Positions 1-64,000 of a DNA stretch of 64,000 nucleotides are shown in pieces. The notes under the pieces are model-generated. The model worked only from the letters and a program-made list of their open reading frames with translations, did not search any database and was not told the DNA's origin. The DNA is from Flectonema sp. DT1601. Lineage: Eukaryota. Positions within the stretch are counted from its first letter, which is position 1. Each line of letters opens with the position of its first letter. Position numbers and translations under genes: made by a program. The stretch lies in NCBI GenBank assembly GCA_964019425.1, contig OZ025796.1, forward strand, positions 1,116,001-1,180,000. Reading direction: 5' to 3'.

Positions 1-3000
1 CAGAGTGAACTTATCATCTTCAGAAGAAATACTTTCCTCTTCATCCTCAAGTAAGACCTGATTGACAGTTCTCTTCTTTAGAGAACTTGGTGGAGCTGAG
101 CTCGTCTTTCCCTTTTCTTTTTGAGATGATGTGATCGTTGTTTTTCCTTTCTTCGCTGTTGGTGTCTTTACTCGTTTTTTCATTGGTTGGTCTTCCTCGT
201 CTGATTCTTGTTCCGCTGCTGGTTTTACTTTAACTCTTCCTTTTGTACCGCCAGCAGTTTTTTTATTACTTTTCTTAGGAGCAGCATCTTGAGAATCAGG
301 CAGAACCTCCCCAGCTCGTTTCATTAGCTGGCGGATGAATGCCAGAGCTGGTTCGGAATTTTCGTATTCCCGACTGCGGACAATTGTTAATAATCTTTTT
401 GTGGCTGGAACAGATAAGAATCTGATGAATGGAATCACAGCATACAGTACAAAGTGGAAATCACGATTGTCAGCTGCCATGCTTTCAATTTTTGTTAATA
501 ATTTAACAACCCCTTCTTTATTACTGCTGAAGGAATTACAAAGAGCTAGTCTTTTCGATAGTTCCAAAAGTACCTGTTCGCAGTCTTCTGCATCAGGAGA
601 ATCGTCATCGTGGGCGATCTTCAGTCGATGATGTGCCAACTGGATTGCATCAACCTCGTGGGTCCAGGCAACGTCAAATATTGATAAGTGAGAATGAAGT
701 GATTTGACTAAGTCTTGTCCTTTTTGATGAAGAAATGGCCATTTAATGTACAACTCAGCTACCCATCTATCGTTTAATAATCCTAAAGGTATTAGTCTGA
801 TCATTCCCATTAGAAAACATTCTACTTCAGACTGTCGAAGTGTATTCTCAGCTTCTGTTATGACTTTGTCGTGGTGTGGGAAGTCAACAACAACTTCAGA
901 GAATGTTGATACAAATAATCTCTGGACATCATCATCTGGTGGACTTAACAATTCACTACAACATCCGAGTGGCCATAATATTGAAAGGGACTTGAATACA
1001 ATTTTACGAATTTCGAGGGATGCCCTGTCGAGAAGTTCGTACATCGGCAATACGATTCCAAGGAAATCCTGTCTCAGATCAAAACTATCGTCGTTTAACG
1101 CGAGACTTCTGTGTGATCGTAAGACTAGTGAATCAGTTGATGAGGTTAGTATGTGAGAACATTCTTTGTGATTTTCAAGAGTCTCACTGTCACTGAAAGC
1201 TAACATTAATTGAGTCCATATCGTGTCAGTAATATCCATCCCGCAGTCTAATGCGATCGCAATTCTTAACCAAATCTTCTTCTTGCTGTTGGTGTTTGGA
1301 ATCGCCTTCTTCAGAGTAGTTACGACATCTGTCCAACTTTCTTCACACTTTTCTTGTAAATCGTGTTTTGATTTAATTAGGTGTCTGAATGCACATGTTC
1401 CTGCTGTGATTGTATCCTCATCAGTTGACTTTAAAACAACTTTCTGACAACACTCCAACAGCGTGTCCAACTTGTCTTCTTGTTTCTTACCTCCTCTACT
1501 CCAAGAGTCAGCAGAGAGTAGCTGAACCATCTGAAGAAGACATCTTTCACTTTGAGGATCAGCTAAAGTCTTAACGAGCATGTCAGTAATAAAAGTTGGA
1601 AGGTACTCTTCGAGTCTCTTTTTGATACTGACCCAGGAAGCATCGACTTCTTTACGTTTTGATTTAGGAGCGAGAGCTGGAGCATGGTCACCCGGAATTT
1701 TTAAATTCAACTTTCCCGATGCACGCTTCACAATAGCAAGTAGTAGCTGAAGTGCTGATTGAGTAATTGCGAGGTCTGAAGTGTCATCGTCATCAACTTG
1801 GAGAAGTTCTTTTGGATTATCTGAGAGAGCGATTTCTGCAATGCGATCGAAGTGTTTAAATTGTCTTTCAGCTCCGTGATAAGTGAGTGAGTCAACCATC
1901 GCATCCGCTGAAGCAGCAGACTCAGTTCCCTGCAACCAAATCAACATCAAATCCAATTGAGTGTGAGAACTCTCTTTTGGAGTTGGTTTAGTGTCTCCAC
2001 CTACTTCATGACCAAGACGAGTGTACGTTCGATCTTTTAAAATTAATTTAAATAATCCTCCCGCTGCTTGTCTAATTCCTAATTTCTCATCTCTCACAAG
2101 TTCTAATAGCCCAGCATGAATATCAGGTTGAAATACTTCCTCACGAGAAGTACATCCGTTGTATATTAATTTACCACATAATAACACCGCAGCCTGTGAT
2201 ACCGAAACGTTCGAGTCAAAAGTCATTTGTTGAATTCGAGCTTTGTATCTTTCTGTGAAGGGTCTCATTCTAACGTGAGAGTCGTCGAGGGAATATATTT
2301 TCTCAAGTGACTGTACAGCTGCAAGACGAACAGAATCGTCTTTGTCATAAAGCAACCATCCAAATGATCTCGTGTATGAAAAGTCATAAAAGAATGACGG
2401 GAATGCTTCAGTCCATTCACTCAGATACTGAAGTGTCACTGCTCTCAGTTCTGGGATCACATCTCTAAACCTCTGAAGACAACTTGCGCTTACTGCTTCA
2501 GTGATTAGCGATGTTAAAGTGTTTAGTTTGTTTTGAATTTCAGTCTTCTTCTTCTTGCTTTCACCTTTCTTTTTTCCATTCGTAATTTGACTTAATAAAT
2601 CATGAAGTTTCTTAGCATTGGTGACCATGACAGATACTAAATTATAAACAGCTACCATAGACTGATGTCGAAAAGATCTGACTTTTGATAAACTTAATCC
2701 GCATATCCACTTTAGAAGAATTTGAATGAAATCCGATTCGTAAATTGAATCGTTCGCAATCGCTGCGGAGGCAATTTCTTTCCAAAATTTAGGGTAGCTG
2801 ACTCGAAACCTTTTCCATTTCTTATCCCTTGATATCAACGGATATCTTTCTGCAACATGGTCAGGTACTAGTTCAGAGAGTTCCTTAAGAACGGTGTCAA
2901 TATCATTCGCTTTAACTTGCCAATTATCAATTCTTCCTTCAACACCACACGATGATAGAATAAGATTCATCAAGACCGTTATAATTTCATGGTTATCTTC

Positions 3001-3150
3001 TATTGATGTTTCAACTAATTGTTGTACTTCAGGACGAATACTTCTTCCTTCTTCAATTAGGACTGCCATCAGATTTAAGTCACCATTTGATTCTCTCGTT
3101 TGCTTCTTCTTTCCGCCACCTTTTTTCTTAGGTGATGGTTTTCCAGGCAT
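1..3150 (-). CDS. SCC3: Cohesin subunit SCC3/STAG (stromal antigen); 3' end runs off the window
   Basis: Manual translation from ATG at 3150 gives MPGKPSPKKKGGGKKKQ...YPLISRDKKWKRFRVSYPKFW...LSLSKVRSFRHQS...QRFRDVIPELRAVTLQYLSEWTEAFPSFFYDFSYTRSFGWLLYDKDDSVRLAA, matching STAG and SCD domain motifs. It is missing from the ORF track, consistent with the stop lying outside the window. Confidence 0.93.
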   Translation of the reverse strand, partial: MPGKPSPKKKGGGKKKQTRESNGDLNLMAVLIEEGRSIRPEVQQLVETSIEDNHEIITVLMNLILSSCGVEGRIDNWQVKANDIDTVLKELSELVPDHVAERYPLISRDKKWKRFRVSYPKFWKEIASAAIANDSIYESDFIQILLKWICGLSLSKVRSFRHQSMVAVYNLVSVMVTNAKKLHDLLSQITNGKKKGESKKKKTEIQNKLNTLTSLITEAVSASCLQRFRDVIPELRAVTLQYLSEWTEAFPSFFYDFSYTRSFGWLLYDKDDSVRLAAVQSLEKIYSLDDSHVRMRPFTERYKARIQQMTFDSNVSVSQAAVLLCGKLIYNGCTSREEVFQPDIHAGLLELVRDEKLGIRQAAGGLFKLILKDRTYTRLGHEVGGDTKPTPKESSHTQLDLMLIWLQGTESAASADAMVDSLTYHGAERQFKHFDRIAEIALSDNPKELLQVDDDDTSDLAITQSALQLLLAIVKRASGKLNLKIPGDHAPALAPKSKRKEVDASWVSIKKRLEEYLPTFITDMLVKTLADPQSERCLLQMVQLLSADSWSRGGKKQEDKLDTLLECCQKVVLKSTDEDTITAGTCAFRHLIKSKHDLQEKCEESWTDVVTTLKKAIPNTNSKKKIWLRIAIALDCGMDITDTIWTQLMLAFSDSETLENHKECSHILTSSTDSLVLRSHRSLALNDDSFDLRQDFLGIVLPMYELLDRASLEIRKIVFKSLSILWPLGCCSELLSPPDDDVQRLFVSTFSEVVVDFPHHDKVITEAENTLRQSEVECFLMGMIRLIPLGLLNDRWVAELYIKWPFLHQKGQDLVKSLHSHLSIFDVAWTHEVDAIQLAHHRLKIAHDDDSPDAEDCEQVLLELSKRLALCNSFSSNKEGVVKLLTKIESMAADNRDFHFVLYAVIPFIRFLSVPATKRLLTIVRSREYENSEPALAFIRQLMKRAGEVLPDSQDAAPKKSNKKTAGGTKGRVKVKPAAEQESDEEDQPMKKRVKTPTAKKGKTTITSSQKEKGKTSSAPPSSLKKRTVNQVLLEDEEESISSEDDKFTL

Positions 3151-3243
3151 CTTATAAATCGACCTGAGGAAGGAGTTTAAGAATTTTTTTTAAAAAAAAA
3201 AAAGAACGTTGGCAGATAGACAGGATGTGTAAATAAAACTGCT

Positions 3244-3275
<32 letters not shown>

Positions 3276-3435
3276 CAGGTTGTAGACTGTAAGAAAGAAA
3301 TTAAACTTTTCAAGAGGGGAAAAAAAAAAAAACACAAAAAAGTTTCCATTAAGTATCTTCACTTGTGTATGTGATAAAAAATTAAAAAGAGAGACATGGC
3401 TCAGACTGGTAACAGCAGAGACTCTAAAAGGGATG

Positions 3436-4884
3436 CTAAATAATAATTTCAAAAGTAATATTAATATCTATACCGAGATCGCTGATCCATTTTGTTATGA
3501 ATTGAGGTGCAACCGAAGTTGTTCCTCTTGACCTTGCGATGACCGCCGGTCCAATAGAGATTACCCAGCAATCATTACCTCGAGTTAGATGGATGCCAGG
3601 GTCAATTGATTCCCAGCAACAGAATGAAGGAAGTTTGATAAACTGAACTGGTTTTTCTGGCCAAAGATCACAAGAATTGACTTTAAAATTAGGAAATTGA
3701 AACCAATGCCATTTCTGTGAGAGAAACAGTCGATCTCTGTGAGCAATCTTTAAACGATTTAATAGAATAACTGACGTCGTAAATCCTGTTTGAGATCGAA
3801 GTGAGTCGCAGTCTTGAGACCTTCGATCAACTGAAACAGCTTCTGAATTATGAATGATGTCAGTCGACGCCGGGAGAGTATTTATAATTTCATGATTAGG
3901 AGGAGGTACTCTCGCTAGCGTTGGTTTTACTGGTGTTTCACAACCAGAAACGACATCTTTGTTAGTACCTCGTCTGCTAGTTTGAAGCGTCTTTTCAATC
4001 AGCTGTGCAGGTGGTGGCAAAGATCCAATAGTTTGCCTGTCGATACTCACTTCAGTTCTGATCGATTCGGTTTTGAAATCTTCACTGTGATCATCAAGAG
4101 GTAAGCAACAACCTACTGTACCAGAAGTTGGATATATTATGTTTTCATTACTATTTAATACTACCTGATCTTCAACAAGTCTTTTATTGACGTCGATTGT
4201 GTTTATCTCTGAGGAGGTGATATCGTTATTTATGAAATCTGTTTGAGTTCGAGAATGTACCTTCTTCTGTTTAGATTGATAAATAATATTCAAAACAGAA
4301 CCAATCCCCGTCCACTTGTTATAATATTCTCTAATAAGTGAATGATCACAATAACGAGATATTATTGTTATCGATGAGGATAGTTGTTGGAGTCGACGAC
4401 CAGCTCGTTTTCTTCCTGGAAGGAGATTGCAAACAGCTCCTTCAGCCTGTCTTGCCTTGTGTAGCATCGAAACGATAACTCGATAGGCATCTGATATGAT
4501 CTTCCGTTGTGTTTCTTCCACTTCCAGAATGATGAATAAATCAGATTTCAATCGAAACCTCCAACGAGGTTTTTTAACCGTCTGTTTTGTTATGAAATTA
4601 TGAGAATTGTCCTGCGAGTTGTAAAAATAACTTCTAACAGGCGCAGTCCCTGTTGATTGTTGCATGGTAACATTTCTTATTGAGTGAGTTACAGGAAGTG
4701 GTGGTGGAGAAGGCGACGATCCTTTATTGTTATTCATCTTTATAATTTGAATTGATCTCTTTTTTCTTGGATACCATCCTCGATAATGATTACGAACGGG
4801 AGCACTACTAGGACGCTGAATCCAACCACCACCTCCTTCTGTTAGGTCATCACACCAGGCACCTGGTCCATCAACTTCAGACAT
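3436..4884 (-). CDS. Hypothetical protein, 482 aa
   Basis: Long ATG-initiated ORF, co-oriented with its neighbours. No family recognised. Confidence 0.75.
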   Translation of the reverse strand: MSEVDGPGAWCDDLTEGGGGWIQRPSSAPVRNHYRGWYPRKKRSIQIIKMNNNKGSSPSPPPLPVTHSIRNVTMQQSTGTAPVRSYFYNSQDNSHNFITKQTVKKPRWRFRLKSDLFIILEVEETQRKIISDAYRVIVSMLHKARQAEGAVCNLLPGRKRAGRRLQQLSSSITIISRYCDHSLIREYYNKWTGIGSVLNIIYQSKQKKVHSRTQTDFINNDITSSEINTIDVNKRLVEDQVVLNSNENIIYPTSGTVGCCLPLDDHSEDFKTESIRTEVSIDRQTIGSLPPPAQLIEKTLQTSRRGTNKDVVSGCETPVKPTLARVPPPNHEIINTLPASTDIIHNSEAVSVDRRSQDCDSLRSQTGFTTSVILLNRLKIAHRDRLFLSQKWHWFQFPNFKVNSCDLWPEKPVQFIKLPSFCCWESIDPGIHLTRGNDCWVISIGPAVIARSRGTTSVAPQFITKWISDLGIDINITFEIII

Positions 4885-5288
4885 TACGTAACATAAAATA
4901 ATTGCTTCCTATTTTTTTAAATAAAATAACAAAACGAATCAACTATTTCAATCACAGTATTCATAGGGTTCATTTACGTGTATATCTTTTGGTGCTTTTT
5001 TTTTTTTTTTTTTTTCGATTTTTTTTTTTTTTTTCTTTTTGTATTTTCCAAGCAGAAGTTGAATAGTACGCCGCATGGATTTTATTTTTTTTTGTTGTTT
5101 TTTTCTCGCCTCAGCTCGCCTCATATCACTCATGATGTCCTGTGAGTGATACCGTGCGACAAGACGTGTTTGTTTTTTTTTGTTTTCCTGTATTATTCTC
5201 ATTGTGGTGTTCCAATACCAGTGAGGCTCTCTCCACAACACTATTCAGGTCGGTGAAGTGGGTTTTTTTTCTTTGAGCTCGATTCTCA

Positions 5289-5548
5289 CTAAATATGGCA
5301 CTGAGAAACACAACCTCTGAAGTTTGTTGCTGCTGGTGGAGGTGGCGGTGGTGGCGCGACAGGAGCTGGCTTCGGCTTTACGACAGGTGCGCAGTAGTGC
5401 CAAGCTCCAAGTGCATTCTAGTTGTGTTATTTTTTTCTTTTTTTTGCAAACATTAAAAACATGAACAGAACGAGAAGAATAAACAACATACAAGGTTACT
5501 CTTTACTCCCTTAATAGAGCTAGCGTCAAAGCAAGCTTCAATAGGCAT
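5289..5548 (-). CDS. Predicted two-exon 61-aa proline-rich microprotein (exons 5548-5492 and 5417-5289)
   Basis: ATG at 5548. A 74-nt GTATGT...CTAG intron (5491-5418) joins in frame to give MPIEACFDASSIKGVKSNL/NALGAWHYCAPVVKPKPAPVAPPPPPPPAATNFRGCVSQCHI*. It is a GC-rich island in an AT-rich spacer. Confidence 0.6.
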
Positions 5549-6210
5549 TGTTGGTGTGTAGTGTAATGTGTGTAATGCTTATTGAAAGAAAGAGAATTCT
5601 AAGAAGGCCTAACAACAAAAAGAGGGATCGAGAAAGGTTAGTAAAAAAGGATATTGCGGCAGCACGCTTACAATGAAAAGAAAAATATTCTCCACAGTCA
5701 CTTACGCTCTCAGAGTGTGACAATGCTGTCCTGCTACGTATGGTGAGGAGGAGGTTGTTCTTCTTTTTTTTCTTTTTGGTCGCCACACAACAATCCTTCT
5801 TAAGTTTGCTCGCACAATGCTTTGATTTGTTATTTGAAAAAAAAATCAAGCAAAAAAAATAATAATAATAAAATATGTCAAAGAGCTGGTTAATGCATCC
5901 TTTCAGGAAAAAAAAAAAAACGGATCTTTCCTAAGAAATACAAAAAACTTGCAGCGTGAAGTATGAAGGTCAAGAAGTAGTCTTTTTTTTTCTATTCTTT
6001 TTTTTTGAATACTAACGGTCGTAAAAAAAAGTCAGTAAATGAAAATATTACCAACGAGTAATCATTCAACCAAAACTAAGTAAGTAGAAGTTTGGTTTGA
6101 ATGAGTTACAAAATACTTAAAATAGAGAAGGGGAAAAAGAAAAGAAAAAACACAAATTCCACAGCGGCATTTTTTGGTTGAGAAAACTAGTAAACTCAAT
6201 CTTTGGGTTG

Positions 6211-8796
6211 CTACTCAAATGAATGAGTAAAGGCTGCAAACATCAAACCAACTGACAGAAGAACACCTCCAACAGTAATTGCTGGGAGATCGCGGTTAAT
6301 AAATTGCTTTGCCTTTGTTAGTTTATCTTCGAACTTTTTAAAACAGGCAGCCACAGCTGTGGCATCCGTATCAGTGTCGCCTTCCTTTTCAACTCGTATC
6401 TGACCGAATTGAGGCTTTGGAAAGGTCACATCAATCTGAGGGATGTTCCAACATCCATCCCAACTAGCGTGTCCTAAGACTGATGCTCTTGATGTGGTAT
6501 TTAAAATAAATTCTCTCACCCTGACAGTGTGATTGCGACTTCCTTCACCCCAAACCTCTTCAAAGGTGTCATAACCTGACAGCATACTGCATGACTCCCC
6601 CCATGGAAGAGTTGCCAAATCTTTAAAACAGTCTTCATTTGCAGTGTGCCTCTCCGTAACATCGGCATACCAGTCTTGTGGGTTCATTTTTTCAACATTT
6701 TCACAATACGAATTACACCCATTAAGTGATATCTTTCCTTTAACCAACACGCCTTGAAGGAGGAGAGGAAGCTGTCGCTGTGTCTCTGCCATTAAAACTG
6801 ATTGACGTATCCATTTACCATCTTTGTTCTGTGTCTCAAAAACAGCATCTAAGTAACAAGAGTAAGCGAGACACTTTGATTTCGTAATTGGGCTTGTTAT
6901 AATCTTTGATCCGGGGTATGGAGTGAGTGGACCTGATCGCGCAGTTAGTTCAATCGGCTTTTCGTCATCTTCTTTTCTATCATCATCATCATCACTTGGA
7001 CGTAATTTCATATATAAAGGATCGTTAGTTGTTTTCCAAACTTTTCCATCTTCGAATGAAACGTCTGCTGACTGTTTTGGAACTTTTAAATCTTTTATGA
7101 GATTCCACATCTCCGTAGTTTTGTTCAATTCTTTGAGACCCGACTCCTTCCAAGTTGGAATTATTAATTTCTTTAGAAGAACAGCTGTTCCAATAGAAGA
7201 CAAGAAGAACACTCCTGAATACCAATTAGTTGTAAAGGATCCCAATGAAGAATCTTGAATGTAGGTAACTAAGTGTCCCAGAATAGCAACGGCATTGCTT
7301 CCTAAGTAAAAAACACCTCCGACGAGACCCATGCTAAATATAACTGCGATGAATGCTTTGGTATCTTCAAGTCGTTGTTGGAATTTAGAAAGTGGTCTCC
7401 AAGTTCTTCTTTGAATGTCTCTCTTAGAAACAAGATCCTTGTAGAGATCAGTAAACTGACTTTCAGTCGTGTTTAAGAAAGTTTTGTAAGGAACTTGTTC
7501 TAATGTAGTCAACGAGTCAAACCATTCTAACGACATCTGACGAAGTAATCTCCGAACAACTCCCTTCGCATAACTAATTTGATAATCTTCAATCTTCATC
7601 TCCTTACAGTTATCAATAAAAATATCGATCGGATATTTCCCATTATTATCTTTGAGCATACAGGTGTCAGAGATTACCTTAATAGCGAGCATTGCATCTA
7701 AAACTGAACCAGCTGAAGTAACAGCATCGGATTTAATATGTTGTAAGAAACAGTGCAAGATCGATCCCCCAACATAGAATGTCGATGGTGTTTCTTCGAT
7801 TGAGTGGATGGTTGGTTGCCATTTTAGAAGACTATTTTCAACTCCCGGCAGCTCTCCGGTACTCATTTCTGGTCCAAAATCATTAATAATAACTTCTTGG
7901 AAAGTTTTAAACCACCTCAGCGGTGGTGTTGCCTTCAAGTACTCGTCGTTTATCAACGTGTTGATCATTTCTCTTGACTCTGACGTCGATCTGTTTAATT
8001 CAATTTTAAATATTTTTGGAACAGCCCTAAACAGAGTTGTTAAAATACGACAACCACTATGACTCCAGTATTTATTAGTTTTATCAATAGGGAGAATACT
8101 TTGAATAAGTGAAGTGTTAAACAACTCACTAGGATTAAAGTCCCATCTACAGTCATCATCATCATCAGCAGACTTACAACAACTGTAACACGATGGTGAT
8201 TGATGAACTTCGAGTAATGTTTTTATAATTTCATAATTGTCAATATCACTGTTCTTCTTTGGGTTAGATCTCTCTAGTGCCATGTGAATCGGGTACAATC
8301 CGACACGTTGGTGTTCTTGATTTGGAATCTTTATTTTAATTTCCGAATTATGAACCAGAACAGCCTCAGGTTGACTCTTTACAATAATTTTAATGGTGTC
8401 TTGATGTACACAATCATTATGACATGCGATCATCAAAGGAGTGCATCCGTCACCATCTTGCAATAGGAGAAGAGTTGACTGTTCAGTTTTTGTGTGTTTT
8501 TTCTCTTCTTCCAATACAAGCCGAAGGATTTCTCTTGCAACGTCGTCTCTGTAACGATTCTTAACCGATCGGTTGCTTTTAAATAAATTACAAAGGAAGT
8601 TCTCTTTACTGTTTGTTATGTATGTAAGTCCCTCAATTCCAACCACCGATAGTTTTTCTTTAAATTCCTCGACCGATAATTCCTTCTTTCCACTTTCAAC
8701 AAATTCTGCCGCTGCAGAAGTGTCTTTCGGGAAGAGTGCACCAAATACTCCGCTGGCGGCATCATAAAGGTTTCTTTTTTGTTTTATCGATGTCAT
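6211..8796 (-). CDS. Ankyrin-repeat-like membrane protein (~861 aa)
   Basis: Likely start is MTSIKQK at 8796; the upstream part of the track ORF is a poly-A/T spacer overlapping the Era gene. Ankyrin-like motifs QDGDGCTPLMIAC, GLYPIHMAL and KDNNGKYPIDI, with central and C-terminal hydrophobic segments. Confidence 0.75.
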   Translation of the reverse strand: MTSIKQKRNLYDAASGVFGALFPKDTSAAAEFVESGKKELSVEEFKEKLSVVGIEGLTYITNSKENFLCNLFKSNRSVKNRYRDDVAREILRLVLEEEKKHTKTEQSTLLLLQDGDGCTPLMIACHNDCVHQDTIKIIVKSQPEAVLVHNSEIKIKIPNQEHQRVGLYPIHMALERSNPKKNSDIDNYEIIKTLLEVHQSPSCYSCCKSADDDDDCRWDFNPSELFNTSLIQSILPIDKTNKYWSHSGCRILTTLFRAVPKIFKIELNRSTSESREMINTLINDEYLKATPPLRWFKTFQEVIINDFGPEMSTGELPGVENSLLKWQPTIHSIEETPSTFYVGGSILHCFLQHIKSDAVTSAGSVLDAMLAIKVISDTCMLKDNNGKYPIDIFIDNCKEMKIEDYQISYAKGVVRRLLRQMSLEWFDSLTTLEQVPYKTFLNTTESQFTDLYKDLVSKRDIQRRTWRPLSKFQQRLEDTKAFIAVIFSMGLVGGVFYLGSNAVAILGHLVTYIQDSSLGSFTTNWYSGVFFLSSIGTAVLLKKLIIPTWKESGLKELNKTTEMWNLIKDLKVPKQSADVSFEDGKVWKTTNDPLYMKLRPSDDDDDRKEDDEKPIELTARSGPLTPYPGSKIITSPITKSKCLAYSCYLDAVFETQNKDGKWIRQSVLMAETQRQLPLLLQGVLVKGKISLNGCNSYCENVEKMNPQDWYADVTERHTANEDCFKDLATLPWGESCSMLSGYDTFEEVWGEGSRNHTVRVREFILNTTSRASVLGHASWDGCWNIPQIDVTFPKPQFGQIRVEKEGDTDTDATAVAACFKKFEDKLTKAKQFINRDLPAITVGGVLLSVGLMFAAFTHSFE

Positions 8797-9079
8797 TGTT
8801 GTTTGTTTTGCTTTTTTTCTTTTTTTTTTTTTTCTACAAAAAAAATAAATTATGAAAATAAACAAAACAAAAACTCCGTCAGCTGACTCACCCAATGGAG
8901 AATTCGATAAAAGATTATTATTCTTTTTTTTTTTGATGAAATCAGGGAAGTCAAAACTTCTGAGAAGCTCACGGGGAGTAACAGTAATGCAGTACAACAA
9001 CAGTGAGACTCTCACAGGCGAGAAGACGTAAGTTAACCAGAAATGACGACCCAGTCCAACCGCATGATTTATTAATTTT

Positions 9080-10357
9080 CTACTGCGATTCTTCGGTCTC
9101 AGTTTCAGGAGGATTGAATACTTGTGAAATAGTTTCCTCCATCGACGGTGAGATATAATTTGGTTTATAATGTCCGTATGGATTCTCCCACTGCCAATTA
9201 GAAAGTGGTGCTTCATTAATTGATATCTTCACAGTTATATCATAAGTTGGTAACGTATTTGAGAATTTCCGACGACAAAGTGTAGTAAAATAAGAAAGTT
9301 TATCACGACACAGGCCTGCTACAACAGGAAATCCAAAAGTGTATAAAATATTAATTGTTAATTGTTGTCTTCCATTGGGGGATACATATCCCAGAGTCCA
9401 ACCAACAACTCGCGCAATAACAAAAAAATATTCCGGATTGCTGTAAACTTCTGTGAGAATTGCTTCCAATGCGAGATTTTCTACTATTTCAAATTTAGTT
9501 TGATTTGTTTTAAACTCTTTAGGAAAGCTCCAAGGAGAAGGCAAGGCTTCTTTTAGCAACATTGAACAGAAAGTTGCATATGAATGTACTTTCTGCCTTC
9601 CAACAACAGACATCCCTCTGACTTCAAGTGGTGATAATTGCTGTAAATCTTTAATTAAAGGTTTTACATTAGATGCTAAGTCACTTCTATCAGCCATTGT
9701 TATCGCAAAGTAAACTGGTTTATCAGGAGTTCCTTGTTGTTCAAGTTTATCTTTTAAGGTTTGTAACAAAATTTGTTGTTCATTTACAAGGTGAGGTAGA
9801 TAACAAGGAACAGCAACAATAATAACATCACTGTGAACTGTAGCATCCCATGCAGCTTCAGAAACAAGCAGATCTTTTTCTGTTGTTTTATCTGTTGTTG
9901 AAAACTTATGATTGACGCTGTATGATACTCTAATAGAAGGGGTGTCGAGTAGAATTAGTTGTGTTTTCTTTATTGTGTGAATTCCCATAGTCCATCTTCT
10001 TGTTGAATATGCTCGCTTCGAAACAGCTGAGACATGAGCTCCTGTTATGTTATTTAATAAAGAAGACTTTCCTGATGATCGAAGACCGATGATTGCCGCT
10101 CGTAGTACTTTACTGTCGTCGGGACTATTTATTTCTTCTTTTGATGGTTTTCTTATTTTTTCTATTGTTTCGGTGTCAAAAGCCTTCCAAATTGGAGTAA
10201 ACGACTCTCTTACACGATTAGTTTTAGTTGGCGCTACGGTAGTCAGTTTTGCCTCTCTCGCACCAGCCATTGCTTGCGAGATATTATTCTTCACGACAGG
10301 TCTCATTCTAGCTTCGGAGTGCATTAGTCTGCGTGTGATACGATTTATTAAATTCAT
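9080..10357 (-). CDS. Era-family GTPase, probably mitochondrial (ERAL1-like)
   Basis: AIIGLRSSGKSSLLN (G1), SAVSKRAYSTR (G2), TQLILLDTPS (G3) and the Era-like PSPWSFP linker. The N-terminus is Arg-rich like a transit peptide. Confidence 0.85.
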   Translation of the reverse strand: MNLINRITRRLMHSEARMRPVVKNNISQAMAGAREAKLTTVAPTKTNRVRESFTPIWKAFDTETIEKIRKPSKEEINSPDDSKVLRAAIIGLRSSGKSSLLNNITGAHVSAVSKRAYSTRRWTMGIHTIKKTQLILLDTPSIRVSYSVNHKFSTTDKTTEKDLLVSEAAWDATVHSDVIIVAVPCYLPHLVNEQQILLQTLKDKLEQQGTPDKPVYFAITMADRSDLASNVKPLIKDLQQLSPLEVRGMSVVGRQKVHSYATFCSMLLKEALPSPWSFPKEFKTNQTKFEIVENLALEAILTEVYSNPEYFFVIARVVGWTLGYVSPNGRQQLTINILYTFGFPVVAGLCRDKLSYFTTLCRRKFSNTLPTYDITVKISINEAPLSNWQWENPYGHYKPNYISPSMEETISQVFNPPETETEESQ

Positions 10358-10875
10358 TTTTTTTTTCTTTTTTTTTTTCTCGTCAGCACTCCTCTGGTCG
10401 TAAAAGAGAATAAAAAAAAATTAAAAAAAAGTTAATTCAAATGAAAACCTACTTTAATTCTAATTATTTTGATTGTTCGCAGAAGAAAAATTGTGTTCCC
10501 CGAACTTAATACTACATATTGTAATTAAACATCCTGTAAATGATATTAAAAAAAATTATTATTTTTTTCTAGCTGTTTGCATTTTTGACGGTCTCTGTTT
10601 ACTGCGTCAACAATCAACTCCAGCCATGGTTTGACAATAACGTTGTCAAAAATGTCGGCGTTGAGAATTAAATATCGAACATAACAAGTAACAAATAAAA
10701 AAAAACAAAAACAAGAAGTAATGAATTGGATGTCAGCCTATAAGCTAATAATAATAATAAAAGGAGACAGATTTTTCGATTTTGTCTATTTATTCGTCCC
10801 GACATATATATATATTGTCAGTAAAAGAAGTCTTTATCAGTATTTGCTAATCTTCAAAAGGCTGAAGAGTAGAGG

Positions 10876-12906
10876 TTATTCAGATACACGTACATTAAGA
10901 AGAGGTAACCCGTCGCTGTCATCAGTATCTTCATCAACAATCGGCAGTAAATATGAGTATGAAGTAAACACCGAAGGAGCAGTAACAGATGGTATAGTTT
11001 CTTCCATTATTGGAAACGCATTAAGAGATGAGGCCTTTTTAATAAATGAGAATACCTCTTCGTCATCAGAATCCAATTGTGTTGGAACTCGATTTTGAAG
11101 TAAACAAAAAGCACAAGCAGCCAGACCAATAATAACAAGAATTAAAACAGACGGTAACAAAACTGACACAGAGACTACTGGAATCACAAAGAAACCAACT
11201 CCAGAAGCGATTGCCGACCATAATTTCATATGCGCAAATGACGCCTCTAAAAAAGAAGAACCTTTTCCGGTTTGAGCAGAATGAAGATCTGCATGAATTG
11301 CAGTAGCTGTTCCCTGCCAAACAGAAAACCCAACACCATGAAGAACATAAACAAATGGGATAAGCATCCTTACCGTGTCCTTCGTACTTTCACAAATTAA
11401 CATCAAAGTAATAAGTTCTAAAGACCAACAAAGACAACCAATACAAACAACAATAAACCTTGAGTAATAAGCTCCAATATAACTTATTATTGGTGCCAGT
11501 AAGGCTGCAGTTACACCCAACAAAGCGACATAACTCTCAATTACTGAAACTGAGGAGTAGAGTGGGGCAACAACTCGAGCATTGATATAAGTATTTAGTA
11601 AAGACGCCATAGCTCCCATTGACATGTTGTATGGAATTAATAAAGCGATTCTGTCATCCGAAAGGAGGACTTGCACAATTGCGGATTCCCACACAGCGGA
11701 GTGCAGCGAGTCTGTGAAGTTAATTACGAAGTCGGGGAAGTGTCCTATCAATCCATTCCTTTTTTTAAAACTTGCCTTATGTAAATATTTTCTCTTTGGG
11801 GATCGATCACCCGCGGCAGATGTCGTTCTCTTCACTCTTTCACCTCCTTTCCTCATACTAAATGATAGGGCGCTGGTTACACTTCCTGTTACTCTTTTTT
11901 TAGGACATTGCACACAACCAGCAAGAACTGTTCCAAAAAGAGCGAATAAAAGTAATACACCATACATTATTGGTGCTCCATAAAGATGATTGGTAACATA
12001 TGCGAGTACGTATCCACCCGGCATTGAAATTTGAAAAATTGTGTTAAAGACGCCAGACAGTAAGTCCGTTGGATTTTGATGTGTCTTTCCACTTACTCCC
12101 TGAAAAGCTCTCGTAATGTAAGAACAGGAGCCTTTGAGATTTATGGAGTAAGCTTGAGCTGATCTGGACAGGTAAAGTCCTTCAGCTGTCCACAATGCTG
12201 CCCCTCCAATACCAGATAAAATCGATGATGTTATTAATAATGGATAATCTAAGGAACTAGAACTTATATAACAAAACAGAGTACAAGCGACGTATAATAC
12301 GAAGGTAGAAAGACCAAATATTAGTGCTGGCCGGGGTGTCAATTTTTGTACTACTTTTGGAGAAAAGATAGTGGCGATGGCGAAGGAAAAGAAAAGAGCA
12401 CCGGATGATTGAGTTCCGACTCCCGAAGGGAAAACCGCTGGAGCGATGGCAACTGTAGCTACAAAGCTGCTTTCGACTATGCTGAATCCGATGGCAACAA
12501 TTGCGAATCGCAAGACAGAAACAGTACCACTTCGAGGTGTTTTTCCTTCCTTGTACTGACTGAAATCAGGTTGTTGTCCAGGGTATGCTGGTACGAAGCT
12601 ATACCGACACTCATTTCCTGGACTCATTACGAACAAACCACCTTGACTCTGATCAAGTACCTCAAAACAATCATCAATCAACGTGTAGACTTCTCCTTTG
12701 TAACGACTGCTGCGTTTCCATGTGACCGCATCTCTGCTGGTTATGATGATTTTTAGTTGTAGGTTTGCTTCTTCGATCTGTTTTAACATTGATTGGCACC
12801 ATCGTCCTCTTGCTGATCTGACAACGACAAGTAGGGTGTCTTTTTGTGACCATAAATTCTGGATTGGGATTCCTTTTCCATTTTCATCAGCTATCTCAAA
12901 TATCAT
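10876..12906 (-). CDS. UNC-93-like MFS membrane protein with an N-terminal AhpC/TSA-like (redoxin-fold) domain
   Basis: About 12 hydrophobic segments and the UNC-93 motif GIGGAALWTAEGLYLS. The first ~120 aa resemble PRXL2/AhpC-TSA_2 proteins (DENGKGIPIQNLW, LLVVVR, QGGLFVMSPG, PGQQPD). Confidence 0.8.
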   Translation of the reverse strand: MIFEIADENGKGIPIQNLWSQKDTLLVVVRSARGRWCQSMLKQIEEANLQLKIIITSRDAVTWKRSSRYKGEVYTLIDDCFEVLDQSQGGLFVMSPGNECRYSFVPAYPGQQPDFSQYKEGKTPRSGTVSVLRFAIVAIGFSIVESSFVATVAIAPAVFPSGVGTQSSGALFFSFAIATIFSPKVVQKLTPRPALIFGLSTFVLYVACTLFCYISSSSLDYPLLITSSILSGIGGAALWTAEGLYLSRSAQAYSINLKGSCSYITRAFQGVSGKTHQNPTDLLSGVFNTIFQISMPGGYVLAYVTNHLYGAPIMYGVLLLFALFGTVLAGCVQCPKKRVTGSVTSALSFSMRKGGERVKRTTSAAGDRSPKRKYLHKASFKKRNGLIGHFPDFVINFTDSLHSAVWESAIVQVLLSDDRIALLIPYNMSMGAMASLLNTYINARVVAPLYSSVSVIESYVALLGVTAALLAPIISYIGAYYSRFIVVCIGCLCWSLELITLMLICESTKDTVRMLIPFVYVLHGVGFSVWQGTATAIHADLHSAQTGKGSSFLEASFAHMKLWSAIASGVGFFVIPVVSVSVLLPSVLILVIIGLAACAFCLLQNRVPTQLDSDDEEVFSFIKKASSLNAFPIMEETIPSVTAPSVFTSYSYLLPIVDEDTDDSDGLPLLNVRVSE

Positions 12907-13638
12907 TTATTTAAACACAGCCTGTTCCTTCCTCACTCTCTTGTCTCTGGTTATTTTTTAGTAAAAACGACTATCGATTATTTCTTAACATTATAATTAG
13001 TACTTTCTTAAAATAATATTTTTTAAAAAATAAAAATACAAAAAGGATATTATTCAGCAGTCAATGTGGCGGCGGATATACCACCACTTAAATCTCATGT
13101 TTTTTTTTTTTTTTAAATATGCTGTACAAAGTATAATGATGTATTTTATTAGGTAGTGCACTCATTTCATCAAAAAGACCGTAATGAAATATTTATAACA
13201 AATAAAAATAAAATAAAAATCCAACACGAAAGGTAACAACTCGTTAATCAGTTTTTTTTTTTTTTTTTTTTTTTTTCTGTGTTGTGGATGTGTGTAAAAT
13301 AACTCCCCAATACTAACATGTTGGCTATTTTCTGACATATTGTTTAATGTTCGAAGTTGCGTAGAATAACAGCTGCGTCGCAAGTCATTTGGTCAGAACA
13401 CACCTCGCAACGAAAAATTAAAATGAAAAAAAAAAAGAGTGAAAAAGAAAAAGAATATCGCGAATTGGGCTGGATAAGGAAGAACGTAACATAAAGAAAA
13501 GATGAAATTCATCCACAAAAGAAATGTTCAATTAAAATATGCGGCATCCTACTTGTCGACGACCCGCTCGGGTAAATCGAAACACTTTTGTGTCCAAGTA
13601 AAGAATTGTTGTATTTCACAATGAAGAGGACAAGTAAT

Positions 13639-15021
13639 TCACTTCGCAGGGGGATCACCTCGTTGTCTTTTGATCACACGGAGAATTTCTTGAGCAACGG
13701 GAGGGGATGAGATAGCTGAAGCAGCTTTTCGTTTTTTAAACTCTTCAAGTTGAAGGTCAAGTTGGTCTCGTTCAACAACCCAATCCTTGCGAGGTGAGGA
13801 AGCAGAAGGCAAACGAGCTGGTGGCAGCTCCTCTAATTTAGTGGGTGTGGTGGATGCATTCGAAACAGGTTGATCTATAACAGGTGTTGGAGGAGTCTTC
13901 ACAGGTTCATCCTCGACCACAATTTTCTGTTGAGGGGAAAATGACACGACAAATGTTTGATCGTCATCACCCATCGGGTAGGGGACTGATTGCGCTTCTC
14001 TTTCTTTGTCATCAATTTCAGACGTAAACAATTCCTTAGCAACACTACCTCCTTCCACTTTACGAATTTTCACCGGTTCGCTTTCTTCTCGCAACTGTTC
14101 TTCGATTCCACTCCTCCTTTTTTTATAAATTCTCTCTCTGACAGTCTCACTGTGTTCGTAAGGACATTGGTCCCTTGAGCAACCTAAATGTGTCCTGTAA
14201 TACTTACAAGGTTCCATTAATTTTGGAACGTGTATTTTCTCAGAAGCAGCAGTGTGATATCCACAACGAGAATCAACCAGGACCCTTCTATTTACATACG
14301 CCTCCGCAGCCTTCGAACCCAATTTAGGAATTGCCTATTTTGATTAACTCAAAATACAGACTCTCTGACAACATCGGTTTGCAAACTTAAACAAGAAGTA
14401 ACATACCTCTTTAGAAAAACCTTGTCTTTGAGTCTGCTGCCACCTTCCGTAAGAAGAAGGGTCAGGTACTTGTAAAGCTCTGTGTGATTATTTATATTAA
14501 AATATTAAATAATAACACCTCACAATCCATAAACATAAATCCATACCCATTTAGTACAGCATGCAGACTTGTCAACAAACTGATTTCATCACCTCCAATA
14601 CCAGACAGCAATGATGGCTGAGGCTGTGGCTCTTGGGAAGGTGAGGTAGGTAATGGAGCAGTAAATGGACTCTGAGGCGAAAGAGGAAATCTCATCGGAC
14701 CTCTATTAGGAGATAATGAATTAACAATAGTCTGCAAAGTATTAGTAACTGGACTGTTGAGGTCCGTATTTAAAATACCTCTTCCGAGAGGAGGCGTCGC
14801 CTGCATTGGTAAGTTTGGTAGCATATTTCCCGGGGCATTAGAAAGCGACCTCGCTAGGGGTATGTTACCCGTCACGCTTCCCATTCCCCCAGCAAGTACA
14901 TAACTCCCCGGATTACCGTTATACATCGATGTGTGAGAAGGGAGGCCTAACAATAAACAAATAAAAATTAACGGGGAACAGTTTCATCCAAACTGCTGAA
15001 CCTACTGAGGTGCGAATACAT
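13639..15021 (-). CDS. Spliced CCCH zinc-finger protein (exons 15021-15006, 14946-14547, 14479-14407, 14334-13639)
   Basis: Three GT-AG introns of 59, 67 and 72 nt join track ORFs 14492..14953 and 13639..14322 in frame. C3H motif CKYYRTHLGCSRDQCPYEH. The first exon is the least certain. Confidence 0.75.
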
Positions 15022-15247
15022 CGCCTTACTTGCAGTTCCCTTCTTATTTATCTTTCCTCTTATTCTTCTCTTCTCCAGCTCATGGTTTCGATCACAACTG
15101 CTGAACCTGTGAAGAAAAAATCTGAACAACAACAACAAATCTTTTGACACACAAGAATCTTGTTGAACACTTTTGTTTTATTTTTTATTCACGATTTCAC
15201 AGGAGGTTCCCCTGCTGTTTTTTTGTATTTTTATTTAATGACTAGCG

Positions 15248-16245
15248 TTCCTGAGGTCCTCCAATTGCCCCCCTGGTTTGGCTTGTTGCACCGCTCTTGC
15301 CACGGTGCTTTTCAAAGTTTTGGTTTCCGACTCTCGTCGGGGTGCAACCCCGACGCCAGTTAGTATTTGTTTACTAAACTTCCCCCTGCGAATTTATTAT
15401 CCTTTATTTTATCAAGTCATCACAAAATGGACGAGGCTTATTTTTTGTACCGTAATCCTGCAACATACCAAAATTTCTTCCGAATTGAATTCTGTCCTTT
15501 AAAACATTTATTTTTTTTTTGGAAAATTCTCCGTTGCCTACATAAAAAAAAGTTTTTTCTAAAGATATTTCATGCTTCGAAACTGTTGACGGCATTTGTG
15601 GACGCTTCCTTAGAGGGATGGGGAGGTGTTGTAGTAGAACAGTCAGGTGCTCTTACTGTTGCAGGCGACGTTGGAGGCAAGAAAAAGGACTTCACATTAA
15701 TATTCTCGAAGCAAAGGCTCCTCTTAATACCTTGTTAGCGTTGGACTTGTGGGATTTAGAAGGATTTAGGCTTGATATCAGGGTAGACAATACTTCTGTT
15801 ATGGGGGCAATTTGATACCGTATTTTCAAGCTGATGGGGGCAGTTAGAAAAAGACAATGCCAGAAGAACAAAATCCTGAATGATTTAGTTCTGGCGGTTT
15901 CTGATTGGTTGGTTTTTAAAAAAGTGGTTTTCAGTGTCAAGTATATTAAGTCTGCCTTGAATCCTGCAGACGGTCCTTCCAGAACTTCTTTGGGCCTACT
16001 TTCATCTGATAAACTTCGAACTCAGGTCATACGAGCGGTGGGGCTATTTTTCCGCACATAATTACACTTAGTCTTAATATTTCAATATCAATCTCTTTAC
16101 TGGCGTTGGGGTGTTTCTTCTTGAGGTTCGCTAATTGTGTACCTGTTGTTTTTGGCTTGTTGCACCTCTTGCCTCGGTGTTTTTCAAAGTCTTGGGTAAC
16201 CGACCTCTCGAAGATGCAACATTACCCCGACGTCAGTTGTTTATG
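15248..16245 (+). mobile_element. Degenerate DIRS-type (tyrosine recombinase) retrotransposon relic with RNase H remnant
   Basis: Frameshifted motifs FVDASLEGWG, HINILEAKA, IRVDNTSV and YIKSALNPADGPSR are typical of DIRS1 RNase H. They are bracketed by diverged ~110-bp direct repeats (~15248-15365 and ~16117-16245). Confidence 0.8.
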
Positions 16246-16571
16246 TTTATTCTCTTTGACATTATAATTATAATTTAGTATTTCTTTGTTTATTCAGTCT
16301 TAATTACACAATATGGACGATGTTGGTCATTCCTGACGGACATCTGCAGAGCAGTCACCGATGTCGATGTCTTCGTCTGCTTCCTCTTCCTCACAACCGG
16401 TAAGAGATTGGCTAGACTTCTCAATGCGATAGGGCATTGTTGCAAGAGGACTCTAAGCGTGGTCATGACCACAGCTCTTTTAATCTATTTTCCAGAAGAA
16501 AGTTCTCTAAGTGAAAAGGCGTTAGTAAGACTGACGGTGAATCAACACCATCATCATCGTATTTCCAGTAT

Positions 16572-17876
16572 TCACATTGATGAGGTGCTTGTACTCTGCT
16601 TGCCACTACTTGGACCTTCATCTGCTTCCTCTTCCTCACAACCGGTAAGAGATTGGCTAGACACACTGACACTGTCATCGCCGGTGTTGTTGTACATCTT
16701 GTTCATGTTGCGGTTGTGCCGTTCAACCAGATATTTCACTAAACTACTTGGTTTCTTGTGAAAGATTGTGACTTCAATAACACCTAGGTCAGTACTCGAC
16801 TTCGTCGGAGAACGTAAGGATGGGAAGTACTGAGCTGCTAGCTCCGGTGTTTTGAAATAAAGCTGCAAGGTTACAGGGCAACGTCCTTCATCGTTTTGTT
16901 GGAATTCCTGTTGCTCACTGGTAACAGACAACAGGTTATGGTCATCGTACATCGTGTGCAGGTTTTCATCCATGTAAAGGCGGTTTGCAGGATCTGCGTC
17001 GGCTGCCTTTCCCTTGCAATATTTCCTCTCTAAGATGTGGCATGATTTGAGGGCATAATACTTATTGTTACTGTGGTCCATGAGCGATTCGTAATCTACC
17101 TGTTCACTTGTTATCACAGTGGTGTGCGAAGGGATGCTCTCAGTCCGTAGTGCCGTTTTTACGGCAAACTCACGCGGTGGAGTGTTCTGTTGGTCGTAAT
17201 CTCCCTCTTTTACCAGATGATTGAGGTCGAACTTAAAATCATTCTCAGGCTCTCCAAGTTTAAATTGAACGGGCTTCTCCTCCGCTCGGTCAAACTTTTT
17301 GTGATGTTGCCTCCATTTTGTGATCATCTCCACTGCCCTTTCCTCGATTTTGAAGTAGAGTTCGACAACAAGGTCGCTTGCAGTTGTCAGTTGACCTTCC
17401 GGTGCTAATTCGCTGACGCCGGTCTTTTGGTATTCGCACTTCATCGAGTATCCCTGCAAAGCCGTGGCAAATTCGTAGAGATTCCCCTTGTAATTCCCAT
17501 AGCTGAAACTACATGGGACAGTGGCCGTCAGCTTAAACCCTGCTGTGTTTGCCACCTCCTGAGAAGCACTTTTGTAGTACTTCTTCTCTCTTTCCTCAAG
17601 ATCTTTGATGCTGTTGTTTAATCGTGCTTCGTCTTCCTCAAGGAATTTGTAATACTTCCCTTCATCTTTGCCTTCCATGATCAGCTTTTTCATCTCAGAG
17701 CGTACTTCTTCCAGCTTCTGCTCCTTTTCCCTGATCTGATCGACTGTAGTGGCAACCAGATCCACCATCCACTGCACTCTCTTCACTTGATTGGACTCAC
17801 CTTCCAAACTGCCTTCGTTGTTTCGTGGTGTTTTTAATGACAACCTCGGTGAAGGTGTGTCGTTTGGGGATGTCAT
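16572..17876 (-). CDS. Coiled-coil plus HNH-like endonuclease protein (Crinkler/CR-effector-like)
   Basis: 434-aa ORF with an N-terminal coiled coil. C-terminal SCHIL...ANRLYMDENLHTMYDD fits the HNH_2 pattern AHI..NxL.L...H..FD. Confidence 0.65.
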   Translation of the reverse strand: MTSPNDTPSPRLSLKTPRNNEGSLEGESNQVKRVQWMVDLVATTVDQIREKEQKLEEVRSEMKKLIMEGKDEGKYYKFLEEDEARLNNSIKDLEEREKKYYKSASQEVANTAGFKLTATVPCSFSYGNYKGNLYEFATALQGYSMKCEYQKTGVSELAPEGQLTTASDLVVELYFKIEERAVEMITKWRQHHKKFDRAEEKPVQFKLGEPENDFKFDLNHLVKEGDYDQQNTPPREFAVKTALRTESIPSHTTVITSEQVDYESLMDHSNNKYYALKSCHILERKYCKGKAADADPANRLYMDENLHTMYDDHNLLSVTSEQQEFQQNDEGRCPVTLQLYFKTPELAAQYFPSLRSPTKSSTDLGVIEVTIFHKKPSSLVKYLVERHNRNMNKMYNNTGDDSVSVSSQSLTGCEEEEADEGPSSGKQSTSTSSM

Positions 17877-17937
17877 TTTTTTTAATTTTAACGCTGCTGA
17901 GAAGAACTAGTAAAGTAAATAATACTGAGGCGATCGG

Positions 17938-19020
17938 CAGGGTGGAGGTGTTCACGATTTTTCACTTTGCTACACGAAAATTCATGATTTTTCACTTAAT
18001 TTTTTGCTGCTTTCTGGTAGTGAAATCCCGTGAAAATGTGTGAAAATGTGTGAATTCTAGTGAAAAAAGTGAGTGATATCCAGATGGTACCGTTGGTGCT
18101 GTGCAATGTCAAACCTGGACAGTTTGCCATACATGTCACTTTGACAACTAAATGGGCATCGCTTGTGCCCAGTGACCCATCACCCTTCCTGACCATCGCT
18201 TGTGGTGAGGTTCCGGACTTTGGACCGGCGCATCGCGTGTGCGGTGGGTTTAATCACTGAGGGGGCTCATTCTCGTTCGGACTGTTCTGTTCTGTAACAA
18301 CCCGACCATGATCATTCAGCAAATATGAGATGTCAATTGTGGCTGCCTCTGACATGTCACGTGCAACCTCTGCCCAAAACTGGAGAAGTTGTCGCGGAGT
18401 GCGATGCTCCGGGAGAATGAGATGAGACGTCTGAGCACACCATTCACAATACTATATTGTGCACACATGAACTCCATGATGTTGCCCATTTCCTCGTTAC
18501 TGAGAGACATCAGGTAAGCGTATGCCCGCCTGCGACGATGAGAGTACTTGATGAGGAGCTTGTTGCGCTGCAAGAATGTGAGAACCCACCTGAGGAATGG
18601 AATACCTCGAAGCGGGCATGATAACACATAGCATGCAAATGCTAAGGTTCCGAAGCGCCCATTCGTAACCTTCTCTTTAAATGGGCACGCCCTAAAAGAG
18701 ATGCGGTGCTTCTTGCGAAGCCAGTAAGCAAACGACCGATTCCCACGTATGAAGAAGCACAGCGTTACTATTGAACGGAGGAAGTCACTGAGGCCAAAGT
18801 ACTTCGCAATCCAGGAGGCAATGCAATGAACTCGGTGTGTAGGCTCCGTGATGAGGCAGATATTCACCCACTTCCACCCTTCAATTCAAAACCAACCCAC
18901 CCACCCCCTGCCGGTGTCCCGTCAGGACCTGGCACTACCTCAGCGCGGTGAACCTGATGAATGTCCTTAGTATCTGTTCTGCCAGTTGTGCGTATTACTT
19001 TATATTCTTTATTCAGGTGG
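17938..19020 (-). mobile_element. Possible degenerate DNA transposon (hAT-like) fragment
   Basis: CAGGGTGG terminus-like sequence followed by clustered TTTCAC/GTGAAA repeats in both orientations (17955-18072). ORF remnant 18316-18867 has THRVHCIA and GRFGT, weakly resembling the hAT CxxH and TRW/F regions. Confidence 0.3.
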
Positions 19021-19467
19021 GTTGAGTTGCCAGGTGAGATTTGGACTGTTAGCTTTTGGCTAAGGCCCTCCCTGAAGAGCAAGAACAAAAAAACTACTCA
19101 CACCTGAAGAAAACATACACAAAGAACACACTGTTAGCTGTGTGTGTATTTTGTGTTTGTCACAACAGGAGAGAAAAGAAAGAATGTCAAGGTTGGTCAC
19201 CTTGCCTATCAACGCACAACATTGGTGGTCTCTACTAGACCCTGAGTGATCCCACTGGATCTCTCATCGTTCATAGTACCTATGTGAAGTTATAAAATCA
19301 AAGGTAAACTATGAACTACAAATGACTTAGCCTGTTATTATAATGCCACAGGCAGGCCCTGCATTCAGCAACTATCCAGCAGTGCTTGGATGTCCTGATC
19401 TTCTTCTAAAAAAAAGAAAGAAAAACAAAACTGTAGCTGGGATCACTCAGGATCAACAGACTACCAA
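19021..19467 (-). mobile_element. Family A non-coding element, truncated copy
   Basis: Near-identical to the other A copies and begins at the shared fixed end (GTTGAGTT..CCAGGTGAG). Strand is inferred. Confidence 0.9.
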
Positions 19468-19470
19468 CCA

Positions 19471-21490
19471 GCAGCATTAAAGAAGAACCTGCCACTGCAA
19501 GTTTTATAAAAGATGGTAAAGAAATCTTCCCTGTGGAAGAAGTCAAAATCCACAAAGTAACAAAACTGAAAACGATCGAAAAGCTCACCATTGAAAGATC
19601 GTGGCTGGAGAAATGTTTTATCTGGCAAACTTGTTACGCATCGGCTCTTTCTATTCTACTTATTGCCAATGGTTCTTCCTCCCCGGCCCCTTCTGTTTTG
19701 TTAGATGAGGATGAGCTCACTGGACTCTCCTTGTCATTCTCTTCTATTTCTTCCATCTCTTTCCAGACTCCCCCACCTGAACTCATGTCAACGGGATCGC
19801 AAACACTTCTTACTGATTTTGCTATGGTGATAAGAACTCAATCTGACATGGGTTCTCAAACCCCCTTGTACAAAAAAAAAGAAGGAAAATTAAGGCTGAA
19901 ACTTTCCTTGAAATGCCAGATTTTAGAAAACGAATTAGAGCAAATGAAAGAACGAATTTTTTATGTTCTATTTTTATTTTACTTTAATGCGATGTCAGCC
20001 TCCCTCGAGAAAGACAAGCAGTTACTAAATGGATTACCTGTTGAGATCAAAGCTACCAACCAGGATCCATCCTCACTTCCTCCTGCGCCCCCTGTTTTAA
20101 TTATTGAAAAAGATAGAAAAGAATATGAACTTCTGGAAGGAGTAATTCAACGGTTAACAGCAGAACGCGATGAATCGAAGACTTCTCTTTCTGCACTAGT
20201 TCGACAATATGACTTAGTGGAAGATTACAGGAAACGTGAGCTCGCAAATCTGACTCAGAGAGCAGACCTATCGGAAATGGCGCTCTTTAATTACCATCAA
20301 AGGTTTGTTCTTCTGTCGAACGAATTGGAGACCAAATGTAATGAGGAAAGAGAAAGTAAAATAAGACTTTTCTATACTCAACAGGAGGTCGAGAGTTTGC
20401 GTGCCGCGCGTCCCCACATGACCCACTTTAGTCAACAAGTTTCCCCCCGATCCCCTATTTTGTATGAATCTGTTGCTATGATGAAGATAGCAAAGAACTA
20501 CCTCTCGCTCTTTACAACTACGAGTAGTCTTTTTACTCCTCTTATTAAACCCCTTATCCCTACCCTTAATTATATCACCCCTCTTTGTCCTCTAGCCTCA
20601 ATTCCTCCGACAATGCCGCAGAGTGAAGCTCTCGACCGCACGCCGACCAAGATTTTACGACAAGAGAGTCACGTTATCTCCGTTAAAGAGAATACACCTA
20701 TTGCGAGACAATGGTCCGAGGGTAGGATTGACTTACTCGAGAACTACTGTCGAGCAGTAGATGACTCTCTCGAAACAATCGAGAAAGCGGCAGAGCTCTC
20801 AGAACAACTTCTGGATGCCCAACTTCGCCTCTCGGAGCTGAATCACCAACGGTGTACAACTCACGCAGAGCAGCTTGAGCAATCCATGATGTTAACGGGA
20901 CTGGCGAGCGATTTAAATGCTCAACTCGCCTTGGCACGGTCTCAAATTGCGGCCCTGAAGTTCCAATTAGCTTCATGGGCAGAAGGTTTGAGTCCGCCAG
21001 ACACAGAAGAACATGAGGAAAATGAAACTCCGCCGAGAAAGTCTGAGCGTTCAACTCTGAAAAAACGAACCCCTCCATCAAGATATCGTTACAATCGAAG
21101 GAGATGTTCTGCTGATGACGTTCACGGTGACTCCACCCCCTTGTAATTCTCTTTTTCCTTACTTTCACATCACTTTGTTTATTTAGTTTTTTTAGCTTAT
21201 TTATTATTTATTGTTTGTTTTTGTTTGTATTATTTTATCGATATGTTTTATGTCCGTCAGATCATAACGTTAATCAGGTTAATTGTTAATTGTAAATGGT
21301 CTAAACCCCAATCCAAGTTCCCAAGGCTTGGCATAGATTTGAGTGACGCCTTACTGGCCTCCTCATCCTCTATGAGTGGTGAGGGGGCCAGCAATGGTTT
21401 TTTTTTTTTTTTCTCTTATTTCTTTTTCTTCTTTTTCTTTTACTCTAATATGAAATATTTTTGAACAAAATGTGATTATTAATTTAAAAA
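19471..21490 (+). mobile_element. 5'-truncated copy of the HERO-like retrotransposon (C-terminal extension ORF 19533-21146 plus 3' UTR)
   Basis: Inverted near-identical copy of ~32170-34192. The frame is intact with a few amino-acid substitutions. Confidence 0.93.
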
Positions 21491-21510
21491 GGGAAAACCC
21501 CTAATTCCAC

Positions 21511-22610
21511 GAGTTAAGTTACCAGGTGAGATTTGGACTGTTAGCTTTTGGCTAAGGCCCTCCCTGAAGAGAGTTGAATTTCCAGGTGAGATTTGGACTG
21601 TTAGCTTTTGGCTAAGGCCCTCCCTGAAGAGCAAGAACAAAAAAACTACTCACACCTGAAGAAAACATACACAAAGAACACACTGTTAGCTGTGTGTGTA
21701 TTTTGTGTTTGTCACAACAGGAGAGAAAAGAAAGAATGTCAAGGTTGGTCACCTTGCCTATCAACGCACAACATTGGTGGTCTCTACTAGACCCTGAGTG
21801 ATCCCACTGGATCTCTCATCGTTCATAGTACCTATGTGAAGTTATAAAATCAAAGGTAAACTATGAACTACAAATGACTTAGCCTGTTATTATAATGCCA
21901 CAGGCAGGCCCTGCATTCAGCAACTATCCAGCAGTGCTAGGATGTCCTGATCTTCTTCTAAAAAAAAGAAAGAAAAACAAAACTGTAGCTGGGATCACTC
22001 AGGATCAACAGACTACCAATGCTACCTGTTGTACTTGCTCACTATGGGGGGTGATGCCAAACACCCAGAAGTACTAAACTGCTTTCCTTCTTGCTGCCCA
22101 GGAGTTTCTGACCAGAACTAATAGAAAATAAAAAGTAGATGGGAAACAATAAAAAGTAAAATGGATATAACTGAAGTTAAACAAGACAAATGAAGTAACA
22201 GACCCGAACAGAAAGAGAATTGTAATAGAAGATTACAAATAAAAAAATGCAAGTATCAACACATGATCAGGATACACCAGCAGCTAACAAACAACATAAA
22301 ATTGAAGATCAGTTGCCAGAGTATTTCAACCATGGTAGAATACTCGCCCCTCTGGCAGGGATTATCCCAGACTTGTCCTTTAATTTAGTTGGACACCATG
22401 GCTTACAACCCTTCCAGAGGGAAGCACCATTATGACTTCTATTTTTTTTCTTCAAGAAAATCATAAGGTGGGAACAAAGAAAAATGCTAAGAGGAACCCC
22501 CTATTAACACCTAAGACATCTAAACTGCAGCCCAGCCTATGCCCAATGCACTAACAGGTCATTCCCTCACACTCAGATCAAAAAATCAAAGTTCAGAGTG
22601 CATCTTAGCG
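21511..22610 (-). mobile_element. Family A insertion in the MULE left TIR (solo ~60-bp terminus plus ~1040-bp copy)
   Basis: Interrupts CCAC|AAAATAG, as shown by the uninterrupted TIRs at 24660 and 43163. Confidence 0.9.
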
Positions 22611-22700
22611 AAAATAGTTTGCGAAATCGCCAACTCATCACAAAAATTTTAACCGCTCGAAACAACCCAACATGACGGGAAAATTTTCAGAATTTTCGAA

Positions 22701-35500: not shown

Positions 35501-37645
35501 ATGGATCATTAAACTCCATGTTAACCTTGACAATAACAAGTGTTGGACAGACCAAGCCTTCTGAGACCCATATAGTGGCATGGCGTCGACTTTTTTTAAA
35601 AAATTCCTGGTAAAAGTGGTCAGGCGCTCTCGCAATTTCTGTTCTTTGGCGTTCGGCTCAAACCAACGCCCGAGGTATTTGAACTCTCCAGCTTCCTGGA
35701 GATTCGTAATCGGAACATTGTTAATCTTCAGGTCCGGGTTAGCTGGTTTCCCTTGTACAAAGCTGTGGGCAATGCATTTCTGGGGTTTCGCTTTCATACC
35801 ACGAGACCAGGAAAGAAACTGTTCGAGCGACTTGATTAGCAATTTTGCCCCCGCCTTTGATGACGTGGTAAGTTGTAAATCATCAGCAAAAGCTGCAACT
35901 AATAGTTGGAGGGATTTATTGTTAAACTCGTAGGCTTCCTGTTGATGAACTGCTAAGGAAAAGAGCAGTAGTTGGAATACCAAATTAAAAAGGGTTGGGG
36001 AGGAAACGCAGCCTTGAAAGACACCAACTTCAAAAGGGATAGTGGGCGTCAGGCCTTCTCCAACTCTGATTTGGACGCGCATGGAGGAATAATACCTTTT
36101 ATAGAAACCGATTATTCTTTCGTGAATTCCGAAATATTTTAAAGCAAAGAAAATTAATTGATGTTTGACTGAGCCGAAAGCATCTGCCAAATCCACCCAG
36201 ACAATTGTTAGGTTTTTCCGGAGAGCTTTCACTTCTTTAAAAATCTCTGAGGTGATCGTGGCATGTTCGATACACCCAGAGACACCTTTCCTAAAGCCTT
36301 TTTGAAAATTAAATTTAGAAAGAGTGTGGTTTGCGACGGCTTCCTGAATAACCGTATTAAAAATTTTCCCGTCGCAGTTGCCCACAGCTATCGGTCTCGT
36401 TTTCGAGATGTCTTTCCCATCGGAGTTGGGCTTTGGGAGCATTGTTACAAATGCTAAGCCCCAACTATCCGGATAGGCCTTGAGTTCGAAAATTCTCTTT
36501 AATACCTTGTAAAGTGCTTCCATAAAAGTTGGGACCTTTTTCCATACAACATAAGGTATGCAATTGGGACCAGGGGCACATTTGTTTTTTTTCTTTGATA
36601 AGAGAATACCAAACTGTTCGAAGCTCGGGAACTGGATATCATCCATTGTCTTGTAGTCAGACTTAGGTAAAAAAGAGGGATGGGTGAAATCAGTTTTTTT
36701 TTTTTCATTGTCACAATAATTGTTTTTAAAATGTTCAATTATTTTTTCCTCTGGAATATCAAGGGAGGGGGGTTGAGGATCTTCTTTTTGGAGTTCTTCT
36801 TTTATGGCAGTAAACGGATTTTGACGAAATTTATCTTGTAATTTTTTGAATAAATTTTTCTTTTCTAAATTCCGATACATTCGGAAAATCCTTTTCATTC
36901 TCGTTCTTGCCTCTTTCCATTTGACAGCGTTCTCTATAGAAGGCCCAGATTTGCGGAGCTCCTGTCTTAGCTGTTTCATTTCCAGACGACATTCAAGTTT
37001 TTCTTGGTCGAGGATGACCTCTTCCCTTGATTTCTGTTTGCGGGGTAAATTCCGCTTTGTTTCTTCAAAGAAACCGCTACATATTTGATAAACCGTTTTG
37101 AGTAGTTTATCAAGTTGGTCGGCAGGTTTTGAAGAGTTTTCTGTTTCGACGGAGAAAGTTTGAAGTTTTTCTGCAGCAGAAACGTCGATGTCCTTCCATT
37201 CAGTTCCAAAAGATCGGAATTTGAGACGAGACGGGTGTAACGGGGTAAAAGTGGGTGTTGTAGAGTTATAAGGAACGAAAGCTGTTTGTGAAGTTTTAAA
37301 ATCTACAGATTCTCCTACAAAGGGAGGTTCCAGGTCTGAATTATTCCCTGTGAGGGGAGACAGAGGTGTACCTTTACATGTACCGTTAACACAGTGTTTC
37401 GCTCTCGTAGCGATACTTTTGAAAAGCTTACCACAATCTGGACAAGGTAAGTGGTAACAATCTTTAACTTGGGAGTGGGTAGATGGGGGAAAACGTGACT
37501 TATAGTCCTTAAATTCCTTACTAAACTTACAGTTACGTCTAAAATGCGCAACTGGACCTTTGAGGTATGTCTCAAAACATAAAGGACATTTGGCTACTAA
37601 AGTTTTATCCCCATCCAGAGCCGATCTCGAAATAGCCTCTTGCAA
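32519..37645 (-). CDS. RLE-type non-LTR retrotransposon polyprotein, HERO-like (zinc fingers, RT, CCHC knuckle, restriction-like endonuclease, long C-terminal extension)
   Basis: N-terminal CPLC..H...C and CPDCGKLF...H. RT motifs APGPNCIPY, RPIAV, QKGF, WVDLADAFGSV, GVFQGCVSSP, FADD and FKYLG. CVLC..HVLTGC, QGRFTWRHDSVL and RPDIFIYS...ILELTCP. Uninterrupted 1708 codons; the true start is uncertain (TTG). Confidence 0.95.
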   Translation of the reverse strand: MQEAISRSALDGDKTLVAKCPLCFETYLKGPVAHFRRNCKFSKEFKDYKSRFPPSTHSQVKDCYHLPCPDCGKLFKSIATRAKHCVNGTCKGTPLSPLTGNNSDLEPPFVGESVDFKTSQTAFVPYNSTTPTFTPLHPSRLKFRSFGTEWKDIDVSAAEKLQTFSVETENSSKPADQLDKLLKTVYQICSGFFEETKRNLPRKQKSREEVILDQEKLECRLEMKQLRQELRKSGPSIENAVKWKEARTRMKRIFRMYRNLEKKNLFKKLQDKFRQNPFTAIKEELQKEDPQPPSLDIPEEKIIEHFKNNYCDNEKKKTDFTHPSFLPKSDYKTMDDIQFPSFEQFGILLSKKKNKCAPGPNCIPYVVWKKVPTFMEALYKVLKRIFELKAYPDSWGLAFVTMLPKPNSDGKDISKTRPIAVGNCDGKIFNTVIQEAVANHTLSKFNFQKGFRKGVSGCIEHATITSEIFKEVKALRKNLTIVWVDLADAFGSVKHQLIFFALKYFGIHERIIGFYKRYYSSMRVQIRVGEGLTPTIPFEVGVFQGCVSSPTLFNLVFQLLLFSLAVHQQEAYEFNNKSLQLLVAAFADDLQLTTSSKAGAKLLIKSLEQFLSWSRGMKAKPQKCIAHSFVQGKPANPDLKINNVPITNLQEAGEFKYLGRWFEPNAKEQKLRERLTTFTRNFLKKVDAMPLYGSQKAWSVQHLLLSRLTWSLMIHDLSLPFAKKMDKIIKPFLKKWWGFVRSANTVILFTGSKNTVGLRHKRVETLYKQAQSIKLDILRSSQDSDMHGVYNVIMEKSSNWSKKFSASAEWERLIKFFSYRSLAKQSAGLGHRLRDLRTTRPDLLKRFEVEATDELLNSLNKLQVQGQWKEWSKCMINDFTWNKVLREGNPAYISFQLKAVTNTLPSQDNLKRWNITNVDQNCVLCGKVNPTLRHVLTGCPVSLTQGRFTWRHDSVLKRIVIFLEELIIKANKRKENLPPPSQTFLKTGENKPLERISKETGELSLANDWVILDDVGDNRLIVPLEVCHVSSSLRPDIFIYSFFAKRALILELTCPNEDRFETSHVLKEKKYLKLRDSIIANGFDCNIFTIEVGVRGNICMDQLNIWTRHIGSPLAPTKALFCECTRIARQCSYVLFQTRNLPTWHSRPLMRSIKEEPATASFIKDGKEIFPVEEVKIHKVTKLKTIEKLTIERSWLEKCFIWQTCYASALSILLIANGSSSPAPSVLLDEDELTGLSLSFSSISSISFQTPPPELMSTGSQTLPADFAIVIRTQSDMGSQTPLYKKKEGKLRLKLSLKCQILENELEQMKERIFYVLFLFYFNAMSASLEKDKQLLNGLPVEIKATNQDPSSLPPAPPVLIIEKDRKEYELLEGVIQRLTAERDESKTSLSALVRQYDLVEDYRKRELANLTQRADLSELALFNYHQRFVLLSNELETKCNEERESKIRLFYTQQEVESLRAARPRMTHFSQQVSPRTPVLYESVAMMKIAKNYLSLFTTTSSLFTPLIKPLIPTLNYITPLCPLASIPPTMPQSEALDRTPTKILRQESHVISVKENTPIARQWSEGRIDLLENYCRAVDDSLETNEKAAELSEQLLDAQLRLSELNHQRCTTHAEQLEQSMMLTGLASDLNAQLALARSQIAALKFQLASWAEGLSPPDTEEHEENETPPRKSERSTLKKRTPPSRYRYNRRRCSADDVHGDSTPL

Positions 37646-38456
37646 AGCCTCGGGGGCTGGGTTGGCTGAGAGATGGTTGCCAGTATCTTTATGACACCGC
37701 CGGCCCGGTGTTTCTTTTTTTTTTTGTTGTGAAGTAGCAATAATAAGAAAAAAAAAAAAAAATAGAAAAGAGAATGGCTCAGAAACAATATCGATGAGTT
37801 AAGATCTTTTTTTTTAAACTATTCCTTTTTTTTTTAATTTCGGGCAGCTAACCCTAGAGTTTTTTTTTGGTAAATACTGTTTAAAGGAAAACGAGCTACG
37901 CTCTAAAACAGAAAAATCGGAGTAACTACTTGTTTATAATATATATTTTGATAAATAATGTGGTTGGCAAATGAATGCCGAAGAGGCAACTTGAGAAAAG
38001 CAATTGGATGAGAAGAAACATTGGGTCTTATAAAGCAAAGGAGATAGAGGGGCCTAAAAAGACCGCAGAGTGGATAGCTCGCAGAGTGGATTAGGAAGAG
38101 AAATAAAAAAGAAAAAGTGCCGATCAAACTACCGTGCAAGTAGACAGGTACACCAAAACGATGGGAGGTGTTAACCTGATGGATAGCGTGAAGGGAAGGC
38201 GAACAGAAACCTTCAAACTAAACGATGGCATCTAAAGGTTTTCGACTACTTGCTGAAAGTTTCAATGTTCAACACGTTTACCCTTCAAAAGAAATGCAGT
38301 AAGGATACTGGTACCTACACACGGTATGTAGAGGAGCTCGCTATGCAACTCGTCAGTGACGGGACGTCGAGAGACAAGACAACCAATACTACATCTACTA
38401 TTGACTCGGGTTCGCACTTTTCACACATGTTCAGCACCACTGAGCACTATCCATCG

Positions 38457-39915
38457 GAGTTGAGTTTACCAGGTGAGATTTGGACTGTTAGCTTTTGGCT
38501 AAGGCCCTCCCTGAAGAGCAAGAACAAAAAAACTACTCACACCTGAAGAAAACATACACAAAGAACACACTGTAAGCTGTGTGTGTATTTTGTGTTTGTC
38601 ACAACAGGAGAGAAAAGAAAGAATGTCAAGGTTGGTCACCTTGCCTATCAACGCACAACATTGGTGGTCTCTACTAGACCCTGAGTGATCCCACTGGATC
38701 TCTCATCGTTCATAGTACCCTGTGTGAAGTTATAAAATCAAAGGTAAACTATGAACTACAAATGACTTAGCCTGTTATTATAATGCCACAGGCAGGCCCT
38801 GCATTCAGCAACTATCCAGCAGTGCTAGGATGTCCTGATCTTCTTCTAAAAAAAAGAAAGAAAAACAAAACTGTAGCTGGGATCACTCAGGATCAACAGA
38901 CTACCAATGCTACCTGTTGTACTTGCTCACTATGGGGGGTGATGCCAAACACCCAGAAGTACTTAACTACTTTCCTTCTTGCTGCCCAGGAGTTTCTGAC
39001 CAGAACTAATAGAAAATAAAAAGTAGATGGGAAATAATAAAAAGTAAAATGAATATAACTGAAGTTAAACAAGACAAATGAGGTAACAGACCAGAACAGA
39101 TAGAGAATAAAAATAAAAGATATAGGCAAGAATGATTGTAGTGAAAGATTACAAATAAAAAAAATGCAAGATCAACACATGATCAAGATACACCAGCAGC
39201 TAACAAACAACATAAAATTGAAGATCAGTTGCCAGAGTATTTCAACCATGGTAGAATACTCGCCCCTCTGGCAGGGATTATCCCAGACTTGTCCTTTAAT
39301 CTAGTTGGACACCATGGCTTACAACCCTTCCAGAGGGAAGCACCATTATGACTTCTATTTTTTTTCTTCAAGAAAATCATAAGGTGGGAACAAAGAAAAA
39401 TGCTAAGAGGAACCCCTTATTAACACCTAAGACATCTAAACTGCAGCCCAGCTTATGCCCAATGCACTAACAGGTCATTCCCTCACACTCAGATCAAAAA
39501 ATCAAAGTTCAGAGTGCATCTTAGCGTGAATGAGAGAATTTCCTCCCGCTTTTTTTGAACAAAAGGGATAGGAGAAGGGATAGAAAACGAACATAACAAT
39601 AAGATTCTAAGTGAGGAACACTTAGCAGAAATACTTAGCAGCTTTTAAGGAGCTGAAAAGCAAAAAAAAAATCTAAGTGAGAAACACTTAGTAGAAACAC
39701 TTTGTAGCTAATTGAGCTGAAAATAAAAAAATAAAAAAATTTCTAAGTGAGAGATACTTAGCAACTTTTAGAACAAATATTTCAGTAAATAACCTGTTGA
39801 AATGGTAGTTAATGTAACCATTACAGGTTTGATGCCAATACTGACAAAGACTGAGTTGAGTTTACCAGGTGAGATTTGGACTGTTAGCTTTTGGCTAAGG
39901 CCCTCCCTGAAGAGC
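38457..39915 (-). mobile_element. Full-unit family A element (1396 bp plus 63-bp terminal direct repeat)
   Basis: 38457-38519 is repeated at 39853-39915. It is inserted in the piggyBac ORF between HYPSE and the Cys-rich domain. Confidence 0.92.
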
Positions 39916-40444
39916 TGCGATATTTGGCGCTGCTAAACAATGTAAGTATCACAATACTCGAGTGAGGACTACTTATGGATGCCAGGGGTGTAAGGTTTTT
40001 ATGTGTCCTGCACCCTGTTTTGGCAAATACCACTTAAATCTTACAAAGGGGAGAACATTTGCGTCCCATACCACCACCTCTGTGTCGGGAGGTGCTATCC
40101 GGGAAGAATGTACGAAGGGGAAGACCCCTGCACTCACAACAACATCAAAATTGAAGAGGCGCAGGGAGTCATAAGAACTGAGCTTATTTTTGTCTTTGGT
40201 GGTGTTTTCATTTGTTCTGTTCACCCTTTAGGTGGTGAATGTGTGTGTATTTTTAACGGGCAGGCAATGGCGGTTCACTTTGTCACATCACCTTTCCGAG
40301 CCCCCCTACCCCTTTTCCCCGTTAGCTCTTTTTTCAAAAAAAGTCAAAAAACCGGGTTTTACCCCCGTCCGTAATGGGTTAAAAAATAAATAAAAAGAAT
40401 TTAAAAAAAAAAAAAAAAAAAAAAAGAATAAACGAAAAAAAAAA

Positions 40445-40844
40445 AATTTCGATAAAGTGGGAAGTAACGGACTGGGAGCTTTTGGCTCCTGCCCTATTCC
40501 CGATGTAAACTTTCTTTTTATTTTTTTTTTTTTTTTTAACAGGCCCAAAGGGCGACAATGATGGTTGCTGACCAAGGAATAATATTCAAATGAATTTTCG
40601 TTTCAAAGAAACGAACAGAATTAAGAGAGAGGTAGAGAAAAAAAAAAAAAAAAAAAAGAAAGAATAGAAAAAAAATATGAAGAGGAAATAATCAAACATG
40701 AAAAAAAAAAGAAAAAAAAAATATAAATAAAAAACGTTGTATGAAAAAGGAAAAAAAAGAAAAAAAAAAAAAAAAGACCAGAAAAGGAAAGAGAAAATGA
40801 AAAGGTATAATATTATTGTGGGGATATGAGGATAGCAGGGAGAT

Positions 40845-40879
<35 letters not shown>

Positions 40880-42630
40880 TTATTATTTAAAAAAAGGAAA
40901 CAATCAGTTTAGCGTCTCGATCAGGACGGAAAATAGAAATTAATCGACATAGTCGATCGATAGAAAAAAAAACAATGATAACATTGTTTATTCCTTTTTT
41001 TTTTTTTTTTTTTTTATTCTTTTTATTTATTTTTAAAGAAAAAACAATCAGTTTAGCGTCTTGACCAGGACGGAAAATAGAAAGTGATCGACATAGTCGA
41101 TCGATAAAAAGACAATGATAACATTGTTTATTCTTTTTTTTTTTTTTTTTTTAAATTCTTTTTATTTATTTTTAAAGAAAAAAAAACGGAAAATAAAAAT
41201 TAGTCGACAAAGTCGAACGATAAAAAAAAACAATGATAAGAGTTGAATTTCCAGGTGAGATTTGGACTGTTAGCTTTTGGCTAAGGCCCTCCCTGAAGAG
41301 CAAGAACAAAAAAACTACTCACACCTGAAGAAAACATACACAAAGAACACACTGTAAGCTGTGTGTGTATTTTGTGTTTGTCACAACAGGAGAGAAAAGA
41401 AAGAATGTCAAGGTTGGTCACCTTGCCTATCAACGCACAACATTGGTGGTCTCTACTAGACCCTGAGTGATCCCACTGGATCTCTCATCGTTCATAGTAC
41501 CCTGTGTGAAGTTATAAAATCAAAGGTAAACTATGAACTACAAATGACTTAGCCTGTTATTATAATGCCACAGGCAGGCCCTGCATTCAGCAACTATCCA
41601 GCAGTGCTTGGATGTCCTGATCTTCTTCTAAAAAAAAGAAAGAAAAACAAAACTGTAGCTGGGATCACTCAGGATCAACAGACTACCAATGCTACCTGTT
41701 GTACTTGCTCACTATGGGGGGTGATGCCAAACACCCAGAAGTACTAAACTACTTTCCTTCTTGCTGCCCAGGAGTTTCTGACCAGAACTAATAGAAAATA
41801 AAAAGTAGATGGGAAACAATAAAAAGTAAAATGGATATAACTGAAGTTAAACAAGACAAATGAAGTAACAGACCAGAACAGAAAGAGAATTGTAATAGAA
41901 GATTACAAATAAGAAAATGCAAGTATCAACACATAATCAAGATACACCAGCAGCTAACAAACAACATAAAATTGAAGATCAGTTGCCAGAGTATTTCAAC
42001 CATGGTAGAATACTCGCCCCTCTGGCAGGGATTATCCCAGACTTGTCCTTTAATTTAGTTGGACACCATGGTTGTTTATTCTTTTTTTTTTTTGTTTTTT
42101 TTTATATTCTTTTTTATTAATTTTGAAAAAAAAACAATCAGTTTAGCGTCTTGACCAGGACGGAAAATAGAAAGTGATCGACATAGTCGATCGATAAAAA
42201 GACAATGATAACATTGTTTATTCTTTTTTTTTTTTTTTTTTTAAATTCTTTTTATTTATTTTTAAAGAAAAAAAAACGGAAAATAAAAATTAGTCGACAA
42301 AGTCGAACGATAAAAAAAAAACAATGATAACATTGTTTATTCTTTTTTTTTTTGTTTTTTTTTATATTCTTTTTTATTAATTTTGAAAAAAAAACAATCA
42401 GTTTAGCGTCTTGACCAGGACGGAAAATAGAAAGTAATCGACATAGTCGATCGATAAAAAAAAAACAATGATAACATTGTTTACTCTTTTTTTTTTTTTT
42501 TTTTAAATTCTTTTTATTTTAAAAAGAAAAAAAACGGAAAATAGAAATTAGTCAACAAAGTCGAACGATAAAAAAAAAACAATGATAACATTGTTTATTC
42601 TTTTTTTTTTATTTTTTTATATTCTTTTAT
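40445..42630 (-). mobile_element. Family D copy (fixed terminus plus satellite B), containing an A insertion
   Basis: Starts with the same AATTTCGATAAAGTGGGAAG end as 26822. Confidence 0.85.
41240..42071 (-). mobile_element. Family A truncated copy inserted in satellite B
   Basis: Interrupts CAATGATAA|(CA)TTGTTTATTC and has the same fixed end. Confidence 0.9.
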
Positions 42631-43162
42631 GTTATCATTGTTTTTTTATCGATCGACTATGTCGATCACTTTCTATTTTCCGTCCTGGTCAAGACGCTAA
42701 ACTGATTGTTTTTTTTTTTCAAAATTAATAAAAAAGAATATAAAAAAATACAAAAAAAAGAATAAACAATGTTATCATTGTTTTTTTTATCGATCGACTA
42801 TGTCGATTACTTTCTATTTTCCGTCCTGGTCAAGACGCTAAACTGATTGTTTTTTTTTCAAAATAAAAAAAAATATTAAAAAAAAAAAATAAAAAAAAAG
42901 AATAAACAATGTTATCATTGTTTTTTTTTATCGTTCGACTTTGTTGACTAATTTCTATTTTCCGTTTTTTTTTCTTTAAAAAATAAATAAAAAGAATTTA
43001 AAAAAAAAAAAAAAAAAAAGAATAAACAATGTTATCATTGTTTTTTTTATCGATCGACTATGTCGATTACTTTCTATTTTCCGTCCTGGTCAAGACGCTA
43101 AACTGATTGTTTTTTTTTCAAAATAAAAAAAAATATTAAAAAAAAAAAATAAAAAAAAAGAA
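42631..43162. repeat. Satellite B in the opposite orientation (inversion junction at ~42630)
   Basis: The motif orientation flips. The sequence resembles 24390-24659. Confidence 0.9.
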
Positions 43163-43800
43163 GGGAAAACCCCTAATTCCACAAAAATAGTTTGCGAAAT
43201 CGCCAACTCATCACAAAAATTTTAACCGCTCGAAACAACCCAACATGACGGGAAGATTTTCAGAATTTTCGAAGCTCCGGTGGTTTATTGGTTATGACCG
43301 CCGAATCATGACCCGGAGGTCTCGGGTTCGAACCCCGTGACATCCTTTTTTCTCTTTTTCGTAATGACGGAAAATGTGACCAAAACATAGTCAAAGGGCG
43401 GATTGATCACCCACTGGTCGAGTTGAGACATATTCCCGTTGCAATAAATCACCAAGACCCTCCCGTGTGATCGATCACTTTAAAATGTTACTGTGCAGTT
43501 CACCAGTGAGACTAAGACCTCCAACCAAAATTCACCAGACTTCAAGCAGCATTCCAAATTAGGTAATTTTTGTCAGACACATTCGAACCATCGAGAACAG
43601 AAATTCTCACGTTAGTAAAAGCTTGACCTTTAGAAATGTGGCATAACGATCCTCATCATCGATTTAGGTTCGTGACTTAGAAGCCTTCGTCAATGTGGCC
43701 CTCCTCCCAGCCAAACTCCCCACCTGACTGGTGTCTCCAAACGAGGGGTCGAGCCGAAGCCCGTTTGTCGCTGGAATCGGAAAAGCTACGAGTTTCGAAA
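43163..43800 (+). mobile_element. Partial copy of the Pack-MULE (left TIR, tRNA-like 43274-43345, LSU fragment ~43672-43800)
   Basis: Near-identical to 21491-21510 joined to 22611-23220, without the A insertion. Confidence 0.88.
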
Positions 43801-45087
43801 TCCGAAAGACTCCTGTTGTGCTTGTTCTTGCCAATCTGAAGAGGGTCGGTGGTCCTGCGTTGATGTGGTAGCCATTGGAAGCCCGTGTGCCTCTGGAATA
43901 TGTTGTACGTTATCAGTAGGGCAACATTCACGCCACTGGTTCCATCAGTTGACTAAGAACTATCAACAACACTGAATAACCTCCCCATCCCTTGAGGGGT
44001 GCAGGATGACAACGAACACAACGGTTGTTAGCTTCATCCCACGAGCACGACGGTACCAGAGGAAGTATCATGCTGCAGCGATGTGACGGAGGGTGAGGAG
44101 GAAGCTGCTGCTTCAAGAAGTCAGGTCACCGACAGATCACCTGTGAATCCATCAACAAGCCGGACTGTCCTTCGAGATATAATTGGTGACTTCGACCCGC
44201 TTCCCTTCTGTCTGTGCACCTGCGACAGCTTCAACTATGTCACTCACTCAGGACTTAGTTAGATCTCTCTGCGCCGATCCCTTCTTGCCGCAATATCTGC
44301 AGTGTAGTTAAGACTCCAAGACTCTAGGAGTATATCCCCCTTGTTTGGGTACAGTTGCAAGCGGATGTGTCTTCCGTACTTCTTTGTATGCCGCATGTAC
44401 TGGAGTGTCTTGTATGCCCTGCTGGTGAGTATGGTTGGGTCTTGAGTGATGCCTTGAACGGCTTTTTGGACGGGGCATGTTGCCCTATGTCGCTGTTGCT
44501 ATCTATGGCACTGCTATTTGAGGCACTACCACTACAGCTGTCTTCAGGCTTATCCCTGTTTGGGGTACAGACGTGGCGCTTTGTCTATTCTGTGAGCCTT
44601 CTGTGACCACGATTCAGATACTGGACGTTTTTGGACCCCTTTCTCACGCGTATCTTGCTTCTGACTGTCCAAGTGCTGTTGAGTGACTTCAGGGATGTCT
44701 CGGGAGGTGTTTTCATGCACTCCGGGATCAATGCTCTCCTCCGCAGAATGACTTTGTGAGCTGCCCTGCAGAACGTTGTTTTCCGCTGCGATATCCTCCG
44801 GTTTATCAAATATGTAGCGGTTTCTTTGAAGAAACAAAGCGGAATTTACCCCGCAAACAGAAATCAAGGGAAGAGGTCATCCTCGACCAAGAAAAACTTG
44901 AATGTCGTCTGGAAATGAAACAGCTAAGACAGGAGCTCCGCAAATCTGGGCCTTCTATAGAGAACGCTGTCAAATGGAAAGAGGCAAGAACGAGAATGAA
45001 AAGGATTTTCCGAATGTATCGGAATTTAGAAAAGAAAAATTTATTCAAAAAATTACAAGATAAATTTCGTCAAAATCCGTTTACTGC

Positions 45088-46247
45088 GTTGAATTTCCAG
45101 GTGAGATTTGGACTGTTAGCTTTTGGCTAAGGCCCTCCCTGAAGAGCAAGAACAAAAAAACTACTCACACCTGAAGAAAACATACACAAAGAACACACTG
45201 TTAGCTGTGTGTGTATTTTGTGTTTGTCACAACAGGAGAGAAAAGAAAGAATGTCAAGGTTGGTCACCTTGCCTATCAACGCACAACATTGGTGGTCTCT
45301 ACTAGACCCTGAGTGATCCCACTGGATCTCTCATCGTTCATAGTACCTATGTGAAGTTATAAAATCAAAGGTAAACTATGAACTACAAATGACTTAGCCT
45401 GTTATTATAATGCCACAGGCAGGCCCTGCATTCAGCAACTATCCAGCAGTGCTAGGATGTCCTGATCTTCTTCTAAAAAAAAGAAAGAAAAACAAAACTG
45501 TAGCTGGGATCACTCAGGATCAACAGACTACCAATGCTACCTGTTGTACTTGCTCACTATGGGGGGTGATGCCAAACACCCAGAAGTACTAAACTGCTTT
45601 CCTTCTTGCTGCCCAGGAGTTTCTGACCAGAACTAATAGAAAATAAAAAGTAGATGGGAAACAATAAAAAGTAAAATGGATATAACTGAAGTTAAACAAG
45701 ACAAATGAAGTAACAGACCCGAACAGAAAGAGAATTGTAATAGAAGATTACAAATAAAAAAATGCAAGTATCAACACATGATCAGGATACACCAGCAGCT
45801 AACAAACAACATAAAATTGAAGATCAGTTGCCAGAGTATTTCAACCATGGTAGAATACTCGCCCCTCTGGCAGGGATTATCCCAGACTTGTCCTTTAATT
45901 TAGTTGGACACCATGGCTTACAACCCTTCCAGAGGGAAGCACCATTATGACTTCTATTTTTTTTCTTCAAGAAAATCATAAGGTGGGAACAAAGAAAAAT
46001 GCTAAGAGGAACCCCCTATTAACACCTAAGACATCTAAACTGCAGCCCAGCCTATGCCCAATGCACTAACAGGTCATTCCCTCACACTCAGATCAAAAAA
46101 TCAAAGTTCAGAGTGCATCTTAGCGTGAATGAGAGAATTTCCTCCCGCTTATTTTGAACAAAAGGGATAGGAGAAGGGATAGAAAACGAACATAAAAATA
46201 AAATTCTAAGTGAGAAACACTTAGCAGAAACACTTAGCAGCTTTTAA
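45088..46247 (-). mobile_element. Family A insertion with an 11-bp TSD
   Basis: CCGTTTACTGC occurs at 45077-45087 and 46248-46258 but is single-copy at this site in the intact element. Confidence 0.93.
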
Positions 46248-47027
46248 CCGTTTACTGCCATAAAAGAAGAACTCCAAAAAGAAGATCCTCAACCCCCCTC
46301 CCTTGATATTCCAGAGGAAAAAATAATTGAACATTTTAAAAACAATTATTGTGACAATGAAAAAAAAAAAACTGATTTCACCCATCCCTCTTTTTTACCT
46401 AAGTCTGACTACAAGACAATGGATGATATCCAGTTCCCGAGCTTCGAACAGTTTGGTATTCTCTTATCAAAGAAAAAAAACAAATGTGCCCCTGGTCCCA
46501 ATTGCATACCTTATGTTGTATGGAAAAAGGTCCCAACTTTTATGGAAGCACTTTACAAGGTATTAAAGAGAATTTTCGAACTCAAGGCCTATCCGGATAG
46601 TTGGGGCTTAGCATTTGTAACAATGCTCCCAAAGCCCAACTCCGATGGGAAAGACATCTCGAAAACGAGACCGATAGCTGTGGGCAACTGCGACGGGAAA
46701 ATTTTTAATACGGTTATTCAGGAAGCCGTCGCAAACCACACTCTTTCTAAATTTAATTTTCAAAAAGGCTTTAGGAAAGGTGTCTCTGGGTGTATCGAAC
46801 ATGCCACGATCACCTCAGAGATTTTTAAAGAAGTGAAAGCTCTCCGGAAAAACCTAACAATTGTCTGGGTGGATTTGGCAGATGCTTTCGGCTCAGTCAA
46901 ACATCAATTAATTTTCTTTGCTTTAAAATATTTCGGAATTCACGAAAGAATAATCGGTTTCTATAAAAGGTATTATTCCTCCATGCGCGTCCAAATCAGA
47001 GTTGGAGAAGGCCTGACGCCCACTATC

Positions 47028-47664
47028 ACTCATTGTTTTTTTTTTTTATTGTTCGACTTTGTTGACTAATTTCTATTTTCCGTTTTTTTTTTTTCTTTTT
47101 AAAAAATAAATAAAAAGAATTTAAAAAAAAAAAAAAAAAAAAGAATAAACAATGTTATCATTGTTTTTTTTTTCATCGATCGACTATGTCGATTACTTTC
47201 TATTTTCCGTCCTGGTCAAGACGCTAAACTGATTGTTTTTTTTCAAAATTAATAAAAAAGAATATAAAAAAAAAACAAAAACAAAAAGAATAAACAATGC
47301 TATCATTGTTTTTTTTTTATCGTTCGACTTTGTCGACTAATTTTTATTTTCCGTTTTTTTTTCTTTAAAAATAAATAAAAAGAAATTAAAAAAAAAAAAA
47401 AAAAAAAAGAATAAACAATGTTATCATTGTTTTTTTAGCGATCGACTATGTCGATCACTTTCTATTTTCCGTCCTGGTCAAGAAGCTAAACTGATTGTTT
47501 TTTCTTTAAAATAATAAAAAGGATTAAAAAAAAAAAAAAAAAAAAAAAAAAGAATAAACAATGTTATCATTGTTTTTTATCGATCGACTATGTCGATCAC
47601 TTTCTATTTTCCGTCCTGGTCAAGACGCTAAACTGATTGTTTTTTCTTTAAAAAATAATTAAAA

Positions 47665-47702
<38 letters not shown>

Positions 47703-47960
47703 TTAATCAATGTTATCATTGTTTTTTTTATCGATCGACTATGTCGATCACTTTCAATTTTCCGTCCTGGTCAGGACGCTAAACTGATTGTTTTTTCTTT
47801 AAAAATAAATGAAAAGAACAAAAAAAAAAAAAAAAAAAAAAGGAATAAACAATGTTATCATTGTTTTTTTTTTATCGATCGACTATGTCGATTACTTTCT
47901 ATTTTCCGTCCTGGTCAAGACGCTAAACTGATTGTTTTTTCTTTAAAATAATTAAAAGGG

Positions 47961-47991
<31 letters not shown>

Positions 47992-48512
47992 ATAAACAAT
48001 GTTATCATTGTTTTTTTTCTATCGATCGACTATGTCGATTAATTTCTATTTTCCGTCCTGATCGAGACGCTAAACTGATTGTTTCCTTTTTTTAAATAAT
48101 AAAAAAAAAAAAAAAAGAGCATCTCCCTGCTATCCTCATATCCCCACAATAATATTATACCTTTTCATTTTCTCTTTCCTTTTCTGGTCTTTTTTTTTCT
48201 TTTTTTCCTTTTTCATACAACGTTTTTTATTTATATATTTTTTTTTTTTTTTTTTTCATGTTTGATTATTTCCTCTTCATATTTTTTTTTTTCTATTCTT
48301 TCTTTTTTTTTTTTTTTTTTCTCTGCCTCTCTCTCAATTCTGTTCGTTTCTTTGAAACGAAAATTCATTTGAATATTATTCCTTGGTCAGCAACCATCAT
48401 TGTCGCCCTTTGGGCCTGTTAAAAAAAAAAATAAAAATAAAAAGAAAGTTTACATCGGGAATAGGGCAGGAGCCAAAAGCTCCCAGTCCGTTACTTCCCA
48501 CTTATCGAAATT
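47028..48512 (+). mobile_element. Family D insertion (satellite B plus fixed terminus) inside the RT domain
   Basis: Interrupts CCCACTATC|CCTTTTGAAG without a duplication and ends ...TTACTTCCCACTTATCGAAATT. Confidence 0.9.
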
Positions 48513-49890
48513 CCTTTTGAAGTTGGTGTCTTTCAAGGCTGCGTTTCCTCCCCAACCCTTTTTAATTTGGTATTCCAACTACTGCTCTTTTCCTTAGCAG
48601 TTCATCAACAGGAAGCCTACGAGTTTAACAATAAATCCCTCCAACTATTAGTTGCAGCTTTTGCTGATGATTTACAACTTACCACGTCATCAAAGGCGGG
48701 GGCAAAATTGCTAATCAAGTCGCTCGAACAGTTTCTTTCCTGGTCTCGTGGTATGAAAGCGAAACCCCAGAAATGCATTGCCCACAGCTTTGTACAAGGG
48801 AAACCAGCTAACCCGGACCTGAAGATTAACAATGTTCCGATTACGAATCTCCAGGAAGCTGGAGAGTTCAAATACCTCGGGCGTTGGTTTGAGCCGAACG
48901 CCAAAGAACAGAAATTGCGAGAGCGCCTGACCACTTTTACCAGGAATTTTTTAAAAAAAGTCGACGCCATGCCACTATATGGGTCTCAGAAGGCTTGGTC
49001 TGTCCAACACTTGTTATTGTCAAGGTTAACATGGAGTTTAATGATCCATGACTTATCTCTCCCTTTTGCCAAAAAAATGGACAAAATTATTAAACCTTTT
49101 TTGAAGAAATGGTGGGGATTTGTCCGCTCTGCGAACACAGTCATCCTTTTTACCGGTTCAAAGAACACTGTTGGTCTCAGACACAAAAGAGTTGAGACGC
49201 TATATAAACAAGCGCAATCAATTAAACTAGACATCCTCAGATCCTCACAGGACTCTGACATGCACGGTGTCTACAATGTTATTATGGAGAAATCGTCCAA
49301 CTGGTCGAAAAAGTTTTCAGCTTCTGCTGAGTGGGAGCGCCTTATTAAGTTTTTTTCTTACCGTTCTCTTGCGAAGCAATCAGCTGGTCTTGGTCACCGA
49401 TTGCGCGATCTACGTACTACTCGCCCCGATCTCCTTAAGCGTTTTGAAGTGGAAGCCACAGATGAACTACTGAACTCTTTGAATAAATTACAAGTCCAAG
49501 GTCAGTGGAAGGAGTGGTCTAAATGTATGATAAACGACTTCACCTGGAATAAGGTACTTAGGGAGGGAAATCCTGCCTATATCTCATTTCAACTGAAAGC
49601 GGTTACAAACACCCTCCCCTCACAAGATAATTTAAAGAGGTGGAACATCACCAATGTGGACCAAAATTGTGTTTTGTGTGGCAAAGTGAATCCTACCCTC
49701 AGGCATGTCTTAACAGGCTGTCCTGTCTCTTTAACACAAGGGAGGTTCACGTGGCGTCACGACAGCGTTCTAAAACGCATTGTTATCTTCTTGGAAGAGT
49801 TGATAATAAAAGCCAACAAAAGAAAAGAAAACCTCCCGCCTCCCTCTCAAACTTTTTTAAAAACAGGGGAAAATAAACCCCTAGAAAGAA

Positions 49891-49921
49891 TGATTGTTTT
49901 TTCTTTAAAACAATTAAAAAG

Positions 49922-49956
<35 letters not shown>

Positions 49957-50228
49957 AATAAACAATGTTATCATTGTTTTTTTTCTATCGATCAACTATG
50001 TCGATTAATTTCTATTTTCCGTCCTGATCGAGACGCTAAACTGATTGTTTCCTTTTTTTAAATAATAAATAAGAAAAAAAAAAAAAAAAAAAAAGAGCAT
50101 CTCCCTGCTATCCCTCATATCCCCACAATAATATTATACCTTTTCATTTTCTCTTTCCTTTTCTGGTCTTTTTTTTTTTCTTTTTTTTCCTTTTTCATAC
50201 AACGTTTTTTATTTATATATATATATAT
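49891..50228 (+). repeat. Partial family D segment
   Basis: Matches ~47925-48235 and ends in a (TA)n run. Confidence 0.8.
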
Positions 50229-50759
50229 CAGTCATTCCTTTTTTTTGCGAACAAATTCTGGACACTGAAAATTTTTTTCAAAAAAAAAATGTAAAAATTT
50301 CGATCGAAGCGGCATTTTAATGCGCTGCATCGTTGGGTTCATTTCCGTCCGAAATCGGGAGGTTGGCATCACATACTTCTCTCCCGAATTGAGAAAAGAG
50401 ATTTTGTGGTTTACTAAATCAGCTCAGCCGTGGACAAGTACCAAAACTAAAAATTACTCGAAGGGTCTAATTTTACACTGCTGGCCCAGCGGGATCCAGA
50501 GAAAAAACAATCGAGCAAAAATATATTAAAGAGTACTAAGCATGTGCCGGTGAGGCAGATTGTTACTACCTGTCTTTTTGTACCTACTTTGATACTTAAT
50601 GAAAACATTTTCTTTATATAGATGCAACATTTTCCTTACATAATTGCTACTAGGGTTGATTAGTTAGCAAAAAGGTGCATATCTCCTGAGTGCGGGAGAA
50701 GGAAAAAAAATAGTAAAAAAAAAAAAATTAGGGGTGTTTTTTACTCAGATTTTCTCAGA
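50229..50759. mobile_element. Possible one-ended Tc1/pogo-like element fragment
   Basis: Unique sequence beginning TA|CAGTCATTCC after (TA)n. No partner TIR was seen. Confidence 0.3.
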
Positions 50760-51651
50760 TAAACAATGTTATCATTGTTTTTTTATCGATCGACTATGTC
50801 GATCACTTTCTATTTTCCGTCCTGGTCAAGACGCAAAACTGATTGTTTTTTTTCAAAATTAATAAAAAAGAATACAAAAAAAAATAAAAAAAAAAGAATA
50901 AACAATGTTATCCTTGTTTTTTTTTTTATCGTTCGACTTTGTTGACTAATTTCTATTTTCCGTTTTTTTTTTTCTTTTTAAAAAATAAATAAAAAGAATT
51001 TAAAATAAAAAAAAAGAATAAACAATGTTATCATTGTCTTTTTTTTATCGATCGACTATGTCGATTACTTTCTATTTTCCGTCCTGGTCAAGACGCTAAA
51101 CTGATTGTTTTTTCTTTAAAAAAAAAAAAAAAACGATTTAAAAAAAAAAAAAAAAAGAATAAACAATGTTATCATTGTTTTTTTTTATCGATCGACTATG
51201 TCGATCACTTTCTATTTTCCGTCCTGGTCAAGACGCTAAATTGATTGTTTTTTTTTTCAAAATTAATAAAAAAGAATATAAAAAAAAATAAAAAAAAAAG
51301 AATAAACAATGTTATCATTGTTTTTTTTTTTATCGTTCGACTTTGTTGACTAATTTCTATTTTCCGTTTTTTTTTCTTTTTAAAAAATAAATAAAAAGAA
51401 TTTAAAAAAAAAAAAAAAAAGAGTAAACAATGTTATCATTGTTTTTTTTTATCGATCGACTATGTCGATTACTTTCTATTTTCCGTCCTGGTCAAGACGC
51501 TAAACTGATTGTTTTTTTTTCAAAATTATTAAAAAAGAATATAAAAAAAAACAAAAAAAAAAGAATAAACAATGTTATCATTGTTTTTTTTTTATATCGT
51601 TCGACTTTGTCGACTAATTTTTATTTTCCGTTTTTTTTCTTTAAAAATAAT
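50760..51651. repeat. Satellite B array
   Basis: Same motifs as the other satellite B arrays. Confidence 0.93.
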
Positions 51652-54600
51652 TGTTTCTTCATTTTTTTACATTAATAATTACATTTTGTTCAAAAAGAAA
51701 AAAAAAGAAAAAAGATTTCATATTAGAAACCAGGAAACTAGGTTAACACTTAGTTAAAATTAAGACCGGTTAGTCAGTTTAAGGTCTTGTCTAGGACCAA
51801 CATTCTTGTTTAACTTCAGTTATATTCATTTTACTTTTTATTGTTTCCCATCTACTTTTTATTTTCTATTAGTTCTGGTCAGAAACTCCTGGGCAGCAAG
51901 AAGGAAAGTAGTTAAGTACTTCTGGGTGTTTGGCATCACCCCCCATAGTGAGCAAGTACAACAGGTAGCATTGGTAGTCTGTTGATCCTGAGTGATCCCA
52001 GCTACAGTTTTGTTTTTCTTTCTTTTTTTTAGAAGAAGATCAGGACATTCAAGCACTGCTGGATAGTTGCTGAATGCAGGGCCTGCCTGTGGCATTATAA
52101 TAACAGGCTAAGTCATTTGTAGTTCATAGTTTACCTTTGATTTTATAACTTCACATAGGGTACTATGAACGATGAGAGATCCAGTGGGATCACTCAGGGT
52201 CTAGTAGAGACCACCAATGTTGTGCGTTGATAGGCAAGGTGACCAACCTTGACATTCTTTCTTTTCTCTCCTGTTGTGACAAACACAAAATACACACACA
52301 GCTTACAGTGTGTTCTTTGTGTATGTTTTCTTCAGGTGTGAGTAGTTTTTTTGTTCTTGCTCTTCAGGGAGGGCCTTAGCCAAAAGCTAACAGTCCAAAT
52401 CTCACCTGGTAAACTCAACTCAGTCTTTGTCAGTATTGGCATCAAACCTGTAATGGTTACATTAACTACCATTTCAACAGGTTATTTACTGAAATATTTG
52501 TTCTAAAAGTTGCTAAGTATCTCTCACTTAGAAATTTTTTTATTTTTTTATTTTCAGCTCAATTAGCTACAAAGTGTTTCTACTAAGTGTTTCTCACTTA
52601 GATTTTTTTTTTGCTTTTCAGCTCCTTAAAAGCTGCTAAGTATTTCTGCTAAGTGTTTCTCACTTAGAATCTTATTGTTATGTTCGTTTTCTATCCCTTC
52701 TCCTATCCCTTTTGTTCAAAAAAAGCGGGAGGAAATTCTCTCATTCATGCTAAGATGCACTCTGAACTTTGATTTTTTTGATCTGAGTGTGAGGGAATGA
52801 CCTGTTAGTGCATTGGGCATAAGCTGGGCTGCAGTTTAGATGTCTTAGGTGTTAATAAGGGGTTCCTCTTAGCATTTTTCTTTGTTACCACCTTATGATT
52901 TTCTTGAAGAAAAAAAATAGAAGTCATAATGGTGCTTCCCTCTGGAAGGGTTGTAAGCCATGGTGTCCAACTAAATTAAAGGACAAGTCTGGGATAATCC
53001 CTGCCAGAGGGGCGAGTATTCTACCATGGTTGAAATACTCTGGCAACTGATCTTCAATTTTATGTTGTTTGTTAGCTGCTGGTGTATCTCGATCATGTGT
53101 TGATACTTGCATTTTTTTTTTTATTTGTAATCTTTTACTACAATAACTCTTGCAATTATCTTTTCTTTTTTATTCTCTATCTGTTCTGGTCTGTTTCTTC
53201 ATTTTTTTACATTAATAATTACATTTTGTTCAAAAAGAAAAAAAAAGAAAAAAGATTTCATATTAGAAACCAGGAAACTAGGTTAACACTTAGTTAAAAT
53301 TAAGACCGGTTAGTCAGTTTAAGGTCTTGTCTAGGACCAACATTCTTGTTTAACTTCAGTTATATTCATTTTACTTTTTATTGTTTCCCATCTACTTTTT
53401 ATTTTCTATTAGTTCTGGTCAGAAACTCCTGGGCAGCAAGAAGGAAAGTAGTTAAGTACTCCTGGGTGTTTGGCATCACCCCCCATAGTGAGCAAGTACA
53501 ACAGGTAGCATTGGTAGTCTGTTGATCCTGAGTGATCCCAGCTACAGTTTTGTTTTTCTTTCTTTTTTTTAGAAGAAGATCAGGACATTCAAGCACTGCT
53601 GGATAGTTGCTGAATGCAGGGCCTGCCTGTGGCATTATAATAACAGGCTAAGTCATTTGTAGTTCATAGTTTACCTTTGATTTTATAACTTCACATAGGG
53701 TACTATGAACGATGAGAGATCCAGTGGGATCACTCAGGGTCTAGTAGAGACCACCAATGTTGTGCGTTGATAGGCAAGGTGACCAACCTTGACATTCTTT
53801 CTTTTCTCTCCTGTTGTGACAAACACAAAATACACACACAGCTTACAGTGTGTTCTTTGTGTATGTTTTCTTCAGGTGTGAGTAGTTTTTTTGTTCTTGC
53901 TCTTCAGGGAGGGCCTTAGCCAAAAGCTAACAGTCCAAATCTCACCTGGTAAACTCAACTCAGTCTTTGTCAGTATTGGCATCAAACCTGTAATGGTTAC
54001 ATTAACTACCATTTCAACAGGTTATTTACTGAAATATTTGTTCTAAAAGTTGCTAAGTATCTCTCACTTAGAAATTTTTTTATTTTTTTATTTTCAGCTC
54101 AATTAGCTACAAAGTGTTTCTACTAAGTGTTTCTCACTTAGATTTTTTTTTTGCTTTTCAGCTCCTTAAAAGCTGCTAAGTATTTCTGCTAAGTGTTTCT
54201 CACTTAGAATCTTATTGTTATGTTCGTTTTCTATCCCTTCTCCTATCCCTTTTGTTCAAAAAAAGCGGGAGGAAATTCTCTCATTCATGCTAAGATGCAC
54301 TCTGAACTTTGATTTTTTTGATCTGAGTGTGAGGGAATGACCTGTTAGTGCATTGGGCATAAGCTGGGCTGCAGTTTAGATGTCTTAGGTGTTAATAAGG
54401 GGTTCCTCTTAGCATTTTTCTTTGTTACCACCTTATGATTTTCTTGAAGAAAAAAAATAGAAGTCATAATGGTGCTTCCCTCTGGAAGGGTTGTAAGCCA
54501 TGGTGTCCAACTAAATTAAAGGACAAGTCTGGGATAATCCCTGCCAGAGGGGCGAGTATTCTACCATGGTTGAAATACTCTGGCAACTGATCTTCAATTT

Positions 54601-57600
54601 TATGTTGTTTGTTAGCTGCTGGTGTATCTCGATCATGTGTTGATACTTGCATTTTTTTTTTTATTTGTAATCTTTTACTACAATAACTCTTGCAATTATC
54701 TTTTCTTTTTTATTCTCTATCTGTTCTGGTCTGTTTCTTCATTTTTTTACATTAATAATTACATTTTGTTCAAAAAGAAAAAAAAAGAAAAAAGATTTCA
54801 TATTAGAAACCAGGAAACTAGGTTAACACTTAGTTAAAATTAAGACCGGTTAGTCAGTTTAAGGTCTTGTCTAGGACCAACATTCTTGTTTAACTTCAGT
54901 TATATTCATTTTACTTTTTATTGTTTCCCATCTACTTTTTATTTTCTATTAGTTCTGGTCAGAAACTCCTGGGCAGCAAGAAGGAAAGTAGTTAAGTACT
55001 CCTGGGTGTTTGGCATCACCCCCCATAGTGAGCAAGTACAACAGGTAGCATTGGTAGTCTGTTGATCCTGAGTGATCCCAGCTACAGTTTTGTTTTTCTT
55101 TCTTTTTTTTAGAAGAAGATCAGGACATTCAAGCACTGCTGGATAGTTGCTGAATGCAGGGCCTGCCTGTGGCATTATAATAACAGGCTAAGTCATTTGT
55201 AGTTCATAGTTTACCTTTGATTTTATAACTTCACATAGGGTACTATGAACGATGAGAGATCCAGTGGGATCACTCAGGGTCTAGTAGAGACCACCAATGT
55301 TGTGCGTTGATAGGCAAGGTGACCAACCTTGACATTCTTTCTTTTCTCTCCTGTTGTGACAAACACAAAATACACACACAGCTTACAGTGTGTTCTTTGT
55401 GTATGTTTTCTTCAGGTGTGAGTAGTTTTTTTGTTCTTGCTCTTCAGGGAGGGCCTTAGCCAAAAGCTAACAGTCCAAATCTCACCTGGTAAACTCAACT
55501 CAGTCTTTGTCAGTATTGGCATCAAACCTGTAATGGTTACATTAACTACCATTTCAACAGGTTATTTACTGAAATATTTGTTCTAAAAGTTGCTAAGTAT
55601 CTCTCACTTAGAAATTTTTTTATTTTTTTATTTTCAGCTCAATTAGCTACAAAGTGTTTCTACTAAGTGTTTCTCACTTAGATTTTTTTTTTGCTTTTCA
55701 GCTCCTTAAAAGCTGCTAAGTATTTCTGCTAAGTGTTTCTCACTTAGAATCTTATTGTTATGTTCGTTTTCTATCCCTTCTCCTATCCCTTTTGTTCAAA
55801 AAAAGCGGGAGGAAATTCTCTCATTCATGCTAAGATGCACTCTGAACTTTGATTTTTTTGATCTGAGTGTGAGGGAATGACCTGTTAGTGCATTGGGCAT
55901 AAGCTGGGCTGCAGTTTAGATGTCTTAGGTGTTAATAAGGGGTTCCTCTTAGCATTTTTCTTTGTTACCACCTTATGATTTTCTTGAAGAAAAAAAATAG
56001 AAGTCATAATGGTGCTTCCCTCTGGAAGGGTTGTAAGCCATGGTGTCCAACTAAATTAAAGGACAAGTCTGGGATAATCCCTGCCAGAGGGGCGAGTATT
56101 CTACCATGGTTGAAATACTCTGGCAACTGATCTTCAATTTTATGTTGTTTGTTAGCTGCTGGTGTATCTCGATCATGTGTTGATACTTGCATTTTTTTTT
56201 TTATTTGTAATCTTTTACTACAATAACTCTTGCAATTATCTTTTCTTTTTTATTCTCTATCTGTTCTGGTCTGTTTCTTCATTTTTTTACATTAATAATT
56301 ACATTTTGTTCAAAAAGAAAAAAAAAGAAAAAAGATTTCATATTAGAAACCAGGAAACTAGGTTAACACTTAGTTAAAATTAAGACCGGTTAGTCAGTTT
56401 AAGGTCTTGTCTAGGACCAACATTCTTGTTTAACTTCAGTTATATTCATTTTACTTTTTATTGTTTCCCATCTACTTTTTATTTTCTATTAGTTCTGGTC
56501 AGAAACTCCTGGGCAGCAAGAAGGAAAGTAGTTAAGTACTTCTGGGTGTTTGGCATCACCCCCCATAGTGAGCAAGTACAACAGGTAGCATTGGTAGTCT
56601 GTTGATCCTGAGTGATCCCAGCTACAGTTTTGTTTTTCTTTCTTTTTTTTAGAAGAAGATCAGGACATTCAAGCACTGCTGGATAGTTGCTGAATGCAGG
56701 GCCTGCCTGTGGCATTATAATAACAGGCTAAGTCATTTGTAGTTCATAGTTTACCTTTGATTTTATAACTTCACATAGGGTACTATGAACGATGAGAGAT
56801 CCAGTGGGATCACTCAGGGTCTAGTAGAGACCACCAATGTTGTGCGTTGATAGGCAAGGTGACCAACCTTGACATTCTTTCTTTTCTCTCCTGTTGTGAC
56901 AAACACAAAATACACACACAGCTTACAGTGTGTTCTTTGTGTATGTTTTCTTCAGGTGTGAGTAGTTTTTTTGTTCTTGCTCTTCAGGGAGGGCCTTAGC
57001 CAAAAGCTAACAGTCCAAATCTCACCTGGTAAACTCAACTCAGTCTTTGTCAGTATTGGCATCAAACCTGTAATGGTTACATTAACTACCATTTCAACAG
57101 GTTATTTACTGAAATATTTGTTCTAAAAGTTGCTAAGTATCTCTCACTTAGAAATTTTTTTATTTTTTTATTTTCAGCTCAATTAGCTACAAAGTGTTTC
57201 TACTAAGTGTTTCTCACTTAGATTTTTTTTTTGCTTTTCAGCTCCTTAAAAGCTGCTAAGTATTTCTGCTAAGTGTTTCTCACTTAGAATCTTATTGTTA
57301 TGTTCGTTTTCTATCCCTTCTCCTATCCCTTTTGTTCAAAAAAAGCGGGAGGAAATTCTCTCATTCATGCTAAGATGCACTCTGAACTTTGATTTTTTTG
57401 ATCTGAGTGTGAGGGAATGACCTGTTAGTGCATTGGGCATAAGCTGGGCTGCAGTTTAGATGTCTTAGGTGTTAATAAGGGGTTCCTCTTAGCATTTTTC
57501 TTTGTTACCACCTTATGATTTTCTTGAAGAAAAAAAATAGAAGTCATAATGGTGCTTCCCTCTGGAAGGGTTGTAAGCCATGGTGTCCAACTAAATTAAA

Positions 57601-60600
57601 GGACAAGTCTGGGATAATCCCTGCCAGAGGGGCGAGTATTCTACCATGGTTGAAATACTCTGGCAACTGATCTTCAATTTTATGTTGTTTGTTAGCTGCT
57701 GGTGTATCTCGATCATGTGTTGATACTTGCATTTTTTTTTTTATTTGTAATCTTTTACTACAATAACTCTTGCAATTATCTTTTCTTTTTTATTCTCTAT
57801 CTGTTCTGGTCTGTTTCTTCATTTTTTTACATTAATAATTACATTTTGTTCAAAAAGAAAAAAAAAGAAAAAAGATTTCATATTAGAAACCAGGAAACTA
57901 GGTTAACACTTAGTTAAAATTAAGACCGGTTAGTCAGTTTAAGGTCTTGTCTAGGACCAACATTCTTGTTTAACTTCAGTTATATTCATTTTACTTTTTA
58001 TTGTTTCCCATCTACTTTTTATTTTCTATTAGTTCTGGTCAGAAACTCCTGGGCAGCAAGAAGGAAAGTAGTTAAGTACTTCTGGGTGTTTGGCATCACC
58101 CCCCATAGTGAGCAAGTACAACAGGTAGCATTGGTAGTCTGTTGATCCTGAGTGATCCCAGCTACAGTTTTGTTTTTCTTTCTTTTTTTTAGAAGAAGAT
58201 CAGGACATTCAAGCACTGCTGGATAGTTGCTGAATGCAGGGCCTGCCTGTGGCATTATAATAACAGGCTAAGTCATTTGTAGTTCATAGTTTACCTTTGA
58301 TTTTATAACTTCACATAGGGTACTATGAACGATGAGAGATCCAGTGGGATCACTCAGGGTCTAGTAGAGACCACCAATGTTGTGCGTTGATAGGCAAGGT
58401 GACCAACCTTGACATTCTTTCTTTTCTCTCCTGTTGTGACAAACACAAAATACACACACAGCTTACAGTGTGTTCTTTGTGTATGTTTTCTTCAGGTGTG
58501 AGTAGTTTTTTTGTTCTTGCTCTTCAGGGAGGGCCTTAGCCAAAAGCTAACAGTCCAAATCTCACCTGGTAAACTCAACTCAGTCTTTGTCAGTATTGGC
58601 ATCAAACCTGTAATGGTTACATTAACTACCATTTCAACAGGTTATTTACTGAAATATTTGTTCTAAAAGTTGCTAAGTATCTCTCACTTAGAAATTTTTT
58701 TATTTTTTTATTTTCAGCTCAATTAGCTACAAAGTGTTTCTACTAAGTGTTTCTCACTTAGATTTTTTTTTTGCTTTTCAGCTCCTTAAAAGCTGCTAAG
58801 TATTTCTGCTAAGTGTTTCTCACTTAGAATCTTATTGTTATGTTCGTTTTCTATCCCTTCTCCTATCCCTTTTGTTCAAAAAAAGCGGGAGGAAATTCTC
58901 TCATTCATGCTAAGATGCACTCTGAACTTTGATTTTTTTGATCTGAGTGTGAGGGAATGACCTGTTAGTGCATTGGGCATAAGCTGGGCTGCAGTTTAGA
59001 TGTCTTAGGTGTTAATAAGGGGTTCCTCTTAGCATTTTTCTTTGTTACCACCTTATGATTTTCTTGAAGAAAAAAAATAGAAGTCATAATGGTGCTTCCC
59101 TCTGGAAGGGTTGTAAGCCATGGTGTCCAACTAAATTAAAGGACAAGTCTGGGATAATCCCTGCCAGAGGGGCGAGTATTCTACCATGGTTGAAATACTC
59201 TGGCAACTGATCTTCAATTTTATGTTGTTTGTTAGCTGCTGGTGTATCTCGATCATGTGTTGATACTTGCATTTTTTTTTTTATTTGTAATCTTTTACTA
59301 CAATAACTCTTGCAATTATCTTTTCTTTTTTATTCTCTATCTGTTCTGGTCTGTTTCTTCATTTTTTTACATTAATAATTACATTTTGTTCAAAAAGAAA
59401 AAAAAAGAAAAAAGATTTCATATTAGAAACCAGGAAACTAGGTTAACACTTAGTTAAAATTAAGACCGGTTAGTCAGTTTAAGGTCTTGTCTAGGACCAA
59501 CATTCTTGTTTAACTTCAGTTATATTCATTTTACTTTTTATTGTTTCCCATCTACTTTTTATTTTCTATTAGTTCTGGTCAGAAACTCCTGGGCAGCAAG
59601 AAGGAAAGTAGTTAAGTACTTCTGGGTGTTTGGCATCACCCCCCATAGTGAGCAAGTACAACAGGTAGCATTGGTAGTCTGTTGATCCTGAGTGATCCCA
59701 GCTACAGTTTTGTTTTTCTTTCTTTTTTTTAGAAGAAGATCAGGACATTCAAGCACTGCTGGATAGTTGCTGAATGCAGGGCCTGCCTGTGGCATTATAA
59801 TAACAGGCTAAGTCATTTGTAGTTCATAGTTTACCTTTGATTTTATAACTTCACATAGGGTACTATGAACGATGAGAGATCCAGTGGGATCACTCAGGGT
59901 CTAGTAGAGACCACCAATGTTGTGCGTTGATAGGCAAGGTGACCAACCTTGACATTCTTTCTTTTCTCTCCTGTTGTGACAAACACAAAATACACACACA
60001 GCTTACAGTGTGTTCTTTGTGTATGTTTTCTTCAGGTGTGAGTAGTTTTTTTGTTCTTGCTCTTCAGGGAGGGCCTTAGCCAAAAGCTAACAGTCCAAAT
60101 CTCACCTGGTAAACTCAACTCAGTCTTTGTCAGTATTGGCATCAAACCTGTAATGGTTACATTAACTACCATTTCAACAGGTTATTTACTGAAATATTTG
60201 TTCTAAAAGTTGCTAAGTATCTCTCACTTAGAAATTTTTTTATTTTTTTATTTTCAGCTCAATTAGCTACAAAGTGTTTCTACTAAGTGTTTCTCACTTA
60301 GATTTTTTTTTTGCTTTTCAGCTCCTTAAAAGCTGCTAAGTATTTCTGCTAAGTGTTTCTCACTTAGAATCTTATTGTTATGTTCGTTTTCTATCCCTTC
60401 TCCTATCCCTTTTGTTCAAAAAAAGCGGGAGGAAATTCTCTCATTCATGCTAAGATGCACTCTGAACTTTGATTTTTTTGATCTGAGTGTGAGGGAATGA
60501 CCTGTTAGTGCATTGGGCATAAGCTGGGCTGCAGTTTAGATGTCTTAGGTGTTAATAAGGGGTTCCTCTTAGCATTTTTCTTTGTTACCACCTTATGATT

Positions 60601-63600
60601 TTCTTGAAGAAAAAAAATAGAAGTCATAATGGTGCTTCCCTCTGGAAGGGTTGTAAGCCATGGTGTCCAACTAAATTAAAGGACAAGTCTGGGATAATCC
60701 CTGCCAGAGGGGCGAGTATTCTACCATGGTTGAAATACTCTGGCAACTGATCTTCAATTTTATGTTGTTTGTTAGCTGCTGGTGTATCTCGATCATGTGT
60801 TGATACTTGCATTTTTTTTTTTATTTGTAATCTTTTACTACAATAACTCTTGCAATTATCTTTTCTTTTTTATTCTCTATCTGTTCTGGTCTGTTTCTTC
60901 ATTTTTTTACATTAATAATTACATTTTGTTCAAAAAGAAAAAAAAAGAAAAAAGATTTCATATTAGAAACCAGGAAACTAGGTTAACACTTAGTTAAAAT
61001 TAAGACCGGTTAGTCAGTTTAAGGTCTTGTCTAGGACCAACATTCTTGTTTAACTTCAGTTATATTCATTTTACTTTTTATTGTTTCCCATCTACTTTTT
61101 ATTTTCTATTAGTTCTGGTCAGAAACTCCTGGGCAGCAAGAAGGAAAGTAGTTAAGTACTTCTGGGTGTTTGGCATCACCCCCCATAGTGAGCAAGTACA
61201 ACAGGTAGCATTGGTAGTCTGTTGATCCTGAGTGATCCCAGCTACAGTTTTGTTTTTCTTTCTTTTTTTTAGAAGAAGATCAGGACATTCAAGCACTGCT
61301 GGATAGTTGCTGAATGCAGGGCCTGCCTGTGGCATTATAATAACAGGCTAAGTCATTTGTAGTTCATAGTTTACCTTTGATTTTATAACTTCACATAGGG
61401 TACTATGAACGATGAGAGATCCAGTGGGATCACTCAGGGTCTAGTAGAGACCACCAATGTTGTGCGTTGATAGGCAAGGTGACCAACCTTGACATTCTTT
61501 CTTTTCTCTCCTGTTGTGACAAACACAAAATACACACACAGCTTACAGTGTGTTCTTTGTGTATGTTTTCTTCAGGTGTGAGTAGTTTTTTTGTTCTTGC
61601 TCTTCAGGGAGGGCCTTAGCCAAAAGCTAACAGTCCAAATCTCACCTGGTAAACTCAACTCAGTCTTTGTCAGTATTGGCATCAAACCTGTAATGGTTAC
61701 ATTAACTACCATTTCAACAGGTTATTTACTGAAATATTTGTTCTAAAAGTTGCTAAGTATCTCTCACTTAGAAATTTTTTTATTTTTTTATTTTCAGCTC
61801 AATTAGCTACAAAGTGTTTCTACTAAGTGTTTCTCACTTAGATTTTTTTTTTGCTTTTCAGCTCCTTAAAAGCTGCTAAGTATTTCTGCTAAGTGTTTCT
61901 CACTTAGAATCTTATTGTTATGTTCGTTTTCTATCCCTTCTCCTATCCCTTTTGTTCAAAAAAAGCGGGAGGAAATTCTCTCATTCATGCTAAGATGCAC
62001 TCTGAACTTTGATTTTTTTGATCTGAGTGTGAGGGAATGACCTGTTAGTGCATTGGGCATAAGCTGGGCTGCAGTTTAGATGTCTTAGGTGTTAATAAGG
62101 GGTTCCTCTTAGCATTTTTCTTTGTTACCACCTTATGATTTTCTTGAAGAAAAAAAATAGAAGTCATAATGGTGCTTCCCTCTGGAAGGGTTGTAAGCCA
62201 TGGTGTCCAACTAAATTAAAGGACAAGTCTGGGATAATCCCTGCCAGAGGGGCGAGTATTCTACCATGGTTGAAATACTCTGGCAACTGATCTTCAATTT
62301 TATGTTGTTTGTTAGCTGCTGGTGTATCTCGATCATGTGTTGATACTTGCATTTTTTTTTTTATTTGTAATCTTTTACTACAATAACTCTTGCAATTATC
62401 TTTTCTTTTTTATTCTCTATCTGTTCTGGTCTGTTTCTTCATTTTTTTACATTAATAATTACATTTTGTTCAAAAAGAAAAAAAAAGAAAAAAGATTTCA
62501 TATTAGAAACCAGGAAACTAGGTTAACACTTAGTTAAAATTAAGACCGGTTAGTCAGTTTAAGGTCTTGTCTAGGACCAACATTCTTGTTTAACTTCAGT
62601 TATATTCATTTTACTTTTTATTGTTTCCCATCTACTTTTTATTTTCTATTAGTTCTGGTCAGAAACTCCTGGGCAGCAAGAAGGAAAGTAGTTAAGTACT
62701 TCTGGGTGTTTGGCATCACCCCCCATAGTGAGCAAGTACAACAGGTAGCATTGGTAGTCTGTTGATCCTGAGTGATCCCAGCTACAGTTTTGTTTTTCTT
62801 TCTTTTTTTTAGAAGAAGATCAGGACATTCAAGCACTGCTGGATAGTTGCTGAATGCAGGGCCTGCCTGTGGCATTATAATAACAGGCTAAGTCATTTGT
62901 AGTTCATAGTTTACCTTTGATTTTATAACTTCACATAGGGTACTATGAACGATGAGAGATCCAGTGGGATCACTCAGGGTCTAGTAGAGACCACCAATGT
63001 TGTGCGTTGATAGGCAAGGTGACCAACCTTGACATTCTTTCTTTTCTCTCCTGTTGTGACAAACACAAAATACACACACAGCTTACAGTGTGTTCTTTGT
63101 GTATGTTTTCTTCAGGTGTGAGTAGTTTTTTTGTTCTTGCTCTTCAGGGAGGGCCTTAGCCAAAAGCTAACAGTCCAAATCTCACCTGGTAAACTCAACT
63201 CAGTCTTTGTCAGTATTGGCATCAAACCTGTAATGGTTACATTAACTACCATTTCAACAGGTTATTTACTGAAATATTTGTTCTAAAAGTTGCTAAGTAT
63301 CTCTCACTTAGAAATTTTTTTATTTTTTTATTTTCAGCTCAATTAGCTACAAAGTGTTTCTACTAAGTGTTTCTCACTTAGATTTTTTTTTTGCTTTTCA
63401 GCTCCTTAAAAGCTGCTAAGTATTTCTGCTAAGTGTTTCTCACTTAGAATCTTATTGTTATGTTCGTTTTCTATCCCTTCTCCTATCCCTTTTGTTCAAA
63501 AAAAGCGGGAGGAAATTCTCTCATTCATGCTAAGATGCACTCTGAACTTTGATTTTTTTGATCTGAGTGTGAGGGAATGACCTGTTAGTGCATTGGGCAT

Positions 63601-64000
63601 AAGCTGGGCTGCAGTTTAGATGTCTTAGGTGTTAATAAGGGGTTCCTCTTAGCATTTTTCTTTGTTACCACCTTATGATTTTCTTGAAGAAAAAAAATAG
63701 AAGTCATAATGGTGCTTCCCTCTGGAAGGGTTGTAAGCCATGGTGTCCAACTAAATTAAAGGACAAGTCTGGGATAATCCCTGCCAGAGGGGCGAGTATT
63801 CTACCATGGTTGAAATACTCTGGCAACTGATCTTCAATTTTATGTTGTTTGTTAGCTGCTGGTGTATCTCGATCATGTGTTGATACTTGCATTTTTTTTT
63901 TTATTTGTAATCTTTTACTACAATAACTCTTGCAATTATCTTTTCTTTTTTATTCTCTATCTGTTCTGGTCTGTTTCTTCATTTTTTTACATTAATAATT
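51652..64000 (+). repeat. Head-to-tail tandem array of a 1540-bp unit (family A plus ~140-bp insert), 8 units, running to the window edge
   Basis: ORF track entries recur every 1540 bp (51859, 53399, 54939 ... 62639), and the units are nearly identical. Confidence 0.98.

Follow-up and report, generated by a model that had tools for sequence, protein, structure and literature searches.

Family A, a non-coding repeat that occurs as a terminally redundant monomer, a solo terminus, truncated copies and a tandem array, is probably the non-autonomous partner of an R2-like retrotransposon and inserted by target-primed reverse transcription. We base this reading on the window, a 64,000-nucleotide stretch of Flectonema sp. 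DT1601 DNA (contig OZ025796.1), in which the A monomer and the R2-like element lie 370 bp apart. A preliminary description had seen in A a non-coding element copied from longer-than-unit or circular templates and reminiscent of Penelope pseudo-LTRs or retrozymes, and had pointed to Penelope or Helitron enzymes as candidates for the same terminus. Mobility is borne out by empty insertion sites; kinship with Penelope elements, retrozymes or Helitrons is not supported. The A terminus is common to the R2-like non-LTR retrotransposon, likely the motor of A, which that description had overlooked.

Family A Copies Have One Fixed End

The family A unit (window 38457-39852, 1396 bp) is designated M, and positions in it are given as M1 and onward. 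In the monomer, which sits in a remnant of a piggyBac-like transposase, the 63 bp at 38457-38519 recur at 39853-39915 with 63/63 identity, as described earlier, and the identity ends on both flanks. Untemplated bases stand on either side (G at 38456, TGCG at 39916-39919). The solo terminus of about 60 bp and the truncated copies of the earlier account were likewise recovered, the latter numbering four (Table 1). All six dispersed copies have left ends at M1-M3, where a short AC-rich tail differs from copy to copy. Their opposite ends vary (M62, 451, 861, 1070, 1192 and 1459), and a comparison of six copies over about 439 positions gave 0-4 differences. Target-primed reverse transcription leaves this pattern of one fixed end and variable truncation, the fixed end being the RNA 3′ end. 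The RNA of A is therefore presumed to be the minus strand. Insertion of mitochondrial minicircles was rejected because the A end is fixed.

Table 1. Positions in the window of family A copies and of features of the R2-like element
Feature	Positions	Strand	Remarks
Family A full monomer	38457..39915	-	1396-bp unit plus 63-bp repeat; minus is the presumed RNA sense
Fixed (presumed 3′) end with predicted hairpin	38457..38519	-	common part about 38472-38511
Second identical 63-bp terminus, presumed 5′ end	39853..39915	-	four untemplated bases adjoin
Solo terminus M1-62	21511..21571	-	end-to-end join with next A copy
Truncated A copy M1-1070	21571..22610	-	abuts solo terminus; in element C terminal inverted repeat
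Truncated A copy to M451	19018..19467	-	head-to-head with 5′-lacking R2-like copy
Truncated A copy M1-861	41240..42071	-	within ~140-bp satellite
Truncated A copy M3-1192	45088..46247	-	inside second RT copy
Head-to-tail array	51652..64000	+	8.0 units of 1540 bp; extends past window end
Candidate autonomous partner, restriction-like-endonuclease non-LTR retrotransposon	26821..38086	-	11.3 kb
Open 1759-codon frame	32519..37798	-	zinc fingers, RT, CCHC knuckle, endonuclease motifs
Partner 3′ terminus with hairpin common to A	26821..26884	-	
Second common segment	31379..31486	-	partner 3′ region, 76% identical to A M542-657, same orientation

The longest stop-to-stop frame of the A unit is 92 codons, so coding capacity is absent, in agreement with the earlier statement that A holds no credible ORF. 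Rfam gave no match to A at gathering score (three chance-level matches at E up to 10), and ARAGORN called 0 tRNAs. The presumed RNA strand lacks an A or B box of Pol III promoters; two loose B-box matches lie on the other strand. The absence of a recognisable hammerhead also stands: two CTGAAGA cores on M are without stem II plus GAA, the other strand has none, Rfam found none, and HDV-like folds numbered 0, the hammerhead and HDV descriptors having been used without a positive control.

Several other candidates were rejected. A spliced-leader RNA array was dismissed, as short spliced-leader and telomere motifs matched A at a single 8-mer, which lies in the array. On the plus strand, a tRNA-Phe-like half (a D-arm-like stem, then CTGAAGA) has no T-arm and no ARAGORN call, and the partner end is also without that motif. 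Near M55 stands a polypyrimidine-CAG acceptor, but its position disagrees with the boundary at M62-63.

Inside A we noted a 14-bp inverted repeat (38660-38700 and 38878-38910) and a 66-bp tandem at 39598-39763. A contig of sequencing run X2 (window 38457-38746) joins M290 back to M1 via 576 other letters, and it is possible that it represents a shorter A relative with a different interior.

Dispersed Copies Are Insertions

Four A insertions have empty sites. The copy at 45088-46247 is flanked by an 11-bp target duplication (45077-45087 and 46248-46258), and an intact RT copy supplies the empty site. At the solo terminus with its neighbour 21571-22610, 1 bp was lost, and both other copies (2/2) of the element C repeat are empty. 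At 41240-42071, 2 bp were lost; unbroken satellite is found in 30/33 matches to the left flank. For the monomer, a depth-2 contig of run X5 represents the empty site with one base between 38455 and 39920, equivalent to the loss of 1 bp; this extra base would bring the flanking frames ...HYPS and IFGAAKQC... into register. Eight runs were compared, and a lack of flank cover was not taken as proof. Cover by X1 (39% read) was not genuine, and X4 came out in fragments; an X2 contig leading from 39727 to 38556 was not counted as a bridge, having 30 letters on one side.

The A junctions thus amount to +11, -1, -1 and -2 bp. Of the junction types listed earlier, the 11-bp duplication and the short losses are confirmed, and a 3-bp loss was not found. 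Nor could the 3-bp microhomology be reproduced: the solo junction has one G in common with its neighbour, the three bases at 19468-19470 match neither flank, and no microhomology with the targets was found at the variable ends of A. Empty sites with an 11-bp duplication or a loss of 1-2 bp rule out segmental duplication, and the earlier view of A as a mobile element is sustained, its mobility being recent.

Outside records give the same picture. A search with the translated terminus gave ten candidate proteins, and 10/10 carry the A terminus; in nine, other sequence is joined within about three codons of M1, and the tenth (P0052) has the native head-to-tail junction. An exact 24-mer search of metagenome contigs returned 0 loci. 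Outside A insertions in different contexts are seen on P0054, P0055, P0057 and P0058, the contexts being a gene that weakly resembles endonuclease VII (E 0.006), the apparent C-terminus of another retrotransposon (by eye), an inverted 5′ piece (P0057) and A within another A copy. In the window, the stretch 19018-24294 holds a truncated A copy head-to-head with an RT copy lacking its 5′ part, and protein P0027 hints at a second such case through a 6-residue match only. The head-to-head join could stem from two-sided priming or from insertion with deletion.

An R2-Like Element Is the Candidate Partner

The candidate partner is flanked by a 10-bp target duplication (26811-26820 and 38087-38096) and interrupts a piggyBac-like frame that is continuous across the duplication (WIR/KRNK); it is therefore a single insertion. 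The continuity of the piggyBac-like element follows from the frame, from a PF13843 match upstream in it, and from piggyBac-like motifs in its pieces. Pfam gave no match for the two piggyBac pieces beside the 10-bp duplication, and for the piece after A it gave a transposase zinc finger at no better than E 0.01.

Read on the minus strand, the partner consists of the 1759-codon frame, a 3′ region, a satellite (30960-27230) and a 411-bp block. The frame encodes, in this order, N-terminal zinc fingers, the RT, a CCHC knuckle, RH / RPD / E / KX2KY and a C-terminal extension; from CCHC to KX2KY these are motifs of restriction-like-endonuclease LINEs, as set out in part of PMC5678591. Pfam identified RVT_1 and zf-RVT, and the best PDB matches are R2 proteins (E 2e-32); the ESM Atlas offered unnamed RT clusters only. 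The protein cluster has 235 members; among the 15 of them listed, eight span the RT-to-extension join, all in the window form, and seven have the same terminal residue. The extension continues for ~560 residues past the endonuclease, is native to the family and has no match in Pfam. The first ATG of the frame is codon 274, downstream of two zinc fingers, which suggests a non-AUG start or other processing.

The partner terminus recurs at the ends of truncated copies at 40434-42628 (-) and 47029-48511 (+). Junctions of partner copies (+10, 0 or -1, and -1 bp) are of the same types as those of A. Terminal redundancy was not found in the partner itself. The head-plus-satellite block meets RT copies at differing points (24294, 30960, 49890 and P0010), and it could be a separate passenger caught by template jumps rather than a true 3′ UTR. 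The satellite is AT-rich with a repeat of ~140 bp, lies within the partner 3′ region (window 27230-30960), and is also present at 24315-24659, 25037-25900, 40847-43162, 47037-48116, 49891-50100 and 50759-51631. Because it is contained in the R2-like 3′ region, the scattered arrays are probably 5′-truncated retrotransposon copies; the LINE is then probably spreading a satellite from its 5.7-kb 3′ region.

A and the R2-Like Element Have a Terminal Signal in Common

Beyond A itself, the core of its terminus has three exact recurrences; all lie 30-45 bp from an end of the 411-bp block, which in each case adjoins the ~140-bp satellite. Comparison of the A 63-mer with the last 70 nt of the partner gave a score of 47, which 1/5000 shuffles reached. 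When 9218 non-A windows were ranked, the first 11 places all went to partner ends. These score 47-50 and the best background window 42, so the sequence likeness is modest; in a blastn comparison of A with the entire partner, the terminus was not among the reported matches.

On the RNA strand, the A and partner ends are both predicted to form a 13-pair hairpin with a CAAAA loop, at a nearly equal distance from the fixed end. This hairpin is 100% paired in 7/7 rows, against 30-50% in slid controls, the structure having been derived from the very sequences scored. Three pairs are changed on both sides; since the seven rows represent two sequence types, these double changes count as one comparison. 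Compared with shuffles, the stability of the A hairpin is unexceptional (z -1.0 to -1.5) and that of the partner hairpin is greater (z -2.7 to -2.8). The second common segment (Table 1) has an E of 9e-18 against the 11.3-kb element. In two outside copies, P0059 with an A end and P0025 with a partner end, the RT frame is interrupted at points that differ by two codons. A degenerate form of the hairpin core was found elsewhere at 55 metagenome and two viral loci; the stem closes in 7/57 and the next helix forms in 0/57, for which reason we regard them all as chance matches.

Given an end hairpin like that of the partner, copying of A by the partner enzyme is likely, rather than by a Penelope enzyme or via a ribozyme circle. 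The best-surviving alternative, unlikely in our view, would class A and the head-plus-satellite block with MRC1 as Penelope-like elements that are non-autonomous and served by an unseen Penelope-type RT, the R2-like element having got its end by a template jump. Partial tandems and the inverted 5′ piece of P0057 are typical of Penelope elements and speak against the R2-like partner; together with the pseudo-LTR, head-to-tail multicopy arrangement and 5′ truncation, they agree with the portion of PMC8557442 that treats these elements. According to the same portion, Naiad and most Chlamys elements are without hammerheads, and internal RT initiation at an AC-rich stem-loop is described for a Penelope element in a part of PMC11167929. 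The varying points at which the head block meets RT copies also suit this alternative. However, the sole coding element seen with this terminus is R2-like and bounded by its 10-bp duplication, the six frames of the window contain no GIY-YIG-type motif, and the optional tail of 30-40 bp is absent, the ends falling within M1-M3. The D. papillatum genome paper does not mention Penelope in its main text (0 occurrences).

The Tandem Array and Self-Closing Contigs

The tandem array claimed earlier is present, with 8.0 units from 51652, though the unit is 1540 bp and not 1396 bp. Each array unit comprises A and ~140 bp of pieces that are 78-95% like the partner 3′ region. This insert is absent from 4/4 dispersed copies spanning its site and was not reported in run contigs. 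The left edge of the array lies 13 bp from the insert edge, and the junction sequence resembles the partner D repeat. Array identity is 99.97%: comparison of seven full units revealed one differing position only, and one variant restricted to two adjacent units fits stepwise duplication. The array unit is chimeric and looks locally amplified, likely through DNA-level expansion of a partial tandem in place; DNA-level amplification is described for some MoTeR arrays in a section of PMC7367193.

In 5/8 runs, one self-closing contig of about one unit runs across the unit boundary, and these contigs show that family A is present in other samples. They and the near-identity of the array units could be read as signs that A replicates through circular RNA or DNA by a retrozyme-like rolling circle, with arrays copying the circle directly. 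We consider this improbable. The 63-bp repeat, being longer than the assembly word (as judged from roughly 30-letter overlaps between contig pieces), would close such loops alone, with no circle or array needed. A hammerhead or HDV motif is missing, and the insert found only in the array, the position of the array edge and the variant confined to neighbouring units all point to local amplification. Of the templates proposed earlier, a circular one is not supported; a longer-than-unit one is plausible, as the monomer, the array and P0052, an outside protein, all have the native head-to-tail junction.

It is more doubtful still that A is a host tandem gene or satellite transcribed on the plus strand from M1, whose dispersed copies would be snRNA-like, 3′-truncated retropseudogenes. 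High apparent abundance and close conservation in other runs, the extra G before M1 in the monomer and a donor-like CAG/GTGAG at M14-21 would suit such a gene, but the partner ORF sets the orientation, with the hairpin at its 3′ end on the strand opposite M; moreover, the variable ends are without target microhomology, and Rfam and tRNA matches are absent. Lastly, segmental duplication or assembly error as the source of the A copies, for which the 99.97% identity of the array as assembled might be cited, can practically be dismissed, being refuted for the dispersed copies by different flanks, the four empty sites and the target duplication, and opposed by nine further junctions on outside records.

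A Model for Mobilisation of A by the R2-Like Protein

If A is the passenger of the R2-like element, the R2-like protein would bind the predicted 3′ hairpin common to the two and copy the minus-strand RNA of A into new sites by target-primed reverse transcription. Transcripts that read through head-to-tail copies would tend to have their 5′ end 62-63 nt upstream of the unit boundary, generated by a tandem promoter or by a cut. A complete cDNA would then bear the terminus twice, giving the monomer; if copying began at the 5′ hairpin copy, or on an RNA of 62 nt, and the enzyme then jumped end to end to another template, the solo terminus joined to a further copy would result. For the array of the window, a partial tandem would have expanded in place at the DNA level. 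The monomer and the solo terminus alike break off at M62-63, suggestive of a defined RNA 5′ end (n=2 events). Untemplated addition and template jumping by the R2 RT are documented in PMC8857657 and PMC3414825; the four untemplated bases of the monomer and the end-to-end join of the solo terminus fit such R2-type behaviour. We infer from sequence that A is transcribed and mobilised in trans by the partner protein. The RNA strand, the protein binding and the account of the redundancy are likewise what we infer.

The fixed redundancy of 62-63 nt, with a hairpin at both ends, is unusual and potentially a new part. We entertain, as a possible though doubtful extension, that an R2-type enzyme starts at either A hairpin and transfers between the identical 62-nt ends in the manner of the retroviral R region, which would yield monomers, solos and seamless multimers alike. 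If this is true, linear RNA would suffice, with no circle or ribozyme, and A would be a passenger that forms satellites and makes an R2-like machine behave like an LTR or Penelope element.

With A as a passenger of the R2-like element, pseudo-LTRs, solo termini and ribozyme-less arrays do not necessarily indicate Penelope elements or retrozymes, as an R2-like enzyme can carry them. The pair would represent a natural covariation experiment, and the hairpin of ~40 nt would be a candidate for the minimal handle used by the RT of an R2 relative that is non-site-specific and has an open frame. It would also be a passenger-partner pair described in a group with barely annotated transposons; the D. 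papillatum genome paper calls for rigorous transposon identification that includes non-coding regions. Among the literature matches listed, none describes such an element in diplonemids; the supplements of PMC10161547 may bear on its novelty.

Comparison with Known Elements

EhLINE1 of Entamoeba histolytica has a restriction-like endonuclease. EhSINE1 has no ORF and ~70 bp of 3′ end in common with this LINE, and resembles A in its weak or missing Pol III boxes and internal short repeats (PMC2996970). Unlike EhSINE1, A is 1.4 kb long, terminally redundant, arranged in head-to-tail arrays and often without target duplication, and its likeness to the partner lies in structure more than in sequence. 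In Magnaporthe oryzae, MoTeR2 is the non-coding partner of MoTeR1, with a putative restriction-like endonuclease and a 77-bp common 3′ end; the arrays are head-to-tail, as in A, and some are amplified at the DNA level, whereas a common 5′ end of 860 bp, telomere targets and telomere tracts between units set MoTeR2 apart (PMC7367193). A has no common 5′ end, is dispersed and has seamless junctions. Like these two systems, A is non-coding, has a 3′ end in common with its partner (seen in two sequence types only) and shows a fixed 3′ end, variable 5′ truncation and partner-like junctions; the partner combines RT, CCHC and RH / PD-E / KX2KY in an open frame.

UnaSINE is a tRNA-headed SINE of a different LINE group. 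Like A, UnaSINE and UnaL2 have a common 3′ stem with an internal loop, which is needed for retrotransposition (PMC1636434); unlike A, they show no terminal redundancy. A strict SINE assignment is disfavoured, as a Pol III head derived from tRNA, 5S or 7SL with A and B boxes is absent from A. The R2 SIDEs of Drosophila resemble A in being non-Pol III and in keeping a 3′ RNA structure, show template jumps and untemplated bases in vivo, and differ by a 5′ HDV-like ribozyme and insertion into 28S rDNA (PMC3414825); A is without a match to the partner 5′ end. HeT-A is, like A, non-autonomous and head-to-tail, and its 3′ sequence serves the next copy as part of an LTR-like unit; it differs in encoding Gag and in being telomeric and polyadenylated (PMC5537684). 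The HeT-A tandem promoter is the nearest model, by analogy, for the 63-nt redundancy, which would make it a putative promoter in A.

MRC1-type Penelope-like elements and non-LTR retrozymes have in common with A the pseudo-LTR, tandem multicopy form and 5′ truncation (PMC8557442; bioRxiv 10.64898/2026.07.22.740005), and A can be said to have Penelope-like anatomy (PMC8557442, PMC11167929, PMC4209133), with no Penelope partner in view. By contrast with them, its 3′ end matches the R2-like element of the window, the 30-40-bp tail is missing from 6/6 dispersed copies, and no hammerhead stands in each unit or LTR. Elements of the TRIM/LTR class have TG...CA ends and a constant duplication of 4-6 bp; A ends in GAG...AGC and its junctions vary. 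Helitrons have TC...CTRR ends and insert without duplication; the ends of A differ, and an 11-bp duplication is present. Retrotransposon clades of trypanosomatids, treated in part in PMC12278014, provide context.

Setting of the Window

The portion of the window from 19 to 64 kb is a nest of mobile elements. A degenerate piggyBac-like element (25904-40380), with TTAA flanks and inverted ends, is split by the R2-like element and by A. Element C is non-coding, has terminal inverted repeats of ~47 bp and occurs at 21492-23771, 24660-24741 and 43163-43793; a tRNA-like stretch near 22700 was noted by eye (ARAGORN made no call), and large-subunit rRNA fragments were matched by Rfam at 23366-23755 (E 1e-10). 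The host is likely a diplonemid, a marine protist: the window encodes an Era-like GTPase with 56% identity to a protein of Flectonema neradi and 31% to one of Diplonema japonicum, and the long frames between 3.4 and 17.9 kb all lie on one strand.

Follow-up and report, generated by a model that had tools for sequence, protein, structure and literature searches.

R2 and its SIDE partners, EhLINE1 and EhSINE1, UnaL2 and UnaSINE1, and HeT-A are the described systems closest to the locus reported here. The 3′ ends of SIDEs fold like that of R2, with compensatory changes (PMC3414825). According to PMC1636434, the bulge of the UnaL2/UnaSINE1 stem-loop matters for mobility, and PMC3747384 lists pairs of R4-type LINEs and partners. 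HeT-A transcripts start inside the 3′ end of the preceding copy, at –62 or –31, and so carry terminal redundancy (PMC1636488). That LINEs and their partners have 3′ hairpins in common is already established, so the basic finding described here is not surprising. UnaL2 belongs to the L2 clade and has an AP endonuclease; its partner is a tRNA-derived SINE, and its terminal repeats are short. HeT-A encodes Gag.

We identified two elements with a common terminal hairpin in the window (the whole 64-kb stretch of DNA analyzed). One, A, is a non-coding element of 1.4–1.5 kb with fixed 3′ ends and truncated 5′ ends. The other is an RT/RLE retrotransposon that ends in D. Judged from their sequences, A and this LINE are most likely a non-autonomous partner and a stringent LINE: the structured 3′ end is common to both, and A is non-coding with the hallmarks of target priming. 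Our main reading, to which we assign a probability of roughly 0.64, is that the hairpin lets the LINE protein bind A and copy it by target-primed reverse transcription.

The full-length LINE is an RLE-type (R2-superfamily) non-LTR retrotransposon of 11,266 bp (26821..38086, reverse strand), in which ORF, UTR and D follow one another without a break on a single strand. D, whose terminal hairpin module occupies 26821..26883 (reverse strand), is the 3′ end of the autonomous LINE itself and not a non-coding cargo, a description in the earlier note that holds for A (longest frame in the full-length copy, 92 codons). A 10-bp target-site duplication, TGGATTAGGA, is found at both ends (26811..26820 beside the D end and 38087..38096 at the 5′ end) and flanks precisely the D end on one side and the stretch preceding the RT ORF on the other. 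A search of the window found it at these two positions only, and a 10-bp duplication at the LINE ends arose in 91 of 20,000 shuffles. The 5.7-kb 3′ UTR includes 3.7 kb of B satellite in units of approximately 120–145 nt (27227..30945, reverse strand). This satellite-bearing UTR and a C-terminal protein extension of approximately 560 aa are unusual in a LINE and, like the 11.3-kb length, atypical for RLE retrotransposons.

The LINE encodes a single open frame of 1759 aa (32519..37798, reverse strand). It contains, in order, two N-terminal Cys/His zinc fingers, an RT with an intact ADD, a CCHC knuckle, a PD-(D/E)xK-like endonuclease with the RLE motif PD...ELT...K..Y, and the extension. This is the architecture of RLE-type elements, as are the fixed 3′ end, the truncated 5′ ends and target duplications that are short or lacking. 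Pfam matches include RVT_1 (3.6e-26) and zf-RVT, the top PDB matches are R2 proteins, and the closest full-length matches are about 30–37% identical. RT, CCHC and RLE motifs are conserved across 16 aligned homologues, which continue for 2–156 residues past the RLE, compared with approximately 560 aa here. The extension is predicted to be coiled-coil-like, and searches with it returned generic coiled-coil look-alikes with low recognition plus a weak Pfam match. Ribozyme searches gave no match at the LINE ends, the 5′ end included.

Insertion at the 28S rDNA site and a 5′ HDV-like ribozyme are hallmarks of the R2 clade proper, to which the LINE does not belong: its full copy lies within a piggyBac-like gene, and the window's 28S piece is uninterrupted at the R2 insertion site. 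The interrupted gene belongs to a decayed piggyBac-like transposon with inverted ends (25899..40380, forward strand), which the LINE and A split into pieces at 25899–26820, 38087–38455 and 39920–40380 and which thereby serves as a target record. The left piece matches DDE_Tnp_1_7 (8.5e-9) and the right piece zf-Tnp_2 (0.0097); PDB and database searches gave no match to the pieces, and the middle pieces have no relevant Pfam match. Because no named homologue was matched, the case that the pieces are continuous across the LINE is based on the duplication, the domain order and a motif.

Other LINE copies in the window are 5′-truncated. An RT copy (44799..49891, forward strand) that is 99.9–100% identical to the full element is broken by A and D, and a copy comprising the ORF end, UTR and B (19458..24659, forward strand) is broken by a TIR element at approximately 21491–23771. 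Two 3′ fragments consist of B satellite and D, one at 40445..41239 (reverse strand) and one at 47031..48513 (forward strand; hairpin 48464–48489), the latter lying in the RT copy without a duplication. RT copies within the window are 98.6–100% identical, which suggests recent activity. In the database proteins P0001 and P0099, which come from other contigs, RT sequence runs into D sequence with both in one sense; these joins could be insertions instead of internal deletions. In P0129, also from another contig, RT sequence is joined to the D end a few bases off the same terminus.

Full-length A (1458 bp; 38457..39914, reverse strand) carries a 62-nt hairpin module at both ends. The 5′ copy of this terminal direct repeat (R, beginning with CT and finishing with TC) lies at 39853..39914 (reverse strand), and the empty site is represented by a contig of run X2 that joins 38455 to 39920. 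Four further copies on the reverse strand are 5′-truncated. The copy at 45088..46245 interrupts the RT copy and is flanked by an 11-bp duplication (45077–45087 and 46248–46258). The copy at 41240..42071, within B satellite, either cost the target 2 nt or is a chimera with the D copy that arose by a template jump. At 21511..22610, 1040 nt of A are joined to an R-only copy of 60 nt, and at 19021..19467 A forms a 5′-to-5′ joint with an oppositely oriented LINE copy. The A copies in the window are 95–100% identical, and two start at the first base of R, one of them with 1–3-nt microhomology.

A also forms a tandem array of eight 1540-bp units with one differing site (51652..64000, forward strand); the array unit has an insert of approximately 140 nt that the full A copy lacks. 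The array starts at a short microhomology with the flanking satellite, which fits DNA-level amplification equally well as RNA copying. Head-to-tail A joints were present on contigs of two of the four runs compared (X1 and X4). Within the array, R at 52360–52421 is internal and reads through to the next unit, so 52365–52421, which the earlier note had taken for an A terminus, is not one. A seventh dispersed hairpin, at 39903, belongs to the 5′ copy of the terminal direct repeat of full-length A.

Several known classes do not accommodate A. Strict SINEs have a tRNA-, 5S- or 7SL-derived head and are shorter than approximately 600 bp; A is 1458 bp long and has no tRNA genes and no credible Rfam match. 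TRIMs and other non-autonomous LTR elements have TG...CA repeat ends and a fixed 4–6-bp duplication; R ends in CT and TC, the duplications of A are 0–2 or 11 bp, and most copies are 5′-truncated. Rfam and ARAGORN gave no credible match for an array of 5S, snRNA, tRNA or SL genes, a comparison that left out the SL sequence itself. A is not a SIDE, as its ends are not both shared with the LINE. The last 12 nt of A, which vary, were considered as target-derived or as a guide and rejected as such: the flanks are unlike them, and one variant precedes the next bases of the array in run X2.

A search of the window for GGGC-N-N5-CAAAA-N5-CA-GTCC gave 18 matches: three in D (at 48464 on the forward strand and at 40494 and 26871 on the reverse strand), seven in dispersed A and eight within the 1540-bp array. 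D and A hairpins are identical at 21 of 26 positions, which bears out the common loop, CA bulge and GGGC/GUCC stem described earlier; when the terminal 60 nt were shuffled 20,000 times, this value was never attained. The given strand forms this hairpin and the opposite strand shows no unusual fold, in line with the strand proposed as the RNA. By itself, the A hairpin has unexceptional stability (z = –0.49), and in the read-through context the pair probabilities of its core drop to 0.5–0.7. The nine hairpin pairs are paired in 72 of 72 cells, and two inner pairs differ on both sides (U-A versus G-C). The compensation reported earlier is thus present, but the observed value of both-side changes was matched by 355 of 500 shuffles, and covariation is not statistically independent evidence because just two sequence types (D and A) underlie it.

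Similarity between the termini extends further than the earlier note allowed. An outer 7-bp helix is predicted beneath both hairpins with the bulge at an identical position, an outcome yielded by 15 of 200,000 shuffles. Across the whole predicted structure, 8 of 16 pairs are exchanged on both sides between D and A while the loop, bulge and GGGC/GUCC are unchanged, which points to a recognition element of approximately 60 nt. The two families had also been called unrelated. However, a block of the LINE 3′ UTR (31379..31486, reverse strand) is homologous to A (39113–38998), with 76% identity over 117 columns (blastn 6e-18; nhmmer 8.8e-7 with high composition bias), and A and the LINE are therefore not unrelated.

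Dispersed 3′ ends are fixed, as had been claimed. The six A ends agree within 0–2 nt and lie 22–25 nt past GTCC, the three D ends lie 23–25 nt past it, and poly(A) is absent at all nine. A duplication of at least 10 bp is found at only two of these nine 3′ junctions; the others are blunt, lack 1–2 nt or are unpairable. The insertion junctions are AT-rich, and we do not claim a target-site consensus. Together with the truncated 5′ ends, the 10- and 11-bp duplications and the empty site, the fixed 3′ ends support the earlier idea of a 3′ cis signal for a target-priming RT. The idea that one enzyme mobilizes several unrelated cargos fared less well: a covariance-model scan of bases 1–53500 recovered the 11 known copies only (next match, 10 bits) and no third hairpin-bearing family. 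None of six pattern matches from a metagenome scan kept all five inner pairs or resembled the window, and viral contigs gave no matches. With D autonomous, A partly homologous to the LINE and no third cargo, the scheme shrinks to a LINE and one partner.

In our main reading, the LINE protein would recognize a predicted bulged hairpin of approximately 16 bp by its conserved GGGC/GUCC stem, CA bulge and CAAAA loop. It would start cDNA 12–15 nt beyond the 3′ side of the outer helix and would not require poly(A). A would have arisen by descent from, or capture of, the 3′ UTR of an older LINE related to the present one, and we propose that the stems diverged with compensation as a result. Transcription of A may begin within its tandem arrays, about 62 nt short of the end of the preceding unit; R-only, R-unit-R and longer copies would result. 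We put forward more tentatively that A is a wholly non-coding, HeT-A-like tandem unit and that the protein of a non-telomeric RLE retrotransposon binds the hairpin within read-through RNA. In that case cDNA would start at a measured distance from the hairpin, without an RNA 3′ end or tail, and would give rise to multi-kilobase satellites as well as to monomers and minimal copies of 60 nt.

The existence of sister RT/RLE fragments at 62–70% identity (6 among the 150 protein matches listed) means that another family could be the source or mobilizer of A. A would then belong, as partner or remnant, to a sister family of RLE LINEs located elsewhere in the genome, with the hairpin kept by descent and each family using its own enzyme. 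Three of the fragments are on contigs of 302–463 kb, and the likeness between A and the LINE UTR (about 76–81% where alignable) fits that divergence. We nevertheless consider this unlikely, given that the fragments are short (150–376 aa) and appear broken or fused, that the window LINE family has near-identical copies and a cluster of 235 members, and that the A copies are as young as the LINE copies (95–100%). It is improbable that the hairpin instead serves RNA 3′-end formation or stability (termination, cleavage or protection), with the RT starting at whatever end is made. Such a role would suit two RNAs without poly(A), the need of A for a defined end out of read-through arrays, and conserved loop and bulge bases, which are expected of any protein-binding site. 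However, the hairpin has the position of the RT-recognized bulged 3′ stem-loops of stringent LINEs (PMC1636434, PMC3747384), and A matches no ribozyme family; end-signal and RT-recognition roles are also not exclusive.

Penelope-like and rolling-circle enzymes, the alternatives raised in the earlier note, are disfavored as movers of A and D. Retrozymes have terminal direct repeats, tandem arrays and head-to-tail joints (bioRxiv 10.64898/2026.07.22.740005), and A has such repeats, near-perfect arrays and head-to-tail joints in other runs. A retrozyme-like or Penelope-dependent A that spreads as circular RNA, its hairpin match to the LINE being secondary, is nonetheless slightly less probable still than an RNA-end signal: searches with Rfam and for the hammerhead core found no ribozyme at the A ends, the sense strand has no CUGANGA match, and the end structure of A is that of the RLE LINE. 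Helitron-like traits include a subterminal hairpin, one fixed end, tandem arrays and internal satellites, all present here. That A and D are DNA elements moved by a rolling-circle (Helitron/HUH) enzyme reading the hairpin is still very improbable. Helitrons have TC...CTRR ends and make no duplication, whereas the A and D ends do not have this form, 10- and 11-bp duplications are present, D is attached to an RT gene and the G-U pair favors RNA. For D, the duplication-bounded RT element largely refutes a rolling-circle origin.

The D/A pair amounts to natural mutagenesis of the signal. The candidate recognition element would belong to a non-site-specific RLE enzyme; such enzymes attract interest for RNA-templated gene insertion (PMC13580325). 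The pair also documents a LINE and partner in a host that is probably a diplonemid; transposons of this group have yet to be rigorously annotated (PMC10161547). If the terminal redundancy of A mirrors its transcript, retrotransposition would be tied to satellite formation outside telomeres. If the HeT-A-like reading is true, the 60-nt module would be a complete, portable mobilization tag, recognized by an RLE enzyme capable of inserting 11 kb or more of cargo.

Among known systems, R2/SIDE resembles the LINE/A pair in its RLE-type enzyme, non-Pol III partner, unrelated central region and template jumps in vivo (PMC3414825). R2/SIDE differs in being confined to 28S rDNA, with a 5′ HDV-like ribozyme, poly(A) ends and 81% shared at the 3′ end; here, insertions are dispersed, no ribozyme was found and there is no tail. 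Unlike SIDEs, A has no 5′ end in common with its LINE: comparison with the LINE 5′ region gave no match, and A instead carries a second copy of its 3′ module there. EhLINE1/EhSINE1 is likewise a protist pair, made up of a non-LTR element and a non-coding partner whose origin is unknown, with about 70 nt in common at the 3′ end and dispersed insertion with duplications (PMC2996970). EhSINE1 is 500–600 bp and polyadenylated, whereas A is 1.4–1.5 kb, terminally redundant and tandem (the word ‘tandem’ is absent from PMC2996970), and A is tied to its LINE by structure more than by sequence. Similarly, UnaL2 and UnaSINE1 have a bulged 3′ stem-loop in common (PMC1636434), a comparison made at the level of structure type. 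HeT-A, like A, is without its own RT and forms head-to-tail arrays (PMC1636488), but it occupies chromosome ends and has jockey-type partners, whereas A is non-coding with internal insertions; the HeT-A-like start site of A is drawn from two DNA copies only. The 62-nt module at both ends of A and its near-perfect head-to-tail arrays are unusual in a LINE and partner pair. The LINE itself resembles the HERO clade, which is RLE-encoding and has many non-site-specific members (PMC4640811).

We identified 18 copies of the motif GGGC-N-N5-CAAAA-N5-CA-GTCC in the 64-kb window, to which all counts refer unless otherwise given: three at D termini, seven in dispersed A repeats and eight in a tandem array of 1540-bp A units (51652-64000, +). 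The terminal hairpin that the earlier note proposed to be common to D and A is real. The two are identical at 21 of 26 positions, a level that no shuffle of the terminal 60 nt reached (n = 20,000). The covariation proposed with it stands in part. All 72 cells across nine pairs are paired and two pairs carry double changes, but the number of changed pairs was equalled by 355 of 500 shuffles and only two sequence types enter the comparison; this is thus a structural match rather than significant covariation. Likeness between the termini also reaches further than had been claimed, as an outer helix (2 bp and 5 bp separated by a 1-nt 3' bulge) is predicted to be foldable at both ends. Six of its seven pairs are changed on both sides between D and A, and the bulge position is identical (15 of 200,000 shuffles). 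The D fold that includes this helix is second-best, 1.1 kcal/mol over the minimum; compared with shuffles, D folds better (z = -2.6), whereas A does not (z = -0.5). The 3' ends are fixed, as proposed, lying 22-25 nt past GTCC in dispersed A (n = 6) and 23-25 nt past it in D (n = 3), all without poly(A). Position 52421, which had been read as an A terminus, lies inside the array.

D is the 3' end of an autonomous non-LTR retrotransposon of the R2 superfamily (hereafter the LINE; 26821-38086, -). A 10-bp direct repeat adjoins the D end (26811-26820); its second copy (38087-38096), the only other one in the window, precedes the RT frame by 290 nt (chance 91/20,000). The duplication encloses 11,266 bp, laid out as a 5' region, a 1759-aa RT/RLE frame (the autonomous frame sought upstream of the hairpin), a 1.6-kb UTR, 3.7 kb of B satellite and D. 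Flanking the LINE are decayed piggyBac-like transposase pieces in the expected order and with inverted ends. The left piece matches DDE_Tnp_1_7 (E 8.5e-9) and the far right piece zf-Tnp_2 (E 0.0097); the middle pieces had no relevant match in a Pfam search. Database searches brought up no named homologue. At its N terminus the LINE protein has a pair of Cys/His fingers; it further contains an RT whose ADD is intact, a CCHC knuckle and an RLE motif kept across 16 homologues. R2 proteins give its best matches in the PDB. The remaining D copies are thus 5'-truncated LINE copies, rather than the non-coding cargo envisaged earlier. RT-D junction peptides in three database proteins from other contigs (P0001, P0099 and P0129) agree with this model, although they may instead reflect nested insertions.

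The LINE frame runs on for ~560 aa past the endonuclease (32519-34207, -). The beginning of this extension recurs in P0047, P0099 and P0129, while the 16 homologues have just 2-156 residues there; a search with the extension gave only generic coiled-coil look-alikes. The first methionine of the frame comes at codon 274, past both of the N-terminal zinc fingers (37798-36980, -), and a non-AUG start is possible.

A is a non-coding repeat of 1.4-1.5 kb. Its complete copy (38457-39914; 1458 bp) contains no reading frame longer than 92 codons, and the 62-nt hairpin module stands at each of its ends. A contig from sequencing run X2 connects the flanks of this copy directly, identifying it as a discrete insertion. 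Other copies include four that are 5'-truncated (447-1158 nt) and one module alone (60 nt). One A copy, inserted in an RT copy, has an exact 11-bp duplication; the remaining junctions are mostly blunt or have lost 1-2 nt, some with a few additional bases. Searches of A for tRNA, known structural RNA and ribozymes returned no credible match. The A and D families had been considered unrelated, but A also matches the LINE 3' UTR (117 AT-rich columns, 76%; nhmmer E 8.8e-7), so that the two are related in two places.

At 19458-19467, beside host sequence, the 5' ends of an A copy and an oppositely oriented LINE copy meet, as if each strand of one break had primed a different RNA. Two independent insertions in the B satellite (e.g. 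42071, 42629) hit the same B-unit position to within about 3 nt, and this position may be a favoured target.

The best reading of these observations is a stringent LINE/partner pair (probability roughly 0.64), rather than a signal common to unrelated cargos. A covariance model of 10 termini, run over bases 1-53500, recovered the 11 known copies; no other match exceeded 10 bits. A metagenome scan gave six matches, none of which kept the inner stem or resembled the window, and a viral contig scan gave none. Within that scope, the proposal of one signal serving several cargos is unsupported. In the R2 paradigm, it is the 3' UTR that the protein binds and places for target priming (PMC13580325). 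By analogy, the LINE protein would bind the conserved part of the hairpin, nick the target and begin cDNA 12-15 nt beyond the outer helix, and A would persist because it has retained the same hairpin module. The main rival is a sister LINE family as the source of A or of its enzyme. Six sister fragments (62-70% identical) are among the 150 matches listed, yet all six look broken, and the three that were located lie on 302-463-kb contigs that may come from this genome or from another. If a sister LINE is permitted as the enzyme, a LINE/partner pair becomes highly probable.

The eight array units differ at a single site. The unit contains a ~140-nt insert and the array starts at microhomology with the flanking satellite, suggesting that this array may have expanded at the DNA level. 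Head-to-tail A joints that lack the insert occur in contigs of two of the four runs compared (X1 and X4), so the tandem form is not limited to the window locus. Two A copies start at the first module base, one with short microhomology, which weakly suggests that an A transcript would begin in the preceding tandem unit. Such a start would resemble that of HeT-A, for which transcript starts at -62 and -31 are reported (PMC1636488). A pyrimidine tract followed by CAG (52345-52368, +) resembles a splice acceptor and overlaps the A module start; the observed 5' boundary of the module lies 8 nt upstream of its AG. An X2 contig aligned at 38376 has a loose end that resembles a cDNA-amplification adaptor, a hint that run X2 may have been made from cDNA; as no library type is on file, we draw no expression evidence from it.

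The window is eukaryotic. Its left side has long open frames of host genes, including an Era-like GTPase whose nearest homologue (56% identical) is from the diplonemid Flectonema neradi; judged by this single gene, the host is probably a diplonemid. The repeat nest extends from about 19,000 onward. Outside the nest, a Twister-P1 ribozyme-like match (18173-18256, -; 31 bits, E 0.0057) matches the central core well at a score below the gathering score of 67, and may be part of another element. A presumably MULE-like element (21491-23771) has inverted ends ~57 bp long, is accompanied by a 9-bp A-rich duplication and contains a ~300-nt 28S rRNA fragment covering the R2 target site; partial copies are also found at 24660 and 43163. 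Of two short insertions (24742-25036 and 50224-50759), one has inverted ends and internal mini-repeats and one begins after a TA run.

The Diplonema genome paper reports R2-like ORFs and points to a continuing need for rigorous identification of transposons (PMC10161547); similar repeats may already stand in its supplements. PMC4640811 and PMC7650587 describe the RLE clades, along with HERO members that lack site specificity. Our literature search, with thin coverage of subscription journals and Repbase Reports, found no account of a non-coding RLE-LINE partner that is terminally redundant and forms arrays. Common 3' ends that have compensatory stems are documented for R2/SIDE (PMC3414825), for plant L1/SINE pairs, in a table that also has Entamoeba R4-type pairs (PMC3747384), for EhLINE1/EhSINE1 (PMC2996970) and for UnaL2 (PMC1636434). 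Compared with these known pairs, the terminal redundancy and arrays of A stand out, as do the unusual size, UTR and extension of the LINE.
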